This document shows positions 1 through 56,335 of a DNA stretch of 56,335 bases, in pieces. A program made the translations under genes and the position numbers. The notes below the pieces were generated by a model. It was given only the letters and a program-made list of their open reading frames with translations. It did no database searches and was not told the DNA's origin. The number at the start of each line of letters is the position of its first letter. The first letter of the stretch is position 1. Location of the stretch: IMG/VR virus record IMGVR_UViG_3300045988_137693; one strand, given 5' to 3'. The stretch comes from a virus.

Positions 1-85
1 ATTTTTTTTTTTCGCGCATGACACATGTCCTTTATTGAAGAAATTCAACAATATCAAAGGAGTAATCATGCTTATCATCGACAAG
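1..85. repeat. Terminal overlap; bases 1-85 are identical to 56251-56335 (circular closure of the assembly or a short terminal redundancy)
   Basis: Read directly: both ends carry a+11t+cgcgcatgacacatgtcctttattgaag...cttatcatcgacaag. Confidence 0.9.
13..42 (+). promoter_or_regulatory. Conserved promoter-like box (CGCG-N12-CCTTTAATGA-GAAC family), copy 1
   Basis: cgcgcatgacacatgtCCTTTATTGAagaa, about 25 nt upstream of the AAAGGAG RBS and ATG at 68. Confidence 0.55.
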
Positions 86-322
86 ATTTTGAACCGAACC
101 GAGTCTTTCACTGCCGATGGGTATTGCAAGGACCAAGATCAAGTGAATACGATTCTTAACACAGTCGGCTCTTTACCGTACGTAAAGAGCTATGACCATG
201 CCATAGTAACGTATCCATTTTACGATCATCCAACCTTGTACATAACCATCACTACGTGGGGACACGGGCGTCGAGATCAAATCGCCAAAAAGATCGCTGA
301 AACCATGTATATTGATGAATGA
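68..322 (+). CDS. Hypothetical early protein (84 aa)
   Basis: ATG 68 lies 6 nt after the aaaggag RBS. The tracked ORF 35..322 starts inside the promoter box, so it was trimmed. Confidence 0.6.
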   Translation: MLIIDKILNRTESFTADGYCKDQDQVNTILNTVGSLPYVKSYDHAIVTYPFYDHPTLYITITTWGHGRRDQIAKKIAETMYIDE

Positions 323-327
323 TCATC

Positions 328-365
328 AAAGCCCAAGTCGCACATGCGGCTTTGGCTTTATATTT
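328..365 (+). terminator. Intrinsic terminator, conserved stem-loop family (AAGCC..GTCGCACATGCGGC..GGCTT + T-run)
   Basis: aaagcccaagtcgcacatgcggctttggctttatattt. Confidence 0.7.
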
Positions 366-370
366 GCAGT

Positions 371-400
371 CGCGAATGAAACATACCCTTTAATGAGAAC
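371..400 (+). promoter_or_regulatory. Conserved promoter-like box, copy 2
   Basis: cgcgaatgaaacatacCCTTTAATGAgaac. Confidence 0.55.
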
Positions 401-425
401 CATACCATCATTAAAGGAGAAAACC

Positions 426-512
426 ATGTTCGCTGGAATTTCCGCCATCGCTATCGCAATCGTTGCTCTCGCTGGAGAGTACTATGTGGTCGCTTTGACG
501 CAAGAACACTGA
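426..512 (+). CDS. Small hydrophobic peptide (28 aa)
   Basis: aaaggag RBS then ATG 426: MFAGISAIAIAIVALAGEYYVVALTQEH. The upstream part of tracked ORF 312..512 spans a terminator and promoter box. Confidence 0.45.
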   Translation: MFAGISAIAIAIVALAGEYYVVALTQEH

Positions 513-625
513 ACACCATTTCCTCTAATCAGGAATGTTCAATAGAAGCAGAGCCATCTGCTTTGCTTCTTGTCCGATGATGCGTATGGTTTATATTTTT
601 TGGGCAAGAGGTTTGATGATGTATT

Positions 626-655
626 CGCGAAAGAATCATGGTCCTTAATGAGAAG
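626..655 (+). promoter_or_regulatory. Conserved promoter-like box, copy 3 (one T shorter)
   Basis: cgcgaaagaatcatggtCCTTAATGAgaag. Confidence 0.5.
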
Positions 656-680
656 CTATATATCAACCAAAGGAGTTATT

Positions 681-785
681 ATGGACCTCATCAAGACTAT
701 TTTCAAGACCGTCGTCTGGGGCGCAATCGCCATCATCGCTATATTCGTTTTTGCGATTGCCCTCATCGTCTGCGGATTGTTCTAG
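681..785 (+). CDS. Small membrane peptide (34 aa)
   Basis: aaaggag RBS then ATG 681: MDLIKTIFKTVVWGAIAIIAIFVFAIALIVCGLF. Confidence 0.5.
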   Translation: MDLIKTIFKTVVWGAIAIIAIFVFAIALIVCGLF

Positions 786-807
786 CTTGATCAATCCTAA
801 TAATGAC

Positions 808-836
808 AAGCCGTTACCCACACGGCTTCTCATTTA
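808..836 (+). terminator. Possible intrinsic terminator
   Basis: Stem aagccgt/acggctt with a 7-nt loop, followed by ctcatttat. Confidence 0.4.
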
Positions 837-908
837 TCCGATATGTCGAGTATAGCCGTAACGTCACGTACCACCACTGAGACCGGACATGGCGTTTATA
901 TTTTTTTT

Positions 909-938
909 CGCGCATGAATCATCGCCTTTAATGACAAC
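909..938 (+). promoter_or_regulatory. Conserved promoter-like box, copy 4
   Basis: cgcgcatgaatcatcgCCTTTAATGAcaac, preceded by a T-run. Confidence 0.55.
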
Positions 939-957
939 ATAACCGAAAGGAGCAAAC

Positions 958-1353
958 ATGTCCAATCAATCAAAGAGCATTAATCAGAAGTTCGATGAAC
1001 AGATCAATGCGTATTTGGATCGTCTCAAGGAGGAGATGAATCCGGAGAACGAATCCGATTTGAACGACGATTTGACAAGGACTTCCGAAGTCACAAGAGA
1101 CACTCTTGATGGCGACGGCAACGTCACGAGTTCGGTTGTGGAACGTCACGATGAAATGACGAACCACAATCTGGAATCGCTGAAGTCGCTGGTCGCCGTC
1201 AAGAACGACTATAATGACCATCAGAAGAGCCTGATCGAAACCGTCGTGAAAGCCGGAGTCTCGCTCGCTGGAATCGTCATCCTGCTGGGATTCGAAGCAA
1301 ATCATACCATCAGTTCAAGAAGTCTCGGGTTTCTGCCCAAACCGAAGATCTGA
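958..1353 (+). CDS. Hypothetical protein, acidic N-terminal part with a C-terminal transmembrane segment
   Basis: 131-aa ORF, aaaggag RBS, hydrophobic stretch VVKAGVSLAGIVILLGF. Confidence 0.65.
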   Translation: MSNQSKSINQKFDEQINAYLDRLKEEMNPENESDLNDDLTRTSEVTRDTLDGDGNVTSSVVERHDEMTNHNLESLKSLVAVKNDYNDHQKSLIETVVKAGVSLAGIVILLGFEANHTISSRSLGFLPKPKI

Positions 1354-1378
1354 CATGTAATCTATAGGATTACGTCAT

Positions 1379-1414
1379 AGCCTGAGTCGCACATGCGGCT
1401 TTGGCTTTTTTTTT
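1379..1414 (+). terminator. Intrinsic terminator, conserved stem-loop family
   Basis: agcctgagtcgcacatgcggctttggct followed by t9. Confidence 0.75.
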
Positions 1415-1496
1415 CGATGCCAAGAGCATATTATGTTCATCGTCATTGCCGCGTTCATTTTTCGCGATTGTCCTCATCAGCACCTGTCCATGGCGC

Positions 1497-1526
1497 CGCG
1501 ATTCATCCATGTCCTTTAATGACCGA
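1497..1526 (+). promoter_or_regulatory. Conserved promoter-like box, copy 5
   Basis: cgcgattcatccatgtCCTTTAATGAccga. Confidence 0.5.
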
Positions 1527-1549
1527 ATAATCTACAAAAAAGGAGAAAC

Positions 1550-1816
1550 ATGGATATCAAGACAACATCCAAGAATCTGTTCGGCACCGCAAAGGACCGC
1601 GTCAAGGAACTTTGGGACAAAGAACAGGAAGAGGACAATGTTGATCTCGTGATCCGTCGTCTCAACGAAGGATATTACGATCAACTGCCGAATGGCCAAG
1701 AACGCAAACACCATGCTGTGTGTATTGTCATGGACAAGCTCGGAACCGCAAGTCTACAGCTTGACGTCGTACGACGTTATCTGAAAGCATTGTCGGACCA
1801 AGCCTACCACGACTGA
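1550..1816 (+). CDS. Hypothetical protein (88 aa)
   Basis: ORF with aaaaggag RBS. Confidence 0.65.
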   Translation: MDIKTTSKNLFGTAKDRVKELWDKEQEEDNVDLVIRRLNEGYYDQLPNGQERKHHAVCIVMDKLGTASLQLDVVRRYLKALSDQAYHD

Positions 1817-1826
1817 CACATTGCTG

Positions 1827-1860
1827 GCGAATGACACTTGGCCATTCGCTTTTTATTTTT
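1827..1860 (+). terminator. Intrinsic terminator
   Basis: Stem gcgaatg/cattcgc, then tttttattttt. Confidence 0.65.
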
Positions 1861-1871
1861 AGGAGTAAACC

Positions 1872-2129
1872 ATGGCAAGAAGACCAGTCGGACGACTTAA
1901 TTTCACTCGCAAATATCATAACAAGATATCGCCTCATATTTCAGGACCAAAAATCGCTCTGAATATGCTCTATGCTTGGATGCTTGGACGTGATATTCCT
2001 TGCAGACTATATGAGCGTCGCATTGATATTCCGATTGAAGCCTGGGAAGAGTACGATGTTCAGATTATGGACGGACTTGACGCGATCGACAATATATTCC
2101 ATGCCAATTTCCAGGTAAGGAAGTGGTAA
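1872..2129 (+). CDS. Hypothetical protein (85 aa)
   Basis: ORF with taggag RBS. Confidence 0.6.
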   Translation: MARRPVGRLNFTRKYHNKISPHISGPKIALNMLYAWMLGRDIPCRLYERRIDIPIEAWEEYDVQIMDGLDAIDNIFHANFQVRKW

Positions 2130-2130
2130 T

Positions 2131-2802
2131 ATGACCGGTGCTTATACCAATCATATCGTCCTTCTCGGCAAGCAGGGTTCCGGTAAGACGTCCATCGCCG
2201 AAGAACTTGCTCGTCGAGGGTTTCAGCGCGTCGTATCGGTGACCACACGTCCTCCTCGTGACAATGAAGAGGATGGTGTCGATTACTGGTTCGTGGACGA
2301 TGCCGAATTCGATGCTGCTTTGCCGGATTTGGTGGCCGTTCGAGAATACCGGACCGTATTCGGTACGTGGCGTTACGGCGTGAATCTTCAGGATATCAAT
2401 GCTGATGACGACACTGTGACTATTCTCGATCCGACTGGATATTTGACCATTAAAGACCGCATCACCGATCGATTCGGAGTCTATCTGCATATCGACGACA
2501 ATATTCGATATCAAAGACTGCTCCTTCGAGGAGACGATCCGGAGGAAATCAGTCGTAGGGAACGCGACGATGCCGCCCAGTTCGCCGTACTCGAAGAACG
2601 GCTTACCGATGTCGTGGACATGATGTCCAATGGCAAACGATGGGTCAATTTCGAGGAATTCTCGAAAGGTGGATACGATACCAGTCGAACCGTGACCGAA
2701 GAAACCGATCGGATTCTACGATATATGAACGCGTTCAATCGCGGAGAAATTAATTATGAACGAGCGCCACAACCGGTGTTCAATCATGATCCGGAATTCT
2801 GA
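2131..2802 (+). CDS. Guanylate-kinase-like nucleotide kinase (P-loop)
   Basis: GKQGSGKTS P-loop, then VSVTTRPPRDNEEDGVDYWFV and WRYGV, the pattern of the guanylate kinase family. Confidence 0.65.
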   Translation: MTGAYTNHIVLLGKQGSGKTSIAEELARRGFQRVVSVTTRPPRDNEEDGVDYWFVDDAEFDAALPDLVAVREYRTVFGTWRYGVNLQDINADDDTVTILDPTGYLTIKDRITDRFGVYLHIDDNIRYQRLLLRGDDPEEISRRERDDAAQFAVLEERLTDVVDMMSNGKRWVNFEEFSKGGYDTSRTVTEETDRILRYMNAFNRGEINYERAPQPVFNHDPEF

Positions 2803-2822
2803 TCATAACTAAGGAGCAAAAC

Positions 2823-2993
2823 ATGAGAAATAAAATCGAATTGTATCGTGAAGCACGACTCTGGATTACCAAGGTCATTATCCCATTGGCTGGAATGGCG
2901 ACATTATATTTCAGCAATCCTGACAATCGTGCCGACTTCAAAACTCGTTTTCTGAAATCAAGACTTGAAAAGAAATTTGGAGGTTTATTATGA
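2823..2993 (+). CDS. Small hypothetical protein (56 aa, one hydrophobic segment)
   Basis: Below the ORF-track cutoff. aaggag RBS, ATG 2823, ATGA overlap with the next gene. Confidence 0.45.
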   Translation: MRNKIELYREARLWITKVIIPLAGMATLYFSNPDNRADFKTRFLKSRLEKKFGGLL

Positions 2994-3376
2994 GTTGGGA
3001 TAACCCGAAAGAATACGGCGTATATTTAAGCGAAGGCGAGCAGGAAGTCCATTTTCCCATCGGATTGGCTTTCGATAGCGAGCAAATTCCTGAAGGAAAA
3101 CAGGCTCCGCTCAAGACACTCGAAGAAGCGGCCGAATTGACGGAAGCAATCAAAGACCAGCTGAAAGGACAGAATGATCCAGAAGCCGATTATGAATCGC
3201 TTCGTCAGCATTCCCTCGAAGAATTCTGCGATGTATACCAGACGTTGGTGAACATCGCATTCGCTTTCGGATTTTCCCAGACCGAGATCGAGGACGCTTA
3301 TATGAAGAATGTTCGTCGTAACGATGAACGAGGACGTTATCCTTCAAATGAATTGGAGGAAAGTTGGCTTGGCTGA
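2990..3376 (+). CDS. Possible MazG-like / all-alpha NTP pyrophosphohydrolase
   Basis: EEFCDVYQTLVNIAFAFGFSQTEIEDAYMKNVRRNDERG resembles the C-terminal helix pair of MazG-type enzymes. Weak call made by eye. Confidence 0.4.
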   Translation: MSWDNPKEYGVYLSEGEQEVHFPIGLAFDSEQIPEGKQAPLKTLEEAAELTEAIKDQLKGQNDPEADYESLRQHSLEEFCDVYQTLVNIAFAFGFSQTEIEDAYMKNVRRNDERGRYPSNELEESWLG

Positions 3377-3603
3377 AACAGTACTTCCAGATCGGTTACG
3401 TTACGGTGGTTAAGGCATATGCCAAAACCATTGCCGCCGAATGCAAGCTGTTAGGCGCGATCTATAATTCAGGTCACGTTAAAAACGTGATGATCATGAA
3501 TCGCGAATCCGATGGCGTATACACCATACGAGTCGAAACCAGTGTGCTTACGACCCCATTCGTCTTGCGGAAAAGGATCGCCAAACAACTGGCGGAGTTC
3601 TAG
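3364..3603 (+). CDS. Hypothetical protein (79 aa); TTG start is uncertain
   Basis: ORF follows a ggagga RBS with only a 3-nt spacer. Confidence 0.4.
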   Translation: MAWLKQYFQIGYVTVVKAYAKTIAAECKLLGAIYNSGHVKNVMIMNRESDGVYTIRVETSVLTTPFVLRKRIAKQLAEF

Positions 3604-3613
3604 ACGCTGTAAA

Positions 3614-3643
3614 CGCGAACCATACATCCCCCTTAATGAGAAC
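3614..3643 (+). promoter_or_regulatory. Conserved promoter-like box, copy 6
   Basis: cgcgaaccatacatccCCCTTAATGAgaac. Confidence 0.55.
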
Positions 3644-3671
3644 CATACACAACCTAATGAAAGGAAAAATC

Positions 3672-3929
3672 ATGGAAGATCAGAACAAGGAAACCACCGA
3701 AGTCGTCGAGACCGAGGAGAAGAAGCCCAACAAGATCGTCCAGTTCGTCAAAGATCATAAGGACCGTATCAGGGATATCACCATTGGAGCCGCTGCCGCC
3801 GCAGGACTCGCATTGCTGATTCACCTGGGAAAGTCCGAAGATGTTGACGATGAGGACGACGATTGGGACTATTCCTCATCCGACGAATCGAATTCCAACG
3901 CTGAATCCACAGATTCCTCGCAAGAGTGA
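3672..3929 (+). CDS. Hypothetical acidic protein with a central transmembrane segment
   Basis: ATG 3672 after an aaaggaa RBS; ITIGAAAAAGLALLIHL, then an acidic DDEDDDWDYSSSDES tail. Confidence 0.6.
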   Translation: MEDQNKETTEVVETEEKKPNKIVQFVKDHKDRIRDITIGAAAAAGLALLIHLGKSEDVDDEDDDWDYSSSDESNSNAESTDSSQE

Positions 3930-3939
3930 ATTGTTCTAC

Positions 3940-3977
3940 AAGCCTGAGTCGCACATGCGGCTTTGGCTTTATATTTT
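3940..3977 (+). terminator. Intrinsic terminator, conserved stem-loop family
   Basis: aagcctgagtcgcacatgcggctttggctttatatttt. Confidence 0.75.
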
Positions 3978-4001
3978 CGATCGTTCATAAGAAAGGTTGT
4001 T

Positions 4002-4757
4002 ATGGTGAGTAATATCATCACCAACGGACGAAAATTTCTTGGAAGAAACTCCCATACGATTCTCGCAGGCACGGCAGTGGTTGGTGTGATCGGAACCGCC
4101 GTTATGGCGTCACGAGATACCATTCAGGCGAATGATCGTCTGCTGGAGTATCGCATGGAGCTCGATGGCAAGCCATATGACAAGAAGGAGCTCGTCAAAC
4201 GAGTTGCTCCATGTTATATTCCGACCGCGTTGACGGTCGGTGCGACGATCACCGCGATTATCGGCGCCCACCAGACCGCCACACATAAGATCATCGCGTA
4301 TTCCTCGGCATATACCATGGCCCAGGAAGCCGCGACCATCTATCGTGATAAGGTGCACGAGATCGTTGGCGAAAAGAAAGCCAAGGAAATCGAAGCGGCC
4401 GTAGCCAAGGACCAGATCGCCAAATCCAAAGACGACGCTTCGGCCGTGGTCATCGGCGACGGCAATGTGCTGTGCATGGACGGATTCAGCGGACGGTTCT
4501 TCCCGTCGACACTGGAGAAGATCCGCAAGGCCCAGAATGACGTCAATTACAAGATGAATGCTGAAATGTATGCATCGTTGAATGACTTCTATGAGGCCTT
4601 GGATCTGCCGTATATCGGTTGTGGTGATGATCTCGGTTGGACGTCGGAACATCCGATCGAACTGAGTTTCAGCACTACACTGACCCCTGATGGGAAACCG
4701 GCACTTGTGGTGAATTTCCACGAATCGCCGATGGCTGACTATCGCAATCTTATTTGA
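4002..4757 (+). CDS. Membrane-anchored protein, paralog A of the 6844..7758 product
   Basis: N-terminal TM segment (ILAGTAVVGVIGTAVMA). Shared blocks with 6844..7758 include SLNDFYEALDLP...LGWT versus FLNDVYRLLGLP...LGWI. Confidence 0.7.
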   Translation: MVSNIITNGRKFLGRNSHTILAGTAVVGVIGTAVMASRDTIQANDRLLEYRMELDGKPYDKKELVKRVAPCYIPTALTVGATITAIIGAHQTATHKIIAYSSAYTMAQEAATIYRDKVHEIVGEKKAKEIEAAVAKDQIAKSKDDASAVVIGDGNVLCMDGFSGRFFPSTLEKIRKAQNDVNYKMNAEMYASLNDFYEALDLPYIGCGDDLGWTSEHPIELSFSTTLTPDGKPALVVNFHESPMADYRNLI

Positions 4758-4777
4758 GTATCAACAAGGAGCAAATC

Positions 4778-5041
4778 ATGTCTTATATTTCCCTACTCGC
4801 CCAAGCCGGTAAAGCAGCGGCTCCATATCTGAAGCCTCTTGGCATCCAATTGGGCAAATCCATCTGTACGGGTGTACTTACTCAGCTTGCGGGTAAGTAT
4901 GCATTCCGTATAACCGGGGACCATATTCTGGCGCAACGCGATCGCGATATTCGCGAAGCGGTGAAACAGGATATGGAACTCAAACAACTCATGGCTGAAC
5001 AAAAGATCGCCATGGCAAACCAACGACAGGAGGAAAACTAA
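4778..5041 (+). CDS. Hypothetical protein (87 aa)
   Basis: aaggag RBS then ATG 4778. Confidence 0.6.
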   Translation: MSYISLLAQAGKAAAPYLKPLGIQLGKSICTGVLTQLAGKYAFRITGDHILAQRDRDIREAVKQDMELKQLMAEQKIAMANQRQEEN

Positions 5042-5042
5042 C

Positions 5043-5501
5043 ATGATCAAGGAAACCATTTCTTACGAGGACATCGACGGCAACAGCAAGACCATGGATG
5101 CATATTTCCATCTCACCATGCGTGAAATGCGTCAACTGCTGAAGGACGGCATCCAGGACAAGCTTGATGCAGTGACTTCCGGCAAGGCCTCTACGGATAC
5201 CATGTTCGATCTGATCGATGAGCTGATCAAGGCATCGTACGGCAAGCGAATCGAAGACAACGGCGAAGCGCATTTCGTGAAGAACCCGGAACTCACCGAG
5301 ATCTTCATGCAGTCCGATGCATACGACAGTCTGTTGGGCAAGTTGATGTCCGATGACACGTTCGCAACGCGATTCTTCACTGGTCTGGTGCCGAAGGCAT
5401 TGTCCGATCGCCTGAACGCTATCGGGAATGGTGCGACTCAGAACACACTCCCTCCCGAAGCGGCGAAGTATCTCGCTCAGTTGAACCAGCAGAATAACTG
5501 A
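5043..5501 (+). CDS. Hypothetical protein (152 aa)
   Basis: ORF tightly coupled to the previous gene. Confidence 0.7.
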   Translation: MIKETISYEDIDGNSKTMDAYFHLTMREMRQLLKDGIQDKLDAVTSGKASTDTMFDLIDELIKASYGKRIEDNGEAHFVKNPELTEIFMQSDAYDSLLGKLMSDDTFATRFFTGLVPKALSDRLNAIGNGATQNTLPPEAAKYLAQLNQQNN

Positions 5502-5581
5502 TTCTCATATATTAAGCAATGAGGAAAGAGTTCGGACGATGTCTGGGCTCTTTCCTTGCATATTTCGAAAGGACAAAGAGC

Positions 5582-6220
5582 ATGGCAGAAGACGATCGCA
5601 AGCCGTTAGTCGTCGATGTCTCTCGACAGAACCTGGGTCTTCCGGAATCCAAAGAAGCGCCAAAGAAAGCCGCGGTCGCCCATGGCAAACTCAAAGAGGA
5701 TACCATGGTCGAGAAGGGTGTGAAGCGCTTCTTCGGAGGTGATCCGAAAGACGTCATGATGTATATGCTGACCGATGTGCTGGTGCCGGCACTCAAGGAC
5801 ACATTCGTCGATATGGTCATCGGCGGAACGAAACGAATGGTATACGGCATGGGTGCATCTGATTATCGCCCGACCAGTCCTCGATTGGTTCGACGCGATA
5901 ACCCGAGCTATTCACAGAACACGAATTATAACGCCATGTCGAGCAATCGACGTGTGATTGATAGCACGGTTCGTGAACGCCACGATTTCAGCAAAGTCGT
6001 ATTTCCAGACAGACCGTCGGCTGAAAATGTCCTGACGGCCATGAACGACTATATTCAACAATATGGCGTCGTTCGGGTAAAGGACTTCTACGAATTTGCC
6101 GGAATCACCGCTGAATATACCGATCAGAACTGGGGCTGGCATGACATTCGTGGTAGCCGTGTTCGATCGATCTATGGCGGATATATCGTGGAACTTCCAC
6201 CTACGGAGCACCTGCAATGA
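5582..6220 (+). CDS. Hypothetical protein (212 aa)
   Basis: ATG 5582 after an aaagga RBS. Confidence 0.65.
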   Translation: MAEDDRKPLVVDVSRQNLGLPESKEAPKKAAVAHGKLKEDTMVEKGVKRFFGGDPKDVMMYMLTDVLVPALKDTFVDMVIGGTKRMVYGMGASDYRPTSPRLVRRDNPSYSQNTNYNAMSSNRRVIDSTVRERHDFSKVVFPDRPSAENVLTAMNDYIQQYGVVRVKDFYEFAGITAEYTDQNWGWHDIRGSRVRSIYGGYIVELPPTEHLQ

Positions 6221-6387
6221 GCGACCGGGACGAGCTGAGGAACTGGTATTCGAATCCGTCATGGGCACGTAAAGTCGATAAAATGACAGACGAGCAAATA
6301 CCGATCGTGCTCAAACGAGTACGAGCAATCAAAGAGCAAGCGAGGAACGATCAAAATGGCATATCCAATCACAGACGGCATCGATGA
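6217..6387 (+). CDS. Small hypothetical protein (56 aa)
   Basis: Below the track cutoff; ATGA overlap with the previous stop; overlaps the next gene by 32 nt. Confidence 0.4.
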   Translation: MSDRDELRNWYSNPSWARKVDKMTDEQIPIVLKRVRAIKEQARNDQNGISNHRRHR

Positions 6388-6643
6388 CACCGATCATCAG
6401 ATGCTACTGACTGTCGACGATATTCGGGAGTCCGATCGAGCCAGAACAATATCCATGATTAATCGAACATGGTTACATCGCCTGTTTCGACATTTTCCGG
6501 AGATAGCGAACTTGACGATTGATATCACTATTGATTGGCCGGGACGATTGCCGAATACGGCCGTGATCACAACCAGGGATGGACGGAAATATCTATATAC
6601 GTCCGATCCGAATCATGATTTCGGCACGATCGAGGAGATATGA
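6356..6643 (+). CDS. Hypothetical protein (95 aa)
   Basis: ORF with gaggaa RBS. Confidence 0.6.
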   Translation: MAYPITDGIDDTDHQMLLTVDDIRESDRARTISMINRTWLHRLFRHFPEIANLTIDITIDWPGRLPNTAVITTRDGRKYLYTSDPNHDFGTIEEI

Positions 6644-6834
6644 TGGATCATTTTCTTGCCATGGTGAAATTCCAACAGCTTTTCCCGGAACTCTCGGAGC
6701 GAGTTCAGAAATACCGCCGAATAGATAACCATACGGCATTGATCATATTATTCAGCGGAGCACACTATGTGTTTCGCTGGGAATCAACCAAAAAGTGGAC
6801 TCTGCAAACCGAGTTCGCCTACAACAACAAATAA
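6640..6834 (+). CDS. Hypothetical protein (64 aa)
   Basis: ATGA-coupled ORF. Confidence 0.55.
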   Translation: MMDHFLAMVKFQQLFPELSERVQKYRRIDNHTALIILFSGAHYVFRWESTKKWTLQTEFAYNNK

Positions 6835-6843
6835 GGAGCAAAC

Positions 6844-7758
6844 ATGTCCGTTAAAAGTACATTGGTCAAAACCGCAGCTAAGAGCGGTCTCTTTCTGAAG
6901 AAACATAGCCCGGAAATCCTGACCTATTCTGGTCTGGTACTTGGCGTCGCCGCAACCGTCACCGCATGTCGGTCGACCATGCATATCGATGACGTGAAGA
7001 AGAATCATGAAACCGAGATGAGCCGCGTCGAAACCCTCGAAAAGATGGTGGACAACGGCGAGCTCGATGACGGCGATTTCACGGTCAATGAAGCGGCTTC
7101 GTCGAAGCAGATCATCTACATGCGTACCACCGTGGCTTATGCGAAGCTCTATGCTCCGACCATTATTCTGACCGGACTGAGCATCGCCTGCATTCTGTCG
7201 GCACACAACATCCTCCAGACTCGATACACGGCTGTGGCTTCGGCATTCGCTGCTGTAACCGCCAAGTTCAGCGATTACCGCGAACGTGTCGTAGCCCAGT
7301 ATGGCGAAGAGGTCGATCAGAAGTTCTATCAGAACATCGACACCGTCGAAGTCGCCGACGACAAAGGCAAGGTCATCGAGACCAAGAAGGAGCAGAACGT
7401 CCAGACACTGAGCCCGACCGATAAATGGTTCGGACCGGATTCTCAGATCTGGGATAACGAATCCCCGGATATGAATACCGTGATGCTGAAGTCCGCACTG
7501 GATCGTGCTCAGAACAAGCTCGATTACACCGGACATCTGTTCCTGAACGATGTCTATCGTCTGCTCGGTCTTCCTGATACCAAGGAAGGCGCCGTGCTCG
7601 GTTGGATCAATACGCCTGATCGCGATTCGATTGTCGACTTCGGCGTGTTCGGTTGCAGCGATGATCCCTGGGACAATGTCAAGGATTGCCCGTGGGATGG
7701 CAAGGAAGAGATCCTGCTTCAGTTCAACTGCGACGGCATCGTCTACGATCAGATCTGA
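6844..7758 (+). CDS. Membrane-anchored protein, paralog B of the 4002..4757 product
   Basis: N-terminal TM segment (ILTYSGLVLGVAATVTA) and conserved blocks shared with 4002..4757. Confidence 0.7.
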   Translation: MSVKSTLVKTAAKSGLFLKKHSPEILTYSGLVLGVAATVTACRSTMHIDDVKKNHETEMSRVETLEKMVDNGELDDGDFTVNEAASSKQIIYMRTTVAYAKLYAPTIILTGLSIACILSAHNILQTRYTAVASAFAAVTAKFSDYRERVVAQYGEEVDQKFYQNIDTVEVADDKGKVIETKKEQNVQTLSPTDKWFGPDSQIWDNESPDMNTVMLKSALDRAQNKLDYTGHLFLNDVYRLLGLPDTKEGAVLGWINTPDRDSIVDFGVFGCSDDPWDNVKDCPWDGKEEILLQFNCDGIVYDQI

Positions 7759-7774
7759 TCGTTATATTCAATAT

Positions 7775-7812
7775 GGGAGCGTCATTGGAATCGTGGCGCT
7801 CCCTTTTTTATT
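7775..7812 (+). terminator. Intrinsic terminator
   Basis: Stem gggagcg/cgctccc, then ttttttatt. Confidence 0.7.
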
Positions 7813-7824
7813 AAGGAGAAAATC

Positions 7825-8214
7825 ATGAAGGTTACAACCATTATTAAAATCGCCAAGGCCGCTGTCGCCGCTATATCTCTTGGAGTCGCCGCTGTCGGTG
7901 CGATTCGTACTGCCAAGAATGCCAAGAAGCTGCACGAGACCGCAGTGGATGCCATTCAGAAGGCTGAGAATGACGAGATCGAGTCCGACGAACAGATGCA
8001 GAAGATCAATGATAATCTGTTCAATCGTGTCGGCGATATCGTGTTCGATGCCGGAGCGTTTCTGGTAGCCACTGCTGCCACCGCCATCGTCGGATATCTG
8101 TACGTTTCCGCATATAGCGACAGGACGTGGGCCGAAGGTATAGACGCTGTTACTCGCTATGGCTGTGCCGTCACGAAGGCTTTGGCTCATCGAATCAAGG
8201 CCGAGGAGGCGTGA
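7825..8214 (+). CDS. Hypothetical membrane protein (129 aa)
   Basis: Two hydrophobic segments; aaggag RBS. Confidence 0.6.
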   Translation: MKVTTIIKIAKAAVAAISLGVAAVGAIRTAKNAKKLHETAVDAIQKAENDEIESDEQMQKINDNLFNRVGDIVFDAGAFLVATAATAIVGYLYVSAYSDRTWAEGIDAVTRYGCAVTKALAHRIKAEEA

Positions 8215-8215
8215 T

Positions 8216-8626
8216 ATGAATATCGATGAAATTAACGCATATCACGACGAGATTGCCAATGCCCGAGAAATATTAGGCGACACTCATGCCGGACCGGCTT
8301 CTCGTGCTCAGGCATCGTTAGCGGCATGTGCAACATATTTCTCGCAAATAGATGACGGTGTTCTCCAAGCGACCATCAATGAACCTGATGTCATCGATGA
8401 TTCTCATAAACCGAACAAAGCTCATGAGAATTCATACATGATGATCGGAGGAATATCGATAGCATCGATCACGTTCTCCGATATCATTCATGATTGCAAA
8501 TGCCTAAAAGAACGCAATGCGAAGAATATATGGTATGTGGTCAAACGCCATATTCCATATATCACGATTGGAACTTTCCTGATCATCGCTAGTGTACTTC
8601 TTGAAAGGAGCGAACATGAATCGTGA
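8216..8626 (+). CDS. Hypothetical protein with a C-terminal TM segment (136 aa)
   Basis: ATG 8216 after a gaggagg RBS; the upstream extension of tracked ORF 8159 was rejected. Confidence 0.6.
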   Translation: MNIDEINAYHDEIANAREILGDTHAGPASRAQASLAACATYFSQIDDGVLQATINEPDVIDDSHKPNKAHENSYMMIGGISIASITFSDIIHDCKCLKERNAKNIWYVVKRHIPYITIGTFLIIASVLLERSEHES

Positions 8627-9488
8627 GAATCTGATATTCGCCGGCATCGGATTTCTGGCCGGTGTCGCCGTCACGACCGTCGTCGGATATTTCGGCGTAT
8701 ATCGAAAGTACATACCGCTTCGCCAGCTGGAGGACGAAGTCAATCAGCTCGAAGAACAACGTCAATCCAAAGGACGTCAGCTCGATGCCATGGATGCCGC
8801 TTACGAGGAACGCAAAGTGGCATACGAGAAGGATCTTCAAGAACGGTCCGATCGTCTCGACATGTACGATAGCGACATCGCCGACGCCAAAAAAGAACTC
8901 GAAGCAATCAAACCAACACCAGAACAGGAGCCTGAAACCTTGACCACAGACGAAACCAAAATCTTCGCGCGATTCGAAATCCATGACGGCAATCCTCGAT
9001 GGGATGGACCGTTGACCGATGAGGAACAGGCATCGTATGATGCTTGCGATGGGGACGAAAATCTTATTCTCGGGCTGCTCACCGAAGTGAAGGAGCATCG
9101 ATTCAAGAACTCCATCGATCCGAACCGAACCGTATATATGATCGACGACTATGAGCACAAGACCGCTCCGGACTTCATCGATACGGTGTACCTTGACTAC
9201 TATGTCAGAGACGACAAACTCGCCGAAGGACGAGCGCTCGTCGAACGTCCGGATGATCTCATCGATATGGCCGTACTTATGCAATTCGGTAAGTATGGAT
9301 GGCAGGAAGATCCGAACGTTGTGATCTGCCGTAACGATACGTTCGAGACGGATTACGTGATCGAACGTCATGAGGAATCATATCAGGAGTCGGTGTTCGG
9401 CATCGATCCGGATAAGATCACCTTGCCGTCACATCGAGTGCTCGAAGATATGGCCAGGAAAGCCTATGAGGAGGAGCAACATGCCTAA
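8616..9488 (+). CDS. Hypothetical protein: N-terminal TM, coiled coil, C-terminal globular part (290 aa)
   Basis: ATG 8616 after a gaaaggag RBS. Confidence 0.65.
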   Translation: MNRENLIFAGIGFLAGVAVTTVVGYFGVYRKYIPLRQLEDEVNQLEEQRQSKGRQLDAMDAAYEERKVAYEKDLQERSDRLDMYDSDIADAKKELEAIKPTPEQEPETLTTDETKIFARFEIHDGNPRWDGPLTDEEQASYDACDGDENLILGLLTEVKEHRFKNSIDPNRTVYMIDDYEHKTAPDFIDTVYLDYYVRDDKLAEGRALVERPDDLIDMAVLMQFGKYGWQEDPNVVICRNDTFETDYVIERHEESYQESVFGIDPDKITLPSHRVLEDMARKAYEEEQHA

Positions 9489-10041
9489 GAGCGAACCACA
9501 TGTGAAACCATATTTCGATTGGCTTCTGGAAGATGTGGTCGGTATTGATAATGATGGATATTCCAAACTCTATCATGAGATGAATACGATCCGTTACACC
9601 TATCGTATCGCCATGGATGCCAATCGAGAAGGCGATGCCCTCGAACTCCGTGGCGATTACGAATATTACAATCACGCACCATGTGATGCGCAATTCCAGG
9701 GAGGAGTGGTGAGCTTCCTGGAATTCCTTATCGCAGTGATTCTACGGGTCGATAATGATCTCGCACTCAAGCTGTCTCGTGCCGATTGGATACATCTGTT
9801 CATCAAAAATATGGATCTGCAAGCCTACACGGATTCATATTTTGATGCCGTTGGAGACGCATCCGAACCGGTACGACTGCTTGTCGAACGCACCATGAAC
9901 CGGAAGTATAACGCCGATGGGAGCAATGGTGGATTGTTCGTCATCAAGGGATGCGACAAGGATCTTCGACGGATGCAACTGTTCGATCAGTGGACATTGT
10001 TCGGCAATTCCGACCACGATATTCCATATAAGTGGGACTAG
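9481..10041 (+). CDS. Hypothetical protein (186 aa)
   Basis: ATG 9481 after a gaggagga RBS. Confidence 0.6.
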   Translation: MPKSEPHVKPYFDWLLEDVVGIDNDGYSKLYHEMNTIRYTYRIAMDANREGDALELRGDYEYYNHAPCDAQFQGGVVSFLEFLIAVILRVDNDLALKLSRADWIHLFIKNMDLQAYTDSYFDAVGDASEPVRLLVERTMNRKYNADGSNGGLFVIKGCDKDLRRMQLFDQWTLFGNSDHDIPYKWD

Positions 10042-10053
10042 AAAGGAGTGGGT

Positions 10054-13000
10054 ATGGACCAAATACGAGTGACTGAAGTCAAAAGCACCAAAACCGCAAC
10101 CAAGGTCATTGCAAATCCTAGGGCCCGTGGATTCAAGGATCTTATTGTCAAGGGTGGACAGTTCTACGCCGTATATGATCCAGATACGCACCTGTGGTCC
10201 AGAAGTGTCGGCCGTCTCTCCGAACTCATTGATAGGGATATCAGCGAGTATATCGCAACGCATTCGGACAAGACCTTGACTCCGGAATACATGGACAATA
10301 TGTCCAATGGACAATGGAACCGATATTTGTCGCAACTGAAGAACCTCGATGACAGCAGCATCATGCTGGATCAGAAGGTTATATTTGACAACGACGAAGT
10401 CGATCGCGACGACTACGCCTCGTTCAAATTACCGTATGATCTCATCGAGGGTCCGACACCGAACTACGATCGCCTGATGGAAACGATCTATGACCCGGAC
10501 GAGCGTCGAAAACTCGAATGGGGCATAGGTCTGATCGTGGATGGTAAGGACCAGAAACGTATTCAGAAATTCTTCGCCATTACCGGTGCTCCCGGTACCG
10601 GTAAATCGACGATTCTGAACATCATCCAGGAACTGTTCGGGAAGTACGTTTCGTTCTTCAATGCCAAGGAACTTGGTCAGGGATATCAATTCGCCACTGC
10701 TGCGTTCAAAAACGCTCCGCTCATCGCCATTCAAAGCGACGGCGATCTCTCAAAGATCGATGATAATTCATTGTTGAACACCATTGTTTCGCATGAATAT
10801 ATCAAAGTCAATGAGAAAGGCGTCAAGCAGTATGATATTCCGATCAAGACGATGCTGTTCATGGCTTCGAATAAACCAGTGAAGATCACAGACTCGAAAT
10901 CGGGTCTGATTCGAAGGTTGATTGACGTCTATCCATCAGGACGAAAACTCAGCAATGCTGAATATTTCGAAGCCATGGACGGTATCAAATTCGAACTCGG
11001 TGCGATCGCCCACCATTGCCGAGAGGTCTATCAGGAAATGGGTCCGAACGCATATGGCAATTACATACCAACCGAAATGGTGGCCAGAACGAATGATATG
11101 TATTCGTTCTTGTCAAGCGTTCTCGACCAATTCGAAGATGACGATCATATCGATGGTCTCGAACTTTGGCGTCAATATAAGGTTTGGTGCGATGAAGGTA
11201 ACGTGACCATGCGCATGAAACGTGATGACTTCCTGTTCGAATTGTCATCATATTTCAACAAGACGACCGATAACATCGTCAATGGTCGCAAATCCACTCG
11301 TAACACCGGTTTCGAGGGAATCCGTTGGGATAAATTCGAGAAAGTGGAGAAACCGAAGCTGATCGAAGCGAGAAAACTCGAACTTAATTCGACCGATTCG
11401 ACTTTCGACCACATGGCTCAGGATTGGCCGGCCCAATACGCCGCCGATAATCCAACCGGAGGACCTCGGTTGCCTTGGGATCAGGTAACCACCACATTGA
11501 AAGATGTGGACACCACCAAACTGCATTGGGTACGAGTACCTGAGAATCATATCGTCATCGACTTTGATCTCAAGGGCGATGATGGCGAGAAGAGCCTGGA
11601 ACGCAATCTTGCCGAAGCTGCGAAGTATCCGCCGACGTATGCGGAATTGAGCAAATCCGGTAAGGGCGTGCACCTGCATTATATTTACGATGGTGACGTG
11701 ACGAGGCTCAAACCTCTGATCGACATCAACGTGGAATGCAAGGTGTATCGAGGGAAGTCGGCATTGCGAAGGAAACTCAGCACATGCAACGATCTCGAAG
11801 TCGCGCATATTTCCAGCGGTCTTCCTCTCAAAGGAGATAAAACCATGATCAATGAGAAAGCGATCAAAGATGAGCAGCATCTTCGCAATCTTATCAAAGG
11901 AAACCTAAGAAAGGAATATTGTCCCGGAACCAAGCCATCGATCGACTTCATCTGTAAGTTGCTGGACGAAGCATACGAGTCTGGCATCCAGTATAACGTC
12001 GAAGACATGCGTCTTGATATTCTCAATTTCGCCATGAACTCCACGCATAATCGAGATTATTGCATGAAGGTTGTGGCGAATATGAAGCTTCGTTCCGACG
12101 AACCCGACAGCTTGGAACCGCCGAAGCATACCGGGACACCTGATATTCTGACGTTCTACGACGTCGAGGTGTTCCCGAATCTGTTCATGATCTGCTTCAA
12201 AGACGCAGGTGATGAGAAGGATCATCCGGTGAAGACCTTGATCAATCCAGATCCGAAAGATGTTCGTAAGCTCTGCGGCAAGGCACTGGTCGGATTCAAC
12301 AACCGACGATACGACAATCATATGCTCTACGCATGGGGTTGGCTCGGTTATGACAACCAACAGCTCTACAACCTGTCTCAGGATATCGTGGCTGGTGGGC
12401 CTCGCAGTCGAAACGCCATGTTCCAGAATGCCTACAACATCTCCTATACGGATATCTACGACTTCTCCGCAAAGAAGCAGTCGTTGAAGAAGTGGGAGAT
12501 CGAACTCGGGATCGATCATCACGAACTCGGCATGCCGTGGGACAAGCCGGTCGATCCGAAACTCTGGGATCTGGTGCAATCATATTGCGAGGATGATGTC
12601 CGAGCGACGGAAGCGGTGTTCAACCATCTTCATGAAGATTTCGTGGCCCGTCAAGGTCTGGCGAATCTGTCCGGCCTCACGCCGAATGATTCGACGAATC
12701 AACATACGGCCCAGATCATATTCGGAGACGCGAAGAATCCGCAGAAGGAATTCCCGTTCCCGGATCTGAGCGAAACCTTTCCCGGGTATACCTTCGACAA
12801 ATTCGCTGATAAAGATCACAAATCCAAGTATTTGGGCGAGTATCCTTCCGAAGGCGGATATGTGTGGGTATACGGTATGGCTAACGGCGACAATGGTCCA
12901 TATTACGGACGTCAGATCCAATGGTCCATGACCGGGAAGGACCGACTCGAACGATATCGTGAGGTCTATCGATCTCAGGATATGGATTTCGACACCATGC

Positions 13001-14154
13001 ACCCCGATCTGGCGAAGCGTCTCGAAGGATATTCATATGACGGTGCTGATCAGTTCATGCCTGAACTTCCAGACAAGACGCTCGGTGGTATGTTCGGCAA
13101 CGTCGGTTTGCTTGATGTGACCAGTCTGCACCCGTCGAGTCTTGAGGACATGAATTTCTTTGGTCCATACACCAAACGATTCAGCGACATCAAGGCCGCT
13201 CGTGTTGATATCAAGCACGGTGATCTCGAATCCGCTCGTCGACGTATGGATGGTGCTTTGGCTCCACTGCTTAAGGAGGGTGAAAACACCAAGTCGCTTG
13301 CACAGGCACTGAAGATCGTGATCAATTCGGTATACGGTTTGACCAGTGCGAAGTTCCCGACAAAGTTCAACGATGTCGGGAATGGAGCCAACGATCGCAA
13401 TGTCGACAACAAGGTCGCGAAACGCGGCGCCTTGTTCATGCTTCTGCTCAAGCAAAAGGTTATGGAGCTTGGCTACACAGTCGTGCATATCAAAACCGAT
13501 TCGATCAAGATAGCCGATATCGATGAATATGTTGTGACATTTGTCAATGACATGGGAGCGAAATATGGCTACGGATTCGAACTCGAAGCGATCTACGACA
13601 AGATGTGTATCGTCAACAAAGCGACGTACATCGCCCATCATTGTTACGGCGACGACGGGCACGACGCCGCATCGCATGGTGGTTGGGCGGCAACGGGTGC
13701 ACAGTTCGCAGTGCCCTACGTCTTCAAGACGCTGTTCTCTCATGAAACGATTGATTTCAAGGATCTTTGCGAAACCAAATCCGCCACGACATCGATCTAC
13801 CTAGACTTCAACGAGGGGCTACCCGAGGACGAACATCGCTATGATTTCGTCGGCAAGGTAAGCGCCTTCAGTCCGGTCCAACCGGGTTGTGGCGGAGGCC
13901 TGCTGGTCCGTGACAACGGCAACGGCGGTTACGCCGCGCTGTCCGGCACCAAAGGTTATCGCTGGAAGGAATCGAGCGTTCTCCGAGACGGTCACAAACA
14001 AGATGAAGTCGATTACACCTACTACGAACATCTCGCCGATGAGGCACGAGATGATATTTCGCAGTATGGTGATTTCGACTGGCTGGTAAGCGGCGAACCG
14101 TATGTTTCGCCGAATCCTGGAAGCAATAATCTGGTTGCTTCCTTGACTCGATAA
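10054..14154 (+). CDS. Fused replicase: D5/SF3-like P-loop NTPase + archaeo-eukaryotic (prim-pol type) primase + family-B DNA polymerase with 3'-5' exonuclease
   Basis: Walker A ITGAPGTGKST. Primase signatures VIDFDLKGDDGEKS and SKSGKGVHLHY. Exonuclease motifs FYDVEVF, FNNRRYDNHMLY, SYCEDDVRAT. PolB motifs A LLDVTSLHPSS, B KIVINSVYG, C HIKTDS. Confidence 0.9.
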   Translation: MDQIRVTEVKSTKTATKVIANPRARGFKDLIVKGGQFYAVYDPDTHLWSRSVGRLSELIDRDISEYIATHSDKTLTPEYMDNMSNGQWNRYLSQLKNLDDSSIMLDQKVIFDNDEVDRDDYASFKLPYDLIEGPTPNYDRLMETIYDPDERRKLEWGIGLIVDGKDQKRIQKFFAITGAPGTGKSTILNIIQELFGKYVSFFNAKELGQGYQFATAAFKNAPLIAIQSDGDLSKIDDNSLLNTIVSHEYIKVNEKGVKQYDIPIKTMLFMASNKPVKITDSKSGLIRRLIDVYPSGRKLSNAEYFEAMDGIKFELGAIAHHCREVYQEMGPNAYGNYIPTEMVARTNDMYSFLSSVLDQFEDDDHIDGLELWRQYKVWCDEGNVTMRMKRDDFLFELSSYFNKTTDNIVNGRKSTRNTGFEGIRWDKFEKVEKPKLIEARKLELNSTDSTFDHMAQDWPAQYAADNPTGGPRLPWDQVTTTLKDVDTTKLHWVRVPENHIVIDFDLKGDDGEKSLERNLAEAAKYPPTYAELSKSGKGVHLHYIYDGDVTRLKPLIDINVECKVYRGKSALRRKLSTCNDLEVAHISSGLPLKGDKTMINEKAIKDEQHLRNLIKGNLRKEYCPGTKPSIDFICKLLDEAYESGIQYNVEDMRLDILNFAMNSTHNRDYCMKVVANMKLRSDEPDSLEPPKHTGTPDILTFYDVEVFPNLFMICFKDAGDEKDHPVKTLINPDPKDVRKLCGKALVGFNNRRYDNHMLYAWGWLGYDNQQLYNLSQDIVAGGPRSRNAMFQNAYNISYTDIYDFSAKKQSLKKWEIELGIDHHELGMPWDKPVDPKLWDLVQSYCEDDVRATEAVFNHLHEDFVARQGLANLSGLTPNDSTNQHTAQIIFGDAKNPQKEFPFPDLSETFPGYTFDKFADKDHKSKYLGEYPSEGGYVWVYGMANGDNGPYYGRQIQWSMTGKDRLERYREVYRSQDMDFDTMHPDLAKRLEGYSYDGADQFMPELPDKTLGGMFGNVGLLDVTSLHPSSLEDMNFFGPYTKRFSDIKAARVDIKHGDLESARRRMDGALAPLLKEGENTKSLAQALKIVINSVYGLTSAKFPTKFNDVGNGANDRNVDNKVAKRGALFMLLLKQKVMELGYTVVHIKTDSIKIADIDEYVVTFVNDMGAKYGYGFELEAIYDKMCIVNKATYIAHHCYGDDGHDAASHGGWAATGAQFAVPYVFKTLFSHETIDFKDLCETKSATTSIYLDFNEGLPEDEHRYDFVGKVSAFSPVQPGCGGGLLVRDNGNGGYAALSGTKGYRWKESSVLRDGHKQDEVDYTYYEHLADEARDDISQYGDFDWLVSGEPYVSPNPGSNNLVASLTR

Positions 14155-14178
14155 TACACAGATCAGAAAGGTCAGCTC

Positions 14179-14265
14179 ATGAGTGTGAGCGATTTTCTAA
14201 GTTTGATGATTTCACTCGGCTTGCTTATGCTCATGAGCTGGTTTGTAGACAATCATAAATTCTAA
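14179..14265 (+). CDS. Possible small hydrophobic peptide (28 aa)
   Basis: Below the track cutoff: MSVSDFLSLMISLGLLMLMSWFVDNHKF. Confidence 0.3.
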   Translation: MSVSDFLSLMISLGLLMLMSWFVDNHKF

Positions 14266-14274
14266 GGAGCAATC

Positions 14275-14454
14275 ATGTCAATTACTATGATCATTGCGAT
14301 TTGGGCGCTGGTCCTGATGATCATCGTCAATCTATGGACCTATATTCCCAAGCAACGACCGATACCTCGACACTCCGTTTTGTATATCGCCATGATGGAG
14401 ACATTTGATCGGCCAGCAATGGTACCGATTGAATGCGGGAGGAACGATAAATAA
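14275..14454 (+). CDS. Possible small membrane protein (59 aa)
   Basis: taaggag RBS then ATG 14275: MSITMIIAIWALVLMIIVNLW... Confidence 0.4.
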   Translation: MSITMIIAIWALVLMIIVNLWTYIPKQRPIPRHSVLYIAMMETFDRPAMVPIECGRNDK

Positions 14455-14457
14455 AAT

Positions 14458-14490
14458 CAGACCTACCTTGAAAGTGGGTCTGAAATATTT
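14458..14490 (+). terminator. Hairpin plus T-rich tail; first of two related GACCTACCTT hairpins
   Basis: Stem cagacc/ggtctg with loop taccttgaaagtg, then aaatatttt. Confidence 0.4.
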
Positions 14491-14640
14491 TACTTTTGAT
14501 TATGTTGGAGAAGGTGTCAATAGAAGCTGACCTACCTTCAAGTCCGGTCACCTCTAAAAACGGCGTGCGAAAGTCCCAAACGATGCTCATTATCAACGAA
14601 ATCGGCATCTATGAAGTATACAAAGAACAGGAGTAAAACC

Positions 14641-14865
14641 ATGGCACTCACCACCGAAGAAGTAGACGATCTCATGCATTGCAACTGCGATGCCGAGGTC
14701 AAAGCGCTTGATTTCGATATCACTGCCAACAGGATCAAAGCGATTCTCATCTGCACCGGATGCGGAAAAATGGTATCGGTGTCCGGTGATATCGACATGG
14801 TTTCGGATGTGACATATACCGAAACAGTCCGATTCGTCTTGGACCAATCGGAGGACTGCGAATGA
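14641..14865 (+). CDS. Hypothetical protein with two CxC/CxxC pairs (74 aa)
   Basis: caggag RBS then ATG 14641; HCNC...CTGC. Confidence 0.55.
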   Translation: MALTTEEVDDLMHCNCDAEVKALDFDITANRIKAILICTGCGKMVSVSGDIDMVSDVTYTETVRFVLDQSEDCE

Positions 14866-14927
14866 AACTTCCATTCAAAGTCCATTTTGAAATGCAACCA
14901 ACCATTGTAAAGAATAAGGAGAAAATC

Positions 14928-15122
14928 ATGTCCGATAATGACACTACTCAGGTACTCGATGCGAACGAGGTCATCGATCAATCCAAATCCACGCTTAAGG
15001 ATGTCGTGCTCGATCATCCGGCATATCTGGCCTTGGCCGGTCTTGGCATCTTCGCCATCGGGTATCAGCTCGGACGTAACCAGGGTGTCAACTCGTTGCT
15101 GAAATTCGCGATGAGCAACTGA
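14928..15122 (+). CDS. Hypothetical protein with a C-terminal TM segment (64 aa)
   Basis: aaggag RBS then ATG 14928. Confidence 0.5.
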   Translation: MSDNDTTQVLDANEVIDQSKSTLKDVVLDHPAYLALAGLGIFAIGYQLGRNQGVNSLLKFAMSN

Positions 15123-15202
15123 TGTTATATTTACTCATAGGTGCCGTATTGGTTATGATTTTCGCAGCGTGGTTCCCGTTGTGGTGGGATGATCATTGTT
15201 AA
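15122..15202 (+). CDS. Possible small hydrophobic peptide (26 aa)
   Basis: ATG overlaps the previous stop by one base (TGATG, A at 15122 shared): MLYLLIGAVLVMIFAAWFPLWWDDHC. Confidence 0.3.
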   Translation: MLYLLIGAVLVMIFAAWFPLWWDDHC

Positions 15203-15232
15203 CGCGAACCAGACATGGCCTTTAATGAGAAT
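15203..15232 (+). promoter_or_regulatory. Conserved promoter-like box, copy 7
   Basis: cgcgaaccagacatggCCTTTAATGAgaat. Confidence 0.55.
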
Positions 15233-15258
15233 ATTAATTCACATTAAAGGAGTTAATC

Positions 15259-15630
15259 ATGACCGATATTTATGCACACATTACTATCATAGACACCAAC
15301 ACCGGTGAAATCATTCCGAGAAATCGAAATGGCTGGGAGTTGATGGCCGCTGTATTTATGATTGGTTATAATTGGCAAGCCGATCGATTCAATGAACAAA
15401 TTGATTCGTGGAATTCGGAATTCGATAAGACTCACCCAAACCATGGTGATCTTATGAATAACGATGAATACCATCAATTCATTCTGGATCGTTGGCAACC
15501 GATTATTGACCAATACAACAATGAGATGGCCAAATACACAGATTCAGTCAAATTTATTATCGAGGATTTCACTGTCTGCATGGTGAATGACTATGGACAT
15601 AAAGTCGGAATGCAACTCGTAACCGAGTAA
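15259..15630 (+). CDS. Hypothetical protein (123 aa)
   Basis: ORF with aaaggag RBS. Confidence 0.65.
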   Translation: MTDIYAHITIIDTNTGEIIPRNRNGWELMAAVFMIGYNWQADRFNEQIDSWNSEFDKTHPNHGDLMNNDEYHQFILDRWQPIIDQYNNEMAKYTDSVKFIIEDFTVCMVNDYGHKVGMQLVTE

Positions 15631-15638
15631 CATTCATA

Positions 15639-15676
15639 AAGAGTGGACCGCACATGCGGTCTGCTCTTTGTCTTTT
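15639..15676 (+). terminator. Intrinsic terminator, related stem-loop (CCGCACATGCGG core)
   Basis: agagtggaccgcacatgcggtctgctctttgtctttt. Confidence 0.7.
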
Positions 15677-15685
15677 GGCTATATT

Positions 15686-15715
15686 CGCGAACCAGACATG
15701 TCCTTTAATGAGAAC
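15686..15715 (+). promoter_or_regulatory. Conserved promoter-like box, copy 8
   Basis: cgcgaaccagacatgtCCTTTAATGAgaac. Confidence 0.55.
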
Positions 15716-15735
15716 TATCAAGAAAAGGAGTCAAC

Positions 15736-15951
15736 ATGTCTGTTGATATTTGCCAAGTCATCGCTGATTTCATTCTCATCACGATTGTCGTGCTGGGGAT
15801 CGAAGCGGGCATTCAAGATCGTATCAAGCATAAGGATATGACCTGGTTTGCCTGGATCGGTCGCCACTGGAATAATCGTAAGGAGAAGAAAGCAGCCAAC
15901 AAACTGACAAAGAAACAAGACATCAACGAAACCACTTTCGCTGAGAAGTAA
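15736..15951 (+). CDS. Small membrane protein (71 aa)
   Basis: ORF with aaaggag RBS and an N-terminal TM segment. Confidence 0.6.
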   Translation: MSVDICQVIADFILITIVVLGIEAGIQDRIKHKDMTWFAWIGRHWNNRKEKKAANKLTKKQDINETTFAEK

Positions 15952-15955
15952 TCAT

Positions 15956-15993
15956 AAGCCTAAGTCGCACATGCGGCTTTGGCTTTGCATTTT
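15956..15993 (+). terminator. Intrinsic terminator, conserved stem-loop family
   Basis: aagcctaagtcgcacatgcggctttggctttgcatttt. Confidence 0.75.
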
Positions 15994-16010
15994 AATAAAA
16001 GGAGATTATC

Positions 16011-16538
16011 ATGCCAGTCAACATCATCAAGCGCCCGAACGGTGACGTCAACAAGATCGAATGCGAGAACGTTCGTCTGATCTGGACGAATTTCGCAGGC
16101 CGCGAAGGCAAGTACAATCCGGCCGGCAACCGCAACTTCAACATCGTTCTCGAAGAATCAGATGCCAAAACGCTTCAGGACCTTGGTCTGAACGTCAAGT
16201 TCCATGAAGGCCGCGATGAAAACGATCCGGGCATCTACACACTTCAGGTGAAGATCAACTTCAAGTCCTACAATCCTCCGGAGATCTGGATGAAGAATTC
16301 TCACGGCAACGCCCAGTTGGATGAGGATTCCGTCAAGATGCTCGATCCGCTGGTGTCCGCCGACGCCGTGACGGAGTCGTGGCTGAGCTTCAATTTGAAC
16401 CATTACGAACAGTTCACCACCGCATATTTGCAGAAGCTGCTGGTAACGGTTCAGGAATCCGATTATGAAGCTCGATTCTTCGACGAACCGGATTCCGCCA
16501 TGAACACCATGACGTTCCACAAGGTTGAGAAGGACTGA
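16011..16538 (+). CDS. Possible single-stranded-DNA-binding protein (phage gp2.5-like type)
   Basis: The N-terminal block VRLIWTNFAGREGKYNPAGNRNFNIVL and an acidic C-terminal tail (FFDEPDSA) resemble phage SSBs. Call made by eye only. Confidence 0.45.
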   Translation: MPVNIIKRPNGDVNKIECENVRLIWTNFAGREGKYNPAGNRNFNIVLEESDAKTLQDLGLNVKFHEGRDENDPGIYTLQVKINFKSYNPPEIWMKNSHGNAQLDEDSVKMLDPLVSADAVTESWLSFNLNHYEQFTTAYLQKLLVTVQESDYEARFFDEPDSAMNTMTFHKVEKD

Positions 16539-16540
16539 TC

Positions 16541-16663
16541 ATGTCATATGATAATCGAACCCCAAGGCCTGGCGTCCTGAAGGTATGCATCTATTCCATC
16601 CTCACCGGAGGATTATATTTCTTCTGGTGGTTCGTCAAGACATTGTCCGGCGGATACCGCTGA
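16541..16663 (+). CDS. Possible small membrane protein (40 aa)
   Basis: Below the track cutoff: ...ILTGGLYFFWWFVKTL... Confidence 0.4.
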   Translation: MSYDNRTPRPGVLKVCIYSILTGGLYFFWWFVKTLSGGYR

Positions 16664-16674
16664 CATGACATCGT

Positions 16675-16718
16675 GACAGGTATGGGCCGTCATCGGCCTG
16701 TACCTGTCCTTTATTTTT
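16675..16718 (+). terminator. Intrinsic terminator
   Basis: Outer stem gacaggta/tacctgtc, inner stem ggccg/cggcc, then ctttattttt. Confidence 0.7.
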
Positions 16719-16730
16719 GAAAGGTTTATC

Positions 16731-17132
16731 ATGATTAATTTCGACACGTTGAACGGCGAGAAACTCATCGATCAGGCATCCAAACAACATGCCGATGTCT
16801 GCAAAGCCTCGGCACAGATCGCATCTCGATACGCGGATGTCTCGGATCTGGTCAGAGGCAAGCATGTCGATATGAGCGCGGAGTATCTCGAACGATACAA
16901 GTATCCGACGGTATATTTGGACCCGGATCGTATGGAAGAGATCGAAGATGCTCACGGCAATCCGGTGATTCATGTCTGGATGGAGTGCATGGATTGCACT
17001 GCCAGCGGTTTCATCGACATCAAGGATCAGGAGGAACTCCATGATAACAAGCAACGCCCGAAAACTGCCAAGTCGCAGCGAACCAGTGGCAACCGCATGG
17101 GTGGCGGAGACGTCTCGGAAAAGTATTGCTAG
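16731..17132 (+). CDS. Hypothetical protein (133 aa)
   Basis: ORF directly after the terminator and a gaaagg RBS. Confidence 0.6.
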   Translation: MINFDTLNGEKLIDQASKQHADVCKASAQIASRYADVSDLVRGKHVDMSAEYLERYKYPTVYLDPDRMEEIEDAHGNPVIHVWMECMDCTASGFIDIKDQEELHDNKQRPKTAKSQRTSGNRMGGGDVSEKYC

Positions 17133-17187
17133 AGCACGTCATGTCTCCTATCTGCCGAGCAACTTCGATCGTCTCTGGGAGATCTTC

Positions 17188-17400
17188 ATGCTGATATTCC
17201 CGGACGACGCATCGAACGTCGAATCGGCTGAGGATTTCGATGATCATTCATTGAAGCTTGTCATCAACAGAGCGACCAAGAGATTCTACGATGACGATCA
17301 ATATGAAGTCGACGACTCGACCGAATATGCGATATTCACCGTGGAATTCGGCCAATGGTATCTGTGGACGAAGGGGGCGAACTTCAGTGGCGAATTATGA
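17188..17400 (+). CDS. Hypothetical protein (about 70 aa); start uncertain
   Basis: First ATG with a gggag RBS within tracked ORF 16972..17400. Confidence 0.4.
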   Translation: MLIFPDDASNVESAEDFDDHSLKLVINRATKRFYDDDQYEVDDSTEYAIFTVEFGQWYLWTKGANFSGEL

Positions 17401-17680
17401 GCCTGAAACACCTGATTCGGATGTTTACGACAAACACGCCAAAGAGATATTCGAATATGTCTTGCCTGAACTTGCCAATAGCGTCTTCGAATACAAATCC
17501 GCAGGACCGCATGGGGTAAGCTTCATCACCGGCAGCGGCGATGTATTTCTCTGGTACGAGCTGGAGCCATATTCCAAGGATCCATCACAGATTCGATGGA
17601 TTCTGGAGCATGTTTGCCAGAAGGAACGTCCGGTTGAGAATACGGATCGTCCGATGGCCTTGGAAACCAAATACGATTGA
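17387..17680 (+). CDS. Hypothetical protein (97 aa); GTG start
   Basis: aaggggg RBS 8 nt upstream of GTG 17387. Confidence 0.5.
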   Translation: MANYEPETPDSDVYDKHAKEIFEYVLPELANSVFEYKSAGPHGVSFITGSGDVFLWYELEPYSKDPSQIRWILEHVCQKERPVENTDRPMALETKYD

Positions 17681-17704
17681 TATATGTACACAAAAGGAGC
17701 AATC

Positions 17705-18271
17705 ATGTCAGACACAACTTTTTCGCCGCTCATAACCCTGTCCAGCACATCATTCTCACCGATCGTGATGTATAACGCCATGTCTCTTACTGTCGAACAG
17801 ATGCGAGCATGTCAATGTGATACGCCTTTGGCCATGACCAAGCCGATGGCCGTTGCCAATAAAGGCCGCATGTACGCCTGCACCAGCTGGTGTCCGTTCT
17901 GCGGAGCGACCCAACACGTCACGGCGGATGCCAAGATGTTTCCGAGCACCGCTCCTGCGGATGTTTGGAGACTGGATGCGGACAAGATCTACGAATTCGT
18001 CTCGAGGATCAACGATCTTGGATATTTGCCGAAACATGCCGGTTCCGATGATCTCGCATGGACATTCCCGCAGAGCTATTCCGATGGAACGTTCTCAACG
18101 AACGTCTTCAACATCGCCGTCGGCCGTGGTCTCACGGTCCGGGCTCCGGAGTGCTATATTCTGCGAGACGAACAGCTCACGGTTTTCGATACCAAACTGC
18201 TGGATGAATTCGACCAGCTCGGAATCCTTGGCCTGATGTTTCCGAAGGAGCCGGCCCATGCCAACGCCTGA
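17705..18271 (+). CDS. Hypothetical Cys-rich protein (188 aa)
   Basis: aaaggag RBS then ATG 17705; CQC...CTSWCPFC. Confidence 0.6.
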   Translation: MSDTTFSPLITLSSTSFSPIVMYNAMSLTVEQMRACQCDTPLAMTKPMAVANKGRMYACTSWCPFCGATQHVTADAKMFPSTAPADVWRLDADKIYEFVSRINDLGYLPKHAGSDDLAWTFPQSYSDGTFSTNVFNIAVGRGLTVRAPECYILRDEQLTVFDTKLLDEFDQLGILGLMFPKEPAHANA

Positions 18272-18743
18272 CGAATATCGCAGCGCACGGTGCCTGCTTG
18301 GTCTCACACAGCATCAAGTCGGCAAGATGATGAAGATCCGTCGTGAGACCGTGGGACAGCTGGAATCCATCAATCCCGACACGCCACGCACCTGGGAGGC
18401 GTATACACGCTACTACGACGTGTGGCTGCGCGAGTATGCCCGTATCAAGCATCCTGACCTGTTATTCGCCGTCGAGGCGATTCTCAACGGTAACCGTACG
18501 GTCATAGCCTGGCTTGGCGAACAACCCGATCCTGACAACGATACTCGTCACGGACGTCATCGTCCGAATCGTATTGTGGAGCTCGATCTGACATTTCCGA
18601 CCATTGCGGAGACGTCGCAATATCTCATCAATGCTGGCTATACCAATGCTGATCCACATACGGTCCAGACCAAGATCTCGCAGTTACTGAACGGGTATAG
18701 GAAACAACAGACATTATACGGCTTCCACTTCGAAGACGTATGA
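18258..18743 (+). CDS. DNA-binding protein: N-terminal XRE-like HTH plus a C-terminal NUMOD-like helix-turn-helix
   Basis: ARCLLGLTQHQVGKMMKIRRETVGQLE, and FPTIAETSQYL...QTKISQLLNGYRKQQTLYGFHF. Confidence 0.6.
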   Translation: MPTPDEYRSARCLLGLTQHQVGKMMKIRRETVGQLESINPDTPRTWEAYTRYYDVWLREYARIKHPDLLFAVEAILNGNRTVIAWLGEQPDPDNDTRHGRHRPNRIVELDLTFPTIAETSQYLINAGYTNADPHTVQTKISQLLNGYRKQQTLYGFHFEDV

Positions 18744-18761
18744 TGGGGAAGGATATTTGCC

Positions 18762-18968
18762 ATGGCTCCGGCCAGCGTATTCGACAAGGCTCACAGACAG
18801 CTATCATGCCATGCTGGAGCCTCGATCATCATCACCGATGCATGGGAAATCAGTCCCATGCAGTACGAATGTCTGGCAATGTGCTCACGTTGCCGGCGAC
18901 AAGTCTACATCCCGATCTCACGGAAAGAATACCACAAGATGGATAATCGTGAGATCTGGCAGGAATAG
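18762..18968 (+). CDS. Hypothetical small Cys-containing protein (68 aa)
   Basis: Best RBS (ggggaagga) among three overlapping tracked ORFs. Confidence 0.45.
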   Translation: MAPASVFDKAHRQLSCHAGASIIITDAWEISPMQYECLAMCSRCRRQVYIPISRKEYHKMDNREIWQE

Positions 18969-18977
18969 GAGAACATA

Positions 18978-19319
18978 ATGGCAACGGATAATCTTACCCA
19001 CGAACAGGCTCTCGAGAAAGCCGAATGGATCGACAAGCTTCGCGAACTGGGATTCGTCTGGGATAGCAACATCGACGGTCAGCCGAATCTCTCGAAATGG
19101 CGTCATAAGAACATCAGTCATTTCACCGCTCGTCTGGCCTTGGTGACCGATGCCGAGAACGAACACAACGGTCATTTCGTGGCCATGATCAGCATTGATC
19201 TGGACTATGCCGCGCTTCCCGATATCCATTTGGGCGCGGAGACGACGGAGCAACTGCAACAGATCTATGATGTGGTGACGTACCAATATAATGCCGGTTC
19301 AACCGAGGAGGAGTCATGA
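18978..19319 (+). CDS. Hypothetical protein (113 aa)
   Basis: ORF with taggag RBS. Confidence 0.6.
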   Translation: MATDNLTHEQALEKAEWIDKLRELGFVWDSNIDGQPNLSKWRHKNISHFTARLALVTDAENEHNGHFVAMISIDLDYAALPDIHLGAETTEQLQQIYDVVTYQYNAGSTEEES

Positions 19320-19630
19320 CCTCAATCAGCATCAGACCATATTTGCGATGGAAGCTCGAGAACCTCGGATTCGAGTACGATCCCGTTGAGGACACCTGGT
19401 TCTGGGGTTGGAAGAAGAAAGTCCGTCTCAACCTCGATCGGTCCATCGACATGTTCATCTGGAGCGCTTCGGTGGTGACGGCCAAGGCGCCGGCATCCTA
19501 TGTGGATGATCGGCATGCCATTATCAGCTGGAACCAATCGGAAGAGGAGTTTCTCAAGCTGAAACGCTCGACCATTGCATATTACATCGGCGACATGGTG
19601 CGAAAACACAAGCCGACTGTGACAAAATAA
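19316..19630 (+). CDS. Hypothetical protein (104 aa)
   Basis: ATGA-coupled ORF. Confidence 0.6.
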   Translation: MTSISIRPYLRWKLENLGFEYDPVEDTWFWGWKKKVRLNLDRSIDMFIWSASVVTAKAPASYVDDRHAIISWNQSEEEFLKLKRSTIAYYIGDMVRKHKPTVTK

Positions 19631-19646
19631 CCGAAAAGCCATATCA

Positions 19647-19700
19647 ACATGTGGCCACGAAACATATTTCGCGAGGTTTCTGTGGCCGCATGTTATATTT
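19647..19700 (+). terminator. Long imperfect hairpin plus T-rich tail
   Basis: acatgtggccacgaaac ... gtttctgtggccgcatgt, then tatattt. Confidence 0.45.
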
Positions 19701-19708
19701 AGCGTAAA

Positions 19709-19742
19709 AATCTAGTATTTTGCCCTGAAAAAGTACTAGATT
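19709..19742. promoter_or_regulatory. Operator-like 9-bp perfect inverted repeat upstream of the BRO/helicase operon
   Basis: aatctagta-N16-tactagatt, 23 nt upstream of ATG 19765. Confidence 0.5.
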
Positions 19743-19764
19743 GTATCATATAAGGAGCAAAATC

Positions 19765-20262
19765 ATGGAAATCAGAACACAGAACTGGTATGGATACGAT
19801 ATTCGTTTCGTAAAATATTGCGGAACGTGGTATGCAGTGCTAAAAGATATTTGCGACGCGTTGGATCTTCATACTTTCAAAATAGCACAGCGCATTAATG
19901 CAAATGATCTACGAAGACTACCTATTCCATCATCTAATATACCTAATGGGTATAACAGATTACAAGGAGAAAACATCACTCGATCGATGCTCGTCATCAA
20001 CGAACATGGCATATATCAGGCGCTGTTCCGTAGTCGACGACTCGAGGCGAGACAGTTCACCGATTGGGTCTGTGACATGCTTGAACACATGCGATCAGCC
20101 ATCGGCCTTCAGCAGTATGAGGTCATGCAGATGACCGAGCCGGAGATCCAATACGACATCGACGAACAGCTCGGTGAGGCATTCTACGATATTGAGTCGG
20201 GCACGTGGCGGATCCAACGGACCATTGAGAACGGCGATGTTCTCGTATACGATGAGGAGTAA
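19765..20262 (+). CDS. BRO-N domain protein (antirepressor-like DNA-binding protein)
   Basis: YDIRFVKYCGTWYAVLKDICDALDL...INEHGIYQALFRSRRLEARQFTDWV matches the BRO-N pattern. Confidence 0.7.
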   Translation: MEIRTQNWYGYDIRFVKYCGTWYAVLKDICDALDLHTFKIAQRINANDLRRLPIPSSNIPNGYNRLQGENITRSMLVINEHGIYQALFRSRRLEARQFTDWVCDMLEHMRSAIGLQQYEVMQMTEPEIQYDIDEQLGEAFYDIESGTWRIQRTIENGDVLVYDEE

Positions 20263-20264
20263 AC

Positions 20265-21512
20265 ATGCCTGGTGTCAACTTACGACAGTTTCAGCACGAG
20301 TGCGTGCAGGCCCTGAGGTCGGGCAAGGTGTTGGCGGCCGGAGTTGGCGCCGGCAAGTCCATCATGGCGTTATATTGGTACGTCACCAAGTGCTGTACGG
20401 TGCGGACCTCGCATAACGCCAATGGCGAGCTATTCCAGATCATGCCGGGGAGTCCGGATCTGGTGATCATCACCACTGCCAAGAAACGCGATAACCACGA
20501 ATGGGATGACGAGCTCTATCGCTACGCCCTGCATCAGGGTGAGAATTCGAAGCAGATGGGTAGGGTCCATGTCACGGTGGATTCGTGGAACAACATCACG
20601 AAATACGTCGATGCGTCGGCCGTATTCATATTCGACGAGCAGCGTGCCATCGGTTCCGGAGCCTGGAGCAAGGCGTTCGTGCGGATCGCCAGACGTAATC
20701 CCTGGGTGATGCTGAGTGCGACCCCAGCCGATACCTGGAGCGATTGGTGCCCGATATTCGTCGCGGACGGGTTCTACCGGAACCGCACCGAGTTTTTTCG
20801 TCGTCATGCAGTATACTCCCGGTACACGAAATATCCGAGAATAGACCGCTGGATCGATGAGGATTATCTGAACAAGTGCCGTGATCACGTGCTGGTGACC
20901 TGCGAGGTGCCGAGAGAGACCGAACGCGTGGTGCATCAGCTGACCTGCGCATATGATAAGGAGACGGTTCGCAAGGCGATGAAGACACGGTGGAATCCTG
21001 AGACGGAGGAGCCGTTCCTGAACGCCACGGAGCTGTGCTTTTATCTGCGGAGGGTGATCGATACGGATCCTACACGCCTGTCGTACGCCGCACATGTGGT
21101 ACGTGACCATCGCAAGGTGATCATATTCTACACGCTGCGTGCCGAGCTCGAACAGATTCTGAAGCTCGAGGAGGTCACGGGCGTGCCGGTCTACCAGTAC
21201 AATGGCGGCCGGCATGACGATCTGCCTCAGGGGAATTCCTGGGTGTATGCGGTGCAGTTTCAAGCGGGATCCGAGGGCTGGAATTGCACGAGCTGCAACA
21301 CGGTCCTGTATTGGTCGCTGCCGTACAGCTACAAACAGGCTGAGCAGGCGGCCGGCAGGATCGACAGACTCGACACGTCGTATAAGACCCTGAACTACTA
21401 TATCATGCGATCGTTCGCGCCTTTGGATCTGGGAATCATCCGGGCACTTCGGAACAAGGAGGATTTCAACGCCTCCGGGTTCTTGAGGAGCAGTGCGCGA
21501 CAAAAGGAGTAA
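20265..21512 (+). CDS. Superfamily-2 (DEAD/SNF2-like) helicase
   Basis: Motif I AGVGAGKS, motif II FIFDEQ, motif III LSATPA, motif VI QAAGRIDR. Confidence 0.8.
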   Translation: MPGVNLRQFQHECVQALRSGKVLAAGVGAGKSIMALYWYVTKCCTVRTSHNANGELFQIMPGSPDLVIITTAKKRDNHEWDDELYRYALHQGENSKQMGRVHVTVDSWNNITKYVDASAVFIFDEQRAIGSGAWSKAFVRIARRNPWVMLSATPADTWSDWCPIFVADGFYRNRTEFFRRHAVYSRYTKYPRIDRWIDEDYLNKCRDHVLVTCEVPRETERVVHQLTCAYDKETVRKAMKTRWNPETEEPFLNATELCFYLRRVIDTDPTRLSYAAHVVRDHRKVIIFYTLRAELEQILKLEEVTGVPVYQYNGGRHDDLPQGNSWVYAVQFQAGSEGWNCTSCNTVLYWSLPYSYKQAEQAAGRIDRLDTSYKTLNYYIMRSFAPLDLGIIRALRNKEDFNASGFLRSSARQKE

Positions 21513-21514
21513 CT

Positions 21515-21847
21515 ATGCCAAAAGGGAGAATGGCTGTCGTGTATGTTCATACGGGACACCGAAACATACAACACGATCCGTTCGATATTCGAGAACTACA
21601 CGAATGGGTGGAAAGCAAGGGGAGTTTCTGCGGAGACAATCCTGCTGGATACGGAATCGGACAAATAACTCATATTGACCGAGATCAGGTTATGTTGAGA
21701 CCCGATGGATACACTTTGGATATATATAGCGAAACCCATCAGGTGATATGTCCTGATTGCCGCAAGCATCGCAAGTATGTATTCAGGGCTTATGATACAT
21801 CCTCTGCGTGGTATCAGGAGACACGGTTCGATTATTCGAAGGAGTGA
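21515..21847 (+). CDS. CxxC-motif protein, member of a local paralog set
   Basis: VICPDCRKHRKYVF. Confidence 0.6.
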   Translation: MPKGRMAVVYVHTGHRNIQHDPFDIRELHEWVESKGSFCGDNPAGYGIGQITHIDRDQVMLRPDGYTLDIYSETHQVICPDCRKHRKYVFRAYDTSSAWYQETRFDYSKE

Positions 21848-22032
21848 GACATGACCCAGCTGCATACGGAATTGGACTATCATATGCTATAAAACATCGA
21901 CCGATTCTAGATAACAATGATAAATATCTAGACCTATATACCGAACGTCGACGTGTAACATGCCCGTCATGCCATCAGCAACGTGTATACATGTTTGTAG
22001 TATATAATACCGATTATCGAACAAACATTTAA
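21808..22032 (+). CDS. Truncated tandem paralog of 21515..21847; start uncertain
   Basis: HDPAAYGIGLSY...YLDLYTERRRVTCPSCHQQRVYMF aligns with DNPAGYGIGQIT...YTLDIYSETHQVICPDCRKHRKYVF. Confidence 0.35.
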   Translation: MVSGDTVRLFEGVRHDPAAYGIGLSYAIKHRPILDNNDKYLDLYTERRRVTCPSCHQQRVYMFVVYNTDYRTNI

Positions 22033-22059
22033 TAGCACAACAATTTACTTGGAGTAAAC

Positions 22060-22668
22060 ATGCGTATCAACGAATTCGAACTGATCAACCCCATGAGTGA
22101 TGTACAGAATACCATTACAAGATTGGTGAATCATCGTGGGTCATGCGATGATCTGTCGCCGAGACATGAGATCATCATGAGTGATATTCTGCTGTTGCAG
22201 ACGGATCTTGCACATCCTGAGATATCATATGATATGACCGAGGCGAAGATCAATGCGTATTGTCCCCGCTGTAGGAGACATGGGTCTGGATGGATCGAAA
22301 CCAATGGATGGTTTTCAGCGGTGTCGCCATCACGCGGAGTAGTGATTCGTCATGCGATGGATGAGCTTCCTGCTCGTATGGATAGGCATGGTCGTGTTTG
22401 CGGGCATCATCGTTTGATGATGTCTTCCGCGGTTCGATCGAAGGATATCGCATTCCATGTCAGGGAGGAGAACACCAGGAATTATATCTGGTTCAAGAAG
22501 CGTAAGGCTTTGGCGAAGCAGTGGTTTCCGTTGAGTAGCGGTGACGAACAGTACCATTTGGTATGGTGTCCGGACTGTTTTGCGATGACTTGCGTGGACG
22601 TCGGAAAGATGTCTTTTACGCGGTACGACCCCTCAAACGCCAGTTTTAGAGGGGACGAATGGTACTAA
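22060..22668 (+). CDS. CxxC-motif protein (two CxxC pairs, 202 aa)
   Basis: AYCPRCRRHG and VWCPDCFAM. Confidence 0.6.
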   Translation: MRINEFELINPMSDVQNTITRLVNHRGSCDDLSPRHEIIMSDILLLQTDLAHPEISYDMTEAKINAYCPRCRRHGSGWIETNGWFSAVSPSRGVVIRHAMDELPARMDRHGRVCGHHRLMMSSAVRSKDIAFHVREENTRNYIWFKKRKALAKQWFPLSSGDEQYHLVWCPDCFAMTCVDVGKMSFTRYDPSNASFRGDEWY

Positions 22669-22682
22669 AAAGCACTTCCGAA

Positions 22683-23052
22683 TGTGTACAATTTGTGTGA
22701 CAAAAGCAGTTCTAAATGTGTACAATTTGTGTGACAAAATCGATGTGTGTGTACAATTTGTGTGACATGAGCGAAAATGCCCTTGATGCGGTAAAAACGC
22801 CAAAATCGGCTTTGTCACACAAATTGTACACACAAATCGGTTTTGTCACACAAATTGTACACATTTGAAAACGTCTTTTAGGGCCTGAAAACGTTGAAAT
22901 TTCAACGTTTTTGGGATTTTGAGGGTGTTTTTCTGTGTGTACAATTTCTGTGACGTACTTCTTATTCCGGTGAAAAAAGAAATATAATCATTATAATATA
23001 AAAATAAGTAAAGTATAACCTACGTCACACAAATTGTACACATTTGAAAACC
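22683..23052. repeat. Iteron cluster, palindrome and AT-rich tract; putative replication origin or regulatory hub
   Basis: The 20-mer TGTGTACAATTTGTGTGACA occurs on + at 22683, 22717 and 22748, and degenerate at 22936. Its reverse complement occurs at 22813, 22844 and 23023. A 24-bp perfect palindrome aaaacgttgaaatttcaacgtttt lies at 22888-22911, and an AT-rich tract at 22971-23020. Confidence 0.6.
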
Positions 23053-23076
23053 ACTTTTTTGCAGAAAGGAACCGTC

Positions 23077-23541
23077 ATGACTTATTTCATCCTCGATGGC
23101 AATCGAGAAACCATTTACGAAATCGCTCACGACATGATCGGGTGCAGATGTCAACCCGGGACTCCGGTATGCATCAGTATCCCGAAGATCGATCCGGATG
23201 AACTCACATCTCAGGAACGTCGTAATTTTTCCATGAACGATTTCGTCCTGGCATGTTATTGTTCCGGATGTCGCAAGCGAACCAAACTCATGGTACCGCT
23301 CGATAAGCTCCCGCATGTCGATGCCGACGCCATCCTACAGATCGCACGGCAAATGTCGACAGAGGGGATTAATTGCAATCATGACCGAGAGAGCTGGGAA
23401 GTGACCGCACCAGTCATTCGGGATGATGCCCCGAGTCAAATTGATTTGAATGGCGTTCGCTTGTTGTTGCATATCGTCTACTGCGTGAAGTGCCGGCATC
23501 TTGTACATGTGTACATTACCGAGGCCCATCGAGTGTATTAG
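23077..23541 (+). CDS. CxxC-motif protein (two CxxC pairs, 154 aa)
   Basis: CYCSGCRKRT and VYCVKCRHLV; ATG 23077 after a gaaagga RBS. Confidence 0.6.
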   Translation: MTYFILDGNRETIYEIAHDMIGCRCQPGTPVCISIPKIDPDELTSQERRNFSMNDFVLACYCSGCRKRTKLMVPLDKLPHVDADAILQIARQMSTEGINCNHDRESWEVTAPVIRDDAPSQIDLNGVRLLLHIVYCVKCRHLVHVYITEAHRVY

Positions 23542-23549
23542 GAGGAAGC

Positions 23550-23915
23550 ATGCGTTTTCGCGAACCAATATTCGAACAGCCCATGCGTGTCATGGAAGAC
23601 GATCATATCTGCCAGGACATCGACGACTATAGCTACTATGCCGGAATGCAGCTGGAAGACGCCAAGCGCGAACTCGTCGAACATAACGGCGATGAGATCA
23701 TCAAGATCGGATGGATGCATGTGGTACCGTTGCATCCGGTTCGGAAGTACCAGGATCATCCGATTAAGATCACCACACTTCGATACGGCACTTCGGAAGT
23801 ATTTCCGAATATCTATGAAGCAAGCATCAAGAAAGGGTTTAGTCTTTCTTCGTTGCGTGATCTATTGTGTGGAAGGGGCATATGGTCTGATAACTTCGTT
23901 GCTGAATACATCTAG
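23550..23915 (+). CDS. Hypothetical protein with a NUMOD-like C-terminal HTH (121 aa)
   Basis: taggagga RBS; FPNIYEASIKKGFSLSSLRDLLCG. Confidence 0.5.
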   Translation: MRFREPIFEQPMRVMEDDHICQDIDDYSYYAGMQLEDAKRELVEHNGDEIIKIGWMHVVPLHPVRKYQDHPIKITTLRYGTSEVFPNIYEASIKKGFSLSSLRDLLCGRGIWSDNFVAEYI

Positions 23916-23919
23916 ATCA

Positions 23920-23941
23920 TTTGTGCACAAATGTGCACAAA
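23920..23941. promoter_or_regulatory. Tandem palindromic operator-like site TTGTGCACAA / TGTGCACAA
   Basis: tttgtgcacaaatgtgcacaaa, just upstream of cataat/tagaat -10-like hexamers. Related to the TGTGTACAA core of the iterons. Confidence 0.45.
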
Positions 23942-24024
23942 CATCGTCTCGCACATTTCCCATAATGGATAGAATATACATATAACTACAGGTATCTCCC
24001 GTATTTTACGGTCGGAGGTTTTCC

Positions 24025-24324
24025 ATGGTTTTAGAGCGAGACTTCCAGCGCAAACTGGTCAAGCGCTTGAGGACAGAGATTCCAGGATCCATTGTCATGA
24101 AAGCCGATGCGAACCAAGTACAAGGTATTCCGGATCTCTTGATCCTTGCTCATGGCCGATTCGCTTCACTGGAAGTCAAACGCTCTGCTACCGCATCACA
24201 TCGACCTAATCAGGATCACTTCGTTCAGAAGATCAACGACGATGGCGGTTTTGCTTCGTTCGTCGATCCTTCGAATGAAGACGATGTGGTGGACCAAGTC
24301 AAGCGATATCTATCCAAAGCCTAG
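24025..24324 (+). CDS. VRR-NUC domain nuclease (PD-(D/E)xK fold)
   Basis: GIPDLLILAHGRFASLEVK catalytic pattern. Confidence 0.7.
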   Translation: MVLERDFQRKLVKRLRTEIPGSIVMKADANQVQGIPDLLILAHGRFASLEVKRSATASHRPNQDHFVQKINDDGGFASFVDPSNEDDVVDQVKRYLSKA

Positions 24325-24355
24325 GGAATCACGGCTTTTCATTTTAGGAGTCATC

Positions 24356-24949
24356 ATGACATTCACGTTCAATCAGCATACTGACCTTCAAGGTAAGCAC
24401 GCATATTTGAGTGCCAGTCATCATGTCTGGCTCAACTATGACGATGAGCATTTCAAGGATATCTTCTATTCCAATCTCATGAAGGAACGTGGCACACAGC
24501 TTCACGCCTTCGCCGAGTTTGCGAATAGGATGGGCCGGAAGATGCCGCGCAATCATGAGACCATCAACGAGTTCATCAATGATGGCCTTGGATACAACAT
24601 GAGCCCTGAAGTGGTGCTCTATTACAGCGAGTATTGTTTCGGGACTGCCGACCTTATCGGTTTTGATCCGAAGAAGAAACTGCTTCGAGTGTTTGATCTC
24701 AAGACCGGTCAGAAGGATGTGCTCGAGTTCGGACAGCTGCATGTGTATTGCGCTCTGTTCTGTCTCGAGTACAACATCAAACCGGACGATATCAATTTCG
24801 AATGCCGACTCTATCAGAATGATGAAGTTCGCATTGAAGAGTTTACTGATCCGGAAACCATCAAGGATATTATGGATCTTATCGTTCACGATGATAAGAT
24901 GATTCGTGAACTTCGCGCCGAAGCGAAAGCTAATAAATTGATCTTCTAG
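24356..24949 (+). CDS. RecB/Cas4-like PD-(D/E)xK exonuclease
   Basis: TADLIGF...LRVFDLKTGQ, then GQLHVYCALF (QLxxY-like). Confidence 0.7.
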   Translation: MTFTFNQHTDLQGKHAYLSASHHVWLNYDDEHFKDIFYSNLMKERGTQLHAFAEFANRMGRKMPRNHETINEFINDGLGYNMSPEVVLYYSEYCFGTADLIGFDPKKKLLRVFDLKTGQKDVLEFGQLHVYCALFCLEYNIKPDDINFECRLYQNDEVRIEEFTDPETIKDIMDLIVHDDKMIRELRAEAKANKLIF

Positions 24950-24962
24950 AAAGGAGCGGATT

Positions 24963-27764
24963 ATGGCTGAAGAGTCATATTCTGGTGATGACGAGTCGTT
25001 GTATGACTTCGAGCATTACGGTACTCCACATCAGGGTGCCACTCCGCATTCCGGACGGTACAAATGGGGTTCTGGCGATGAGGATTCCTTGACCAGAGCC
25101 AATGGCTTGCTGGGTCAAGTGGCTCGGCTCAAAGAGCAAGGGATCAAGAATTCAACAGAGATCGCACGAGCGCTTGGCATGACTACCACCGAGTACCGAG
25201 CACGATATTCCATGGCCTGGAATGAAGCCGAGAACTATACTCGTAACCGAGCGCTGAACCTTCAGAAGCAAGGCTGGGGTGCTACAGCTATCGGCAAAGA
25301 GCTTGGACGTTCTGAATCGACAGTCCGTGGCTGGCTCAAAGATGGTCGCGAGGTTCGCAATGATATCGCAACAGATATCGCTGAGAAACTCATGGCCTCT
25401 GTTCCGAAGAACGGTGGTCTTGATATCGGTAAATCCCAGGAATTGTATCTGGGGGCATCTGCCGATAAGCTCAAGGTTGCAGTGCAGATGGCAGTCGATA
25501 AGGGCTATGAAGTCCACTACATGTATGAGAATCAGCTCGGTACCGGTCCTGGCCAGAAGACGACCCTTAAGCTGTTGACCGCTCCTGGTGTCAAGGTTTC
25601 TGGCCCTGAAGGTCTGTATGCTCATCGTGAGCGTATCGCTTTCTTGGCAAAAAATCTTGACGACATTCCCGAAGGATCTTCCGGAGCACTGAAGCCTCCA
25701 GTATCGATCGATAGCAAGCGAGTTAAGATCGTTTATGCTGAAGACAAGTTTGCTGGATTCAAGGGCGTCGAACGAGATGGCGTGATGCTGATTAATCCCA
25801 AGGCTCCTGATCTTCAGTTGCCGGATGGTAAACGTTACGCTCAGGTTCGAATTGCCGTTGATGGCACTCACTACCTCAAGGGTATGGCGCTCGTTGGCGA
25901 TCCTCGGTCGTTCCCTCCTGGCGTCGATGTGGCCTTCTGCACCAACAAGCACAAGGGCACTCCGAAGATGGATGTTCTGAAGAAGATGCAGACTATCAAG
26001 TCTACCAACGGAACAGAAGTCATCGATACTGAGAACCCGTTCAAGGCCGCAGTGCGTTTGCAGCCTATGTATGTGGATCCGAAGACCGGTAAGAAGAAGC
26101 AATCCGCCCTGAATATTCTGAACACCGAAGGCGATTGGGATGGTTGGTCGAAGAATCTTCCATCTCAGATGCTTTCCAAGCAGGAACCTTCATTTGCTTC
26201 TCAGCAACTCGGTATCGCTCTGGATCGTTCTCGATTGAATCTGAAAGAAATCAAATCGTTGACCAATCCAGTCGTCAAGCAAAAGCTTCTTCAAGAGTTT
26301 GCTGACGAATGCGATTCCGCTGCCGTTTCTTTGAAGGCCGCTGCCGTCCCACGTCAGAAGTCTCATGTGATCCTTCCGATTAATTCGTTAAGTGATCGTG
26401 AGATCTATGCGCCGAACTACCGAAATGGCGAGAAGGTGATGCTGGTTCGTTATCCGCACGCTGGTCGATTTGAGATGCCTGAACTTGTGGTGAACAATCG
26501 AAACAAGGAAGGTCTTAAATACATCGGCAATGCGAAGGACGCAGTCGGCATTAATTCCAAAGTAGCCGAACGTCTATCAGGTGCTGACTTTGACGGAGAT
26601 ACTGTTCAGGTAATTCCGAATAAAAGTGGTCAGATTAAGAATGCCGCTCCATTGAAAGGACTTCAGGGATTCGATCCCAAAGAATCATACGCTTTGCCAA
26701 AAGACATCAAGCCTAACGACAAACGTTTGATTTCTCCTGAGATGAAGCAGCGTCAGATGGGTATCGTATCCAATCTGATTACCGATATGACAATCAAAGG
26801 CGCTCGTCCTGACGAATTGGTTCGAGCAGTTCGCCATTCCATGGTAGTGATTGATTCCGAAAAGCATAAGCTTGATTGGAAACAATCCGAGACTGATAAT
26901 AACATCAAGGCTCTCAAGGAGAAGTTCCAAAGTGGTGGAGCTTCTACACTTGTTTCAAGAGCTAAGGGTGTGGTCCGTCTTCCGGAGCGTAAGCCCCGAT
27001 CCATGAAGAATGGCGGTCCGATCGATCCTGAGACCGGTGAGAAGCGTTACGAACTTACCGGCGAGTCTCACAGTCGAGCAGTTCGTAATTCGAAGGGTGA
27101 GGTTGTTCGTTATGAAACAGTCCCCAACCTTACGAAGTCTACGAAACTTGCCGAGGCTAAAGATGCTAGGGAACTTTCTTCTGGTACTTTGATGGAATCT
27201 ATTTATGCTCGTTACTCTAACGGCATGAAAGATTTGGGTAACCAATCTCGAAAGGCCTACCTCCAGGCGGAGCCTTTCAAAGTAGACCCCCAGGCGAGAA
27301 AAACATACGCCCCTGAAGTTAAGAAGATGGTAGCCCAGCTCAATGAAGCCAAGAAGAACCAACCTCTAGAACGCCAGGCTCAGGTCATAGCCAACGAGAG
27401 GCTTCGCGCCATCAAGGAAGATCATCCTGACTATGACAAGGAAGATCTCAAGAAGGCTGGACAAAAAGAGCTCAAACGAGCTAGAGCTATTGTTGGTATT
27501 CAATCCAAGAGGGTGGATCTTACGGATCGAGACTGGGAGGCAATTCAAGCAAGGGCCATCTCAGCTAACAGACTTCGTGAGATACTGCAATACGCTGATC
27601 CCGATCGAGTTCGAGAACTGGCTACTCCGAGAAAGAAAGAAAAGCTTCCTTCTTGGGCTATTGCTAGAGCGAAATCGCTCATGAATGCTGGCTATACCAA
27701 TGCAGAAGTCGCAGATGCTTTGGGTATTTCGACTTCAACATTGTCTGAGAACCTTGGGAAGTGA
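24963..27764 (+). CDS. Candidate single-subunit two-barrel RNA polymerase (RdRP/QDE-1/YonO-like catalytic motif) flanked by HTH motifs
   Basis: VMLVRYPHAGRFEMPELVV...AERLSGADFDGDTVQVIPN (DFDGD at 26586-26600) parallels R-x-P...GGDLDGDTY of RdRP-family enzymes and NADFDGD of beta-prime. HTH-like motifs: STEIARALGMTTTEY, ATAIGKELGRSESTVRGWL, TNAEVADALGISTSTLSENL. Confidence 0.6.
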   Translation: MAEESYSGDDESLYDFEHYGTPHQGATPHSGRYKWGSGDEDSLTRANGLLGQVARLKEQGIKNSTEIARALGMTTTEYRARYSMAWNEAENYTRNRALNLQKQGWGATAIGKELGRSESTVRGWLKDGREVRNDIATDIAEKLMASVPKNGGLDIGKSQELYLGASADKLKVAVQMAVDKGYEVHYMYENQLGTGPGQKTTLKLLTAPGVKVSGPEGLYAHRERIAFLAKNLDDIPEGSSGALKPPVSIDSKRVKIVYAEDKFAGFKGVERDGVMLINPKAPDLQLPDGKRYAQVRIAVDGTHYLKGMALVGDPRSFPPGVDVAFCTNKHKGTPKMDVLKKMQTIKSTNGTEVIDTENPFKAAVRLQPMYVDPKTGKKKQSALNILNTEGDWDGWSKNLPSQMLSKQEPSFASQQLGIALDRSRLNLKEIKSLTNPVVKQKLLQEFADECDSAAVSLKAAAVPRQKSHVILPINSLSDREIYAPNYRNGEKVMLVRYPHAGRFEMPELVVNNRNKEGLKYIGNAKDAVGINSKVAERLSGADFDGDTVQVIPNKSGQIKNAAPLKGLQGFDPKESYALPKDIKPNDKRLISPEMKQRQMGIVSNLITDMTIKGARPDELVRAVRHSMVVIDSEKHKLDWKQSETDNNIKALKEKFQSGGASTLVSRAKGVVRLPERKPRSMKNGGPIDPETGEKRYELTGESHSRAVRNSKGEVVRYETVPNLTKSTKLAEAKDARELSSGTLMESIYARYSNGMKDLGNQSRKAYLQAEPFKVDPQARKTYAPEVKKMVAQLNEAKKNQPLERQAQVIANERLRAIKEDHPDYDKEDLKKAGQKELKRARAIVGIQSKRVDLTDRDWEAIQARAISANRLREILQYADPDRVRELATPRKKEKLPSWAIARAKSLMNAGYTNAEVADALGISTSTLSENLGK

Positions 27765-27770
27765 TGAAGT

Positions 27771-28076
27771 ATGACATTATCACCACTAGAGCAAGCATGT
27801 CTTAGGCATGATGTATTGGTAACTACAGTGGACAATCCTATCAATCCATTCGTTGATTTCGAAGGATGGATGAATCTAGACATTGCCATGGGCTATGATA
27901 CATGTGGTCTAGTTAGCCAAATGTTCATGGGTTATGATAACATGTCTGATGAGGATCAAGCAATCGAGTATGCTCGAATGATTCGAGATCTTTTTGCTCA
28001 TGATCCTTTGGGTGTGTACACATTAGCCAAGCGTCCATCATGGCGTGAAGTTCCATCTGCTGCATCAAACGAATAG
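27771..28076 (+). CDS. Hypothetical protein (101 aa)
   Basis: ORF closely following the previous gene. Confidence 0.55.
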   Translation: MTLSPLEQACLRHDVLVTTVDNPINPFVDFEGWMNLDIAMGYDTCGLVSQMFMGYDNMSDEDQAIEYARMIRDLFAHDPLGVYTLAKRPSWREVPSAASNE

Positions 28077-28740
28077 CATGATGCGATTGCATGATGTGAT
28101 TGCATCATGTTGCTTGTCATCAACAACATATGCAATGACAAACATAACAACAATGCATGATGCTTGATGTATGTTACATGATGAATGATGAATGATAAGA
28201 TTCGTATAAGCAATGAATCACATTCGCTCATATGAATCTTATCATTCATCAATCATTCATCAATCATTCATCAATCGTTGTCAATCATCGTTGTTTATTG
28301 TCATTGCAAATCGAAATCAATCAAATGCGAATGAATTAACTTTCATTCAACTGCAACCAACTATTGGATGAATTGTAAATGTAATTTATAATTCATAGCA
28401 AAGAATAATTTTGAATTTAGATTCGTTCTAATTCAAAATTGTTGAGATGCCCAACCCTAGGATCTCTTTTGAGATACCGGGGGAGGGGGTCGTGAAAAAC
28501 ACACCCCCTATGGCATCGCCCGACAACTCGAAAATACCCCGCGGGGGATATTTTGGAATTGCTTTTTAGCTCTCGTAGGGTTCTCCGGGGGTGTTGGGTG
28601 CTCTCCGAATTAGTTTCCGATACATGTACCGCTGCGAAACGGTGGAAACACTCCTTGGATCGAGCATGATTCTCCCCAATGCCCCTAGAAAACTCTGCGA
28701 TAGCGTTGAGAATCCGCTAATAAAAGGAGATGATGTCCCT
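28077..28740. other. Non-coding, repeat-dense region upstream of terS; putative packaging recognition (cos/pac) region
   Basis: GCATGATG repeats at 28073-28112. 17-bp perfect inverted repeat at 28187-28203 / 28234-28250. ATCATTCATCA x3 at 28241-28273. More than 10 (A)TGAAT/ATTCAT motifs. 11-bp inverted repeat at 28407-28417 / 28430-28440. G5/C5 hairpin at 28484-28509. Palindrome CCCCGCGGGG at 28537-28546. Confidence 0.55.
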
Positions 28741-29079
28741 ATGGCTCGTCGCAAACGGGTCGAGGAACCTATCGCCCCTCCACTTATTCCTGAACGAACT
28801 CCGGAAGGACGCGAACAACAGCTCGAAGCACTTGCTATGGATCTCGTTGAACGTCGTTTAAGAGAGGGGACCGCTTCCTCGGCAGAGACAGTGCATTTTT
28901 TGAAGCAAGCTTCATCTCGAAATCAACTCGAGATGGAGAAGATGCGGCATGAGAATCGTAAGATCGAAGCGCAGACTCATGCCATCAATAGCCTTGAGGA
29001 TCAAACCAAGCTTTTCCAAGAAGCAGTCAAAGCCATGCAGGGCTACATCATGCCATCTGGCGAAGAAGAGGTGGAATAA
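28741..29079 (+). CDS. terS: Probable terminase small subunit
   Basis: Position upstream of HNH and terL. Basic N-terminus, the TASSAETVHFLKQASSRNQLEMEKMRHEN block and a coiled-coil C-terminus resemble small-terminase families of Gram-positive phages. Confidence 0.5.
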   Translation: MARRKRVEEPIAPPLIPERTPEGREQQLEALAMDLVERRLREGTASSAETVHFLKQASSRNQLEMEKMRHENRKIEAQTHAINSLEDQTKLFQEAVKAMQGYIMPSGEEEVE

Positions 29080-29636
29080 TGATTTTATCGGATAGAACCA
29101 TTCGAAGCCTCGCCACAAATTGCGGTTTGATCGATCCGTTTAATGAAGATCAATTGCAGCCGTGCAGTTATGATGTTCGACTCGATTCACGAATCAAGCG
29201 ATTCGTGAAGACTAACGATTTAGCGATACATATCATTGACGGTTCATCGAAAGAATTGCATGGCGTATCGATGGATACCCTCAACCTCGCCAATATGGCA
29301 TATGCTCTTCGCCCTGGCGAATTCATTCTCGGATCTACCGTCGAAGCAGTATCGATTCCGGATTATCTGGCGTGTCGTTTCGAAGGAAAATCGTCGTTGG
29401 GACGTATCGGTCTGACTACGCATGTCACGGCTGGGTTCATTGATCCCGGTTTTCAAGGAACCATAACTTTGGAGATCAAGAACGAGAATCAATTCCCAAT
29501 TCTATTAAAGCCCGGAATGCTTATTGGTCAGTTGTGCTTCATTCGTCTCAACACCAAGGTTGATCGGATGTATGGTTCTGCCGGACTTGGTTCCCATTAC
29601 CAGAACCAGATCGGTGTCACCGAGGCTCGATCATGA
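29079..29636 (+). CDS. dcd: dCTP deaminase
   Basis: MILSDRTI..., SYDVRL, GKSSLGRIGLTTHVTAGFIDPGFQGTITLEIKN, IGQLCF. Confidence 0.9.
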   Translation: MILSDRTIRSLATNCGLIDPFNEDQLQPCSYDVRLDSRIKRFVKTNDLAIHIIDGSSKELHGVSMDTLNLANMAYALRPGEFILGSTVEAVSIPDYLACRFEGKSSLGRIGLTTHVTAGFIDPGFQGTITLEIKNENQFPILLKPGMLIGQLCFIRLNTKVDRMYGSAGLGSHYQNQIGVTEARS

Positions 29637-30049
29637 ATGGCATTATTCGAACTTATTCAGAACTCATGCGTATCGAATCATATGAAGAACGTTTCGAGTA
29701 TCTGGCTCTGAATGGAACAGTCGCTCGTCCGACATTCGGTAACGAACGATGGATGAACCAGAGATTCTATCATTCGAAAGAATGGTATGATGTTCGAGAT
29801 TATGTGATCGCTCGAGACAATGGTTTTGATCTAGGTCATCGGGATTACCCGATACCAGGAAAGATCATGATTCATCACATGAATCCATTGACTCCCGATC
29901 AGATCGAACATGCAGATCGCAACATGCTTGATCCAGAGTTTCTTATCTCGTGTTCTCTGGCAACCCATAATGCCATTCACTACGGTGACAAAGACCAACT
30001 TCGGATCATGAATGAACGTTTTCCGAACGATATGATACCATGGAGGTGA
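29633..30049 (+). CDS. HNH endonuclease (terminase-associated type)
   Basis: IMIHHMNPL...SLATHNAIHYG; sits 1.2 kb upstream of terL, with three small intervening genes. Confidence 0.8.
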   Translation: MNGIIRTYSELMRIESYEERFEYLALNGTVARPTFGNERWMNQRFYHSKEWYDVRDYVIARDNGFDLGHRDYPIPGKIMIHHMNPLTPDQIEHADRNMLDPEFLISCSLATHNAIHYGDKDQLRIMNERFPNDMIPWR

Positions 30050-30051
30050 AC

Positions 30052-30279
30052 ATGAACAAACATACTACATTTGAGATCGTAGCATTTGTTTCGGCAATAA
30101 TGTCGGCATTGATCTCAGCGATTCTTCTAGGCATCGTGTGCAGTTTCATGATTATCACCAGGGATCAGCAACAGGAAGTGCGAACGGTTAAAACCGGCGA
30201 CATTTCTTGGATCTGTCTCGATACAAAAGATGGCGATCGCATCGTTGCTGAAAGTTGCCAAATATTACCACATGCATAG
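30052..30279 (+). CDS. Small membrane protein (75 aa)
   Basis: ggaggtg RBS; TM segment IVAFVSAIMSALISAILLGIVCSFMII. Confidence 0.5.
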   Translation: MNKHTTFEIVAFVSAIMSALISAILLGIVCSFMIITRDQQQEVRTVKTGDISWICLDTKDGDRIVAESCQILPHA

Positions 30280-30374
30280 GATGGGTGCTCATCGTGAGCG
30301 TATTGCTTTTTAGTTATGACGTCAATGACGAGCATCTTGAACAAGATGTCACCGTCAGAGTGAAATGAGGATCA

Positions 30375-30734
30375 ATGGGTACACTATTACAATCTTCGAT
30401 CCTGAATACGATCAAGCAGATGCTTGGCATCGATGAAACATTTAATGGTTTCGATCCGGAAATTATCATTGATATCAATTCGGCATTGATGACTCTGCAT
30501 CAGTTAGGTATTGGTCCATCGGACGGATTTCAGATCGCTTCTGAGAGTGATATCTGGGAGGATCTTACAGTAGATGTGTCACAACTTAACGGGATTAAAA
30601 CCTATATCTATCTCAAGACCAGACTGCTGTTTGATCCTCCATCAAATTCATTCCTCGTGCAATCTATGGAAAAGCAACTTCAAGAGCTTGAATGGCGATT
30701 GAACGTTAATGCGGAAGGAGCATTCGATGGATAA
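30375..30734 (+). CDS. Possible head-tail connector (gp6-like) protein
   Basis: N-terminal ILNTIKQMLGIDETFNGFDPEIIIDINSAL pattern, typical of the gp6-like connector family. Confidence 0.45.
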   Translation: MGTLLQSSILNTIKQMLGIDETFNGFDPEIIIDINSALMTLHQLGIGPSDGFQIASESDIWEDLTVDVSQLNGIKTYIYLKTRLLFDPPSNSFLVQSMEKQLQELEWRLNVNAEGAFDG

Positions 30735-31269
30735 CGACATTGAGGCTGTTGATCCTGTCGAGCAATGTTTTGAACATTTCGGCATCCTCGGTATGAAATG
30801 GGGACGTCGACGTTCGACCGAGGAACTTCAAGCCGCTCGCGGCAAGAAAGATTGGGAAGGCGATTCCGACAAGAATTCCGGTAAGGACTCAACTGAAGGA
30901 TCTCAGTCGCCTAGGAAAGATTCAGCTGAAGGTCCCAAGGTCGTTCGCAAAGAATCCGACCATGAGAAATACCAGCGTCTTTCTCGCATGAAGGTTCAGG
31001 ATATGTCCACTCAAGAGATTAACGATTGGGTGAATCGAACCAATGCCATAGCCAATTATAATCGATTGACGGCTCAGCAGAAAGAGGCATCACGATCCAA
31101 AGGCCAGAAATTCATTCATTTCATGTTGGATACCGGAAAATCCATGGCCATCGATGCGGGCAAAGAAATCGCTAAAGATTATCTTAAGACGGCTCTCAAA
31201 GGATATGCCGAAAGCAAGATCGCGTCTTCTACACCACGACATGCGAAGTCGAAGAAGAAAAAGAAGTAG
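30727..31269 (+). CDS. Hypothetical basic protein with an N-terminal FEHFG..GMKWG motif
   Basis: 180-aa ORF with a Lys-rich C-terminus. Confidence 0.55.
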   Translation: MDNDIEAVDPVEQCFEHFGILGMKWGRRRSTEELQAARGKKDWEGDSDKNSGKDSTEGSQSPRKDSAEGPKVVRKESDHEKYQRLSRMKVQDMSTQEINDWVNRTNAIANYNRLTAQQKEASRSKGQKFIHFMLDTGKSMAIDAGKEIAKDYLKTALKGYAESKIASSTPRHAKSKKKKK

Positions 31270-31272
31270 CGT

Positions 31273-33039
31273 ATGACACTGTCAAACACTGCGACTCCGC
31301 GATACTATGGTGAGTTTCGTCAGAAAGTGATGTCAGGTGAAATCCCGGTATGTCGTGAAATCTCGATGGAGATGAATCGTATAGATGCCATGATTGCGAA
31401 TCCTGGTATTTACTATGATGATACCGCTGTCGAGCATTGGGTGAATTTCTGCGAGCACGAACTTGTGTTGACTGATGGTTCTCCACTTCATTTGCTTGAT
31501 TCGTTCAAGCTATGGGGCGAGCAGATCTTCGGATGGTACTATTTTGTGGATCGATCGGTCTATATCCCGAATACCGATCGTCCTGGAGGCCATTATGTCA
31601 CCAAACGCATCAAAAAGCGTTTGATTAATCGACAGTATTTGATCGTTTCCCGTGGTAATGCCAAGTCATTGTATGCGACATGTTTGCAGGCATACATGCT
31701 ACTGTGCGATCCGAATACCACCACTGGCATTGTCGTGGCACCGACCATGAAACTTGCCGATGAGATCATGTCGCCGATCCGTACCGCTATTCAGCGAGCT
31801 CCAGGACCGGCGATTAAGATGATGACGCAGGGGAAACTCCCAGGACGAAGTGGCGGTGTCACTGGCAATCAGGTCATGTTGGCATCGACAAAGGTTGGTA
31901 TTCAATATTTTCCAACGAATAGTCTTGTCGAAGTTCGTCCGATGTCCATCGATAAACTTCAGGGAGCTCGACCTAAGATCGCTACCGTTGACGAGTGGCT
32001 TTCTGGTGATACTCGCGAAGATGTTGTCGGTGCATTGGCCCAAGGTGCTTCTAAGGAACAATCCGATAGAGGCGGTTCCGATTGGCTGATCGTGGCGACG
32101 TCGTCCGAAGGCACCGTCCGTAATTCGGTCGGTGATACCATCAAGCTTGAGCTTATGAGTATTCTGAAAGGCGAGTATCAGGACTTTCACACTTCGATAT
32201 TCTACTATCGACAGGATGATGTCAAAGAGGTCGCCGATCCGTCAACTTGGATGAAATCGAATCCGAACATTGGCATTACCGTAACGTATGAAACGCTACA
32301 GAATGATGTCGAACGTGCGGAGAAAGCACCGGCCAATCGCAATGATATTTTGGCTAAACGTTTCGGTATCCCTATGGAAGGCTACACCTACTTCTTTACG
32401 TACGAGGAAACGCTTCCGCACACCAAGAAGGACTTCTGGGGATTACCATGCGCACTCGGTGCCGATCTTTCGCAAGGCGATGATTTCTGTTCGTTCACCT
32501 TCATGTTCCCACTGCGTGGCGAAGTATTCGGAATCAAGACTCGAAATTATATTTCCGAGTACACCTTGACAAAACTTCCTACAGCTGCTCGTCAGAAGTA
32601 TGAGGAATTCATTCGAGAAGGTTCTTTGCATATCATGGAAGGAACCACTCTTGACATGGATCTGGTGTACGATGATCTCGATCAACACATCATTGATTGC
32701 CAATATGATGTTCGCGCATTCGGTTATGATCCATACAATGCCAAACGATTCGTCGAACGATGGACCCAAGACAATGGTGCTTTCGCCATTGAGAAAGTCA
32801 TTCAAGGAGCCAAGACGGAATCTGTTCCGCTTGGTGAATTGAAGAAACTCGCTGAAGATCGTCGTTTGTTGTTTGATGAATCATTGATGTCATTCACCAT
32901 GGCGAACTGTATGACATTGGAAGATACCAACGGTAATCGAAAGCTATACAAGGCTCGTCGCGAAGACAAGATCGATGCCGTTGCCGCGATGATGGATGCT
33001 TTTATAGCATTCAAGAACAATCGAGATGCATTCGAGTAA
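31273..33039 (+). CDS. terL: Terminase large subunit
   Basis: Size, position and N-terminal ATPase block (LIVSRGNAKSLYATCLQAYML); a nuclease-type C-terminal half. Confidence 0.9.
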   Translation: MTLSNTATPRYYGEFRQKVMSGEIPVCREISMEMNRIDAMIANPGIYYDDTAVEHWVNFCEHELVLTDGSPLHLLDSFKLWGEQIFGWYYFVDRSVYIPNTDRPGGHYVTKRIKKRLINRQYLIVSRGNAKSLYATCLQAYMLLCDPNTTTGIVVAPTMKLADEIMSPIRTAIQRAPGPAIKMMTQGKLPGRSGGVTGNQVMLASTKVGIQYFPTNSLVEVRPMSIDKLQGARPKIATVDEWLSGDTREDVVGALAQGASKEQSDRGGSDWLIVATSSEGTVRNSVGDTIKLELMSILKGEYQDFHTSIFYYRQDDVKEVADPSTWMKSNPNIGITVTYETLQNDVERAEKAPANRNDILAKRFGIPMEGYTYFFTYEETLPHTKKDFWGLPCALGADLSQGDDFCSFTFMFPLRGEVFGIKTRNYISEYTLTKLPTAARQKYEEFIREGSLHIMEGTTLDMDLVYDDLDQHIIDCQYDVRAFGYDPYNAKRFVERWTQDNGAFAIEKVIQGAKTESVPLGELKKLAEDRRLLFDESLMSFTMANCMTLEDTNGNRKLYKARREDKIDAVAAMMDAFIAFKNNRDAFE

Positions 33040-33050
33040 GGAGGTGAATC

Positions 33051-33350
33051 ATGGCTGAATTTAAGACTGCTCTTCGCAAAAAACTTTCGCGGGAAGGAGA
33101 GGCTCTTCCTGATGGAAGCTTTCCAATTCGTAACGAAAAAGATTTGAAGAATGCCATTAGTTCGTATGGTCGCTCCAAAGACCCTGAGAAAGCCAAAGCG
33201 TGGATCAAACAACGCGCCAAGGCTCTGGGATTGGAGAAATTAATTCCAGAATCATGGGTTTCAAATATGCCTGCGGCTAAGGCAGTTCGAAAGAAGCCGT
33301 TGAACAACCAGTTCGTTGCTAAAGCCGTTCGAAAGAAGGTGATGAACTGA
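33051..33350 (+). CDS. Small basic protein between terL and portal
   Basis: ORF with aaggaggtg RBS. Confidence 0.55.
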   Translation: MAEFKTALRKKLSREGEALPDGSFPIRNEKDLKNAISSYGRSKDPEKAKAWIKQRAKALGLEKLIPESWVSNMPAAKAVRKKPLNNQFVAKAVRKKVMN

Positions 33351-33351
33351 C

Positions 33352-34731
33352 ATGGCTACCGCATTAACAAGAATTAGCAAATTCTGGAATGCTTTTTCGA
33401 CTCCTCCAGGAAAGTATATTCCAAACGTTGGACAATCATATTCGTTGAATCCCGATCGGCCTTATTTCACCGGCGGAAATGAACGGTCTATTGTTTCGGC
33501 GTTGTATAATAGGGTTGCTCTCGACGTGTCGACACTGACAATTCGACATTGCCGATTGGATGCTCAAGGCCAATACATTGAGGAAATCAAGGATCCTTTG
33601 GACGATTGTCTCAACGTTGCGGCTAATATCGATCAAACCGGTCGTCAGTTCATTCATGATTTGACAACCACCATGTTCGATGATGGAGTCGCAGCTGCTG
33701 TTCCGGTAAAGACATCTAATAATCCGAACTCATCCGGTTCATATGACATTTATGAACTGAGGGTCGGCAGGATCATCGCTTGGATGCCGCAGCATGTTCG
33801 AGTATCGGTATATAACGATATTTCAGGTCAACGAGAAGAACTTATTCTTCCCAAGACCTGGGTGGCAATCGTCGAGAACCCGCTATACTCGGTCATGAAT
33901 GAACCGAATTCGACGCTTCAGCGATTGATTCGGAAACTTAATCTTTTGGATGCGATTGATGATCAATCCAGTTCTGGAAAATTGGATTTGATTCTTCAGC
34001 TTCCGTATACGATTAAGTCTGATGCTCGCCGTAAGGAAGCCGAACGTCGTCGTTCCGACATCGAAAAGCAGCTCACTGGTTCGAAGTATGGTATCGCTTA
34101 TACCGATGGCACTGAACGTATTACCCAGTTGAATCGATCTGTTGATAATAATCTTCTCGAACAGATCAAACACCTGACAACCATGTTGTACGGTCAATTT
34201 GGCGTATCGGAAGCCATTGCTAATGGCACCGCTACTGCTGAGGAAATGTTGAACTATCACAATCGCACGATTGAACCAATCATCTCGGCAATCTGTGATG
34301 CGATGAACGCCAAGTTCCTCACGAAGACCGCTCGATCTCAGGGACAGACCATTAAATTCTTCCGAGATCCGTTCAAGCTGGCTCCGGTCGATCGGATTGC
34401 TGAACTTGCTGATAAGTTCACACGAAACGAGATCATGACCTCGAACGAATTCCGTTCGGTTCTCGGCATGTCTCGAGTCGACGATCCTGCCGCCGATGAG
34501 CTTCGTAACAAGAACCTCAACAAGGCCGATTCCGGATCAGATATGTCCGGTCTTACGGATGAAGGTCAGTCAGAAGGCTCTGACGAAGAACCAATGACCC
34601 AGGAACGATACGATGCGGAAATAGCAGCGTTCGATAAGAATGATGCCAATAAGGCTCTGGATAGTGAAATTAATAAACTCTATTCCGATGCTTCGATGAC
34701 CAAAGCTGTTCAGACGAAGAAAAAAGTCTAG
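33352..34731 (+). CDS. Portal protein
   Basis: 459 aa, located between terL and the protease/capsid gene, with an acidic C-terminus. Confidence 0.8.
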   Translation: MATALTRISKFWNAFSTPPGKYIPNVGQSYSLNPDRPYFTGGNERSIVSALYNRVALDVSTLTIRHCRLDAQGQYIEEIKDPLDDCLNVAANIDQTGRQFIHDLTTTMFDDGVAAAVPVKTSNNPNSSGSYDIYELRVGRIIAWMPQHVRVSVYNDISGQREELILPKTWVAIVENPLYSVMNEPNSTLQRLIRKLNLLDAIDDQSSSGKLDLILQLPYTIKSDARRKEAERRRSDIEKQLTGSKYGIAYTDGTERITQLNRSVDNNLLEQIKHLTTMLYGQFGVSEAIANGTATAEEMLNYHNRTIEPIISAICDAMNAKFLTKTARSQGQTIKFFRDPFKLAPVDRIAELADKFTRNEIMTSNEFRSVLGMSRVDDPAADELRNKNLNKADSGSDMSGLTDEGQSEGSDEEPMTQERYDAEIAAFDKNDANKALDSEINKLYSDASMTKAVQTKKKV

Positions 34732-34771
34732 AACGAAGAAATAACATTAATTCGAGAAAGGAGTGATCCAT

Positions 34772-36706
34772 ATGGCTGATGGCTTTAAGAGTGATTTCAG
34801 TGGCTACGCTACAAAGAACGATGTTCTTTGCTCCGATGGCCGAGTCATTCGTAAAAACGCATTTGCCGATCAGGATGGCACCGTGGTTCCTCTGGTGTTC
34901 CAGCATGATCATACCAGTCCGCTTTCGGTGATCGGTAAGGCGTTGCTGGAAAACCGTGATGATGGAGTCTATGCATATGGCTATCTGAATGATACCGATG
35001 CCGGTAAGGCTGCTCGTGGCATCATTCAACATGGCGATATGATGTCGTTATCCATTGCGGCTAATAAGGTAGTCCAGGAAGGAGCCGATGTGCTTCATGG
35101 TAAGATCCGTGAAGTGTCGTTGGTCTTTGCTGGAGCTAACCCGGAGGCGACTATTGATAATGTGATTCGTCATTCTGATGATGGTGACTCGTTTGAGGAT
35201 CCGTCCTCGATCAGCGCCAATTTCCTGTGCGAGATCGAACAGGGTGACGAGTCTGGAGATCCTTCGGAGGTATTCTCTGAAGATTCTCTGAATGAAGTGC
35301 TTCACGCAGATGCAAATGCGGAGAAGCACAAGAAAGAGGATGAACCAGCTTCCGACGATTCTGCCAAACAAACCGCAAAATCCGAAGAAACTGATTCGGA
35401 CGATTCCGATTCTGAATCGGATGACGAGGATCCTCAGAAGGTCTACGACAGTCTGAATGATAAGCAGAAGGCGCTTGTCGAAGGTCTTGTCGGTATGGCT
35501 CTGAATGAGGGTAAGACCACATCGGCCAAGACCGAGGGCGAACAATCCAATAAACAGCAAACCGTCGAACAGTCGGCGGATGAAGGAGATGAAATGAATA
35601 TCTTCGAACACAATGCTACCGAAGGCGCTACGTCTTTTGAGCACTCTGATGATTATCAGAGCTTTATGCATTCTGAAGGTGTAAAGGGCGCTACTGATTT
35701 CGCCCATGCTCAGGAGAACTTCTTCCGAGCCGCCCAGCGCGATCCGTCTGGTTCTCTCCAGAAGTTCGTGCTTCAGCATGCCCAGAATTATGGCATCAAG
35801 AACATTGACGTGTTCTTCCCGGATGCCCGCGCCGAGCGCACCGAGCCCGATCTGTACAAGCGCGACACCGAGTGGGTGGCCGGTCTTCTGAACGGCGTCC
35901 ATAAGGTTCCGTGGACTCGCATCAAGTCCGCGTACGTTGACCTGACTCCGGATGAGGCTCGTGCTAAGGGCTTCACGCTTGATCGTGACAACAACCATCG
36001 CAAGTTCGATGAAATGATCAAGGCGTACAAGCGCCAGACCACGCCGACCACCATCTACAAGAAGCAGAAGGTGGACCGTGATGACGTGCTTGACATCACC
36101 GAGTTCTCCGTGGTGAACTTCCTGATGCGTGAAATGCGTATCCAGCTCGATGAGGAAGTCGCTCGTGCAATCCTTATCGGTGACGGTCGTGACGTTTCCG
36201 CTGAGGATCACATCAACACCGAATGCATTCGTCCAATCGTTTCCGACGACGATCTGTACGTGATGCATTCCGTGGGCAAGGCCGACGAAACCCAGACCGC
36301 TCTGGTTGACCGTATTCGTCAGTCCAAGGTCGGCTACATGGGTTCCGGCAATCTGACCGCATACGTTTCCCCGACCCTGCACGCCAGCTTCGCCGTGCAG
36401 CGTGATCAGATGGGTCGTCGTCTGTACGACTCCGATACCGCTCTGGCTTTCGAACTCGGCGTCCAGAAGATCGTTGAGGTTCCGCTGCTCGAGAACTTCA
36501 AGCTGGAGAACAAGAACACCCTTCAGGCCATCATCTTCGATCCTCGTGACATCACCGTCGGCACCGATCGTGGCGGCGATGTGACTTCGTTCGACAACTT
36601 CGACATCGATTACAACCAGTACAAGTACCTGATTGAGACTCGTATGTCCGCCGCTCTGACCAAGCCGAAGTCCGCGATCGTGATCGAGGCAACCCCAAAA
36701 GCGTGA
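34772..36706 (+). CDS. Prohead protease (HK97/S78-like) - acidic scaffold-like linker - major capsid protein fusion
   Basis: N-terminal FSGYATKNDVLCSDGRVIRKNAF...PLVFQHDH...MMSLSIAAN...IREVSLVFAGANPEA. Acidic Ser/Asp-rich middle. HK97-fold-like C-terminal half. Confidence 0.85.
   Translation: MADGFKSDFSGYATKNDVLCSDGRVIRKNAFADQDGTVVPLVFQHDHTSPLSVIGKALLENRDDGVYAYGYLNDTDAGKAARGIIQHGDMMSLSIAANKVVQEGADVLHGKIREVSLVFAGANPEATIDNVIRHSDDGDSFEDPSSISANFLCEIEQGDESGDPSEVFSEDSLNEVLHADANAEKHKKEDEPASDDSAKQTAKSEETDSDDSDSESDDEDPQKVYDSLNDKQKALVEGLVGMALNEGKTTSAKTEGEQSNKQQTVEQSADEGDEMNIFEHNATEGATSFEHSDDYQSFMHSEGVKGATDFAHAQENFFRAAQRDPSGSLQKFVLQHAQNYGIKNIDVFFPDARAERTEPDLYKRDTEWVAGLLNGVHKVPWTRIKSAYVDLTPDEARAKGFTLDRDNNHRKFDEMIKAYKRQTTPTTIYKKQKVDRDDVLDITEFSVVNFLMREMRIQLDEEVARAILIGDGRDVSAEDHINTECIRPIVSDDDLYVMHSVGKADETQTALVDRIRQSKVGYMGSGNLTAYVSPTLHASFAVQRDQMGRRLYDSDTALAFELGVQKIVEVPLLENFKLENKNTLQAIIFDPRDITVGTDRGGDVTSFDNFDIDYNQYKYLIETRMSAALTKPKSAIVIEATPKA
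36694..36700 (+). promoter_or_regulatory. Candidate -1 programmed frameshift heptamer C CCA AAA
   Basis: X XXY YYZ in the capsid frame, one codon (GCG) before its TGA stop. The -1 frame is the Ig-like ORF. Confidence 0.5.
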
Positions 36707-37287
36707 CGCCTCCTGAATCGACTGACAAGAAGGTGACCGCCATCGCGGTCACTCCTTCCACGCAGTCGATCACCATTGGAGGCACTACTCAGCTTAGGGC
36801 GACAATCACCCCTGCTGACGCAACCAATCAAAATGTCAAGTGGTCTTCTAAGCAGGAGGCTGTTGCTTCCGTATCGGAATCCGGTGTCGTGACCGGAAAG
36901 ACCGCCGGCGTTGCCCATATCGTGGCTTCCGCTCAGGATGGCAGCAAGGTGACCGGTGAGGCTCAGGTCACGGTTGCCGCGCCGACGCTTGGAACCTTGA
37001 CTGTTGATGCCACACTTGGAGCCGACGGATATTCGGTGACGGTGACTCCTAACGTTGAAGCAGGTAACACGCGATATTATCGTGTGACCGAATCGAACGC
37101 CGCTCCGACGATCACGTATGATCAGACGGTGACGACTTCCGAATGGACTGCGTTCACTTCAGGACAAAAGATCACCAGCACTGATGGCGAGAACATCTCC
37201 GTGCCGGTCATCTCCGTGGTTGAATTGACTGCCGGTGGCAAGGCTCGCAAGTACGGTAAGGCAACGCTTCCCGCACCGTCCGTTTGA
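36703..37287 (+). CDS. Bacterial Ig-like (Big_2-type) domain protein; probable C-terminal extension of the capsid protein or a decoration protein
   Basis: AIAVTPSTQSITIGGTTQLRATITPADATNQNVKWSS...VVTGKTAGVAHIVA. GTG start overlaps the capsid stop. Confidence 0.7.
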   Translation: MTPPESTDKKVTAIAVTPSTQSITIGGTTQLRATITPADATNQNVKWSSKQEAVASVSESGVVTGKTAGVAHIVASAQDGSKVTGEAQVTVAAPTLGTLTVDATLGADGYSVTVTPNVEAGNTRYYRVTESNAAPTITYDQTVTTSEWTAFTSGQKITSTDGENISVPVISVVELTAGGKARKYGKATLPAPSV

Positions 37288-37301
37288 TATAAGGGTGATC
37301 A

Positions 37302-37625
37302 ATGGCCCGATTCGCTGGAGCAGTAGGATTCGCGGAACAGGTGAAGACGGCTCCCGGTGTATATCGAGATGAAATTGTCGAACGACAGTACACAGGCACT
37401 GTCATTCGCAATACCGTTCGTTGGAATACAGGGTCTGAGGTGAATGAACCGATGCGATTGGATCAATCGATATCGATCATCTTGGACCCGTATTTCAATG
37501 ATCATCTGCAAGCGTTGCGTTATGTGCGTTGGATGGGCGGATTGTGGAAAATCACGTCCGTTCAGATCCAGCGTCCCCGTGTCATATTGCAACTGGGAAG
37601 TGAGTATCATGAGCAGACCCCGTGA
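37302..37625 (+). CDS. Probable head-closure / head-tail adaptor protein
   Basis: Position and size; the YVRWMGGLWKITSV pattern resembles head-tail joining proteins. Confidence 0.45.
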   Translation: MARFAGAVGFAEQVKTAPGVYRDEIVERQYTGTVIRNTVRWNTGSEVNEPMRLDQSISIILDPYFNDHLQALRYVRWMGGLWKITSVQIQRPRVILQLGSEYHEQTP

Positions 37626-37962
37626 GGAACTACAACAGATACTTGAGAACCTCATGAGTGAAGCTTATGAGGCGCTTCCCGATGATGTTCGCAATGTAAC
37701 ACCGAATTTTTCGGGGCATGTGTATTTTCAGGCTCCGTCAAGAATCGAGTATCCTGCAATCGTCTATGAACGGACGAGTGCCGATACACAGTTCGCTGAT
37801 GACGCTCCATATATCTATGAGAAGCGTTACCAGGTGACTGTCATCGAAAAGGATCCCGATTCATCCATACCAGATCGAGTCGCGATGCTTCCGAAATGCC
37901 TATTTGATAGACATTACGTCGCTGAAAATCTGCATCACGACTCATTTGTCATTTATTTCTGA
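37609..37962 (+). CDS. Probable neck / tail-completion protein
   Basis: Called on position only; ATG 37609 is in frame within tracked ORF 37444. Confidence 0.4.
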   Translation: MSRPREELQQILENLMSEAYEALPDDVRNVTPNFSGHVYFQAPSRIEYPAIVYERTSADTQFADDAPYIYEKRYQVTVIEKDPDSSIPDRVAMLPKCLFDRHYVAENLHHDSFVIYF

Positions 37963-37974
37963 AAGGAGTATCCC

Positions 37975-38670
37975 ATGGCAGCTCTTGTTTGGGATAAGAC
38001 CGGTGAACGTACGTATGAGACCGGTGTCGATCGTGGCGTTCTGTTCGTCATGAAGGCGGATGGTACCGGTTACGATGCCGGTGTCGCTTGGAACGGTCTG
38101 ACTGGCGTCACCGAATCGCCTTCCGGTGCCGAAGCGTCCGCTCAGTACGCCGACAACATCAAGTACCTGACTCTGACTTCCGCTGAAGAATTCGGCGCTA
38201 CGATTGAGGCCTTCACTTATCCGCCGGAGTTCGCTCCGTGTGACGGCCAGGCCACTCCGGCTGAGGGCGTTACCGTTGGTCAGCAGGCTCGTCGCAAGTT
38301 CGGTTTCTCGTATCGAACCAAGATCGGCAACGACACCGCTGGCATCAACTACGGCTACAAGCTGCACCTGATCTATGGCGCCACCGCAGCCCCGTCCGAG
38401 CGCGAATACGCGACCGTCAATGATTCTCCCGAGGCCCAGACCCTGAGCTGGGAGATCAGCACCGATCCAGTCGAAGTCGGTGTCGATGGCGTGACCGCAA
38501 CCGCTCAGGTCACCATCGACTCCACCAAGGTCGATAAGACCAAGCTCAAGGAGCTCGAAGACAAGCTGTACGGACGTGGCACTGGCAACGCCTCTCCGAC
38601 TCTGCCTACGATCGCCGAAGTGATCAACATGTTCAAGACCACCTCTGGTGGTGGCGTGAGCTCACACTGA
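37975..38670 (+). CDS. Major tail protein
   Basis: VAWNGLTGVTESPSGAEASAQYADNIKYLTL..EEFGATIEAFTYPPEF is a typical major-tail pattern. Confidence 0.8.
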   Translation: MAALVWDKTGERTYETGVDRGVLFVMKADGTGYDAGVAWNGLTGVTESPSGAEASAQYADNIKYLTLTSAEEFGATIEAFTYPPEFAPCDGQATPAEGVTVGQQARRKFGFSYRTKIGNDTAGINYGYKLHLIYGATAAPSEREYATVNDSPEAQTLSWEISTDPVEVGVDGVTATAQVTIDSTKVDKTKLKELEDKLYGRGTGNASPTLPTIAEVINMFKTTSGGGVSSH

Positions 38671-38872
38671 CGAATTGTCCGATTTCGCTGTCGACGAACC
38701 GAACGCGCTCACCCTGTCCTGAGTCGTTCAAAATAGGAAGTAATTCTTCCTGGCCACCTTTATGGTGGTCAGACTCTCTGGAAGATAACAACATTAGCCA
38801 CAATTGATGCTACACGTTTTCTTGACCACCATCTTTCAGAGGGCCTGACCATTGTAACGGAAAGGAGTTATC

Positions 38873-39973
38873 ATGTCTCTCAATGGTATCGATATCTCGA
38901 ATTGGCAGGCCTACATCGATCTTACTGCTGTTCCCGCCGATTTCGTCATCGCAAAGGCCACTCAGGGGACCGAGTACGTATCCCCCGATTGTGCTCGACA
39001 GGTCGAACAGGCACGTGCGACTGGAAAGCGCTTTGGCGTCTATCATTACGTCTCCGGTGGCAACGCCGTCGCCGAAGCCAATCATTTTGTCGACAGCTGT
39101 ATCAATTGGGTCAACGCAGGTCTGTTCTGCATCGATTGGGAAATTCAAGAGAATTCCGCTTGGGGCGATGAGGGGTATCTTGAACAAGTCGTCGCTCAGG
39201 TGAAGGCTCGTACGGGAATTCCTCCGCTCATTTACTCGTCGGCAGCTTATTATGCTCAGGTTGCTGCTGTCGCCAATCGTCAGAACTGTGGTCTGTGGAT
39301 CGCGCAGTATGCGAATAATGTCCCTACCGGATATCAGGACACTCCGTGGAATGAAGGCGCTTACGCTTGCGTCATTCGCCAGTATTCTAAAACCGGTCGT
39401 CTTCCTGGTTATGACGGCGATCTGGATCTCGATAAGTTCTACGGCGATGGAGCCACGTTCGACAAGTATGTGACCGGTGGCGGAAACGCTTCGAATGTTC
39501 CTCCTTCACAGCCTGCCGATCCGCTCGCCGGACGTTCCGATGACGATCTCGCCAATGCTGTGATTCGTGGTGAATTCGGTGACGGCGATGCTCGCAAGCA
39601 GAAGCTTGGCAGTCGTTATGCTGCCGTTCAGGCGTTGGTGAATCAGAAGCTCGCTGCTCCAGCATCCCCTGGTCGGACATATACGGTTCAGCCCAACGAT
39701 ACCCTGTCGACGATCGCTGCCAAACTTGGTGTGGATCAGTCTCAAATCACCGGATTCCATTCCGGTAATCCGAACCTGATTTATCCGGGCGAGGTGCTGA
39801 ATATTTCTGGAGGATCGCCACAGCCGACTGCCGAATACTACACAGTTCAGTCGGGTGATAATCTGTCGACTATTGCCGCTCAATACGGCACCAGTTGGCA
39901 GCACATTCGTGATCTGAATGGTTTGTCGAATCCTGATCTTATCTATCCTGGTCAGGTTCTTCGCGTTAGGTAA
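38873..39973 (+). CDS. Endolysin: GH25 muramidase + two LysM domains
   Basis: NGIDISNWQ...[12 protein letters not shown]...GVYHY...IDWE. Two copies of YTVQxxDxLSxIAA...IYPGxVL. Confidence 0.9.
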
Positions 39974-39976
39974 GGA

Positions 39977-40540
39977 ATGATTATGCTCGAGCTCACTCTT
40001 CCAAAGGTTGAGGGTTATGATGAGAACACTGGAATGTTTGTTGCAGCAGCTCCCGCCGTGACCCTCAAGCTCGAGCATAACCTTGTCGCGATCTCAAAAT
40101 GGGAATCAAAATTTAAGAAGCCGTTCTTCTCCAAGGAACCCAAAACCGAAGAGGAGAGCAATTATTACATTTGGTGCATGGATCAGGATTCTGAACATAC
40201 CCTTTCTTTATATTTTCGCTTGACCGATGCCGATAGGCAGGCCATTCAGGAGTACATTGCCGATCCTCATACCGCAACGGTGATCAACGATCGACGTGAA
40301 ACCAAGCAACATGCTAAATCGTTCACATCTTCCGAGACCATCTACGCCGCGATGACAGCTCGAGGTATTGACTGGAGTGCTCAATATTGGCACATCAATC
40401 GTTTGTTGACATTGATACGTCTCATCGATGTGGAAAATTCGAAGGGTGATAAACACAATCGTATGAGCGCCAAAGACAACAGAGCTGAACGTGCTCGTAT
40501 CCTTGCGGAGAATCGTAAACGTTTTAACACGAGAGGTTAG
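39977..40540 (+). CDS. Probable tail assembly chaperone
   Basis: Position upstream of the tape measure; no frameshift partner ORF seen. Confidence 0.45.
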   Translation: MIMLELTLPKVEGYDENTGMFVAAAPAVTLKLEHNLVAISKWESKFKKPFFSKEPKTEEESNYYIWCMDQDSEHTLSLYFRLTDADRQAIQEYIADPHTATVINDRRETKQHAKSFTSSETIYAAMTARGIDWSAQYWHINRLLTLIRLIDVENSKGDKHNRMSAKDNRAERARILAENRKRFNTRG

Positions 40541-40542
40541 TC

Positions 40543-40926
40543 ATGACGGGTATCAGGGTTGAGGTCAATGGCGACTTCAGTGGCCTTGATCGTTTTATCA
40601 CTAACATCAAAGAGCAACGGTATCTCAAAGTACTGGATCGAATCGGACGTCGCGGCGTTGATGCTTTGTCCAACGCCACACCTGTTGATAGTGGCGCGAC
40701 AGCCACTGCCTGGGGGTATGAGGTCCATAGGTCGAAACATCGATCCGAAATTATTTTTACCAATTCCAACGTCAACGATGGCGTGAACATCGCCATTATT
40801 CTCCAGTATGGACACGGCACCGGAACTGGTGGATACGTCGCTGGACGCGATTACATCAACCCGGCGCTTGCAAAAACATTTGATCAATTGGCCGATGAGG
40901 CCTGGAGGGCGGTGACTAATGGCTAA
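40543..40926 (+). CDS. HK97 gp10-like tail component
   Basis: ALSNATPVDSGATATAWGYEV...ILQYGHGT pattern. Confidence 0.5.
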   Translation: MTGIRVEVNGDFSGLDRFITNIKEQRYLKVLDRIGRRGVDALSNATPVDSGATATAWGYEVHRSKHRSEIIFTNSNVNDGVNIAIILQYGHGTGTGGYVAGRDYINPALAKTFDQLADEAWRAVTNG

Positions 40927-43900
40927 CATCGACGAACGTGTGGTCAAGCTGTCCATGGACGATTCGTCCTTGCAGCAAGGCGTATCTCGTGTTACCAAGG
41001 CTTTGGAGCAGCTCAAGAAAGCGTTCAATTTCAGCGACACCAAGTCGTTTGAAGAGCTCGATAAAGCTGCCAAGAAAGTCAAGTTTGATAGCGTCTCCAA
41101 GTCTGCATCCGATATGCAGAAGGATGTCAGCAAAGCCACATCCAAGGCGGCTGACGACTTTGCCGAGATGGGTTCGAGCGCTCAGAAGAGCGTCCAACAG
41201 ATTGGCGCCGCTTCCGATAATGTCAATTTAACTGGTGTTGCATCCGCTGCGAACAAGATGTCCGATCAGGTGCAGCAGTCTGCCGCTGAAGCAAACTCCG
41301 CGATCGGAAAGATTGGCACCAATACCGTTGGCATTCAACAAACCGTTGATGCGATTGACGGCATTAATGATGCGGCCAATCGTGTCGATTTGAGCCCGAT
41401 TCAGAAGGGTGTTGAAAACGTCAAAATGGGAATCTCTTCCATGAGGGATTCCTTGACGAACAGTGTGAATACCTTCAAGGCCACACCTATCGGCGAGCAG
41501 CTTGATGCGGTTCAACCGCATTTCAAGGCCCTTGAGGCCATCGGCGTTGTTGCCATGGGCAATCTTGCGGCTAAAGCGGCTACGTATGGCATGCAACTTG
41601 CCAGTAATCTGACTAATGGCATTCGTAGTGGTTTCGAAGAGTATGAGACTCAGCTGAATTCGGTTCAGACCATTCTTGCCAACACCCAGAAAGAGGGAGC
41701 CAACCTCACTCAGGTCAATACTGCTCTGAATCAGCTCAATACCTACGCTGATAAGACCATTTATAATTTCACCGAAATGACCAGGAACATCGGTACGTTC
41801 ACAGCTGCCGGCGTTGATCTTCAGACTTCGGTGAATTCGATCAAGGGTATTGCTAACCTCGCGGCCATTTCTGGCTCAAGTTCTGCTCAGGCCTCGACTG
41901 CTATGTATCAGCTATCCCAGGCATTGGCCACTGGTACGGTCAAGCTCATGGACTGGAACTCGGTCGTCAACGCCGGTATGGGCGGTCAGGTCTTTCAGGA
42001 TCTGTTGGTTCAGACTTCTGAGAAACTTCAAACTGGCGCTAAGCAGTATATCGCTGCTGAGGGTTCCTTCCGCGACTCGCTTCAGAAAGGTTGGCTGACT
42101 TCGGATGTTCTGACCCAGTCATTGAACATCCTGGCCATGGACATCACCGATGTCGAGAAGGCCGTTCAGTCGCTCGTCTCAAAGGGCTACACCGAGGAAG
42201 AAGCTCGTCAGCTTGTCCAGCTCGCCCAGACCGCTCAGGATGCGGCGACCAAGGTCAAGACATTCTCGCAGCTTATCGATACGGCCAAGGAAGCAGTCGG
42301 TTCCGGTTGGTCTCAGTCGATGCAAATCCTGTTTGGTGATTTCGAAGAAGCCAAGGATCTGTGGACCGGTGTTTCCGATGAGATCAATAATATCATCAAC
42401 GCCCAATCGCAGGCTCGAAACCAGCTACTGTCTTCCGGATTCTCGTCCGGATACAAGCAGCTGGTGAATCAAGGAATCGTCGATACCCAAAGCTTCCAGG
42501 ATATTCTTACGAATCTTGGCAATCGAGATTACGTTAGCGGGCTTATTAATCAATATGGTAGCTTTGAGAAGTCGCTTCATGCCGGTTGGTTGACTGCCGG
42601 AATGCTGAAAGACGGCGTGGCTCAGCTCACCCAAAAAGTTGATGGCTATGATGATGCGACCAAACAAAACCTTGGCATCACCAACGAACAGATCAATCAG
42701 CTTCATGCATTAAATGCAGGTCTTCAAAATGGCAGTATTTCCGCTGATGATTTCGCCAAGAAGATGCAGCGGATGTCCGGTCGAGAGAACGTCATCCAGG
42801 GTCTTGCCAATATTTGGAACTCTCTGAAGACGATCATTCAGGCGGTGGGCAAGGCTTGGGATGAAGTCATGCCTAGCATGAGTGGTGATACCATTTATGC
42901 GCTTACTGAAGCTTTCCGCAAGTTTACCGAAGGGCTGAAACCTTCGCCTCAGTTGCTGAATGTCATCACTACTGCCACCAAAGGCGTCGCTACGGCGTTC
43001 AAAGCGTTTCTTGGTGTTGTCGGCTTAGCAGCCAAAGGCTTCGGCACATTGCTGGGCTTTGCTGGTAAAGTCGCTGGATCATTCATTAATATCGCTTCAT
43101 CGGCTATTAATGGCGCCAAAGCATTCGCCGAATATGTCAAGCAATCCAAGGTTGTTACCAATGCAGTCAAGCTATGGGAAGCTTCATTCTCATCGTTTGG
43201 AACGGTCCTCAAGACCATTGGCGATTCTATCAGCGGCGTATTCGATGGCCTGTTCGATGGCGCGAAGAAAGGCACTTCCGGATTCCCCGATATTCTCGGG
43301 ATCATCAGCAAGACCCTGGCTGGTTGCGCTCAAGAAGTCAATAATTACGGCACTGAATTCCAGACAGCCTTCCAAGCGAAGTTCGGCTCTGTTCCGGAAA
43401 TCGCTCAGAAGGTTTCGGATAAGGTTTCTTCTGCGATCCAATCACTTCGCCCAGCGTTCAATTGGATTGGCGATCGTCTTCAGGAAATCGGAGAAGCCAT
43501 TCAGCGATTCTTCGGCGATCTCAACGGCAAGATTACCCTCGATCAGATTCTGTCGTTGATCAATGGCGGCTTATTGACCGGTGTTCTTGTTGGACTCAGA
43601 AAGTTCATCAAGGGACTCAATGAAGTTGGCGATGATCTTGAGAAGTCGACCTTCAAAGGCGCTCTGAAGAAGACACTCGACGATATCGGTAATTCGTTTA
43701 AGGACTTCGCCAAGTCGTTTAAGATCGTTTCGATCACCGCCATCGCTGCGTCGATAAAGTTGCTTGCTGACGCCTTAACGCAATTGTCGACCATCAGGAC
43801 CGAAAAGATCATGCCGGCACTTGGCGCTATGACCGCCATCATTACTGTCATGACTGGCATGATGGCTGGACTTGCTGCTTTGGCGGAAGTAACCAACAAA

Positions 43901-46900
43901 GCCGGAAAACTGGTCTTTGATTTCGATGCGTTGAACAAGGTCGCTTTGGCCATGGTGGCGCTCGGCGCTTCCATGAAACTTATGGCCGAAGCCGCCTATA
44001 TGCTCAAGGACATGGATCCGGCGCAAATCGCGGTGATATTTGGGTCGATGGCCACTGCGATCGTCGCTCTTGGCGGATCAATCGCTTTGATGGGAACGGC
44101 CAAGCCTGAACGATTGAATGCCGTCGGCACCAATATGATTAAGTTGGGCGCCGGATTCGTGTTGATGGCGTCCTCCTTGGTCGTGCTCGCTAGAGCCATC
44201 CTCATGATTGCGAGCGTCAAACCCGATGACCTTGCGCGTTCGATGAATGCCGTCGCACTGGGTATCGTTCTTCTCACCACAGCCATGGGAGGTCTTGGCG
44301 CCGGTGCGAAATTCGGTGCTGATTATTCCGGTGTCGGCAAGAATATTCTCTTGATGGTAACTGCCTTGATCCCCCTCGCTCTAGCGATAAAGATCCTTGG
44401 TACTATGGACCTTGACGATCTTGCCAAGGGTCTCGGTGCCGTCGCCATTGGACTGGGCGTCCTCGCTGGTGCCATGGCTGGTCTTGGCTATATTCAAGGC
44501 ATGGGCGGAAGTTACGGGAAGTCCGCAGCGGCCATCATGGCATTCGCGACTGCCATGGTGCTTCTTGCGGTCCCGATCAAGGTGCTCGGTGGCATGGATC
44601 TTGATGACCTCGCCAAAGGCGTAGGCGCTTTGGTCATCACCCTCGGCGCCTTCGCCGGAGCAATGGCTCTATTCAGCAAGTTCAATGGCCAATTCGCCGG
44701 AATGCTGATGGCTTCAGCCGCTATATTGTCATTCGCTACGGCTGCTGTGGCATTGACCATTCCGATCAAGGTCCTTGGCGGAATGGATCTGAATAGTCTG
44801 GCCAAGGGTCTCAGCGGTTTCGGTTTGGCTTTGGCTGGTATGGTTGCGGCCATGAATCTCATGCCCAACAACATGTCGGGTCAAGCCGCTGGTATGATGG
44901 CGTTCGCTGCTGGCATTACCGTTCTTGCCGTCGCCATCCGTCTTATGGGATCGATGGATATCAAGCAGCTCGTTACCGGGTTGACTGGATTCTATGGGGC
45001 TCTTGTCGGACTCGGATTCGCAGGTACGGTTCTCGGTCCGATGGCCGTAGAGCTTATAGCAGTCGCCAAAGCCATGGGCGTGTTCGGTCTAGCCTGCCTC
45101 GCCATCGGCGCTGGTATGGCACTCGCTGGAGCAGGACTCACCGCTCTCGCAGCTACAGGTTCCGCTGCCGGTGGCATTCTGATGACGGCACTCGACGCTC
45201 TGATTCAGTTCATTCCGGCATTGGCGAAATCGCTGGTGACCGCATTGATCGGCGTCCTTCAGGCGATCGTGGCTGCTTTGCCTCAGATTCTTGACGCGTT
45301 GTCGTCGATTCTCAGGGATCTTATGGCGTGGCTTGTCCAGCAAGTCCCGGCAGTCGCCGACGCTGTTGTGACAATGATCGATAAGATATTGCAGGTGGTT
45401 GCCGCACACGCTGATACCATCACCGACAGTCTCGTAACCATTCTGGTTGCAGCGCTCAACGCCGTAGCCGGTCATGCTCCGGAGATTACAGCAGCTCTTG
45501 GCAATGTCATGACTGCCATATTCACCGCCATCGCGGATTCGATACGTAATCTCGATCCATCGGTGCTTACTTCGCTACTTCTTTCCGTTGGAGTCATGGC
45601 CTTGATATTCAAGGCTTTGGCGAAGATGAAGAAAGACGTCGTTGGAGCACTGATGGTTGGCGGCACCATGATCGGACTCATGGCCGCCCTCACGGGCGTC
45701 TTCGCACTCATGAACCTGCTGAATCCGGTCAACACCGTGGCATCGGCGGTATCGCTATCCACGGCCTTGATCGTCATGACCGGCGCATTCAAGATCATGG
45801 AGACCGCGAAGAAGCACGTCATCGGTGCTCTGGCTGTCGGCTCGGCAATGGCTGCAATCCTTGCCGAGTTGGCACTGGTCTTCGGACTGATGTCCGCCAT
45901 GAACATCGACAACGTTGGCACCATCGCAGCGTCGTTGTCCGGAACCATTCTGGCCATATCCGCAACGGCAGCGATCATGAGCCTAGTCAACGTCGGTGCC
46001 GCTATGAGTGGCGTTGCTGCTTTGGCGACGTTTATCGCCGGTCTCGCTGCTATCGTCGTTGCCGCTGGCGCTATCAAGCAGATACCCGGCGTCGACTGGT
46101 TGGTGTCTGAAGGCGCCGCATTCATGGCGAAGATCGGAGCCGCACTTGGCGGATTCATCGGATCCATTGCCGGCGCTATTACCGGTGCCATCATGGGGGC
46201 GATTGGAAGTTCGCTGCCGGCACTGGCTACCGGTTTGTCTAACTTCATGACCAATCTGAAGCCATTTATTGCAGGCGCCAAAGAGATTGATGGATCCGTC
46301 GCAACAGCCGTTGATACCCTGGCCAATGTGGTGCTCAAGCTCACGGCTTCGAATCTTCTCGATGCCATCACCAGCTTCATAACCGGTGGCAATGGTATTG
46401 AGAATTTCGGAACCAAGCTGGTACCGCTTGGCCAAGCATTGAAAGACTACTCTGCAGTAGTTGCCGATTTGAATTCGGCATCCATCGTGTCGTCTGCCAT
46501 GGCTGCTCAAGCGCTGACACAGGTGCTGAATGCACTTCCTGCCGACGATGGACTTTGGCAGAGAATTGCCGGTAGTAAGGACTGGAGTACCTTATCCGAC
46601 GGCCTCGTCCAAATGGGCATGGCGTTGAGTATGTACGGCGTTGCCGTGACTGGACTTCAGCCAGGACCGATAAGCGCTTCCATTGAAGCGCTCAACGGAT
46701 TGAACGGCGTGCTGAACGCTGTTCCTTCCGATGACGGTTGGTGGCAGAAAGTTGCCGGTGGCAAGGATTGGAGCACATTGTCCACCGGACTCACCGGAAT
46801 GGGCAAGGCGCTTGCCGGATATGGCAAAGCCGTATCTGGTGATGGAGTCAATATCGACGCCATTCAGAAGACGGTTCCAGCCATTAAGAAGTTGAACGAG

Positions 46901-48607
46901 GTTCTTCAGAACGTTCCTTCTGATGACGGTTGGTGGCAGAAGATTGCCGGTGGCAAGAGCTGGGGCACGCTTACTGAAGGTCTGAAGGGTCTCGGCGAAG
47001 CGCTTGCCGGATATGGCACAGCCGTATCGGGCGATGGCGTTAACGTCGGAGCCATTCAGAAGACGGTTCCGGCAGTCAAGTCGTTGACCGAGATTCTGAA
47101 GAGCGACTTCAGTCAGGTCGGCGATTTCGGTCCTATAAAGAACGCCGCAACGCAGCTTGGCAACGGTCTGGCTGGATACTATAACGCCGTTTCCGAGGTT
47201 TCGCCTGATGCCATCACACCGACGTTCGCTCCATTGCGTTCCTTGATCAATGTCGTCAACAGTCTTGGCGGCATGAAGATGGAAGGCACATCAGTCGGAT
47301 TCATCACGGCCGCAACTCAGCTCGGTATCGGATTGTCGAACTACACGAAGAACGTGGCCGAACTGGACTTCTCGAATATTTCGGCCAGTGTCAGTGCCGT
47401 TGGTTCGTTGTCCAAGGTCATGGGCGGAATGCCGGCCGAGTATGGCGGAGTCACGGCGTTCCAGCAAGCTGTATCCACGCTCGCCGCGACATCGTTCATG
47501 TCTCTGGCCAGGTCCATTCAAAATGCCAATAGTTCCATTAGTACTGGTCTGTCCGATTTGAACACGGCGTTGAGCACTGGCACAACGACCTTGACCGGAT
47601 CAGTGAATGCTCTGAATTCCGCTTTCCGTGATATCAATCTGAGCGGCGATCTCTCGTCTCAGATGAGTGCTGCTGCAAGTGCTGCGAATTCTGGAGCAAA
47701 TCAGATCCGTTCGGCATTGAACGCTCTCGCCACTTGGTTGAGCGGTTTCGCTTCGATCTGGCAGGCATCGTTCACGCCGATAATCGGAGCCACTCGTACC
47801 GGCCTCAACCTGGTCGCTCAGGCGATTTCCTCGTACAACGGTCGTTTCTCGCAAGAGGGACGTAGTTTGGCGAATAGTCTGGGCAGCGGCATGCGTTCTG
47901 GCATCGGCAACCTTTCGAGTATCTTCAATAGCGCTCTGAGTGCCGCCGTCGATGGTGCTCGTGCGTATCGAGGAAGCTTCGAGAGTGCCGGTTTCTACCT
48001 TGCGGCTGGTTTGGCCGTGGGCATATCACGCAATTCCGACGCTGTCAGCAGGGCAGCAGCAGATGCTGTGTCGAATGCCGTTGCGGCAGCCAGGGAAGCA
48101 GGCGACATCAATTCGCCGTCACGTGTCATGGCTAAGGTCGGCATGTGGTTCGACAAGGGTCTGGAGAACGGTATCGCCGATAATGTCGGTGGCGTCGTTC
48201 GAGCCGCAAAGACCATGATGACGAGAAGCATCGATGTCGTCGATGCTTCGTTGAGCAATATCGGCAAGATCGATATTCCGGAATTCGACGTCAATCCGAC
48301 CATTACTCCGGTGATGGATCTATCGGTCGTCGAGGGTCAAGCCGCGTATCTGAATTCCATGCTGTCCGACACAGTTGGCATCGGATATTCGTCCAAGATG
48401 ATTGGCAAGATCACTGCGATTCCTCGTCAGAGGGATACCGGTCATGCTGTCGAAAGTGTTGAGAAGACCCCTCAGCAAATCATTAACAACTACGACTTCA
48501 CGCAGAACAACACTTCTCCGAAGGCGCTCAGTCGTTATGATATCTACAAGCAGACCCGTACGCAGTTCCGTCAATTCGAGCAAATGAATCGAAATGGAGG
48601 TCGATGA
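40919..48607 (+). CDS. Tape measure protein (2562 aa)
   Basis: Size, position, long helical and hydrophobic repeats. Confidence 0.9.
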   Translation: MANIDERVVKLSMDDSSLQQGVSRVTKALEQLKKAFNFSDTKSFEELDKAAKKVKFDSVSKSASDMQKDVSKATSKAADDFAEMGSSAQKSVQQIGAASDNVNLTGVASAANKMSDQVQQSAAEANSAIGKIGTNTVGIQQTVDAIDGINDAANRVDLSPIQKGVENVKMGISSMRDSLTNSVNTFKATPIGEQLDAVQPHFKALEAIGVVAMGNLAAKAATYGMQLASNLTNGIRSGFEEYETQLNSVQTILANTQKEGANLTQVNTALNQLNTYADKTIYNFTEMTRNIGTFTAAGVDLQTSVNSIKGIANLAAISGSSSAQASTAMYQLSQALATGTVKLMDWNSVVNAGMGGQVFQDLLVQTSEKLQTGAKQYIAAEGSFRDSLQKGWLTSDVLTQSLNILAMDITDVEKAVQSLVSKGYTEEEARQLVQLAQTAQDAATKVKTFSQLIDTAKEAVGSGWSQSMQILFGDFEEAKDLWTGVSDEINNIINAQSQARNQLLSSGFSSGYKQLVNQGIVDTQSFQDILTNLGNRDYVSGLINQYGSFEKSLHAGWLTAGMLKDGVAQLTQKVDGYDDATKQNLGITNEQINQLHALNAGLQNGSISADDFAKKMQRMSGRENVIQGLANIWNSLKTIIQAVGKAWDEVMPSMSGDTIYALTEAFRKFTEGLKPSPQLLNVITTATKGVATAFKAFLGVVGLAAKGFGTLLGFAGKVAGSFINIASSAINGAKAFAEYVKQSKVVTNAVKLWEASFSSFGTVLKTIGDSISGVFDGLFDGAKKGTSGFPDILGIISKTLAGCAQEVNNYGTEFQTAFQAKFGSVPEIAQKVSDKVSSAIQSLRPAFNWIGDRLQEIGEAIQRFFGDLNGKITLDQILSLINGGLLTGVLVGLRKFIKGLNEVGDDLEKSTFKGALKKTLDDIGNSFKDFAKSFKIVSITAIAASIKLLADALTQLSTIRTEKIMPALGAMTAIITVMTGMMAGLAALAEVTNKAGKLVFDFDALNKVALAMVALGASMKLMAEAAYMLKDMDPAQIAVIFGSMATAIVALGGSIALMGTAKPERLNAVGTNMIKLGAGFVLMASSLVVLARAILMIASVKPDDLARSMNAVALGIVLLTTAMGGLGAGAKFGADYSGVGKNILLMVTALIPLALAIKILGTMDLDDLAKGLGAVAIGLGVLAGAMAGLGYIQGMGGSYGKSAAAIMAFATAMVLLAVPIKVLGGMDLDDLAKGVGALVITLGAFAGAMALFSKFNGQFAGMLMASAAILSFATAAVALTIPIKVLGGMDLNSLAKGLSGFGLALAGMVAAMNLMPNNMSGQAAGMMAFAAGITVLAVAIRLMGSMDIKQLVTGLTGFYGALVGLGFAGTVLGPMAVELIAVAKAMGVFGLACLAIGAGMALAGAGLTALAATGSAAGGILMTALDALIQFIPALAKSLVTALIGVLQAIVAALPQILDALSSILRDLMAWLVQQVPAVADAVVTMIDKILQVVAAHADTITDSLVTILVAALNAVAGHAPEITAALGNVMTAIFTAIADSIRNLDPSVLTSLLLSVGVMALIFKALAKMKKDVVGALMVGGTMIGLMAALTGVFALMNLLNPVNTVASAVSLSTALIVMTGAFKIMETAKKHVIGALAVGSAMAAILAELALVFGLMSAMNIDNVGTIAASLSGTILAISATAAIMSLVNVGAAMSGVAALATFIAGLAAIVVAAGAIKQIPGVDWLVSEGAAFMAKIGAALGGFIGSIAGAITGAIMGAIGSSLPALATGLSNFMTNLKPFIAGAKEIDGSVATAVDTLANVVLKLTASNLLDAITSFITGGNGIENFGTKLVPLGQALKDYSAVVADLNSASIVSSAMAAQALTQVLNALPADDGLWQRIAGSKDWSTLSDGLVQMGMALSMYGVAVTGLQPGPISASIEALNGLNGVLNAVPSDDGWWQKVAGGKDWSTLSTGLTGMGKALAGYGKAVSGDGVNIDAIQKTVPAIKKLNEVLQNVPSDDGWWQKIAGGKSWGTLTEGLKGLGEALAGYGTAVSGDGVNVGAIQKTVPAVKSLTEILKSDFSQVGDFGPIKNAATQLGNGLAGYYNAVSEVSPDAITPTFAPLRSLINVVNSLGGMKMEGTSVGFITAATQLGIGLSNYTKNVAELDFSNISASVSAVGSLSKVMGGMPAEYGGVTAFQQAVSTLAATSFMSLARSIQNANSSISTGLSDLNTALSTGTTTLTGSVNALNSAFRDINLSGDLSSQMSAAASAANSGANQIRSALNALATWLSGFASIWQASFTPIIGATRTGLNLVAQAISSYNGRFSQEGRSLANSLGSGMRSGIGNLSSIFNSALSAAVDGARAYRGSFESAGFYLAAGLAVGISRNSDAVSRAAADAVSNAVAAAREAGDINSPSRVMAKVGMWFDKGLENGIADNVGGVVRAAKTMMTRSIDVVDASLSNIGKIDIPEFDVNPTITPVMDLSVVEGQAAYLNSMLSDTVGIGYSSKMIGKITAIPRQRDTGHAVESVEKTPQQIINNYDFTQNNTSPKALSRYDIYKQTRTQFRQFEQMNRNGGR
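44395..45100 (+). repeat. Tandem, roughly 170-190-bp coding repeats within the tape measure gene (hydrophobic LGxMDLxxLAKGLG... units)
   Basis: Units start near 44396, 44584, 44773 and 44944. Confidence 0.7.
46530..47105 (+). repeat. Three tandem 192-bp coding repeats within the tape measure gene (VPSDDGWWQKxAGGKxWxTL... units)
   Basis: Units start near 46530, 46721 and 46913. Confidence 0.8.
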
Positions 48608-49533
48608 TGTTTCAGTCTATGACTGTTACGAATGCTCGTGGCGACACGCTCGATCTCCCCATCCGAAACCCAATGGCGACTGGCTATAACGTCGTCGCCA
48701 TTGACGGTCTCGGACCGGTCGATGCCGTGCTTCAGACCAGCAACACCGTCACCACCGACGGCGTGATCTTCAATGGCGCCCGTAAGGATGAGCGCGAGAT
48801 CACCATCAATCTCGCGTATCATCCGGAATCGGGTAAGAACATTGAGGATCTTCGGCATGGAACATACAGGTATTTCCCCGAAAAAGAGGAAGTCACCTTG
48901 GTGTTCCATGCCGACACCCGTTCGGTTCGTACGACCGGCATCGTCGAATCGAACGAGATTTCGATATTTTCCGAAAAAGAGTCGTCGTCGATCGTTGTCA
49001 AATGCCCCGATCCATGGTTCAGGATAGATAACGAGCTGAATAGGATCACATCGTTCTCCAACATCGAACCGGTGTTCGAATTCCCGTTCAACTGGGCAAA
49101 TAATCCGGTGAGTGAACCGAATGCGTTGTGGTTTGGTGCCATTCAGAATATGCATTCGAAAAACATCATGTATGATGGCGAATCAGAAGTCGGCGTGATC
49201 ATCCGTATGTCGTTTGATGGCCCGGTGAATAATATTCGCATCTATAATGAAGAGGCCGGTCAGGAGATCGACGTCTTTACGGATAAGGTCGGACAGATCA
49301 TCCCCGACGGCATCCGAAAAGGCGATGAACTGGTTATTTGCACGGTGCCGAAGCAGAAGTACGTTGAGATCATTCGAGACGGTATCTCGACTAACATTCT
49401 CAACGCCATCAATCGAGACGTGCGATTCATCACGTTGCATAAAGGCGCGAATACCATCGTGTATTCCGCCGATTCCGGTGTGGATAACATCCTCGTGTCG
49501 ATCGAGAACGAAACGTTGTATACAGGAGTGTGA
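48604..49533 (+). CDS. Distal tail protein (Dit)
   Basis: Immediately after the tape measure; typical N-terminal pattern TVTNARGDTLDLP...VVAIDGLGP. Confidence 0.8.
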   Translation: MMFQSMTVTNARGDTLDLPIRNPMATGYNVVAIDGLGPVDAVLQTSNTVTTDGVIFNGARKDEREITINLAYHPESGKNIEDLRHGTYRYFPEKEEVTLVFHADTRSVRTTGIVESNEISIFSEKESSSIVVKCPDPWFRIDNELNRITSFSNIEPVFEFPFNWANNPVSEPNALWFGAIQNMHSKNIMYDGESEVGVIIRMSFDGPVNNIRIYNEEAGQEIDVFTDKVGQIIPDGIRKGDELVICTVPKQKYVEIIRDGISTNILNAINRDVRFITLHKGANTIVYSADSGVDNILVSIENETLYTGV

Positions 49534-49539
49534 CGTTAT

Positions 49540-50793
49540 ATGACTGAACAGTTGACCAAACGTTCCATGCAGCTGTTCGTGCTCGATAAGAGTTTCGAAG
49601 TCGTCAGCCTATGTGACACGTTCAGTTCGCTTATCTGGACTGAACGGTATTCCGGGTATGGCGACTTCGAACTCTACCTTCCAGCTTCCGTGGCCAACAT
49701 CAACATGTTCCCTCGAGGCTTTTACCTATGGCTGATAGAACCGTTCGTATACGATAAGAACGGCAAGAAGATCGAGACTCGCAATGACGTCATGATCATC
49801 GAGAAGACTGAACTGAGTACGGACATCGAAGATGGCGATCGATTGATCGTCTCCGGACGTTCGCTTGAATCGCTGCTGCTTCGAAGGGTGATTCCGAAGA
49901 AAGTCAAGTATGAATCGATCGATCCTCGAGAGATCATCAAGACAATACTGAACGAAAACATCATCAAACCTTCGGAACCCGCACGCAAGATTCCGAACTT
50001 CAAAATGGCAATCGATTCTTCGCAACCACTGGATCCGAAGTACAGGCAAACCTTCGAATTCGATGGCGATTACGTCTATGATGCCATCAAGACGATATGC
50101 GATACTTATGACTTGGGGTTCTCTCTCGATCTGAAGTCCGATGATCATTGGCAATCGTCCTATCTGTCGTTTTCGGTTCTCGAAGGTACCGATCGTTCGT
50201 ATGAACAGATCAAGAACCCCTATATGGTCTTCTCGCCGAGATTCGATAACCTCGTATCCTCGGATACCATTGAAGACGATACCGAATTCTATAATTCGGC
50301 ATACGTCGCCTCGACCGAGGAGACCAAGGACAACGTGACCCGTCGTCTGATCAAATACGTGCCGAACAACTCCGGTCGTTCTGGCTGGGACATCCGGGAA
50401 ACGTTCTATACGGATTCCGACGCCAAATTGAACGATGCTGATAACCATCCTCGTCCAGACCACGACATATATCCTGAACTGGAAAAGTACGGCCGAGACG
50501 AATTGAAAGTGCAGAAGTCGAACAATTCGTTCAATGCCGAAATCGCTTTGCTTGGCTCGGTTCGGTATCATCGCGACTACGAGATCGGCGACATCATCCA
50601 GTTCGACAACACCTACGGCGTCAACAAAAAAGCGCGCATCACCGAATACGTTCGTAATGAGGACGACAATGGCTACCGTGAGTATCCGACGTTCGAGCCG
50701 TTCTCCACCGAAGGCATCGATGCACTTGAGGATTCGTACGGCAATTACGTGCTGGATAATCACGGCAATACCATCAATGAGGGATTCATCTGA
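49540..50793 (+). CDS. Tail-associated (Tal-like / Gp37-like) baseplate protein
   Basis: Position after Dit; the LIWTERYSGYGDFELYLPAS N-terminal pattern. Confidence 0.7.
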   Translation: MTEQLTKRSMQLFVLDKSFEVVSLCDTFSSLIWTERYSGYGDFELYLPASVANINMFPRGFYLWLIEPFVYDKNGKKIETRNDVMIIEKTELSTDIEDGDRLIVSGRSLESLLLRRVIPKKVKYESIDPREIIKTILNENIIKPSEPARKIPNFKMAIDSSQPLDPKYRQTFEFDGDYVYDAIKTICDTYDLGFSLDLKSDDHWQSSYLSFSVLEGTDRSYEQIKNPYMVFSPRFDNLVSSDTIEDDTEFYNSAYVASTEETKDNVTRRLIKYVPNNSGRSGWDIRETFYTDSDAKLNDADNHPRPDHDIYPELEKYGRDELKVQKSNNSFNAEIALLGSVRYHRDYEIGDIIQFDNTYGVNKKARITEYVRNEDDNGYREYPTFEPFSTEGIDALEDSYGNYVLDNHGNTINEGFI

Positions 50794-50809
50794 TCGAAAG
50801 GAGATCGTA

Positions 50810-51436
50810 ATGACATATACTTCAGGATTCTTCAATTCGGTCAATCACGACCGAACGTATGACGCCGATACCTTCGGTTCCATGTTCGATGGGGTCATCA
50901 ACGATGGCGTTTTTCGTACATGGGGCGATGGTATGGTCGTGACCGCCGTCGGCGGCATGACAGTGGCGGTCGGCACCGGTCGAGCGTGGTTCAATCATAC
51001 GTGGACCGTGGTCACCGCCGACGAACGTCTGACGTTGGCCGCTTCATCGCCGTCCATGCCGCGCATCGATGCGGTAGTGCTCCGCGTCGATAAGTCGACG
51101 TTGGTTCGACGGAATCGAATCTACATCAAACAAGGACAGGCGTCCGGTTCGCCGTCACGACCACAGCTCGAAAACACGTCAACGGTCCGTGAGTATGTTC
51201 TCGCTGACATTCGCGTCAATAACGGTGCCACCGCAATCTCTCAATCGAACATCACGAATCAGATCGGACGCGACACCCCATTCGCTGAACTGGTGAATAA
51301 CACGTTCGATTCGGCGAACCTGATCAAGCAATGGGAATCGCAATTCCAGGATTTCATTCGCAACTCAACGCTGGATCCGAAAGTGTTGAGTCCGATTTCA
51401 AATTACACGATCGATAGCATGTTCGTCATTAAGTAA
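50810..51436 (+). CDS. Tail/baseplate structural protein
   Basis: ATG 50810 after an aaaggag RBS; the MTYTSGFFNSVNHDRTYDA... type is found after Tal genes. Confidence 0.55.
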   Translation: MTYTSGFFNSVNHDRTYDADTFGSMFDGVINDGVFRTWGDGMVVTAVGGMTVAVGTGRAWFNHTWTVVTADERLTLAASSPSMPRIDAVVLRVDKSTLVRRNRIYIKQGQASGSPSRPQLENTSTVREYVLADIRVNNGATAISQSNITNQIGRDTPFAELVNNTFDSANLIKQWESQFQDFIRNSTLDPKVLSPISNYTIDSMFVIK

Positions 51437-51446
51437 AGGAGTCAAA

Positions 51447-52355
51447 ATGACAAGAATTCTCGATGCACACGGCAACGAACTCAAGCTGGAAGACATTGAT
51501 CTGAATGCCGGCAAGCTTGTTGACGAGACCATTACCGTCCATCATGACGCTGTTGAAGGCGTCGAGGAAGTATCTCATGTCGAGGTGCTCAAAGAATACT
51601 ACGAGACTGGTCCGGATGGCGAACCGGTTCTCGATGAGGACGGTCATAAGATCGTCTTCGGCAAGGATGTAAAGACCATCATTGATGTCCCAGGCGTTGA
51701 GGCCAAGCCAGCTTACGACGAACAGGAAGAGATCCAGCGATACATCCCGTATACCGCTGAAGAACTCGATAAGATCGCCAAAGAGAAGGCCGACGCCCAG
51801 GCCAGTGCGGCCGTTGCGGACGCTGAAAAGTTGGCGATTCGTCTCATTGTGCAGAAAATCGCTCCGTCGCTATCCACGGACGAACTGATGCAGGTCGCAG
51901 CGATTCTCCCGAACTGGGATGCGTCGAAGACGTACACTGAAGACGATATCGTCCGTTATCAACAGAGCCTGTATCAGGCCATTGGCGAGGTCCCGGCCAA
52001 CACGGTTCCTGATGCGGCTACCGACAAGTGGAAGAACCTGACGAAGCCGGTCGATGGGGTCGCACGATGGATTCAGCCGAACAGCGCGGAGAACGCGTAT
52101 GATTCAGCGGCCGTCGTCATGCATGACGATGAGCAGTGGTTCTCCGATGAGGATTACAACATGCATGAACCCGGTGTCGACGGCTGGACGTCGAATGGTG
52201 ACGCCGTCGCCGAGTGGGCCCAGCCGACCGATGCGAACAATGCCTATGCCGAAGGCGCCGTGGTGCGTCATAATGGCAAGCGATGGGTTTCAACGGTGTC
52301 CGGCAATGTCTGGGAGCCCGGTGCTTCCGGAGTGACCCGGTGGGTCGAATCCTGA
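51447..52355 (+). CDS. Tail fibre / receptor-binding protein with two C-terminal carbohydrate-binding-like repeats
   Basis: Repeats ARWIQPNSAENAYDSAAVVMHDDEQWFS and AEWAQPTDANNAYAEGAVVRHNGKRWVS (CBM5/12-like W..Y..G motif). Confidence 0.6.
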   Translation: MTRILDAHGNELKLEDIDLNAGKLVDETITVHHDAVEGVEEVSHVEVLKEYYETGPDGEPVLDEDGHKIVFGKDVKTIIDVPGVEAKPAYDEQEEIQRYIPYTAEELDKIAKEKADAQASAAVADAEKLAIRLIVQKIAPSLSTDELMQVAAILPNWDASKTYTEDDIVRYQQSLYQAIGEVPANTVPDAATDKWKNLTKPVDGVARWIQPNSAENAYDSAAVVMHDDEQWFSDEDYNMHEPGVDGWTSNGDAVAEWAQPTDANNAYAEGAVVRHNGKRWVSTVSGNVWEPGASGVTRWVES

Positions 52356-52367
52356 TAGAAGTCTCAT

Positions 52368-53405
52368 ATGGCACGTATTAACAGTTATACCAAGATCACC
52401 GGAGCACCGGCTGATTCCGACTGTTTCATCATCGACTCGACGCAGGGCACCGCAGGCACCCGAATCGTGTTGTGGTCCGTGTTGAAGAGCGTTCTCACTG
52501 GCATATTCGCCTCTAAAAGCCATAAGCATCCGGGCAGTGATATCACGTCAGCTGTCGCCAACGCCAATGCCGCCATCAACGATTCCACCGGTCAGAACAT
52601 CGCCTCGACGTATGTGAAGGAGATCACCGCGAACGGCAGGACCATCACGGTGAAACGCGGCAACGACACGACCTTCACGTTCCAGACACAGGATACGAAC
52701 ACAACGTATCCTGTTGCTGATGCTAGTAAGTCTGGTATTATGGCTGCTAGCGATTGGTCTCTTCTGCATTCGCTGAAGGCCATTAATAAGGCGGTTGATA
52801 TATCAGATGGTACCAATCTGAATTCGTACAATTCGGTTGATGAATGCGGATGGTATTATGCCCATGGCGGCAACAATGTGACCAATAAGCCGTCAGGCGT
52901 CGACCATTTCGGTATGTTCCTCATGCGGATGGCGACGGGAGTGATCTCTCAGATCCTGTACGACAACAGTAACAAGATCTGGACGAGGTCATTTGGTTCT
53001 AATAGATGGAGCTCGTGGACCGCTCTGGTCCGAACGACCGATACGATCGACAACGCCACGAACGCCACCAAGGCAACGCAGGACTCCGCCGGTCAGACCA
53101 TCAATACGACCTATGTGAAGTCCATTACCGCATCCGGCCGCACGGTCACCGTGACCAAGGGCAATGGTACGACCTCGACGTTCACCACGCAGGATACGAC
53201 ATACTCCGCAGCCACGCAGTCGGCTGACGGTCTGATGTCGTCCGCCGATAAGCGGAAGCTCGACGGTCTGTCCGGCGATTACACTTCAGCCATCGGTCTC
53301 GCCACGTCCTCGAAGGACGGTCTGATGTCCAAAACCGACAAGGCGAAGCTCGATGCGATTGGATCGATATCCAACAGTACGATCGACGGTTTCTTCAGAA
53401 TTTGA
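52368..53405 (+). CDS. Tail fibre protein with internal repeats
   Basis: Duplicated DSxGQxIxxTYVKxITAxGRTxTVxxGNxTT.TFxTQDT blocks and GLMSxxDKxKLD motifs. Confidence 0.75.
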   Translation: MARINSYTKITGAPADSDCFIIDSTQGTAGTRIVLWSVLKSVLTGIFASKSHKHPGSDITSAVANANAAINDSTGQNIASTYVKEITANGRTITVKRGNDTTFTFQTQDTNTTYPVADASKSGIMAASDWSLLHSLKAINKAVDISDGTNLNSYNSVDECGWYYAHGGNNVTNKPSGVDHFGMFLMRMATGVISQILYDNSNKIWTRSFGSNRWSSWTALVRTTDTIDNATNATKATQDSAGQTINTTYVKSITASGRTVTVTKGNGTTSTFTTQDTTYSAATQSADGLMSSADKRKLDGLSGDYTSAIGLATSSKDGLMSKTDKAKLDAIGSISNSTIDGFFRI

Positions 53406-53429
53406 TGATATTTTAGGAGGTATGATATC

Positions 53430-53882
53430 ATGGTAGCTTATCTTGACGAGGCGGGGGCTCGGTATCTAGTCAAGAAGGTTCTTGACCGGATCCAGCCCGT
53501 TGGATCTCTCTATTTCAGCACTAATAGCACGTCCCCAGCGAGTTTATTCGGTGGCACCTGGGAACGCTATGCGCAGGGACGAGTAATGGTCTCTGCATCG
53601 GACACCGATACAGATTTCACCGTCGGCAAAACCGGCGGAGAGAAGACGCATAGTCATTGGCTACCGCTTGGTATGGAGGATTTCTCCAACGGTGTGTTCT
53701 CTGTCACTTGGACGCGCAGTAACCAAGGTGGCGTCCGACGTCGAAGCATCGCTCCCGGCCATCACGATCTCTACTCCCCGGACTCCAGATCACCGCACTC
53801 GAACGGCACCGAGGAACAGTCGTATTCCGAGTCGAGTCTTCAGCCGTATGTTGCAGTGTATGTGTGGAGAAGGACCGCTTAA
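53430..53882 (+). CDS. Tail-tip protein 1 (PVGS..GGTWE...QPYVAVYVWRRTA family), current orientation of invertible cassette A
   Basis: taggagg RBS. 74-aa constant part ends in the 31-bp repeat; a 76-aa variable C-terminus follows. Confidence 0.8.
   Translation: MVAYLDEAGARYLVKKVLDRIQPVGSLYFSTNSTSPASLFGGTWERYAQGRVMVSASDTDTDFTVGKTGGEKTHSHWLPLGMEDFSNGVFSVTWTRSNQGGVRRRSIAPGHHDLYSPDSRSPHSNGTEEQSYSESSLQPYVAVYVWRRTA
53622..53652. repeat. Inverted repeat A, left copy (31 bp, in frame, encodes VGKTGGEKTH)
   Basis: gtcggcaaaaccggcggagagaagacgcata; exact reverse complement at 54085-54115. Confidence 0.95.
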
Positions 53883-54084
53883 GCGGTGCGACGCCAAATA
53901 TAGACAGCCACATATGGCTGCAAATTGTTATGCGGCATGTTTCCACCAGCCGATTTAGTTTGAGCAATATTGACGAACGAATCATCACGTCGACCGGCTT
54001 TTACTTTACCAGCGTATGGCGAATTAGTTCCATCAGCTACTGATATATCATGAGTGTGGGATGCCAACTCATCCACTGTAAGCG
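53653..54084. mobile_element. Putative invertible segment A (432 bp) carrying two convergent alternative C-terminal modules
   Basis: Bracketed by the perfect 31-bp inverted repeat. The two stop codons overlap within the palindrome ACCGCTTAAGCGGT (53874-53887). Confidence 0.7.
53879..54084 (-). CDS. Promoterless alternative C-terminal module (68 aa) for tail-tip protein 1
   Basis: Read from the right repeat: (VGKTGGEKTH)TLTVDELASHTHD...GGNMPHNNLQPYVAVYIWRRTA*. No RBS or start of its own. Confidence 0.7.
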
Positions 54085-54115
54085 TATGCGTCTTCTCTCC
54101 GCCGGTTTTGCCGAC
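54085..54115. repeat. Inverted repeat A, right copy
   Basis: tatgcgtcttctctccgccggttttgccgac. Confidence 0.95.
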
Positions 54116-54140
54116 TCCTCACGGAAAGGCAAGACCTATA

Positions 54141-54710
54141 ATGGTTGCATATTTGGATCAGGCAGGTGTACAGCACCTCATTGCTAAGATTCGCGATACG
54201 TTTTGGCCGGTCGGCACGATTCTGGCGACGACCACCAACACATCACCGGCGTCCTATCTCGGAGGCTCCTGGGAGGCGTATGCTCCCGGAAGGACGCTGG
54301 TGGGTGTAGATGCTTCTCATCCGCTTAACAGTACTGGTGGAAGCGAGACACATGAACATGGTCCAGGAACATTTGGTGCACAGGTCTCGCTTGACGGACA
54401 GAACACCGTCGTGCGACGTGTCCGTCTTTCCTCGTTCAAGGGTGATGTGCGCAAGAGCGGTGCCATCAATGGCGGTTCGTTCGACGCAACCTGGGGAGCT
54501 GCCATCGCCGGACATTCCGACATATGGATTCATGAGCGGAAGGTTTCCATAAACCTTCGTTCCATTACCAGTCTTTTTACTATTCCAGTTCACACCGCCT
54601 CTAGTTTCCAATTCAAATCCAAACGCGATACTAACAGGAATATGTGCATTGTCGTCTTTCCATACGACGTGTATTCCAGCATGATCGTTGAAGTTCGTTC
54701 CAGCCGCTAA
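54141..54710 (+). CDS. Tail-tip protein 2 (paralog of protein 1), current orientation of cassette B; atypical C-terminus, possibly degenerate
   Basis: MVAYLDQAGVQHL..PVGTIL..YLGGSWEAYAPGRTLVG, then VDASHPLNSTGGSETHEH.... It lacks the QPY..WRRTA end, and the last ~65-80 aa are antisense to the - strand module. Confidence 0.5.
   Translation: MVAYLDQAGVQHLIAKIRDTFWPVGTILATTTNTSPASYLGGSWEAYAPGRTLVGVDASHPLNSTGGSETHEHGPGTFGAQVSLDGQNTVVRRVRLSSFKGDVRKSGAINGGSFDATWGAAIAGHSDIWIHERKVSINLRSITSLFTIPVHTASSFQFKSKRDTNRNMCIVVFPYDVYSSMIVEVRSSR
54255..54306. repeat. Inverted repeat B, left copy (52 bp, in frame, encodes YLGGSWEAYAPGRTLVG)
   Basis: tatctcggaggctcctgggaggcgtatgctcccggaaggacgctggtgggtg; exact reverse complement at 54788-54839. 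Confidence 0.95.
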
Positions 54711-54787
54711 ATCAGTCGAACGGCCGACATCAACGGTTTTCGCACCACCCTGCTTGTTGAGAGTGAAGTCGGTATCCGTTGTGGACG
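54307..54787. mobile_element. Putative invertible segment B (481 bp)
   Basis: Bracketed by the perfect 52-bp inverted repeat, with family-like coding on both strands reading inward. Confidence 0.6.
54471..54787 (-). CDS. Promoterless alternative module for tail-tip protein 2 (no stop codon at the expected terminus)
   Basis: Read from the right repeat: (GRTLVG)ASTTDTDFTLNKQGGAKTVDV...GNLPLMNPYVGM..VERTA. Compare ASDTDTDFTVGKTGGEKT and GNMPHNNLQPYVAV in cassette A. Confidence 0.5.
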
Positions 54788-54839
54788 CACCCACCAGCGT
54801 CCTTCCGGGAGCATACGCCTCCCAGGAGCCTCCGAGATA
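54788..54839. repeat. Inverted repeat B, right copy
   Basis: cacccaccagcgtccttccgggagcatacgcctcccaggagcctccgagata. Confidence 0.95.
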
Positions 54840-54861
54840 TTATATAGAAAGGATCATATCA

Positions 54862-55188
54862 ATGGATTGGATCGAAATGTTGATTACAATCGCTGGATCG
54901 GTATTCACATCCAGTGGATTGTGGACGTTGATCCAGTATAGAGTAAAACAAAAAGATACCGGAATTCTTATGACTCGTGGTATGGCACATTACCGAATCA
55001 TAGAGGAGGGTCAGAAATTCATCGATCGCGGGTGGATCACCCATGAGGAATATGACGACTTCATGAAGTATCTTGGCGACCCTTATCTGGAGTCCGGATC
55101 AAATGGTCTGGCGAAGAAAATGATCGACGACATATCCGACCTTCCGTTCAAATCGGTTTCGTCGATTCGTAGTACTATGGATCATTAA
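54862..55188 (+). CDS. Membrane protein with an N-terminal TM segment; possible holin or lysis accessory
   Basis: gaaagga RBS then ATG 54862: MDWIEMLITIAGSVFTSSGLWTLIQY... Confidence 0.5.
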   Translation: MDWIEMLITIAGSVFTSSGLWTLIQYRVKQKDTGILMTRGMAHYRIIEEGQKFIDRGWITHEEYDDFMKYLGDPYLESGSNGLAKKMIDDISDLPFKSVSSIRSTMDH

Positions 55189-55230
55189 GACGTCGCGTGA
55201 CATACATGGCTCTCAATGAAAGGAGCCATT

Positions 55231-55530
55231 ATGAACAACGACAAGATCTCTAATGGACACTATGAAGCACAACTCAAGAACGGATACTTAAGGATCAAGG
55301 GTGTAACACATCTTGGATGCTTAGCACTTACCGGTACCGTATATGACGGTGATATTCGTATACCATGCGAAGTCATCGAAAAAGACGGACTGGTAAGATG
55401 TGTAAGTTTCAAGCTGAAATATATGCCTTGGTTTGCTGGTAGAAGTTTTGTTAAGGGTTTGAAATTCATCATGTTCCCAAAAAGGATCTGTAAATCGAAA
55501 GCCATCATAGAGGCAATCATTTCAGAATAA
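55231..55530 (+). CDS. Hypothetical protein (99 aa)
   Basis: aaaggag RBS then ATG 55231. Confidence 0.55.
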   Translation: MNNDKISNGHYEAQLKNGYLRIKGVTHLGCLALTGTVYDGDIRIPCEVIEKDGLVRCVSFKLKYMPWFAGRSFVKGLKFIMFPKRICKSKAIIEAIISE

Positions 55531-55574
55531 AGCATAAGAGCCTATGCACCACGCATGGGCTCTTATGCTTTTCT
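55531..55574 (+). terminator. Intrinsic terminator (12-bp stem)
   Basis: Stem agcataagagcc/ggctcttatgct, then tttt. Confidence 0.75.
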
Positions 55575-55606
55575 CACGTAAATCATAGAAGAAAGGATCA
55601 TATATC

Positions 55607-55903
55607 ATGGCCGAACACGCCGATCAGAAAACGTCATTTCTCACCGATGCAGGTTATGACGGCCTCATCAAGGCTGCACGTCGATGGCTGCCAGCGCTCA
55701 GTGTCTTGCTGATCGTGATCGCCGGTGTCTGCACGCAGCTCGGTCACGTCCCCGGCATGGAGGCCGCCACGGCCGGTCTGGCCACGGTTTCCGGTATCTG
55801 TATGGCACTGAGCTGGGGTATCAACGAGCTGCTCAAGCGTGCCAAGGATCAGTGGAACACGTCGACTGATTCAGACAACACCACTGAGAGTACTGCCGAA
55901 TGA
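55607..55903 (+). CDS. Probable holin (two TM segments)
   Basis: WLPALSVLLIVIAGVCTQLG and LATVSGICMALSWGINELL, with a charged C-terminus. Confidence 0.55.
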   Translation: MAEHADQKTSFLTDAGYDGLIKAARRWLPALSVLLIVIAGVCTQLGHVPGMEAATAGLATVSGICMALSWGINELLKRAKDQWNTSTDSDNTTESTAE

Positions 55904-55909
55904 TATCGT

Positions 55910-55946
55910 ATAAGAGCCTATGCCACGCGCATGGGCTCTTATATTT
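55910..55946 (+). terminator. Intrinsic terminator, near-duplicate of the one at 55531
   Basis: Stem ataagagcc/gggctcttat, then atatttt. Confidence 0.7.
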
Positions 55947-55954
55947 TGTCTCGA

Positions 55955-55984
55955 CGCGAATCGTACATGGCCTTTAATGACAAG
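55955..55984 (+). promoter_or_regulatory. Conserved promoter-like box, copy 9
   Basis: cgcgaatcgtacatggCCTTTAATGAcaag. Confidence 0.55.
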
Positions 55985-56008
55985 AGAATCTATCATAAAG
56001 GAGCAATC

Positions 56009-56218
56009 ATGAACGATACATTTACTTATGTCAGCCAACAGCACAGCCAGCACACTTGCCTGGAGCTTGTTCGGTGGATCAAGAACCACTGCGATCCGGA
56101 AACGGAGAGCGGTATTCTTACGACCAAGACGAAGAAGCTTCGGGTGATTATGGTCACTACCAACCTGGAAGACATGAGCGCATTCGCAGATTATCTAAAG
56201 ACCATCACTCTCGTCTGA
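56009..56218 (+). CDS. Hypothetical early protein (69 aa)
   Basis: aaaggag RBS then ATG 56009. Confidence 0.6.
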   Translation: MNDTFTYVSQQHSQHTCLELVRWIKNHCDPETESGILTTKTKKLRVIMVTTNLEDMSAFADYLKTITLV

Positions 56219-56225
56219 AAAAGGT

Positions 56226-56262
56226 GAGCCGCACATGCGGCTTGCTCTTTATTTTTTTTTTT
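56226..56262 (+). terminator. Intrinsic terminator (CCGCACATGCGG core) with an 11-T run
   Basis: gagccgcacatgcggcttgctctttattttttttttt. Confidence 0.75.
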
Positions 56263-56335
56263 CGCGCATGACACATGTCCTTTATTGAAGAAATTCAACA
56301 ATATCAAAGGAGTAATCATGCTTATCATCGACAAG

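Follow-up and report, generated by a model that had tools for sequence, protein, structure and literature searches.

A 30-nt box recurs in front of small genes in a 56,335-nt stretch of viral DNA (IMG/VR record IMGVR_UViG_3300045988_137693; this whole stretch is called the window here), which raises the question of what reads it: the host RNA polymerase, perhaps together with a phage regulator, or a polymerase that the phage itself encodes.

Copies and anatomy of the box

The box has the frame CGCG-N6-ACAT-N2-CC-TTTAAT-GA. A scan of the whole window for CGCGMA-N10-CCTTTAATGA with at most two mismatches gives 10 matches, every one on the + strand (0.06 expected in shuffled sequence, maximum 1), at exactly the coordinates where a preliminary description of this DNA had placed the box. 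Its count of at least nine sites stands, since nine strong sites are distinct; the copies at 13 and 56263 are a single site, because window positions 1-85 are identical to 56251-56335, an 85-nt assembly overlap. The range 13-3643, proposed as the box region, contains six copies, but the others lie outside it. A position weight matrix gives the strong sites 36-47 bits and adds one degenerate box at 55194 (19 bits), while elsewhere in the window scores stay under 2 bits on the + strand and peak at 3.2 bits on the - strand; as the matrix was trained on the box sites themselves, this gap speaks for the absence of further copies and not for independent significance. Strong, degenerate and half-box sites are all on the + strand and all intergenic, which bears out the strand and position specificity that had been expected of the element.

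13 to 42 (= 56263-56292), + strand: box CGCGCATGACACATGTCCTTTATTGAAGAA, before gene 68-322 (84 aa)
371 to 400, + strand: box CGCGAATGAAACATACCCTTTAATGAGAAC, before the gene of a 28-aa hydrophobic peptide, 426-512
626 to 655, + strand: box CGCGAAAGAATCATGGTCCTTAATGAGAAG, before the gene of a 34-aa membrane peptide, 681-785
909 to 938, + strand: box CGCGCATGAATCATCGCCTTTAATGACAAC, before gene 958-1353 (131 aa)
1497 to 1526, + strand: box CGCGATTCATCCATGTCCTTTAATGACCGA, before gene 1550-1816 (88 aa)
3614 to 3643, + strand: box CGCGAACCATACATCCCCCTTAATGAGAAC, before gene 3672-3929 (85 aa), where the replication-gene block begins
15203 to 15232, + strand: box CGCGAACCAGACATGGCCTTTAATGAGAAT, before gene 15259-15630 (123 aa)
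15686 to 15715, + strand: box CGCGAACCAGACATGTCCTTTAATGAGAAC, before gene 15736-15951 (71 aa)
23943 to 23968, + strand: half-box ATCGTCTCGCACATTTCCCATAATGG, heading an operon whose last gene is the polymerase gene described below
55194 to 55223, + strand: degenerate box CGCGTGACATACATGGCTCTCAATGAAAGG (19 bits) that runs at its 3' end into the ribosome-binding site of gene 55231-55530
55955 to 55984, + strand: box CGCGAATCGTACATGGCCTTTAATGACAAG, before gene 56009-56218 (69 aa)

The conserved blocks are CGCG (box positions 1-4), ACA(T) (11-14), CC (17-18) and an AT-rich hexamer T(T/A)TAAT (19-24), followed by an invariant GA (25-26) and a purine-rich stretch. In every copy CC begins 16 nt after the first base of CGCG, so that a single 17-nt exception reported earlier falls away. 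The CAT that had been called conserved does occupy positions 12-14, but what the relatives conserve is the triplet ACA one position earlier (11-13). The boxes at 626 and 3614 have a C for one T of TTTAAT. The half-box at 23943 keeps ACAT, CC and the AT-rich hexamer in register but lacks CGCG at positions 1-4; it lies about 1020 nt 5' of the polymerase start codon, at the spot where relatives have a full box before a VRR-Nuc / Cas4 / polymerase operon.

Between the end of the box and the start codon there are 23-32 nt (11 nt at 55194), with a strong Shine-Dalgarno sequence in between, and the genes behind the boxes are small (28-131 aa), several of them hydrophobic. Hairpins accompany them:

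337 to 352, + strand: terminator-type hairpin of conserved sequence GTCGCACATGCGGCTT with a T-rich tail
1386-1401, 3948-3963, 15964-15979 and 56228-56243: further copies of the GTCGCACATGCGGCTT hairpin
15636 to 15671, + strand: strong hairpin of 16 pairs with a T-run, downstream of gene 15259-15630 and ahead of the box at 15686
545-564, 808-828 and 55908-55944: hairpins resembling that at 15636-15671, just 5' of other boxes

Wherever a GTCGCACATGCGGCTT hairpin stands, the gene before it is the first one after a box, and the hairpin completes a cassette of probable promoter, gene and terminator. The boxed genes may not be "early", as they had been labelled; the window ends are an assembly overlap, and the true genome ends probably lie near 28.5 kb.

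Asymmetric sites that all point the same way, occupy short intergenic gaps and adjoin hairpins could also be something other than promoters, such as oriented regulator sites (stoperator-like) or cassette-exchange junctions similar to the promoter-stem-loop units of T4, and the fact that different genes stand behind the boxes of close relatives would suit such a reading. This is quite improbable, however, given the fixed distance to the ribosome-binding site, the AT-rich hexamer with a purine start context behind it, and the tRNA-like genes that in relatives begin only 1-6 nt past the box. Moreover, most relatives are lytic and lack an integrase (the Faecalibacterium phage FP_oengus has one; neither integrase nor repressor was noticed among the annotated ORFs of the window, whose annotation is partial), and these one-strand genomes show no second class of repeated promoters. 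That the box acts as a transcribed RNA leader structure or as a single-stranded N4-type hairpin promoter is hardly credible: some copies contain short palindromes such as CATG...CATG, but the ten folded copies share no structure (z-scores -0.4 to +1.5), and the variable positions do not preserve pairing. An N4-type promoter hairpin (5-7 bp, 3-nt loop) is disfavoured by the absence of any shared hairpin.

The box, sigma-70 promoters and the relatives

Like sigma-70 and sigma-A promoters, the box has a TATAAT-like, AT-rich hexamer suitably spaced from the gene, but it conserves CGCG, ACA and CC, which are positions that sigma does not read. The best match to a -35 hexamer like TTGACA, at spacers of 16-18 nt, reaches 1-4 of six bases per box, mostly 2-3; the extended -10 element TGn is absent from the box, where positions 16-17 are GC, TC, CC or GT; and a sigma-70 scan of the window called none of the boxes. 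The hexamer occurs in the window as TTTAAT, TTTATT and CTTAAT. Its second base corresponds to the -11 A, the most conserved base of sigma-70 promoters; it is T in nine of the ten distinct full-length copies, C at 55194 and A in the half-box, and it varies between A and T inside single related genomes. Without -35, without TGn and with T in place of the essential -11 A, the box does not match a sigma-70 promoter, in agreement with the earlier impression that it is unlike a plain sigma-70 or sigA promoter. Nor does TTTAAT have to be a -10 hexamer that is followed by a start after 5-10 nt: the invariant GA behind it, together with the tRNA-like genes so close to the box, suggests that the start may be at or beside the GA.

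The 26-nt frame of the box is also found in phages of Bifidobacterium, Arthrobacter, Gordonia, Streptomyces, Faecalibacterium and Lactococcus, hosts that span two phyla. The cultured relatives that carry it are BitterVaud1 (Bifidobacterium), Circum (Arthrobacter), Kerry (Gordonia), HotFries (Streptomyces), FP_oengus (Faecalibacterium) and P078 (Lactococcus), and all six encode a homologue of the 933-aa ORF of the window. Kerry has 10 in-frame copies of CGCAgaaatTACACGTCCTATAATGAGACCCC on the + strand and 0 on the - strand; P078 has at least 10 copies, without CGCG. The strict pattern CGCGAANNNNACANNNCCTTTAATGA occurs in 106 stretches of viral contigs and in only 16 stretches of 596 Gb of bacterial genomes, about 4 of these 16 being expected by chance according to our own estimate. 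Many small viral fragments with the strict pattern also carry a homologue of the polymerase or of the pol/primase.

Could the host polymerase nevertheless be the reader? Sigma-A RNA polymerase would then recognize a -10-only element, CGCG, ACA and CC would be the site of a phage regulator (an activator or a repressor, perhaps formed by the HTH modules of the 933-aa protein), and the phage polymerase would transcribe other genes, for instance the late ones. BitterVaud1, Circum, Kerry and P078 have an exact TATAAT as their hexamer, and small genes in clusters, individually furnished with promoter and terminator, are a usual feature of takeover modules that the host transcribes. In most relatives the polymerase operon itself stands behind a full box, an arrangement most easily understood if the host enzyme reads the boxes. 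Late genes are what the phage polymerase YonO transcribes (PMC5467207), and the authors who described the Gordonia phages Vardy and Conley called the motif a sigma-70 -10 element (PMC9671010, PMC10868162). Host recognition nevertheless appears unlikely, although it deserves consideration. It leaves unexplained that both -35 and TGn are missing, that the -11 base is T in most window copies and many relatives and varies between A and T within genomes, that GA is invariant right after the hexamer and actinophage relatives have CCCC at positions 5-9 nt past it, and that positions of no use to sigma are kept at fixed spacing across two host phyla. The near absence of the pattern from bacterial genomes and the failure to find a conserved promoter candidate for the phage polymerase before late genes also speak against it. 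Of the two readings offered in the preliminary description, the evidence thus favours a dedicated promoter for a phage factor, and a host promoter overlaid by a regulator site is the less favoured one.

No box was found before late genes, and YonO, the single characterized distant relative, transcribes late genes (PMC5467207). Both points count against reading by the phage polymerase, as does the perfect TATAAT of several relatives.

The 933-aa protein as candidate reader

24963 to 27764, + strand: putative two-barrel single-polypeptide RNA polymerase, 933 aa, proposed reader of the box

The catalytic DxDGD loop of this ORF is represented by GADFDGD at aa 540-546 (DFDGD 542-546), invariant in 34 homologues, and the ORF matches phrog_4291 with E = 0. 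An AlphaFold model (pLDDT 82) retrieves QDE-1 (E 3e-9), gp62 of Thermus phage P74-26 (6.5e-7) and RDR2 in Foldseek searches, with probability 1.00 and large subunits of cellular polymerases next, although TM-scores over the full chain reach only about 0.3. The predicted fold is that of a two-barrel RNA polymerase in which a single chain holds both double-psi beta-barrels. Three HTH modules (at about aa 49-102, 107-125 and 897-931) give weak matches to models of sigma-70 region 4. The polymerase homologue is the sole protein common to all six reference genomes with recognizable HTH domains. Conserved proteins of no assigned function, namely two DUF6353 proteins, phrog_4079, phrog_4303 and phrog_4678, could be an alternative reader or a cofactor.

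The second HTH module appears to change together with the box. Where its helix has the canonical form (E/D)Sx(V/I)R, 32 of 45 boxes begin with CGC(G/A) and 6 more with CGCT; where it is non-canonical (P078, the L200/L241/L247 lineage and L214), none of 14 boxes begins with CGC(G/A). These loci were fetched by polymerase homology and complemented by the reference genomes, and their boxes are distributed 59 to 2 between the strands. Judged from these alignments, the change in the second HTH tracks the loss of CGCG, in two to three independent lineages and by ad hoc scoring. The suspicion that had fallen on the 933-aa protein is strengthened by its predicted fold, its HTH modules and this apparent covariation.

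The closest precedent are the two-barrel polymerases of Thermus phage P23-45, the virion enzyme gp96 and the non-virion enzyme gp64, each with its own conserved promoter motif (bioRxiv 10.1101/2022.12.01.518664). As in the window, a two-barrel DFDGD polymerase goes together with a conserved motif upstream of a defined gene set and with conserved terminators nearby, and gp62 of P74-26, whose fold the window protein is predicted to share, is the homologue of gp64. Sequence similarity is very low, however, the P23-45 motifs differ (one AT-rich, one GC-rich), fused HTH modules are not reported for the P23-45 enzymes, and the tape measure protein of the window has no fused polymerase domain. YonO of the Bacillus prophage SPbeta, a siphovirus DNA-dependent RNA polymerase of about 100 kDa in a single chain, transcribes a single late operon from a single start, at a promoter yet to be defined (PMC5467207). 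By description, both YonO and the window protein are single chains tied to the multisubunit enzymes only through two barrels; in contrast to YonO, ten or more defined boxes lie in the non-structural half of the window genome.

In the cluster DJ Gordonia phages Vardy and Conley, a 43-50-bp intergenic motif with TATAAT has been described as a sigma-70 -10 element that "may regulate gene expression" (PMC9671010, PMC10868162). Compared via the DJ-type phage Kerry, it shares with the box the several co-oriented intergenic copies, the central genes for small membrane proteins and the terminators, and by sequence it is the same element in a distant relative; the window variant differs in having TTTAAT and CGCG. 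Neither the link to the polymerase gene nor the comparison across hosts was made in those reports. T7-type promoters resemble the box in their contiguous conserved 25-30 bp, with an AT-rich stretch before a purine start, and in the proposed use by one phage polymerase that needs no separate sigma factor. Their polymerase is of an unrelated fold class, however, and the box is split into blocks with variable spacers. The window has only three ORFs above 800 aa (the pol/primase, the two-barrel polymerase and the tape measure protein), and a T7-like polymerase gene (Pol I fold) is absent among them.

A model for transcription from the box

Together, our data make it probable that the box is a promoter of about 30 bp specific to this phage group, most likely recognized directly by the 933-aa RNA polymerase. 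This view draws on the number, strand and intergenic placement of the boxes with their fixed 23-32 nt spacing, on their misfit to sigma-70, on the joint conservation of box frame and polymerase homologue across hosts with the rarity of the box in bacteria, on the predicted polymerase fold, DFDGD motif, HTH modules and covariation, and on the P23-45 precedent. Initiation by this polymerase at the box, the start site and the timing are what we infer from the sequences.

In such a model, the polymerase would dock on duplex DNA via its own HTH modules. The second of these (aa ~107-125, helix ...SESTVR...) would read CGCG, and the remaining modules or the polymerase core would read ACA and CC. The AT-rich hexamer would be the melted region, with the RNA starting at, or just past, the conserved GA, and the outcome would be short leaders of 23-32 nt that bear a strong ribosome-binding site. 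With conserved hairpin terminators placed after its first gene, each unit would be an insulated promoter-gene-terminator cassette, and the longer replication block would be served by read-through. Because the box precedes the polymerase operon in most relatives, a promoter used by this polymerase only would need a seed, which could come from transcription by the host, from read-through or from polymerase that the virion brings along.

A more far-reaching version is tentative and on balance doubtful. In it, the 933-aa enzyme would be self-sufficient, with three fused sigma-like HTH heads, and the box would be the sole promoter class; the first polymerase would be brought in by the virion or made through a low level of host transcription, the operon's own box would provide positive feedback, and late genes would be reached by transcription across the joined genome ends. 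If this were true, a large group of siphoviruses of Gram-positive bacteria from gut and soil would be largely independent of host transcription. The box gives a large polymerase family a candidate promoter that can be tested.

Occurrence and setting of the box

The preliminary description had placed ten copies of a box of about 30 nt (CGCG-N6-ACAT-N2-CC-TTTAAT-GA) in the window. A pattern search with CGCGMA-N10-CCTTTAATGA, allowing at most 2 mismatches, recovered every one of them (13, 371, 626, 909, 1497, 3614, 15203, 15686, 55955 and 56263), all on the plus strand, while 0.06 matches are expected in the shuffled window, with a maximum of one. As positions 1-85 and 56251-56335 form an exact 85-nt terminal repeat, the matches at 13 and 56263 represent a single site; the repeat has the look of an overlap left by the assembly of a circular or concatemeric genome, not of a virion terminal repeat. 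A position weight matrix derived from the sites themselves was then run over both strands of the window. The sites score 36-47 bits and a degenerate copy at 55194 scores 19 bits; beyond this copy, nothing exceeds 2 bits on the plus strand or 3.2 bits on the minus strand. With all copies intergenic, the expected specificity for strand and position is borne out.

The end of the box lies 23-32 nt before a start codon (11 nt for the copy at 55194), which is preceded by a strong Shine-Dalgarno sequence in each case. The downstream genes encode products of 28-131 aa, several of them hydrophobic peptides. The boxes cluster between 55.2 and 3.6 kb, a stretch that includes the artificial junction, and two others lie at 15.2 and 15.7 kb. 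In a half-box at 23943-23968, CGCG is missing and the frame is kept by ACAT, CC and the AT-rich hexamer. Genes are encoded on the plus strand throughout. Most boxes have a hairpin with a T-run upstream, and a conserved hairpin, GTCGCACATGCGGCTT, follows the first gene behind five boxes (0.03 copies expected), so that the region reads as a row of promoter-gene-terminator cassettes. Judging from its conservation beyond structure, GTCGCACATGCGGCTT might be a termination or processing signal specific to the phage polymerase, comparable to what has been reported for P23-45.

Features of the window (genes on the plus strand)
337-352, 1386-1401, 3948-3963, 15964-15979, 56228-56243: terminator hairpin GTCGCACATGCGGCTT, sequence conserved beyond structure
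3963-4757, 6844-7758: two paralogous DUF6353 proteins of the replication block, one found in 6/6 reference genomes, the other in 5/6
10048-14154: pol/primase gene
22668-23058: non-coding iteron region, four direct and three inverted copies of about 20 nt, TGTGTACAATTTGTGTGAC
24963-27764: 933-aa protein, candidate two-barrel RNA polymerase
27771-28076: 101-aa protein (phrog_4303), directly 3' of the polymerase gene, in 6/6 reference genomes
28077-28740: non-coding stretch of 660 nt, after the small gene 3' of the polymerase gene
Rest of the genome: helicase, VRR-Nuc and Cas4-type nucleases, terminase, portal, protease-capsid fusion and 2562-aa tape measure protein

In the 647-aa ORF at 34763-36706, prohead protease and major capsid protein are apparently fused, an arrangement described for Arthrobacter phages of clusters AM and AU.

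Comparison with sigma-70 promoters

The box had been suspected not to be a plain sigma-70 promoter, and closer inspection agrees. If TTTAAT is taken as the -10 element, the best -35 matches in the window boxes reach 1-4 of 6 positions at spacers of 16-18 nt, the TGn of an extended -10 is absent from them, and the second hexamer base is T. Factors of the sigma-70 family require A as the second base of the -10 hexamer. A sigma-70 consensus scan of the window called none of the boxes. Within single related genomes, the second base can be either A or T, with the flanking T, A, T, G and A fixed; the GA right behind the hexamer is the most conserved dinucleotide of the box. In actinophage relatives, CCCC occupies the positions expected for a sigma-type start. 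These sequence features argue that the box is not a sigma-70 promoter. An RNA-structure reading was rejected, as no hairpin is common to the copies.

A real rival, which we nevertheless consider rather unlikely, is that the host reads the box as a promoter with a -10 element only, overlaid by a binding site for a phage regulator. The copies with A as second base have a host-readable hexamer, as this reading would have it; the T of the window boxes speaks against it.

In two related contigs, a tRNA-like gene starts 1-6 nt past a box (L028, 2608-2712; L043, 3019-3121), with the unusual anticodon calls tRNA-??? and tRNA-Phe(aaa). Should the box drive transcription of such a gene, initiation has to occur at or beside the GA. 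No tRNA genes were called in the window or in Lactococcus phage P078.

The 933-aa protein and the box in related phages

The other reading of the preliminary description, a dedicated promoter for the phage polymerase, is the one best supported by our data, through the co-occurrence of box and polymerase across hosts and the covariation described below. Homologues of the 933-aa protein form at least 7,800 clusters in a large protein collection; those listed are of similar length with helix-turn-helix (HTH) domains at both ends. Homologues also occur in 250 cultured-phage records (Arthrobacter, Gordonia, Streptomyces, Lactococcus, Faecalibacterium and others), usually annotated as 'helix-turn-helix DNA-binding protein'. 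The motif GADFDGD is invariant across 34 homologues, and phrog_4291 matches the protein end to end. Searching its sequence against solved structures gave nothing significant, so a fold search was needed. With the predicted model (mean pLDDT 82), this search found QDE-1 (E 3e-9), followed by gp62 of Thermus phage P74-26 (6.5e-7), a non-virion polymerase homologue, then RDR2 and cellular polymerases (large subunits). According to the model and Pfam, the HTH modules occupy about aa 49-102, 107-125 (HTH2) and 897-931. Koert et al. (bioRxiv 10.1101/842583) noted the same protein, with its HTH domains at either end, as a potential polymerase and as a hallmark of an actinophage supercluster and of Lactococcus and Faecalibacterium phages; promoters are not discussed there. 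YonO has been proven to be a polymerase, with a promoter still undefined (PMC5467207), and P23-45 sets a precedent of two-barrel phage polymerases that use motifs of their own (bioRxiv 10.1101/2022.12.01.518664). In P23-45 a polymerase is fused into the tape measure protein, whereas the 2562-aa tape measure protein of the window (40919-48607) has no such fusion; a polymerase domain there was rejected, as DxDxD is missing.

Seven reference genomes were inspected for the box, in full or in large part. The same 26-nt frame was found in every one, intergenic and co-oriented with the genes. The hosts span two phyla, with G+C contents from about 35% to about 72%.

Box in reference phages
Bifidobacterium phage BitterVaud1: CGCGA-N5-ACAT-CG-CT-TATAAT-GA
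Arthrobacter phage Circum: CGCGTAAAtTACAnGGGCTATAATGA, 9 sites
Gordonia phage Kerry: CGCAgaaatTACACGTCCTATAATGAGACCCC, 10 sites on the plus strand, 0 on the minus strand
Streptomyces phage HotFries: CGCAcgTTTTaCnnGcTTTATaaTGAGACCCCTAC
Faecalibacterium phage FP_oengus: CGCGAAAAATACAGnnTCCTTTATGR
Lactococcus phage P078: TTTAaGTTTTACATACCCTATAATGARAGG, at least 10 copies, without CGCG

The boxes of HotFries and P078 were missed by the window matrix and found by reading intergenic gaps and by repeat search. With the window pattern, exact matching across viral contigs found at least 120 stretches; among the matches listed, conservation extends to positions that the pattern does not include (ACA at 11-13, A-rich 5-7, CC, purines after GA). 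The stricter pattern CGCGAANNNNACANNNCCTTTAATGA matched 106 stretches in viral contigs; 596 Gb of bacterial genomes yielded just 16, largely from Clostridia and Lachnospiraceae assemblies, about four of them expected by chance by our own estimate. Fragments fetched around box matches, reference genomes included, contain a polymerase homologue in 18 loci and a pol/primase homologue in 38, and some of these polymerases are only 31-45% identical to the 933-aa protein. Close DNA relatives of the window were not found among cultured phages, where matches reach only 75-79% identity across some 100 nt. For Vardy and Conley, two phages of cluster DJ, an intergenic motif of 43-50 bp that includes TATAAT was reported in five copies and interpreted as a sigma-70 -10 sequence (PMC9671010, PMC10868162); judged by the Kerry copies, it is the same element. 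A 2017 survey of Arthrobacter phages mentions small membrane-protein genes, but neither the motif nor the polymerase (PMC5513430).

A separate repeat, AAGGAGTTAT, is common to ten genes of BitterVaud1 (L001, 28890-44781), nine of them with the full AAGGAGTTATCATG, which runs from the ribosome-binding site over the spacer into the start codon. Such a context for translation starts is unusually rigid, and similar strings occur in the window, e.g. AAAGGAGTTAATCATG.

Few of the non-structural proteins of the window are matched by homologues in 6/6 reference genomes: an unannotated 233-aa protein (phrog_4079), a DUF6353 protein, pol/primase, helicase, VRR-Nuc, Cas4, the polymerase and the 101-aa protein. 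Among these, only the polymerase has recognisable sequence-specific DNA-binding domains, a further link between it and the box. The 101-aa protein is a possible polymerase partner, and the conserved uncharacterised proteins could be cofactors.

For covariation, 80 loci were fetched by polymerase homology, independently of the box, and combined with the reference genomes; boxes were defined by their 3' half alone, in a stricter version for the counts since the 3'-half score gives false positives in AT-rich genomes. Box strand counts in this set are 59 versus 2. The HTH2 recognition helix is [E/D]Sx[V/I]R in nearly all homologues. With this canonical helix, 32 of 45 boxes start with CGC[GA] and 6 more with CGCT; with non-canonical helices, found in P078 (SPGSVT), in the lineage of loci L200, L241 and L247 (SAATAK) and in L214, none of 14 starts in the CGCG manner. 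These counts ignore phylogeny and amount to two to three independent lineages. Covariation is the expected outcome if the polymerase polypeptide itself reads CGCG, for which it is suggestive rather than conclusive.

Polymerase operon, genome ends and implications

The VRR-Nuc/Cas4/polymerase operon is headed by a full box in most relatives, 850-1120 nt upstream of the start codon of the polymerase; in the window this place is taken by the half-box alone. Should the boxes be read by the polymerase, the operon box would constitute positive feedback, and the first polymerase molecules would have to be supplied by host transcription, by read-through or by the virion. The literature searched yielded neither virion proteomes nor transcriptomes for relatives. 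The idea that the operon box keeps a host-readable hexamer (A second) and other boxes a T fits the window (CATAAT at 23961) but was rejected, since the operon box of many relatives is a full consensus with TTTTAT or TTTAAT. Upstream of the half-box, and close before the operon whose last gene encodes the polymerase, lies the iteron region, probably an origin of replication or an array of operators. Its AT-rich core contains a sigma-70-like GTGAAA-16-TATAAT (22970-22997).

In 24 genomes, the 1.3 kb downstream of the polymerase gene contained neither a box nor another shared promoter; the only common motifs are G-runs resembling cos/packaging signals. Late genes, which no box precedes, may be reached by read-through across joined ends, or by an unrecognised promoter. 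In the window, 28077-28740 contains CATGATG and TCATTCATCAA repeats, GGGGGAGGGGG, CCCCGCGGGGGATATTTT and the G-run motif GGGGGAGGG, the last common to 15 of 24 relatives at the same position. The stretch resembles the physical ends of HotFries and is probably a cos/packaging site. Many related contigs stop 300-400 nt past the polymerase gene. Together with the HotFries likeness and the shared G-runs, this places the true genome ends probably near 28.5 kb. The boxes would then lie in the middle of the linear genome, so that position does not make their genes "early".

The literature searched, with subscription journals outside its scope, assigns no promoter to this polymerase family and contains no link between box and polymerase, no cross-phylum conservation and no HTH covariation. 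We consider it reasonably probable that the box is a dedicated promoter for the phage-encoded polymerase. If true, this would correct its present interpretation as a plain sigma-70 -10 sequence. The family is very large. A consensus of about 30 bp and the proposed division of labour between HTH2 and CGCG open several questions to direct tests: by what means a minimal two-barrel polymerase locates promoters in the absence of sigma, how genes are timed in such phages, and whether the polymerase-promoter pair may be of use for orthogonal expression in Gram-positive bacteria.

Follow-up and report, generated by a model that had tools for sequence, protein, structure and literature searches.

Two-barrel RNA polymerases carry out all cellular transcription, and eight residues are universally invariant among them, including Rpb1 R446 and P448, the basic Rpb2 residues K979 and K987, and D837 (Ruprich-Robert & Thuriaux, PMC2919709). 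Minimal single-chain versions of these enzymes (YonO, gp64, gp66 and QDE-1) are valued for what they reveal about core mechanism and evolution. YonO, from the Bacillus prophage SPbeta, is the DNA-dependent RNA polymerase for the SPbeta late genes. Thermus phage P23-45 encodes a single-chain, non-virion RNA polymerase, gp64 (gp62 in P74-26; PDB 8F72, 8F5M). The gene for gp64 occupies the end of the genome that is first to enter, and the enzyme uses a conserved promoter motif of its own to transcribe early and middle genes. Neurospora QDE-1 and plant RDR2 are RNA-templated enzymes of RNAi, and PMC9508822 credits QDE-1 with DNA-dependent activity too. Closest to the gene studied here is the "putative RNA polymerase" of a supercluster of actinophages and Firmicutes phages, in which Koert et al. 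2021 (bioRxiv 10.1101/842583) described an RdRP/YonO-like DxDGD motif with terminal helix-turn-helix (HTH) segments, and obtained an HHpred RdRP probability of 95.7% with a family alignment. The searchable literature contains no biochemical or transcriptomic evidence for any member of this family.

The window analysed, a stretch of 56,335 nucleotides, represents a complete phage genome of 56,250 bp with no nucleotide-level match to any phage record. Judged by its sequence, the protein product of its polymerase gene, a single chain of about 105 kDa, is a member of PHROG 4291 ("RNA-dependent RNA polymerase") and of the family of Koert et al., beyond mere resemblance: residues 17-932 match positions 13-906 of the 909-position PHROG profile (E=0, 1063 bits). 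Genes of this type are carried by about 250 phage genomes, whose proteins are 36-50% identical to ours, and by more than 7,800 metagenomic protein clusters; the best isolate match is Bifidobacterium phage BitterVaud1, at 50% identity. Family examples such as Faecalibacterium phage FP_oengus AUV56548.1, Streptomyces phage Scap1 gp55 and Arthrobacter phage NapoleonB gp99 share with it the N- and C-terminal HTHs, the DxDGD motif and the penultimate-gene position, and differ in sequence only. The novelty implied by the first-pass annotation of this DNA was therefore not borne out, since PHROGs, RefSeq annotations and Koert et al. 2021 already make the same prediction. That annotation had also called the protein RdRP/YonO-like. 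This holds for the two-barrel fold and signature described below, but not for membership of the YonO family (PHROG 8308), which we rejected because the two proteins fall in different PHROGs and share motif-level similarity only. The PHROG 8308 profile matches residues 474-554 alone (E=6.1e-5), hhalign of the protein's family profile against the YonO profile gave E=0.12 and a probability of 0.5%, and single-sequence comparison with YonO gave no match. Assignment as a eukaryotic-type RdRP by Pfam PF05183 was likewise rejected, the match reaching 15.7 bits against a gathering cut-off of 23.8 (E=0.0064, residues 533-640 only).

The catalytic block consists of GEKVMLVRYPHAGRFEMPELVV (residues 489-510) and AERLSGADFDGDTVQVIPN (residues 535-553), and contains RYPH followed by GADFDGD, with 46 residues from R496 to D542. 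Both the open reading frame and the placement of DFDGD had been read correctly in the first pass. Across 40 homologs of about 50-73% identity, nine residues of the block (R496, P498, H499, G501, D542, F543, D544, G545 and D546) do not vary at all, and the motif is therefore not a chance occurrence; among ORFs of at least 90 aa in the three + strand frames, DxD[GA]D is present in this one only. Together, R-x-P-H and D-F-D-G-D cover five of the eight universal two-barrel residues. In the AlphaFold model the second barrel is built of six strands (466-472, 480-482, 491-495, 507-510, 527-530 and 547-552), and D542, D544 and D546 are predicted to sit in the loop preceding the last of these. The putative first barrel, a strand-rich, barrel-like region, has its own invariant residues (D272, R296, K306-G307, D322, K329, K340 and D355); its YLKGMAL segment aligns with WVKGLLV of YonO, so that K306-G307 matches the YonO KG motif, and the candidate for the first of the basic residues is R296 rather than a lysine. 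Past the catalytic barrel, two long helices (592-611 and 616-635) carry an invariant MGxVSNLITDM (M599, G600 and N604-M609 invariant), which is collinear with YonO NIGEISNNITK in hhalign and is a candidate bridge-helix-like element.

The fold was compared with known structures using AlphaFold models of the full-length protein (pLDDT 81, pTM 0.70) and of its core (pLDDT 88.7, pTM 0.80), the core being the best-predicted part. In Foldseek searches of the PDB, the top 15 matches of the full model all had a probability of 1.00 and all were two-barrel RNA polymerases, among them QDE-1 (4.9e-9), P74-26 gp62 (2e-7) and RDR2. The core gave 24 matches at E<=9e-7 over about 430-530 aligned columns that span the core, again all two-barrel RNA polymerases, with crAss-like phage gp66, Pol IV, AR9 and bacterial beta-prime further down. 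A search of the viral library gave phage "RNA-dependent RNA polymerase" models and crAss-like RNA polymerase proteins. The first-pass annotation had allowed for a different, for example Toprim-like, fold at residues 490-560. None was found there, as every significant structural neighbour is a two-barrel RNA polymerase, and a Toprim-like DxD enzyme is ruled out, with no Toprim domain in Pfam or among the top 50 listed Foldseek PDB matches. Invariant residues and structural matches thus uphold the proposed fold and catalytic signature. We conclude from these models that the gene very probably encodes a single-chain two-barrel RNA polymerase, and we consider it highly likely that the protein is catalytically active.

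The protein also carries three HTH modules, at the segments (residues 64-78, 107-125 and 912-931) where they had been proposed from inspection alone. HTH domains are the only ones to pass Pfam thresholds: two HTH_23 stretches exceed the gathering score, the better of them in HTH2, which also matches HTH_38 and Terminase_5 and whose nearest PDB sequences are ECF sigma region 4 and resolvase HTHs (E about 0.03-0.08). An HTH_3 match lies at residues 908-928, and the C-terminus gives a weak match to a small-terminase PHROG. AlphaFold predicts helical bundles at residues 49-126 and 897-931, with helices 49-58, 64-70 and 75-102 in HTH1 and 897-908, 913-920 and 924-931 in HTH3. An HMM built on the N-terminus matches HTH2 again and HTH3 as well, which suggests that the three modules are paralogs. 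The HTH1 helix and HTH3 were conserved in all five phages compared. YonO has neither an HTH nor any other Pfam match, whereas the HTH modules are family-wide among PHROG 4291 relatives; they could provide built-in promoter recognition. Ahead of HTH1 lies a conserved peptide with the family consensus xHYG(V/I/T)KR(R/H)SGRYPWGSGE(D/N)PYQ, in which H18, G20, S30, G31, R32, Y33, G36, S37 and G38 are nearly invariant; pLDDT is below 50 over residues 1-41. A resemblance of this peptide to DUF7211, a domain of small proteins encoded beside TerL, does not reach significance (E about 0.65).

Of the known enzymes, QDE-1 and RDR2 (PDB 2J7N, 7Y7P, 7W82 and 7EU1) are the best structural neighbours (E down to 1e-10), with a TM score of up to 0.51 (QDE-1) across the whole 456-residue core. 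They share with the phage protein a single chain, a beta-like barrel region followed by a beta-prime-like barrel, and the DxDGD loop, but are 10-16% identical to it and lack HTH modules. Thermus gp64/gp62 matches the core in Foldseek at about 6e-10 (16% identity, rmsd 6.7 A) and was not detected by sequence profile; it is shorter, at about 590 aa, with no HTH modules reported. P23-45 also has a second, tape-measure-fused virion RNA polymerase, which the phage of the window lacks. YonO, another single-chain two-barrel enzyme, has R-x-P-H, DxDGD and (M/I)GxxSNxIT in the same order and an R-to-D spacing of 43 residues, and its gene likewise lies upstream of late genes. Its C-terminus, however, has an invariant CxxC…CxxC (C799, C802, C816 and C819), where the phage protein has an HTH and no such cysteines. 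The metal-binding loop is near-identical to that of multisubunit beta-prime/Rpb1 (NADFDGD), and Pol IV NRPD1 superposes locally over 113 columns (2.4 A, 18% identity), as bacterial beta-prime chains also match. The multisubunit enzymes differ in that both barrels here lie in one 933-aa chain and most of their domains have no counterpart; no sigma factor or other subunit was found, and 20 small ORFs yielded no sigma factor.

The coordinates of the locus are collected in Table 1. The three + strand frames carry essentially all genes of the window. As noted in the first pass, the polymerase gene stands at a boundary. Helicase, VRR-Nuc-type endonuclease and exonuclease genes lie upstream of it, and a small ORF, the cos site, dCTP deaminase and TerL downstream. 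A single gene separates it from the genome's physical right end, which we place at about 28525 from the alignment of its cos region to true right ends; the equivalent BitterVaud1 sequence aligns as well. The cohesive ends of cluster AM phages are 3' and 9 bases long, and the cos site is conserved across host phyla. Endonuclease, exonuclease, polymerase and small ORF make up a conserved operon. Equivalents of the small ORF follow the polymerase gene in BitterVaud1, Scap1, P092 and NapoleonB, and the order endonuclease-exonuclease-polymerase is kept in Scap1 and NapoleonB. Beyond cos lies a late block of about 27 kb (packaging, structural and lysis genes; 28.7-55.5 kb) with almost no intergenic gaps.

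Table 1. Features of the polymerase locus and copies of the conserved motif (positions in the window).
Feature	Position	Strand	Remarks
VRR-Nuc/Holliday-junction-resolvase-like endonuclease	24025..24324	+	phrog_93, phrog_5702; first gene of conserved right-end operon
Exonuclease	24365..24949	+	phrog_3953, E=2.9e-61; 13-nt gap to polymerase gene
Polymerase gene	24963..27764	+	ATG start; 933 aa; PHROG 4291 family; single-chain two-barrel RNA polymerase-like
Conserved N-terminal peptide, residues ~15-40	25005..25082	+	predicted disordered
HTH1, residues ~49-85	25107..25217	+	recognition helix MTTTEYR; second Pfam HTH_23 stretch
HTH2, residues ~94-127	25242..25343	+	recognition helix SESTVRGW; HTH_23 E=4.8e-10, residues 97-126
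First (beta-like) barrel region, residues ~250-390	25710..26132	+	strand-rich, pLDDT 87-97
Second (beta-prime-like) double-psi barrel, residues ~463-553	26349..26621	+	R496-x-P498-H499 and metal-binding loop
DFDGD catalytic aspartate triad D542, D544, D546	26586..26600	+	direct reading; invariance in 40 homologs
Two long helices past catalytic barrel, residues 592-635	26736..26867	+	helices 592-611, 616-635
HTH3, extreme C-terminus, residues ~897-931	27651..27755	+	helix ISTSTLSE; HTH_3, HTH_7, GerE, Sigma70_r4 matches
Small conserved ORF	27771..28076	+	phrog_4303; last gene before cos
cos region (CCGGGGGAGGGGG…CCCCC…GGCATCGCC + ~5 nt)	28477..28530	+	aligned to NapoleonB, Scap1 and P092 true right ends
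Best motif copy TCGCGAACCAGACATGTCCTTTAATGA	15685..15711	+	
Degenerate motif copy CATCGTCTCGC-ACAT-TTCC-CATAAT-GG	23942..23968	+	directly before endonuclease-exonuclease-polymerase operon
Other motif copies	starts 12 (=56262), 370, 625, 908, 1496, 3613, 15202, 55193, 55954		

Polymerase-bearing phages have in common a promoter-like motif of about 27 nt, the only conserved one of this kind that we found, TCGCRA-N5-ACAT-N4-TWTAATGA, which matches the window 12 times against 1.17 expected, and is absent from the SPbeta control. Across 1.12 Mb of polymerase loci, 57 matches lie on the gene strand and one on the other, and its register is preserved among relatives from Bifidobacterium, Streptomyces, Arthrobacter and Lactococcus. 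It precedes small early-looking genes and, usually, the polymerase operon; no copy was found before the structural genes or elsewhere in the late block. A distance of 1,010 nt separates the degenerate copy of the window from the polymerase start downstream of it, and in roughly half of the distinct loci examined a copy is found 860-1,220 nt upstream of the start of that gene. In the window this operon copy keeps CATAAT, whereas the ten other copies read TTTAAT and so lack the -11 A. Sigma-70-family factors require the -11 A, and host recognition of the early copies is doubtful because it is missing. In Lactococcus P092 the copies have neither a -35 element nor an extended -10 element. The evidence that HTH2 covaries with the upstream half-site is no more than suggestive.

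On this evidence, we regard the enzyme as probably a two-barrel, DNA-dependent phage transcriptase. The beta-like and beta-prime-like barrels would share one active site, with the catalytic Mg2+ held by D542, D544 and D546. For a siphophage with a dsDNA genome, such an enzyme would most likely serve in DNA-templated transcription of phage genes. The three HTH modules may tether it to specific double-stranded DNA in place of a sigma factor. We suggest more tentatively that the conserved motif could be its promoter, an assignment somewhat short of an even chance. In the specific scheme that we favour, host RNA polymerase would fire the polymerase operon first, through the sigma-70-compatible CATAAT copy, after which the phage enzyme would take over at TCGCRA-N5-ACAT-N4-TWTAATGA sites with TTTAAT, giving a cascade like that of T7 or of P23-45 gp64. 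Against this model, a need of the phage enzyme for the motif would make expression of the polymerase operon hinge on what that operon encodes, and late transcription is left unexplained because no copy precedes the structural genes. A fully self-contained machine, in which the single chain would read the roughly 27-bp promoter with its three HTHs, amplify its own operon and drive the non-structural genes, seems to us doubtful, and a bolder variant would have the disordered N-terminal peptide target the enzyme to the capsid for injection with the DNA.

The enzyme might instead drive a distinct transcription class, as the first-pass annotation proposed, namely the late genes. Here the motif would be an ordinary early promoter for host RNA polymerase, and the enzyme, itself an early product, would transcribe the late block as one long operon, starting at a single promoter close to cos. 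This is the role of YonO in SPbeta, where its gene stands just upstream of the late operon, and in every relative of the phage the polymerase gene adjoins both cos and the late genes. Family-wide, the motif consensus includes TATAAT, a perfect -10 hexamer for sigma-70, and early cassettes close with classic hairpin and T-run terminators. Both features resemble host-RNA-polymerase early promoters and count against a promoter for the phage enzyme, as does the placement of the motif upstream of the polymerase operon in most relatives. A nearly gapless, motif-free late block would suit a highly processive enzyme, and the cos-flanking sequences are conserved in the family along with the HTH1 and HTH3 helices. 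However, we found no common promoter-like element between cos and the first late gene, where a conserved GC hairpin and T-run directly after cos is followed by nothing clearly promoter-like, and the missing -11 A of the ten early copies and the bare P092 copies speak against host promoters. We therefore rate this reading as possible but on the unlikely side. No second polymerase was found in the window as a competing factor.

The RNA-templated nature of QDE-1 and RDR2, the closest solved structures, counts against a DNA-dependent enzyme and raises the question of an RNA-templated polymerase making dsRNA or antisense RNA from phage or host transcripts, for example in gene regulation or counter-defence. 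The weak Pfam RdRP match and the RefSeq and PHROG name point the same way, but the name goes back to a Pfam family rather than to an assay, DNA-dependent activity is credited to QDE-1 as well (PMC9508822), and the tested phage members YonO, gp64 and gp66 are all DNA-dependent. Three dsDNA-type HTHs and a strictly conserved position in dsDNA phages fit DNA targeting better, and we consider an RNA-templated role improbable. Quite improbable, too, is a part in replication or packaging, whether by making primers or R-loops at an origin or by binding cos through the HTHs and cooperating with terminase, as T7 RNA polymerase does at the concatemer junction. The constant proximity to cos, the Terminase_5 and small-terminase matches, the DUF7211-like peptide and an iteron-like array at 22.67-23.04 kb, 2 kb upstream of the gene, would all suit it; yet the phage already encodes a primase-polymerase fusion, the terminase-type matches are generic HTH matches, the DUF7211 resemblance falls short of significance, and two-barrel RNA polymerases are not known to act as terminase components. 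Most GenBank records describe only an HTH protein, SEA-PHAGES uses the label "helix-turn-helix DNA-binding domain protein", and only HTH domains pass Pfam, all as expected of a DNA-binding regulator with a catalytically dead polymerase-like core. We regard this as highly improbable, since even very diverged homologs all keep the metal triad, R-x-P-H and many residues of the core, which would not be expected of a decayed active site, and the core is also the most confidently modelled region.

Taken together, the first-pass reading stands as to the two-barrel polymerase fold and catalytic signature, the HTHs and the absence of a Toprim fold, and falls as to the YonO family and novelty. The family had been predicted before and the gene is an unremarkable representative of it, so that the finding is in that sense confirmatory; the conserved motif, its fixed place before the polymerase operon and the cross-phylum cos site may be new, being absent from searchable papers. 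The family is very abundant, its hosts are Actinobacteria and Firmicutes, including those of gut and soil, and among solved structures it lies nearest to the eukaryotic RNAi polymerases. No other single-chain version compared here has fused DNA-binding modules, and the family bears on how a two-barrel enzyme without sigma finds its promoters. Should the doubtful, self-contained reading prove true, this would be the first two-barrel RNA polymerase with a built-in sigma substitute; it would belong to an abundant phage lineage that resembles the eukaryotic RNAi polymerases in structure, and would give Actinobacteria and Firmicutes (e.g. Streptomyces and Bifidobacterium) a portable orthogonal expression system.

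The 933-aa open reading frame annotated on first pass as a candidate phage single-chain two-barrel RNA polymerase (RNAP) with helix-turn-helix (HTH) motifs is real, and all strings quoted from it were recovered, with GEKVMLVRYPHAGRFEMPELVV at residues 489-510, AERLSGADFDGDTVQVIPN at residues 535-553 and DFDGD encoded at nucleotides 26586-26600. We modelled the full-length protein with AlphaFold2 from a 40-sequence alignment (mean pLDDT 81, pTM 0.70). The 15 best PDB matches in Foldseek (probability 1.00) were QDE-1, P74-26 gp62 and plant RDR2, followed by the largest subunits of multisubunit RNAPs, and a viral structure library returned RNAP proteins of crAss-like phages and models of phage 'RNA-dependent RNA polymerases'. 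Modelling the core by itself (residues 245-700; pLDDT 88.7, pTM 0.80) gave 24 matches at E<=9e-7. Each of them is a single-chain two-barrel RNAP whose alignment covers nearly the complete core, with TM scores up to 0.51 for QDE-1 and E ~6e-10 at 16% identity for P23-45 gp64 and P74-26 gp62. The next matches were crAss-like phage gp66, Pol IV NRPD1 (113 columns, 2.4 A), AR9 beta-prime and bacterial beta-prime. Among its significant matches, the proposed comparison of an AlphaFold model with two-barrel RNAPs returned this class only; no Toprim-like fold, the alternative raised at first pass, was among the PDB matches listed for either model, and so the two-barrel assignment stands. Judged by the modelled structure, eukaryotic RdRPs and the non-virion RNAPs of Thermus phages are its closest relatives.

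The active site supports the same claim. Across 40 aligned homologs (~50-73% identity), R496, P498, H499, G501 and D542-F-D-G-D546 never vary, and no second ORF bearing DxD[GA]D was found among ORFs of >=90 aa in the three plus-strand frames of the window. The catalytic-looking residues are no chance pentapeptide. Of the eight superfamily-universal residues listed by Ruprich-Robert & Thuriaux (PMC2919709), the five of the beta-prime-like barrel are invariant in the polymerase family; candidates for those of the beta-like barrel are R296, K306-G307, K329, K340, and D272, D322 or D355, with K306-G307 aligned to the KG motif of YonO, the SPbeta prophage enzyme, in sub-alignment comparison. Pfam backs the three HTH-like segments noted at residues 64-78, 107-125 and 912-931: HTH_23 exceeded its gathering threshold over two stretches, and HTH_3 matched residues 908-928. 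The three HTHs look like paralogous copies, because an HMM built from the family N-terminus re-matches the second and third HTHs of the same proteins. The family also has a conserved disordered N-terminal peptide, HYGxKRxSGRYPWGSG, that looks like the N-terminal DUF7211 motif (EHFGxxGMKWG) of small proteins flanking the large terminase (window 30709-31269); further DUF7211-type small proteins lie at L001 6970-7392 and 9169-9672 and at L004 2256-2636. Assignment of the peptide as a DUF7211 module was rejected as unproven, with no Pfam match and E ~0.65 for an HMM of the family N-termini.

Profile search places the polymerase in PHROG 4291 ('RNA-dependent RNA polymerase'), which matched it over its full length (E=0). 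The Pfam RdRP model PF05183 gave E=0.0064, under its threshold, and PHROG 8308, identified as the YonO family by scanning the SPbeta YonO sequence against PHROGs, matched residues 474-554 (E=6.1e-5). The earlier description 'YonO-like' holds only as a superfamily relationship, whereas membership of the YonO family was rejected on a profile-profile E of 0.12 and a different architecture. Despite this E value, hhalign set R-x-PH, DxDGD and (M/I)GxxSNxIT in register between YonO and the polymerase family. YonO has zero Pfam domains and no HTH; its C-terminus carries an invariant four-cysteine motif in place of the HTH of the 933-aa protein. No match was obtained by hhalign of the family against the single YonO sequence; a 25-sequence YonO alignment gave an insignificant yet correctly placed alignment, and sub-alignments recovered only KG, R-x-PH and DxDGD fragments. 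Sequence searches of PDB with the single protein and the family profile returned HTH matches only, plus one insignificant beta-prime match, and NCBIfam has no model for the polymerase family or YonO.

The polymerase family is already known, and the gene described here is a further member of this predicted family, 50% identical to its closest isolate homolog, in Bifidobacterium phage BitterVaud1. The same protein family was presented by Koert et al. (bioRxiv 10.1101/842583) as a signature of an actinophage-Firmicutes phage supercluster; they noted HHpred similarity to RdRP, a DxDGD loop that YonO and crAss-like RNAPs also have, and HTH domains at the N- and C-termini. By tblastn we found the polymerase in 250 phage records, variously labelled 'HTH DNA-binding', 'RNA-dependent RNA polymerase' or 'hypothetical', from phages of Arthrobacter, Gordonia, Streptomyces, Lactococcus, Curtobacterium, Rhodococcus, Faecalibacterium and Bifidobacterium and from human-associated siphoviruses; the family comprises >7,897 protein database clusters. 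An identical protein occurs on at least 10 metagenomic contigs, including NCBI GCA_900526745.1. For the gene, the sole megablast match was 54 nt long, and 25 kb of the window returned no match. The literature searched yielded no biochemical, transcriptomic or proteomic work on the family, and nothing relevant on virion proteomics (ReqiPepy6) or on the repeats described below.

An exact 85-nt terminal overlap (1-85 = 56251-56335) shows the window to be a circular assembly of a complete genome of 56,250 bp, in which one strand carries essentially all genes. The order primase-polymerase, SSAP, helicase, VRR-Nuc endonuclease, exonuclease, polymerase, small ORF, genome end is common to the window, Streptomyces phage Scap1 and Arthrobacter phage NapoleonB. 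Aligning the window with the actual right-hand genome ends of NapoleonB, Scap1 and Lactococcus phage P092 brought out a cos region that phages of different host phyla share (G-run, ~20 nt, C-run, TGCATCGCC, ~5 nt, end). We infer a physical genome end at ~28525, which would put the end of the polymerase gene ~760 nt before the right end; many IMG/VR contigs end 150-600 nt past this gene. In lambda, the right end is packaged last and enters the cell first. By analogy, the polymerase-bearing right end would enter first, and the gene for P23-45 gp64 is located at the genome end that does so. No convincing late promoter was detected in the cos-proximal regions of the five phages compared; the conserved cos site was found instead.

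Between the last ORF and cos lies an AT-rich block (28077-28476) that is absent from BitterVaud1 and NapoleonB. It is dense in short repeats, among them CATGATG and three copies of TCATTCATCAA, and also contains a large imperfect palindrome with its centre near 28215. Another AT-rich gap (22668-23043, 31% GC) holds TGTGTACAATTTGTGTGAC in four direct and three inverted copies, which could form an array of iterons (an origin) or of operators; in the equivalent place, BitterVaud1 carries an array of another palindrome, AAAATTCTCAnnnGAGAATTTT, in four copies. The related TTGTGCACAAATGTGCACAA lies at 23920-23941, directly ahead of the polymerase operon's motif copy. The tape measure protein has internal tandem repeats of 189-192 nt (44384-44820 and 46700-47083), and no polymerase domain was found in it. 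The non-structural region includes, at 5043-5501, a gene for a protein resembling tail assembly chaperones (Pfam Phage_TAC_17, E=1e-24), and two phrog_2152 paralogs (3963-4757 and 6844-7758) lie on either side of this region.

Features of the window bearing on the polymerase and on the promoter-like motif
Feature	Coordinates	Strand	Remarks
Polymerase ORF, 933 aa	24963-27764	+	
Motif copies	12-38 (=56262-56288), 370-396, 625-651, 908-934, 1496-1522	+	
Further motif copies	3613-3639, 15202-15228, 15685-15711, 55193-55219, 55954-55980	+	
Degenerate motif copy	23942-23968	+	carries CATAAT; ahead of polymerase operon
TATAATGA			element within promoter-like motif
Conserved hairpin and T-run	328-366, 1377-1415, 3939-3977, 15638-15676, 15955-15993, 56219-56257		…AGTCGCACATGCGGCT…TTTATATTT
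Primase-polymerase fusion, 1,368 aa (phrog_4210)	10048-14154		kept in Scap1 and NapoleonB
cos region	28477-28530		common to Actinobacteria and Firmicutes phages; right-end alignment
GC palindrome and T-run, CCCCGCGGGGGATATTTT	28526-28570		conserved, immediately past cos; resembles intrinsic terminator
Tape measure protein, 2,562 aa	40919-48607		

A ~27-nt promoter-like motif, not mentioned in the literature searched, is present in ten plus-strand copies in the window (TCGCGAA-N4-ACATGnCC-TTTAATGA), with 12 matches against 1.17 expected from shuffling. Its consensus over the phages compared is TCGCRA-N5-ACAT-N4-TWTAATGA. The copies cluster at 55.2-3.6 kb and 15.2-15.7 kb, each with an RBS 12-25 nt downstream, and precede small genes of unknown function, never structural genes. 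A hairpin and T-run stands directly before many of them, forming terminator-promoter cassettes around small genes. The motif recurs, with its register unchanged and confined to the gene strand, in BitterVaud1 (TCGCGA…ACATCGCTTATAATGA), Scap1 (TCGCAAG…ACATGCnTTATAGTGA), NapoleonB (TCGCGTAAATTACAAGGGCTATAATGA) and P092 (TTTTAAGTTTTACATACCCTATAATGA), and was not above expectation in SPbeta. Across 84 polymerase loci (1.12 Mb), its core occurred 57 times on the gene strand versus once on the other. About half of the distinct loci have a copy ahead of the endonuclease-exonuclease-polymerase operon, at 0.86-1.2 kb upstream of where the polymerase gene starts.

The polymerase is most likely a DNA-templated transcriptase, because the tested phage two-barrel enzymes YonO, gp64 and gp66 are DNA-dependent, the dsDNA-type HTHs fit DNA targeting, and the phage has its own primase-polymerase, so that the two-barrel enzyme is not needed as a primase. 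The comparison establishes the fold, the invariance of the active-site residues, the HTH modules, the synteny and the presence, orientation and placement of the motif; catalytic activity, DNA template and target genes are predictions from it. We tentatively favour, at somewhat short of an even chance, the reading that the motif is the promoter of the phage polymerase, since it is long, has no -35 element at sigma-70 spacing, differs by lineage in its upstream half, and reads TTTAAT or TAATGA in all ten early copies. Sigma-70-family factors require -11 A and -7 T, and these copies therefore allow no reading with both; the copy ahead of the polymerase operon retains CATAAT. Use of the motif by the phage enzyme would produce a T7-like or gp64-like cascade. 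No sigma factor was found among 20 small ORFs of the window; a weak HTH protein (18258-18743) was the sole transcription-factor-like match among them. TCGC is absent from the motif in 4/4 lineages with a divergent HTH2, the second HTH (residues ~94-127), and likewise in several with the canonical helix; this covariation may weakly favour recognition by the phage enzyme. NapoleonB, for example, has ESSIR in HTH2 and TCGCGTA in the motif, and P092 has PGSVT and TTTTAAG.

Only a little less likely, in our judgement, is the competing reading that the motif is an early promoter for host RNAP and that the phage enzyme transcribes the 27-kb late block in a YonO-like manner. The motif's family-wide consensus, a perfect TATAAT, speaks for such host use. 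Intrinsic terminators close the early cassettes, the motif also precedes the polymerase operon, and the late block is almost gapless with zero motif copies, all of which also fit this division. A scan for the sigma-70 consensus was uninformative (18 sites versus 17.4 expected). The first-pass annotation had the enzyme driving a distinct transcription class; that this would be a late class is unproven. The family is abundant and mechanistically attractive, and the promoter-like motif opens concrete experiments.

Follow-up and report, generated by a model that had tools for sequence, protein, structure and literature searches.

A probable two-state inversion switch in a Gp10_C-type distal-tail gene of human-gut phages

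Introduction

Switching of the tail tip determines which bacteria a phage infects, and inversion of the Mu G, P1 C and p15B Min segments serves such a change of host range. To our knowledge, the known tail switches all come with their own invertase, and most belong to temperate phages that infect Gram-negative bacteria. In phages of Gram-positive gut bacteria, receptor-binding proteins are also already known to be switched by inversion (PMC6109161). In the Rin shufflon of Bifidobacterium prophages, several cassettes are each preceded by an 11-bp rix site (TTCCCTAACCC) and are flanked by the gene of a tyrosine invertase (Mavrich et al. 2018, PMC6109161). In architecture, the published system most similar to the locus described here is that of the tRNA-Met-integrated bifidoprophages 689b-1 and Bb423phi2, which differ by a ~500-bp inversion with no recombinase alongside; the inverted segment contains the 3′ end of a structural-region gene and a small opposed gene (PMC6109161). 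Programmed inversion targets reported by Milman et al. 2023 include tail-fibre and 'phage tail collar' genes (PMC9881135), and at the SpnIII hsdS locus of S. pneumoniae inversions persist without a known site-specific recombinase or homologous-recombination pathway (PMC6620402).

Here we analyse the human-gut phage IMGVR_UViG_3300045988_137693. The window, that is the whole stretch of 56,335 nt, is a complete circle of ~56.25 kb, as indicated by an 86-nt terminal overlap and by relatives whose sequence runs from the window end into the window start. It contains a segment, cassette A, that is very likely a real and recurrently used DNA-inversion switch within a structural gene. The switch is of the Mu G, P1 C and Rin kind; what is new is the target protein family, the tandem arrangement of cassettes and the fact that no recombinase was detected in cis.

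Results

Organization of cassette A

Cassette A comprises one constant N-terminal coding part and two C-terminal modules, which lie tail to tail between the arms of a perfect inverted repeat. Its features are as follows.

53430..53882, + strand: gene A, an ORF of 150 aa and the penultimate gene of the tail module, encoding a distal-tail protein of the Gp10_C family
53430..53621, + strand: constant N-terminal part of gene A, codons 1-64, retained in either orientation
53622..53652, + strand: left arm of repeat A, 31 bp, GTCGGCAAAACCGGCGGAGAGAAGACGCATA, in frame from codon 65
53653..54084, no strand: invertible segment A, 432 bp between perfect arms
53653..53882, + strand: expressed variable module, codons 75-150, 76 aa, SHWLPLGMEDF...SLQPYVAVYVWRRTA and a stop; module type 6
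53874..53887, no strand: palindrome ACCGCTTAAGCGGT, perfect over 14 bp and containing both overlapping stops
53879..54085, − strand: silent variable module, 68 codons and a stop, TLTVDELASHTHD...QPYVAVYIWRRTA; module type 9
54085..54115, − strand: right arm of repeat A, 31 bp, the exact reverse complement of the left arm

Gene A has a ribosome-binding site, AGGAGG, 9 nt 5′ of its ATG. The perfect 31-bp repeat with 432 nt between its arms, as described in an earlier note on this DNA, is present, and none of 100 dinucleotide-preserving shuffles gave such a match even with 3 mismatches allowed. Translation confirms that the left arm lies in frame in gene A and encodes V65-GKTGGEKT-H74 (VGKTGGEKTH) plus base 1 of codon 75, and it also confirms the 76-aa + strand module and the 68-aa − strand module proposed in the note. 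The C-terminal end of the expressed module is also given as SHWLPLGMEDF...QPYVAVYVWRRTA before the stop. Reading from the right arm along the − strand yields VGKTGGEKTH-TLTVDELASHTHD...NNLQPYVAVYIWRRTA and a stop, 68 aa beyond the arm. The note had further held that this module lacks a ribosome-binding site and a start codon of its own, and this is borne out: its frame contains a TGA two codons ahead of the arm, no in-frame start is preceded by a ribosome-binding site, and the sole mechanical start, GTG at 54076, is located within the module. The − strand module is therefore silent in the present state. The outer flank of the right arm is a non-coding spacer 5′ of gene B.

The stop codons of the two modules, TAA at 53880-53882 (+) and at 53881-53879 (−), overlap inside the perfect 14-bp palindrome, as the note had read them. 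An imperfect palindrome of 42 nt (53841-53920) surrounds this core and exists because the modules share one conserved terminal peptide; as single-stranded DNA it has a folding energy of -20.6 kcal/mol (z = -5.0), and the central palindrome is also present in relatives. A role as a two-way terminator was considered and rejected, as the terminator scan gave no stem followed by a T-run there. We note that part of the palindrome region forms a weak terminator-like hairpin on the − strand (53921-53904).

Both modules complete one Gp10_C domain

The gene A protein matches Pfam PF21939 (Gp10_C) over profile positions 2-139 of 139 (7.1e-19, 69.6 bits, cutoff 27), and it also matches PHROGs 24267, 6465 and 5717 (tail). 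The silent module alone matches profile positions 55-139 (36.9 bits, 8.8e-9), which is the C-terminal 60% of the domain, so that one Pfam domain is completed by either module. Comparison with the C-terminal fragment of T4 gp10 (2FKK, E = 4.2e-6) aligns residues 14-66 of the gene A protein with gp10 50-106 and residues 123-149 with gp10 179-205; the alignment includes the motif QPY.(A/T)VY.W and covers the constant part and the last strand. Judged by these profile matches, gene A is a T4 gp10 C-terminal-domain-type protein over its full length. The AlphaFold2 monomer model has a mean pLDDT of 47.8 and reaches pLDDT 74-79 only at residues 27-53 and 140-148. Literature searches returned no paper that mentions PF21939, which fits the statement in the note that the family is not a described inversion target.

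The opposite orientation is found in related phages

Flipping of 53653-54084 had been proposed to swap the C-terminus of the gene A protein, and comparison with related phages supports this. Three proteins of 142 aa each (P0001, P0002 and P0003) are 95, 94 and 85% identical, at 100% coverage, to the protein obtained by flipping the segment in silico, and thus the chimera exists as a 142-aa protein. The silent module of the window is expressed, fused to the constant part, at five related loci (L001-L003, L023 and L093). The search for the opposite orientation in related genomes, which the note had suggested as a check, was therefore positive, with the window differing in orientation from L001, L002, L003 and L023. 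In L001 the flank is 94% identical to the window and collinear to 53652, after which the sequence continues as 54115->53839, inverted.

Clean inversions were also found between contigs with near-identical flanks. L031 and L037 share flanks of 99.0% and 100% identity, and the 530-bp cassette between them is inverted at 99.8% identity, with the breakpoints in the arms. L007 and L010 have flanks that are 96-97% identical and an inverted cassette that is 98.8% identical, and the cassette is likewise inverted in the pairs L016/L022 and L017/L025. All these flips were observed between separate assemblies, and flipping within one phage population is presumed. The sole assembly with two contigs, CYGL01 (L092 and L102), was considered as a possible example and represents two strains with different module pairs, not two orientations. 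Four 90-aa proteins (P0009, P0014, P0030 and P0062) were considered as a sign of longer repeats and rejected; their first residue is Met53, internal to gene A, and they are therefore read as shortened calls of the flipped-state gene.

Silent modules are conserved across a family of cassettes

A census of human-gut phage contigs gave 45 A-type and 22 B-type cassettes, and both modules are intact in 66 of these 67 cassettes, all of which passed the filter. The left arm of repeat A occupies the same place, with near-identical sequence, in the 45 cassettes of related phages. Every cassette contains exactly two tail-to-tail modules, and the module diversity comes from two tandem cassettes and from differing module pairs between genomes. 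The pool contains at least 11 recurring, putatively interchangeable tip modules, with 14 sequence clusters altogether. In cassette A, all module types seen more than once occur both fused to the constant part and silent. Module type 6, which is expressed in the window, is expressed in 8 relatives and silent in 3, with a dN/dS of 0.21-0.24 in either state. Within types, the dN/dS values for silent-silent versus expressed-expressed comparisons are 0.27/0.30, 0.34/0.35, 0.34/0.37 and 0.24/0.21. These values show that silent modules are under purifying selection like the expressed modules (dN/dS ~0.2-0.4). The intact state of the silent modules and the equal selection on them also support the proposed C-terminus swap.

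The constant part of gene A is almost invariant among 50 homologues and collinear at every related locus. Synonymous-site conservation was compared between the arms and the rest of the constant region, and the whole region is nearly invariant among close relatives. The arms of one genome are identical to each other but vary from genome to genome (position 10, A/G; GAGAG versus AAGCA), a pattern of concerted evolution. The arms are not always homogenised, since four genomes carry mismatched arms (18 exact bp).

Dozens of independently assembled gut metagenomes contain relatives. A megablast comparison of 52300-56335 with INPHARED phages was negative; the lineage is absent from the isolates deposited there. 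Among cultured phages, Bifidobacterium phage BitterVaud1 has the nearest homologue of gene A (42% identity), and an exact look-up of the 150-aa protein gave no record. The GTDB bacterial genomes scanned contain only relatives of at most 41% identity, in Bacillota and other MAGs, and none of these carries an inverted-repeat cassette; hence the GTDB scan provided neither a host nor a prophage version. Endolysin and terminase relatives suggest that the host is probably an actinobacterium.

A second cassette in tandem

Gene A is followed by a paralogue that carries a second cassette, with the features below.

54141..54710, + strand: gene B, a gene A paralogue carrying cassette B, matching Gp10_C profile positions 2-65 only
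54255..54306, + strand: left arm of repeat B, 52 bp, a perfect inverted repeat, encoding YLGGSWEAYAPGRTLVG
54517..54524, no strand: deletion junction at the centre of cassette B, with 86 bp lost relative to the intact L100 cassette
54788..54839, − strand: right arm of repeat B, 52 bp

Conservation of repeat B extends to 22 related cassettes, whose exact arms range from 26 to 68 bp. In the window, the 86-bp deletion, whose end points share a 4-nt microhomology (CGAC), took the conserved ...PYVAV.YWRR.A ends of the modules together with both stop codons, and because of it gene B reads through into antisense sequence. Among cassettes B, one module type is silent in 14 of 14 cases and another is expressed in 15 of 16, and these skewed states therefore point to either rare flipping or strong selection for one state. 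A phage in which cassettes A and B are both intact could produce 2 x 2 tip combinations. No motif common to arms A and B was found: their longest common string, of 5 nt, is at chance level.

No recombinase was detected in cis

The scans covered nearly every ORF of at least 50 aa in the complete circular genome, with the exception of the large terminase, the portal and a 2562-aa ORF. They revealed no serine, tyrosine or DDE recombinase; neither a Resolvase domain (PF00239), and hence none adjoining segment A, nor a Phage_integrase domain was detected. No reverse transcriptase domain was detected in them either. A diversity-generating retroelement was considered and rejected on this ground and because the repeats, unlike the A-mutated direct copies of such an element, are identical and inverted. 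A six-frame search with the serine-recombinase pattern Y.R.S(T/S)..Q gave no plausible ORF; the only match, on the − strand near 32857, is antisense in the terminase gene and broken by a stop. Four more distant relatives likewise contain no recombinase within 4 kb on either side. The neighbours of genes A and B are holin-like proteins of ~100 aa, and no conserved gene of unassigned function adjoins the cassettes. Elsewhere the genome encodes an exonuclease (24146-24949) and an ssDNA-binding protein (16011-16538).

The gix, cix and hix crossover sites are 26 bp long with the consensus ...AAACC NN GGTTT.... Searched with this consensus, the window gave one gix/hix-like match with 1 mismatch, at 29003, which is at chance level. 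The arm of repeat A contains CAAAACC-GG, but its other half is CGGAGAG, not GGTTT. Allowing 1 mismatch, the window still contains no rix site, and the 8-bp boundary sequence of the bifidoprophage inversion (CAGGGTTA) and its complement are absent from the 31-bp and 52-bp arms. The note's analogy to Mu G, P1 C and Min extends only as far as the gene-splicing logic: no invertase was detected in the complete genome and the arms are unlike gix and hix.

Proposed mechanism and alternatives

We propose that the 432-bp segment is inverted by recombination between its identical 31-bp arms. Since VGKTGGEKTH is encoded in one phase by either arm, 74 constant codons join either module: the 76-codon SHWLP... 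module, as now, or the 68-codon TLTVDELASH... module. In either product, the module would provide both the middle of a T4-gp10-C-terminal-type domain, which is variable, and its conserved last strand (QPYVAVY.WRRTA). Since the protein is located at the far end of the tail module, the switch most likely alters binding at the virion tip, and its position and the analogy to known systems suggest that receptor or host range may change with it.

Our preferred reading, which is the least certain step of this proposal and to which we give slightly less than an even chance, is that no dedicated invertase is involved. In that case the identity of the short arms would drive the exchange, by way of general recombination of the host or phage or of strand switching in replication, and selection would keep the arms identical. 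For the widespread lineage of ~57-kb human-gut phages as a group, we tentatively suggest a programmed, in-frame tail-tip inversion that works without a dedicated recombinase or uses a recombinase of an unrecognised family, a generalization that is somewhat more doubtful than not. Short perfect repeats (27-68 bp) would here be kept by selection as substrates for general recombination or strand switching. For efficient RecA-type recombination, arms of 25-36 bp are short; their size is typical of invertase sites, and we know of no well-studied phage tail-fibre switch without a dedicated invertase.

The alternative that survives best, which we consider possible though not probable, is a site-specific invertase of the host that acts in trans on a short core, globally as Bacteroides Mpi does, with a separate core or enzyme for cassette B. 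The arm length typical of invertase sites would be expected in this case, as would the outer arm boundary, which is fixed per lineage, and the equal selection on silent and expressed modules, which implies an efficient process. All A arms, even those with mismatches, agree only around CCGGCGGA, and arm B contains a small dyad, TCCTGGGAG-GCGTATG-CTCCCGGA; either may mark a core. A trans-acting enzyme has also been proposed for the bifidoprophage inversion without a recombinase (Mavrich et al., PMC6109161). However, no candidate enzyme can be named, arms A and B share no motif above chance, and neither resembles gix, hix or rix. A phage with no detected integrase would have to rely wholly on the host enzyme, and perfect identity over 52-68 bp in cassette B exceeds what a core site needs.

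An unrecognised recombinase encoded by the phage itself is unlikely. Many ORFs have no Pfam or PHROG function (for example 17684-18271, 23044-23541, 8592-9488 and 9370-10041), and a 933-aa multi-HTH protein (24963-27764) has a weak match to the resolvase HTH_7 domain. Against this, the HTH matches are generic, no catalytic-domain signature of a known recombinase class was found, and the genes beside the cassettes are the holin-like ones, with no conserved unassigned gene among them.

It is very improbable that the segment no longer flips and that its repeat and second module are merely left over from an old duplication or inversion. The single orientation in this one assembly, the damage to cassette B in this genome and the mismatched arms of some relatives are compatible with such a fossil. 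They are outweighed by the exact flips between contigs with 99-100% identical flanks, by the occurrence of all repeatedly seen cassette A module types in both states, by silent modules that are intact in 66 of 67 cassettes with the dN/dS of expressed ones, and by arms that are identical within genomes and variable between them. The earlier note had held that reads of a single orientation, together with a flipped state never seen in relatives, would make the repeat a fossil, and the fossil reading is contradicted at the lineage level. Finally, mis-assembly of two co-occurring strains with different C-termini is hardly credible: the sources are metagenome assemblies and five short contigs (L002, L003, L089, L090 and L091) end inside or beside the cassette, but the same architecture, with the silent module in frame with the arm and then a non-coding spacer, is found in more than 45 contigs from various studies and assemblers, some at ~60-fold coverage (L088 and L098), and common assemblers use k-mers longer than arms of 27-36 bp.

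Discussion

These observations describe, in an abundant human-gut phage family, a compact two-state switch that is often present in tandem and acts on a protein family new to inversion. If true, programmed inversion without an invertase would be a distinct strategy of host-range variation. If confirmed, the cassettes would provide a tractable case for inversion at short in-frame repeats without a dedicated enzyme, a question that SpnIII also poses, and the recurring tip modules, at least 11 in number, would provide a pool for the study of receptor recognition. Confirmation would also mean that orientation states can mislead host-range prediction and strain-level virome analysis, and it would explain contig breaks at the cassette locus.

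The Mu G/Gin, P1 C/Cin and p15B Min systems resemble this locus in that inverted repeats lie inside a tail gene with one constant N-terminus and alternative, promoter-less C-terminal parts are stored in the opposite orientation. Those segments are 3-4 kb long and include a chaperone gene, whereas segment A is 432 bp and contains two C-termini only. They are served by an adjacent serine invertase, gix/cix sites and a Fis-bound enhancer, while here no invertase was detected and the arms are unlike those sites. The target is a long fibre in those systems and a 150-aa Gp10_C-type protein here, and the phage in this case, a human-gut phage in which no integrase was detected, probably infects an actinobacterium.

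The hsdS loci (SpnIII/cod) share in-frame inverted repeats within a specificity gene and silent partial copies alongside. They are located on bacterial chromosomes and usually include a tyrosine invertase, whereas the present cassettes belong to a phage without a detected integrase and to another protein family.

The Rin shufflon is also found in gut phages of a Gram-positive host, and it joins a constant receptor-binding-protein N-terminus to variable C-termini by inversion. It differs in having several cassettes, a tyrosine invertase and rix sites, where the locus described here has exactly two modules per cassette between perfect 31-bp or 52-bp repeats, no detected recombinase and no rix site. 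The receptor-binding protein is TP901-1/1358-like in Rin and of the Gp10_C type here.

The 689b-1/Bb423phi2 inversion comes nearest, and the likeness is one of architecture: ~500 bp there and 432 bp here, each with the 3′ end of a gene, an opposed coding piece and no recombinase found beside it. That inversion was described from one prophage pair, with an 8-bp boundary and gene functions unassigned. In contrast, the switch proposed here has 31-bp arms and an identified domain, recurs in dozens of genomes with evidence of selection, and occurs as two tandem cassettes.

An invertible cassette near the end of the tail module

The 31-mer GTCGGCAAAACCGGCGGAGAGAAGACGCATA at 53622-53652 forms the left arm of cassette A and recurs as its exact reverse complement at 54085-54115, with 432 nt separating the two arms. 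In shuffled windows, a 31-mer inverted match was never obtained, even with three mismatches allowed. The left arm starts at codon 65 of gene A, the penultimate gene of the tail module, and encodes VGKTGGEKTH. Beyond it, the + strand continues for 76 residues to the C-terminal end SLQPYVAVYVWRRTA, and the - strand, read from the right arm in the same phase, gives 68 residues (TLTVDELASHTHD...NNLQPYVAVYIWRRTA). Both TAA stop codons overlap within ACCGCTTAAGCGGT (53874-53887), the core of a 42-nt imperfect palindrome that exists because both modules share the same conserved C-terminal peptide and that can form a long hairpin (computed -20.6 kcal/mol, z = -5.0). In the - strand frame a TGA lies two codons ahead of the right arm, and no start codon preceded by a ribosome-binding site was found on the - strand of the cassette, so the minus-strand module is silent in the present orientation. 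Repeat search, translation and ORF reading thus bear out what the earlier note had read here: the in-frame 31-bp repeat, the tail-to-tail modules with stops overlapping in a 14-bp palindrome, and a - strand module with neither ribosome-binding site nor start.

Features of the tail module
2562-aa ORF, upstream of gene A: putative tape measure, from position only
48604-49533: Dit-like protein with Sipho_tail and SPP1_Dit matches; coordinates assigned from gene order
Upstream of gene A, after the Dit-like protein: Sipho_Gp37 protein
Upstream of gene A, after the Sipho_Gp37 protein: protein with CBM_5_12 domains
Upstream of gene A, after the CBM_5_12 protein: fibre-like protein, 345 aa
53430-53882, + strand: gene A, 150 aa, with AGGAGG 9 nt upstream of the ATG
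Downstream of gene A: its paralogue, gene B, then small holin-like genes

The gene A product matches the whole Pfam profile PF21939 (Gp10_C, the C-terminal domain of the T4 baseplate protein gp10) with 69.6 bits against a cutoff of 27, and its PHROG matches are tail proteins. The silent module alone aligns to profile positions 55-139. Compared with solved structures, residues 14-66 in the constant part align with the T4 gp10 C-terminal fragment 2FKK, as does the last strand, residues 123-149 (QPYVAVYVWRRT versus QPYITVYRWIRI); a structure model of the product was of poor quality. In an alignment of 50 homologues, the first 74 residues are almost invariant, the middle 55-90 residues are hypervariable and the end PY.AVY.WRRTA is invariant, and the inverted repeat falls exactly at the boundary between the invariant and hypervariable parts. 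We infer a receptor-binding role for this protein.

Many module types in both cassettes A and B carry an H-x-H motif at or near their start, directly after the arm (THSH, ASHTHD, AKHSHAP, PPHVHDL, THNHNPG; for example, in cassette A of the window at 53650-53660 and, on the minus strand, 54040-54060), reminiscent of the metal-binding HxH repeats that T4 fibre tips carry. The 345-aa fibre-like gene contains a 53-nt direct repeat (53211-53263 and 53301-53353, 74% identical) encoding a repeated peptide motif, DGLMS..DK.KLD, near the C-terminus of its protein.

Both orientations occur in related phages

A 142-aa flipped protein, built in silico by joining constant residues 1-74 to the silent module, was searched against 5.8 billion proteins. 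The top matches, P0001-P0003, are 142 aa each and 95, 94 and 85% identical over the full length. L001, the contig of P0002, runs collinear with the window as far as 53652, at 94% identity, and then follows window 54115 to 53839 in reverse orientation at 92% identity; its cassette has its own 27-bp arms and a silent partner different from that of the window. Two other contigs, L002 and L003, have the same flipped junction. IMG/VR yielded 34 loci of the window's phage lineage (L004-L037), and a single metagenome-contig scan with a 27-nt arm core yielded 21 further loci, all those with recognisable labels being human-gut assemblies. In every one of these loci the cassette A arm occupies the same codon position; the arms match exactly over 18-36 bp and enclose spacers of 432-581 bp. 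Several pairs of contigs from separate assemblies differ by a clean cassette inversion with breakpoints within the arms. The opposite orientation, sought in related genomes, is therefore present, and the 142-aa chimeras together with the clean flips agree with the earlier proposal that inversion swaps the C-terminal end of this protein. More distant Gp10_C homologues, including weaker IMG/VR matches (L038-L072) and MAG matches (L073-L087), had no such cassettes.

Contig pairs differing by cassette inversion
L031 and L037: flanks 99.0% and 100% identical; inverted cassette 99.8% over 530 bp
L007 and L010: flanks 96-97%; inverted cassette 98.8%
L016 and L022: flanks 90% and 100%; inverted cassette 97.6%
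L017 and L025: flanks about 89-97%; inverted cassette 87.5%

A census of 45 A-type and 22 B-type cassettes, admitted if one module or both ended in the conserved motif, gave counts that are not phylogenetically independent. Both modules were intact in 66 of the 67. The variable parts fall into 14 clusters, 11 of them found more than once, and each cassette A type with more than one occurrence was found both joined to the constant part and silent. The SHWLP type, expressed in the window, was expressed eight times and silent three times; for the TLTVDEL type, silent in the window, the counts were two and three. The dN/dS ratio of a permanently silent module is expected to drift towards 1. Within each tabulated type, a simple pairwise estimate, partly saturated at synonymous sites, gave the same dN/dS for silent-silent as for expressed-expressed pairs, which indicates that modules switch between silent and expressed states fast relative to sequence divergence.

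Pairwise dN/dS within module types
Type 1: silent-silent 0.27; expressed-expressed 0.30
Type 2: silent-silent 0.34; expressed-expressed 0.35
Type 4: silent-silent 0.34; expressed-expressed 0.37
Type 6 (SHWLP): silent-silent 0.24; expressed-expressed 0.21

The arms differ between genomes (position 10 A or G; GAGAG or AAGCA) and are identical within most genomes, a pattern of concerted evolution. Modules found in both states, intact silent modules, dN/dS parity and concerted arms together rule out, at the lineage level, a fossil repeat and an assembly artefact.

A second cassette in the paralogue

Gene B, which starts at 54141, is about 40% identical to gene A over the first 74 residues in a gapless comparison, and no DNA identity shared by the two genes exceeds 7 nt. 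Its cassette has a perfect 52-bp repeat, which encodes YLGGSWEAYAPGRTLVG and lies at another position in the protein than arm A.

Features of cassette B
54255-54306 and 54788-54839: inverted arms
About 54517-54524: deletion junction, with the stop codons and conserved C-terminal strands of both modules lost

In relatives, the two tail-to-tail modules of cassette B are intact and end in PYVAV.YWRR.A before the stop; both modules in the window are without this end. Compared with the intact cassette of L100, a related locus, the window has lost 86 bp spanning the central palindrome, and the end points of this deletion share the microhomology CGAC; gene B therefore reads into antisense sequence in whichever orientation. 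Unless the deletion is an assembly error, gene B of the window is probably defective. Unlike cassette A, whose modules are mixed in orientation, cassette B is strongly biased: among related loci (L001, L005, L018, L021, L025, L103, L107 and others), the THTISQQELPPHVHDL module is silent every time (14 of 14 cassettes), and the KTVDVGRSTD module is expressed in 15 of its 16 occurrences. Rare flipping would account for this bias, as would strong selection for one orientation in the gut. Some module types are shared by cassettes A and B, and a short prefix adjoining arm B is paired with different inner modules in different genomes, so modules are also exchanged between cassettes or between phages.

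In some relatives (L004, at about 4916-4924, and L006) the cassette B interior is lost and gene B truncated at a site corresponding to window 54269/54825; the junction is a near-palindromic 9-mer, GGAG(G/C)CTCC, inside both arms. Given this loss, cassette B seems dispensable. Cassette A is present in nearly all members of the lineage.

Possible sources of the inversion

Window nt 1-86 equal nt 56250-56335, and relatives continue from the window end into its start, which indicates that the assembly is complete and circular, with a genome of about 56.25 kb. Apart from the large terminase, portal and 2562-aa ORFs, almost all ORFs of at least 50 aa were scanned against Pfam and many against PHROGs; none of those scanned resembled a reverse transcriptase or a recombinase of the serine, tyrosine or DDE class. 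The serine-recombinase active-site motif, sought in six frames, gave no match in a plausible ORF, and no recombinase was found within 4 kb on either side in four more distant relatives. A helicase and a primase-like protein are encoded, as are the following.

DNA-metabolism genes
24146-24949: exonuclease
16011-16538: putative ssDNA-binding protein

The arms of both cassettes bear no resemblance to gix/hix crossover sites or to the rix sites of the Rin shufflon, and the longest string shared by arms A and B is 5 nt, the chance level. The earlier analogy with Mu G, P1 C and Min thus holds for the splicing logic, but no invertase was detected and the arms are unlike gix/hix.

The gene-splicing step itself is well supported: exchange within the arms would fuse codon 74 in frame with one module or the other, and each of the two splice products is a complete Gp10_C domain. 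As to what makes the flip, we slightly favour exchange that relies on the sequence identity between the arms, which would proceed via general recombination of host or phage or via strand-switching in replication, because the genome has no detected recombinase, the two cassettes have unrelated arms, the B arms are perfect over up to 68 bp, and the arms of any one genome tend to be homogenised. There is a precedent in the pneumococcal SpnIII locus, whose in-frame hsdS inversions persist without a known site-specific recombinase, also in homologous-recombination mutants (PMC6620402). Nearly as likely is a host invertase acting on the arms in trans, which Mavrich et al. suggested for a similar recombinase-less bifidoprophage inversion (PMC6109161); the arms are about as long as invertase sites usually are, their outer boundary is fixed, and switching seems efficient. 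That the phage's own recombinase, of unknown family, makes the flip is improbable.

Host and other genome features

Relatives of the endolysin and terminase suggest an actinobacterial host. Annotated endolysins of Arthrobacter, Microbacterium and Solobacterium phages, as well as unannotated Bifidobacterium asteroides phage ORFs, share 34-41% identity with the endolysin.

Other features
38873-39973, + strand: LysA-type endolysin, 366 aa, between head/connector genes and the 2562-aa ORF, distant from the holin-like genes at 54.8-55.9 kb
24963-27764, + strand: 933-aa protein with several helix-turn-helix matches at both ends; in its centre, residues 533-640 weakly match PF05183 (cellular RdRP family); candidate single-subunit two-barrel RNA polymerase of the phage, or else a regulator
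55527-55571 and 55903-55947: 45-nt element, copies 82% identical, flanking the holin-like gene 55607-55903; each is a strong hairpin (AAAGCATAAGAGCCTATGC...GCATGGGCTCTTATGCTTT) kept in relatives, and the second scores as a terminator
3963-4757 (E = 1e-61) and 6844-7758 (E = 4e-55): paralogous DUF6353 proteins flanking a tail-assembly-chaperone-like ORF (5043-5501), at a distance from the tail module in this linearised map

Comparison with known switches

Cassette A shares its switching logic with Mu G, P1 C, p15B Min and the Rin shufflon and is therefore not a new kind of system. It differs from them in its target, a small Gp10_C-type protein; in its minimal 432-bp segment with overlapping stop codons; in the presence of two independent cassettes in tandem paralogues; and in a phage genome with neither integrase nor recombinase gene detected. 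PF21939 is mentioned in no paper of the literature searched, and the inversion targets of Milman et al. include tail-fibre and 'tail collar' proteins, with the Gp10_C type not among them (PMC9881135), which fits the earlier view of this family as an undescribed inversion target. Among published systems, the one most similar in architecture is an inversion of about 500 bp in tRNA-Met bifidoprophages, a single case that is uncharacterised (PMC6109161).

Follow-up and report, generated by a model that had tools for sequence, protein, structure and literature searches.

Two tandem tail genes of the Gp10_C type, here called genes A and B, lie side by side in the genome of the virus IMGVR_UViG_3300045988_137693 (Table 1). 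The whole stretch of DNA that was analysed, 56,335 nucleotides in length, is referred to as the window. It is a closed genome, as a sequence-only reading of the same DNA had held: the 85-bp overlap of its ends is real.

Anatomy of the Two Cassettes

Each gene carries one pair of inverted repeats, and each pair encloses two alternative 3' modules arranged tail to tail. The arms are 100% complementary, over 31 nt in pair A and over 52 nt in pair B. Nowhere else in the 56-kb genome is there a perfect inverted repeat as long as either pair; all others of at least 22 nt fall in a cluster of a 19-nt motif at 22683-23042. The right arms are duplicates of the end of the constant part, namely the last 31 nt in gene A and the last 52 nt in gene B. 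The segments that can be inverted measure 494 bp (cassette A) and 585 bp (cassette B).

Table 1. Positions of the cassette features and of candidate trans-acting factors in the window.
Feature	Position	Strand	Description
Upstream fibre or minor tail gene	52368..53405	+	345 aa; outside the switch; anchor for finding relatives
Gene A, present reading	53430..53882	+	150 aa; codons 1-74 constant, remainder is the expressed C-terminal module
Repeat A, left arm	53622..53652	+	31 nt; encodes VGKTGGEKTH, the end of the gene A constant part
Cassette A, active module	53653..53882	+	Translation SHWLPLG...WRRTA
Cassette A, silent module	53879..54084	-	TLTVDELASHTHD...WRRTA; Pfam Gp10_C match on the minus-strand ORF
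Repeat A, right arm	54085..54115	-	Complementary to 53622-53652; gene B ribosome-binding region directly after
Gene B, present reading	54141..54710	+	189 aa; 55-aa constant part; Gp10_C match
Repeat B, left arm	54255..54306	+	52 nt; encodes YLGGSWEAYAPGRTLVG
Cassette B, plus-strand module, truncated	54307..54520	+	About 19 codons missing, and no stop codon
Cassette B, minus-strand module, truncated	54518..54787	-	About 10 codons missing, and no stop codon
Repeat B, right arm	54788..54839	-	Complementary to 54255-54306
Candidate factor: single-strand annealing / ssDNA-binding protein	16011..16538	+	phrog_4787, E 1.9e-33; Pfam PF24083
Candidate factor: small endonuclease	24025..24324	+	phrog_93 'endonuclease', E 6e-17; VRR-NUC-like by motif
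Candidate factor: PD-(D/E)XK-type exonuclease	24353..24949	+	phrog_3953 'exonuclease', E 3.3e-60; D...DLK motif

The product of gene A ends in the conserved C-terminus LQPYVAVYVWRRTA and matches the Pfam family Gp10_C (PF21939), PHROG tail families, and the C-terminal domain of T4 gp10 in the PDB. Membership in Gp10_C is clear, with a score of 177 bits against a cut-off of 27 (concatenated tail proteins, three stretches). A profile of the Gp10_C-type family also finds the T4 gp10 C-terminal domain, 2fkk, at an E-value of 3.5e-13.

The sequence-only reading had described the two modules inside the cassettes as the only credible minus-strand coding in the genome. This agrees with the Pfam matches at E<1e-3, which on the minus strand are confined to these two Gp10_C modules, one chance LRR match aside.

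When the flip of cassette A is simulated, the silent module yields an intact 142-aa ORF with the conserved C-terminus. The same module occupies the active position in L034/L262 and in a metagenome contig (L261). Modules homologous to the one now active are found in relatives as well, both active and silent.

Damage to Cassette B

Cassette B is broken in this genome. The modules run into each other at 54518-54521, and neither has the PYVAVYxWRRxA motif conserved at the C-terminus of the family or a stop codon. Gene B therefore reads from its constant part through a truncated module and on into antisense sequence. In relatives, gene B encodes 145-156 aa and ends in ...CYWRRIA.

Complete counterparts of both modules can be found elsewhere. 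The plus-strand module is 95% identical to a complete module in L003 (11258-11445), which runs to ...MEPYVAVYIWRRTA*. The minus-strand module is 88.8-92.5% identical to a complete, active-oriented module in five loci (L001, L004, L010, L014, and L037), where it ends in ...MNPYVAVCYWRRIA*. Of the two cassettes in this genome, A alone is still able to give two complete proteins.

When the 189-aa product of gene B was looked up by exact match, nothing came back, although L263 encodes this very product. The missing match is probably due to a difference in gene calling. Neither the damage to cassette B nor the conservation of the cassettes across a gut phage family had been caught by the sequence-only reading.

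Inversion in Related Genomes

Of 38 related loci from gut viromes, 27 have one or two cassettes of the same design, the perfect repeats being 25-68 nt long. The design is found in two phage lineages whose early genes are very different, the second of them represented by the contigs L008-L031. Among related genomes the cassettes are seen in both orientations with breakpoints within the repeats, and those of the window are reversed relative to several relatives. The earlier proposal of two invertible cassettes is thus borne out by natural variation.

The clearest examples are three pairs of near-identical genomes that differ only by a clean, repeat-bounded inversion (L022/L024, L010/L014, and L032/L033). 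In L022 and L024, for instance, the flanks are collinear at 98.9% and 100% identity, and a 530-nt segment between them is reversed at 99.8% identity.

The silent modules are intact and keep the conserved C-terminus in 33 of 36 cassettes, and most module families have been seen both active and silent. Flipping must therefore be frequent enough for selection to keep both modules.

These observations bear on the suggestion that the cassettes are evolutionary leftovers, in which inversion is too rare to matter and differences in orientation reflect rare accidents or choices made during assembly. Cassette B of the window is indeed already broken, and metagenome assemblers can take either path at a repeat. 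Leftovers would not be expected to have intact silent modules in nearly all cassettes, nor arms that are kept identical in every genome, nor orientations that differ between genomes with flanks 99-100% identical. Moreover, an assembler can choose between two paths only if both orientations are present in that sample. This explanation is improbable.

Contigs from two Logan runs stop exactly at the left arm of repeat A. This was considered as a sign of mixed orientations and rejected: at k=31 the graph breaks at a repeat of 31 nt anyway. The strain of the window is carried by the runs ERR414427 and SRR31145599.

Relatives of the gene can also be found in bacterial genomes. Among 77 such loci, an inverted repeat of at least 20 nt was present at only one (L127), where no recombinase is close by and the repeat bears no relation to the gene.

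The phage of the window is related to a Bifidobacterium phage, and its host is probably Bifidobacterium. Its lifestyle is virulent-looking. A near-identity search of the GenBank phage collection gave no match.

Search for a Recombinase

The sequence-only reading had found no invertase or integrase in the complete genome and had proposed profile searches as a check. The searches covered ORFs of at least 60 aa; anything shorter would be too small for a catalytic domain. No such gene turned up in any of the six frames.

With Pfam, no recombinase, integrase, or transposase domain was detected in the 87 non-overlapping plus-strand ORFs (E<=0.01), nor in the other 310 stop-to-stop ORFs of at least 60 aa in six frames (E<=0.05). 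None of the six-frame ORFs of this length matched the Resolvase, Phage_integrase, or reverse transcriptase domains. A PHROGs comparison of 50 proteins from the early and middle genes, plus 10 more, was equally free of integrase, recombinase, and transposase families. The 42 accessory ORF clusters of the related genomes were likewise free of recombinase, integrase, and transposase domains. These profile searches support the view that the phage has no dedicated invertase or integrase gene.

One protein deserved closer attention as a possible hidden recombinase. This 933-aa protein (24963-27764) has weak HTH_7, HTH_23, and HTH_38 matches, and the sole HTH_7 match in the genome (E 0.0056) lies at its C-terminus. 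It was rejected as a recombinase because it matches phrog_4291, a polymerase family, from end to end and carries a DFDGD motif. Searched against the PDB, it gave no sequence match. The small genes downstream of the cassettes (54862-56218) were considered as switch factors and set aside, their presence being unlinked to that of the inverton across the 38 loci.

It could still be that the repeats are recognised by an undescribed type of recombinase hidden among the many phage proteins whose function is unknown. No annotation could be given to about half of the early and middle genes, and a new fold would be invisible to profile searches. However, the largest unknown with helix-turn-helix matches is the polymerase-family protein just described, and the small genes next to the cassettes do not vary together with them. 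A sequence-specific enzyme would also be hard to reconcile with two unrelated, highly variable classes of repeats. There is thus only a slim chance that such an enzyme is at work.

Sequence of the Repeats

The longest string that repeats A and B have in common, on either strand, is 5 nt, which equals the median of shuffled sequences. No internal dyad symmetry was found in the 31-nt repeat A. Two classes of repeats without a shared core would fit poorly with a single site-specific enzyme, and the comparison supports what had been argued from the first reading of the two pairs.

Synonymous diversity is somewhat lower in the codons of the repeats than in the rest of the constant part. This reduction could mark a recognition site at the DNA level.

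The question arises whether the phage repeats are served in trans, in the course of infection, by a site-specific invertase that the host chromosome or a resident prophage encodes. The mild drop in synonymous diversity would be in line with this. So would the anatomy of the cassettes, which resembles that of invertase-driven tail-fibre switches in having a constant part, tail-to-tail modules, and short repeats. An invertase in trans has been proposed for Bifidobacterium prophages (Mavrich et al. 2018, PMC6109161), and the phage of the window has a Bifidobacterium phage as its relative.

The repeats themselves speak against it, having no common core beyond chance and, in the case of A, no dyad symmetry. 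The crossover motifs known from bifidophages are also absent from the cassettes: the rix motif of Rin, TTCCCTAACCC, does not occur anywhere in the window, and the 8-bp bifidoprophage motif, CAGGGTTA, occurs as a single copy far off, at 17733. Finally, a single enzyme would be needed in all hosts of the two lineages, despite their very different early genes. An invertase acting in trans is the strongest competing explanation, though less likely than a homology-driven flip, and the evolution of the arms, described next, weighs further against it.

Concerted Evolution of the Repeat Arms

Across genomes, 18 haplotypes of A-type repeats (10 variable columns out of 24) and 10 of B-type repeats (5 out of 52) can be distinguished. 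Between the two phage clades, 10 of the 24 positions of the A-type repeats differ, which would be awkward for one trans-acting invertase. Within each genome the two arms are identical, apart from mismatches in L001 and a deletion in L035; the only arm mismatches, those of L001, lie at the repeat edges. Since arms are identical within genomes and different between them, a change in one arm must have been copied into the other.

Such copying is beyond a conservative reaction that cuts and rejoins at one point; heteroduplex-based recombination is capable of it. A conservative exchange, as expected of an invertase in trans, does not account for changes found in both arms. The boundaries of the repeats tell a similar story. 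The outer boundary is fixed across relatives, and the inner one varies with the sequence common to both modules, so that repeats reach up to 68 nt. This is expected if homology, rather than a site, defines the repeat.

Copying between arms shows homologous exchange over evolutionary time, but inversion may still proceed mainly by another route. Perfect repeats are present in Mu and P1 too, and these phages use an invertase.

Candidate Recombination Proteins

Three phage proteins could together form a recombination kit, judging by their family matches: a putative single-strand annealing protein, an exonuclease, and a small endonuclease. The assignment of the annealing protein rests on family names, and its structure model, built from a 5-sequence alignment (pLDDT 48), is too poor to confirm the fold. 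The small endonuclease has weak matches to Cas4 and to the nuclease 4qbn in the PDB; sequence searches of the PDB with the three proteins gave nothing significant. The phage also encodes a protein annotated in PHROGs as an SNF2 helicase.

Nucleases at 24025-24949 had been named as candidates in the sequence-only reading. They are annotated as an exonuclease and a small endonuclease; a role in flipping, for them as for the annealing protein, is something we infer. Bifidobacterium phage BitterVaud1 has the same three genes and no inverton, so the presence of these genes does not discriminate.

Proposed Mechanism

The best reading, which has about an even chance of being correct, is that of a homology-driven inverton without a dedicated invertase. 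Genes A and B would encode small Gp10_C-type tail-tip (receptor-binding) proteins. Inversion would splice the other module onto the constant part, changing the C-terminal 60-70% of the protein. While the phage replicates, general recombination would flip the segment by way of the homology between the short perfect repeats. The likeliest agents would be three proteins of the phage itself, namely its single-strand annealing protein, its exonuclease, and its small nuclease, with RecA of the host as the other option. The cassette anatomy, the lack of known recombinase domains, the inversions among natural relatives, the intact silent modules, and the concerted change of the arms are observed; which proteins flip the cassettes, and how often, we infer.

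The sequence-only reading had named three routes: a host invertase, homologous recombination over 31 or 52 bp, and an unrecognised phage protein. The homology route is favoured, though not settled, because the arms evolve in concert and the repeats share no core. Against it, 25-36 nt is about as short as repeats can be for homologous recombination, and flipping might be too rare for a switch.

A fuller proposal is more tentative than the homology route as such. Here the locus would be a programmed switch of receptor-binding proteins in a virulent gut phage family, probably of Bifidobacterium, that works without a dedicated recombinase. The phage's own annealing-protein and exonuclease system would flip the short perfect inverted repeats, so that general recombination is put to use for phase variation. 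An on/off poly-G tract in the same gene may add a second layer; a G8 tract is present in relatives.

Significance

Tail-fibre invertons are a textbook switch of host range, and are taught as needing a neighbouring invertase. The present gut phage family keeps such switches intact and has no recombinase gene at all.

If the mechanism is confirmed, ordinary recombination functions together with 25-70 bp of perfect homology are all that a functioning switch requires. Viral loci of this kind would then escape inverton surveys in which a nearby recombinase is the guide. The locus also bears on how virulent phages track variable surfaces in a host genus that is important in the infant gut. Engineered switches of host range might borrow its minimal, enzyme-free design.

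Comparison with Known Systems

The G segment of Mu (inverted by Gin), the C segment of P1 (Cin), and the Min system of p15B share with the phage a constant 5' part and oppositely oriented 3' modules between inverted repeats. In all of them inversion alters the receptor-binding end of a tail protein. They differ in that the gene of their invertase, a serine recombinase with a Resolvase domain and HTH_7, adjoins the segment, whereas the phage genome has none. Their crossover sites are dyad-symmetric with a common core, in contrast to the two unrelated repeat classes of the phage, and the proteins involved are Mu S/U-type fibres rather than members of the Gp10_C family.

The diversity-generating retroelement of BPP-1 is another means of programmed diversification at the receptor-binding end of a tail protein. 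Unlike it, the phage has no reverse transcriptase and no pair of template and variable repeats. Its repeats are inverted and identical, and it switches between two preformed modules. As in orphan invertons that a global invertase serves in trans, such as those of Bacteroides Mpi, no recombinase lies at the locus; the repeat consensus common to the loci of one such enzyme is not seen here.

The Rin shufflon of Bifidobacterium prophages is probably found in the same host genus, and it too varies the C-terminus of a receptor-binding protein by inversion. Its invertase is a tyrosine recombinase encoded next to the segment, which works on the 11-bp site rix (Mavrich et al. 2018, PMC6109161). In shufflons of the Rci and Rin type generally, a short asymmetric crossover repeat precedes each module; the phage has neither the tyrosine recombinase gene nor the rix site.

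A closer parallel can be found in the bifidoprophages 689b-1 and Bb423phi2, where about 500 bp of the tail region are inverted at the 8-bp motif without a flanking recombinase, and where an invertase in trans was proposed (PMC6109161). These prophages are temperate and encode an integrase, and the genes concerned have no identifiable homology (PMC6109161). As in the phage, the 3' end of a gene in the tail region is swapped with no recombinase beside it. The phage differs in its perfect repeats of 25-68 nt, in having no recombinase in the genome at all, and in arms that evolve in concert.

Finally, there are bacterial systems in which programmed inversion has been described without a dedicated invertase. 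Inversion of the sap genes of Campylobacter fetus is RecA-dependent, and PsrA-independent inversions occur at hsdS in Streptococcus pneumoniae. These are chromosomal loci with repeats of 85 bp to several hundred bp. As proposed for the phage cassettes, a surface or specificity protein is switched there by homologous exchange, the copies of a conserved coding stretch lying in inverted orientation. The repeats of the phage agree with the sap type in being inverted copies of such a stretch with homogenised arms. They differ in that the locus is that of a phage, the repeats are 25-68 bp long, and the recombination proteins are likely encoded by the phage itself.

Anatomy of the cassettes

Two small tandem genes, A and B, come last in the tail and fibre gene block and are assigned by PHROGs to tail and tail-fibre families. 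In the PDB, the profile of this Gp10_C-type family hits T4 baseplate protein gp10, in its C-terminal domain (E 3.5e-13). The left arm of a perfect inverted repeat runs across each gene, and no other perfect inverted repeat in the genome is as long as either of these. The DNA between the arms of each cassette consists of two alternative 3' modules placed tail to tail: an active one, joined to the constant 5' part of the gene, and a silent one in the opposite orientation.

Features of the window and the profile searches or annotations behind them
Feature	Position	Details
Small gene A	53430-53882	+ strand; 150 aa; Pfam Gp10_C match
Small gene B	from 54141	+ strand; Pfam Gp10_C match
Repeat A	53622-53652 / 54085-54115	inverted, perfect, 31 nt
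Repeat B	54255-54306 / 54788-54839	inverted, perfect, 52 nt
Single-strand annealing protein	16011-16538	annotated, PHROGs
Small endonuclease	24025-24324	annotated, PHROGs
Exonuclease	24353-24949	annotated, PHROGs
Large terminase	31273	profile search
Portal	33352	profile search
Protease/capsid	34763	profile search
GH25-CW_7-LysM endolysin	38873	profile search
Tape measure	40919	2562 aa; profile search
Dit	48604	profile search
Gp37-like tail protein	49540	profile search

Cassette A is intact. Simulated inversion yields a complete protein of 142 aa that shares the conserved C-terminal motif LQPYVAVYIWRRTA with the present form and contains the classic collar-type motif GG..HTLT..E...H.H.

Cassette B is not intact. 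Its modules are joined at 54518-54521 through 4 nt of microhomology, in the centre of the tail-to-tail arrangement. The deletion took the last ~19 and ~10 codons of the two modules and both stop codons. As a result, gene B reads through in either orientation: at present it is 189 aa long and continues into antisense sequence, and inversion would give a 266-aa reading frame that enters the next gene. The family's invariant C-terminal residues are lost as well, so gene B probably has no activity in either orientation. An ENA assembly 99.95% identical to the window has the same structure. Intact cassettes have an imperfect palindrome at the point of the deletion (for cassette A, see 53841-53920).

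The phage and its host

The 85-bp overlap of the ends bears out the sequence-only reading of the 56,335-bp window (G+C 49.5%) as a closed genome. Essentially every gene lies on the + strand. The late region is of siphovirus type according to profile searches, with several fibre-like genes after the Gp37-like tail gene.

Bifidobacterium phage BitterVaud1 (MT006236), from the honeybee gut, has collinear matches to 39 window proteins and a G+C content of 49.4%; its counterpart gene has a single module, without an inverton. The exact window strain is found in human gut metagenomes. Collinearity, similar G+C and occurrence in the human gut therefore make a Bifidobacterium the probable host. Two Logan contigs (L264 from SRR31145599, L265 from ERR414427) are 100% identical to the window and stop inside the left arm of repeat A, one base short of its end. 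Contigs from a k=31 assembly graph would be expected to end there, and these two therefore show only that the same strain is present in at least two sequencing runs.

Other regions can be described briefly. A 1368-aa fusion protein (10048-14154) matches a DNA polymerase family (phrog_4210), and its first half carries primase/D5-type helicase motifs. The 360-bp intergenic region at 22683-23042 holds seven copies, in both orientations, of the 19-nt motif TGTGTACAATTTGTGTGAC, where none is expected by chance; the region resembles an origin, an operator array or a set of promoters. Successive small genes are followed by a GC-rich hairpin with a T run behind it (55527-55571 and 55903-55947); the two copies are 82% identical and look like duplicated intrinsic terminators.

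Inversion and exchange in related phages

Using the upstream fibre gene as anchor, 38 related loci were retrieved from IMG/VR. In 27 of them the same position carries a perfect repeat pair, or two, with a repeat length of 25-68 nt and a spacing of 218-598 nt (436-598 nt without the deleted cassette of L036).

Three pairs of near-identical genomes are separated by a clean repeat-bounded inversion. Between L022 and L024, the flanks are collinear (left 98.9% over 3166 nt, right 100% over 537 nt) and a 530-nt segment, 99.8% identical, is reversed. The same is seen between L010 and L014 (flanks 95.5% and 97.4%; 578 nt, 98.8%) and between L032 and L033 (flanks 90.1% and 100%; 572 nt, 97.6%). Cassette B of the window is in the opposite orientation to that of L001, L004, L010, L014 and L037, and cassette A to that of L014 and L026. 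The silent A module of the window is the expressed one in L034/L262 and also in L261, a separate metagenome contig. These reversals support the invertible cassettes recognized earlier from the window.

In 33 of 36 cassettes (25 genomes), the silent module remains an uninterrupted, in-frame ORF that keeps the conserved C-terminus, and most of the ~13 module families are active in some genomes and silent in others. Both modules are thus visible to selection, which makes flipping a working feature of the phage family. That the cassettes are a mere relic is less likely.

Modules have also been transferred between cassettes of A type and B type, with short conserved patches as the exchange points; the B + module of the window is found in A cassettes of L003, L006, L024 and L027. 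The fibre cassette region is common to two phage lineages, with nucleotide identity from 81.2-81.7% (L010/L014) up to 98%, whereas their early proteins are only 35-50% identical (L010 and L014 versus the window). The cassette has therefore passed horizontally between the lineages.

Gene A of the relatives (L001-L038) has a homopolymeric G tract at codons 7-10 (window equivalent 53448-53459). Eight Gs are in frame (11 loci); with seven (8 loci) or six (5 loci), translation ends after ~12 aa. Its length differs within near-identical pairs (L008 G7, L009 G8; L010 G6, L014 G8; L032 G7, L033 G8). Slipped-strand changes in the tract could form an on/off switch on top of the inverton; alternatively, the length differences could be homopolymer assembly errors. 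In the window it is broken up (GAGGCGGGGGCT) and in frame.

Search for a recombinase

The absence of an invertase or integrase, claimed from the sequence alone, holds in profile searches. Resolvase, Recombinase, Phage_integrase, rve, DDE, IS110-type and HUH domains have no Pfam match in the 87 + strand ORFs or in the remaining 310 stop-to-stop ORFs of at least 60 aa in six frames, and PHROGs places none of 60 window proteins in an integrase, recombinase or transposase family. Two more anchors covered ~20 close relatives almost end to end; in a second, more distant lineage, ~20 kb per genome was covered. The ORFs of the ~20 close relatives that lack a window counterpart form 42 clusters; these include a holin, nucleases of the HNH and homing types, and Ig-like domains, but no recombinase. 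Flipping by a new kind of phage recombinase is a less likely explanation.

A 933-aa protein (24963-27764) matches phrog_4291, annotated as 'RNA-dependent RNA polymerase', from end to end. It contains a DFDGD motif, and helix-turn-helix motifs lie at either end of it. A PDB sequence search gave no match; the protein may be a YonO-like single-subunit RNA polymerase.

Evolution of the repeats and proposed mechanism of inversion

When the repeats of all cassettes are aligned with their flanks, the outer boundary is constant within each clade, so the right arm originated long ago as a duplicate of a section of the constant part. The inner boundary is the limit of chance sequence sharing between the two modules, up to 68 nt (L012, L034).

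Arms are identical within a genome, except in L001, which has single mismatches at the outer edge, and in L035, where 11 nt are deleted. Among genomes the sequence varies: A-type repeats comprise 18 haplotypes in 24 repeats (10 of 24 columns variable), and B-type repeats 10 haplotypes in 10 repeats (5 of 52 columns variable). Substitutions in one arm have thus been copied repeatedly into its partner. If DNA is cut and rejoined conservatively at a single point, the arms trade sequence and nothing can be copied; copying is possible in homologous recombination with heteroduplex repair. A homologous crossover between inverted repeats produces an inversion.

Repeats A and B share no sequence above chance, as the sequence-only reading had noted in finding no obvious common core, and repeat A has no dyad symmetry. 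Arm-to-arm copying, the lack of a core, module movement and the phage's recombination-type genes, which include an SNF2 helicase annotation (PHROGs), therefore favour a homology-driven inverton, to which we give an even chance. The cassettes would flip by homologous crossover between the inverted repeats, served by general recombination functions. Several points count against homology: repeats of 25-36 nt are close to the minimum length for homologous exchange, invertase-driven systems also have perfect repeats, and the repeat codons show somewhat less synonymous diversity than the rest of the constant part.

The main competing explanation is an invertase, from the host or a prophage, that acts in trans. 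Mavrich et al. (PMC6109161) proposed such an enzyme for an orphan inversion of ~500 bp in bifidoprophages, but the two crossover motifs from that work are absent from the cassettes here.

Comparison with known systems

A full-text literature search found no description of such cassettes in BitterVaud1-like phages. The Mu G, P1 C and p15B Min switches and the Rin shufflon of bifidophages have a similar function. However, the window cassettes have neither an invertase gene nor a shared crossover site, and so lack what defines those systems. The RecA-dependent programmed inversions of bacteria follow the same logic, but here the cassettes are phage-borne and the repeats are much shorter.
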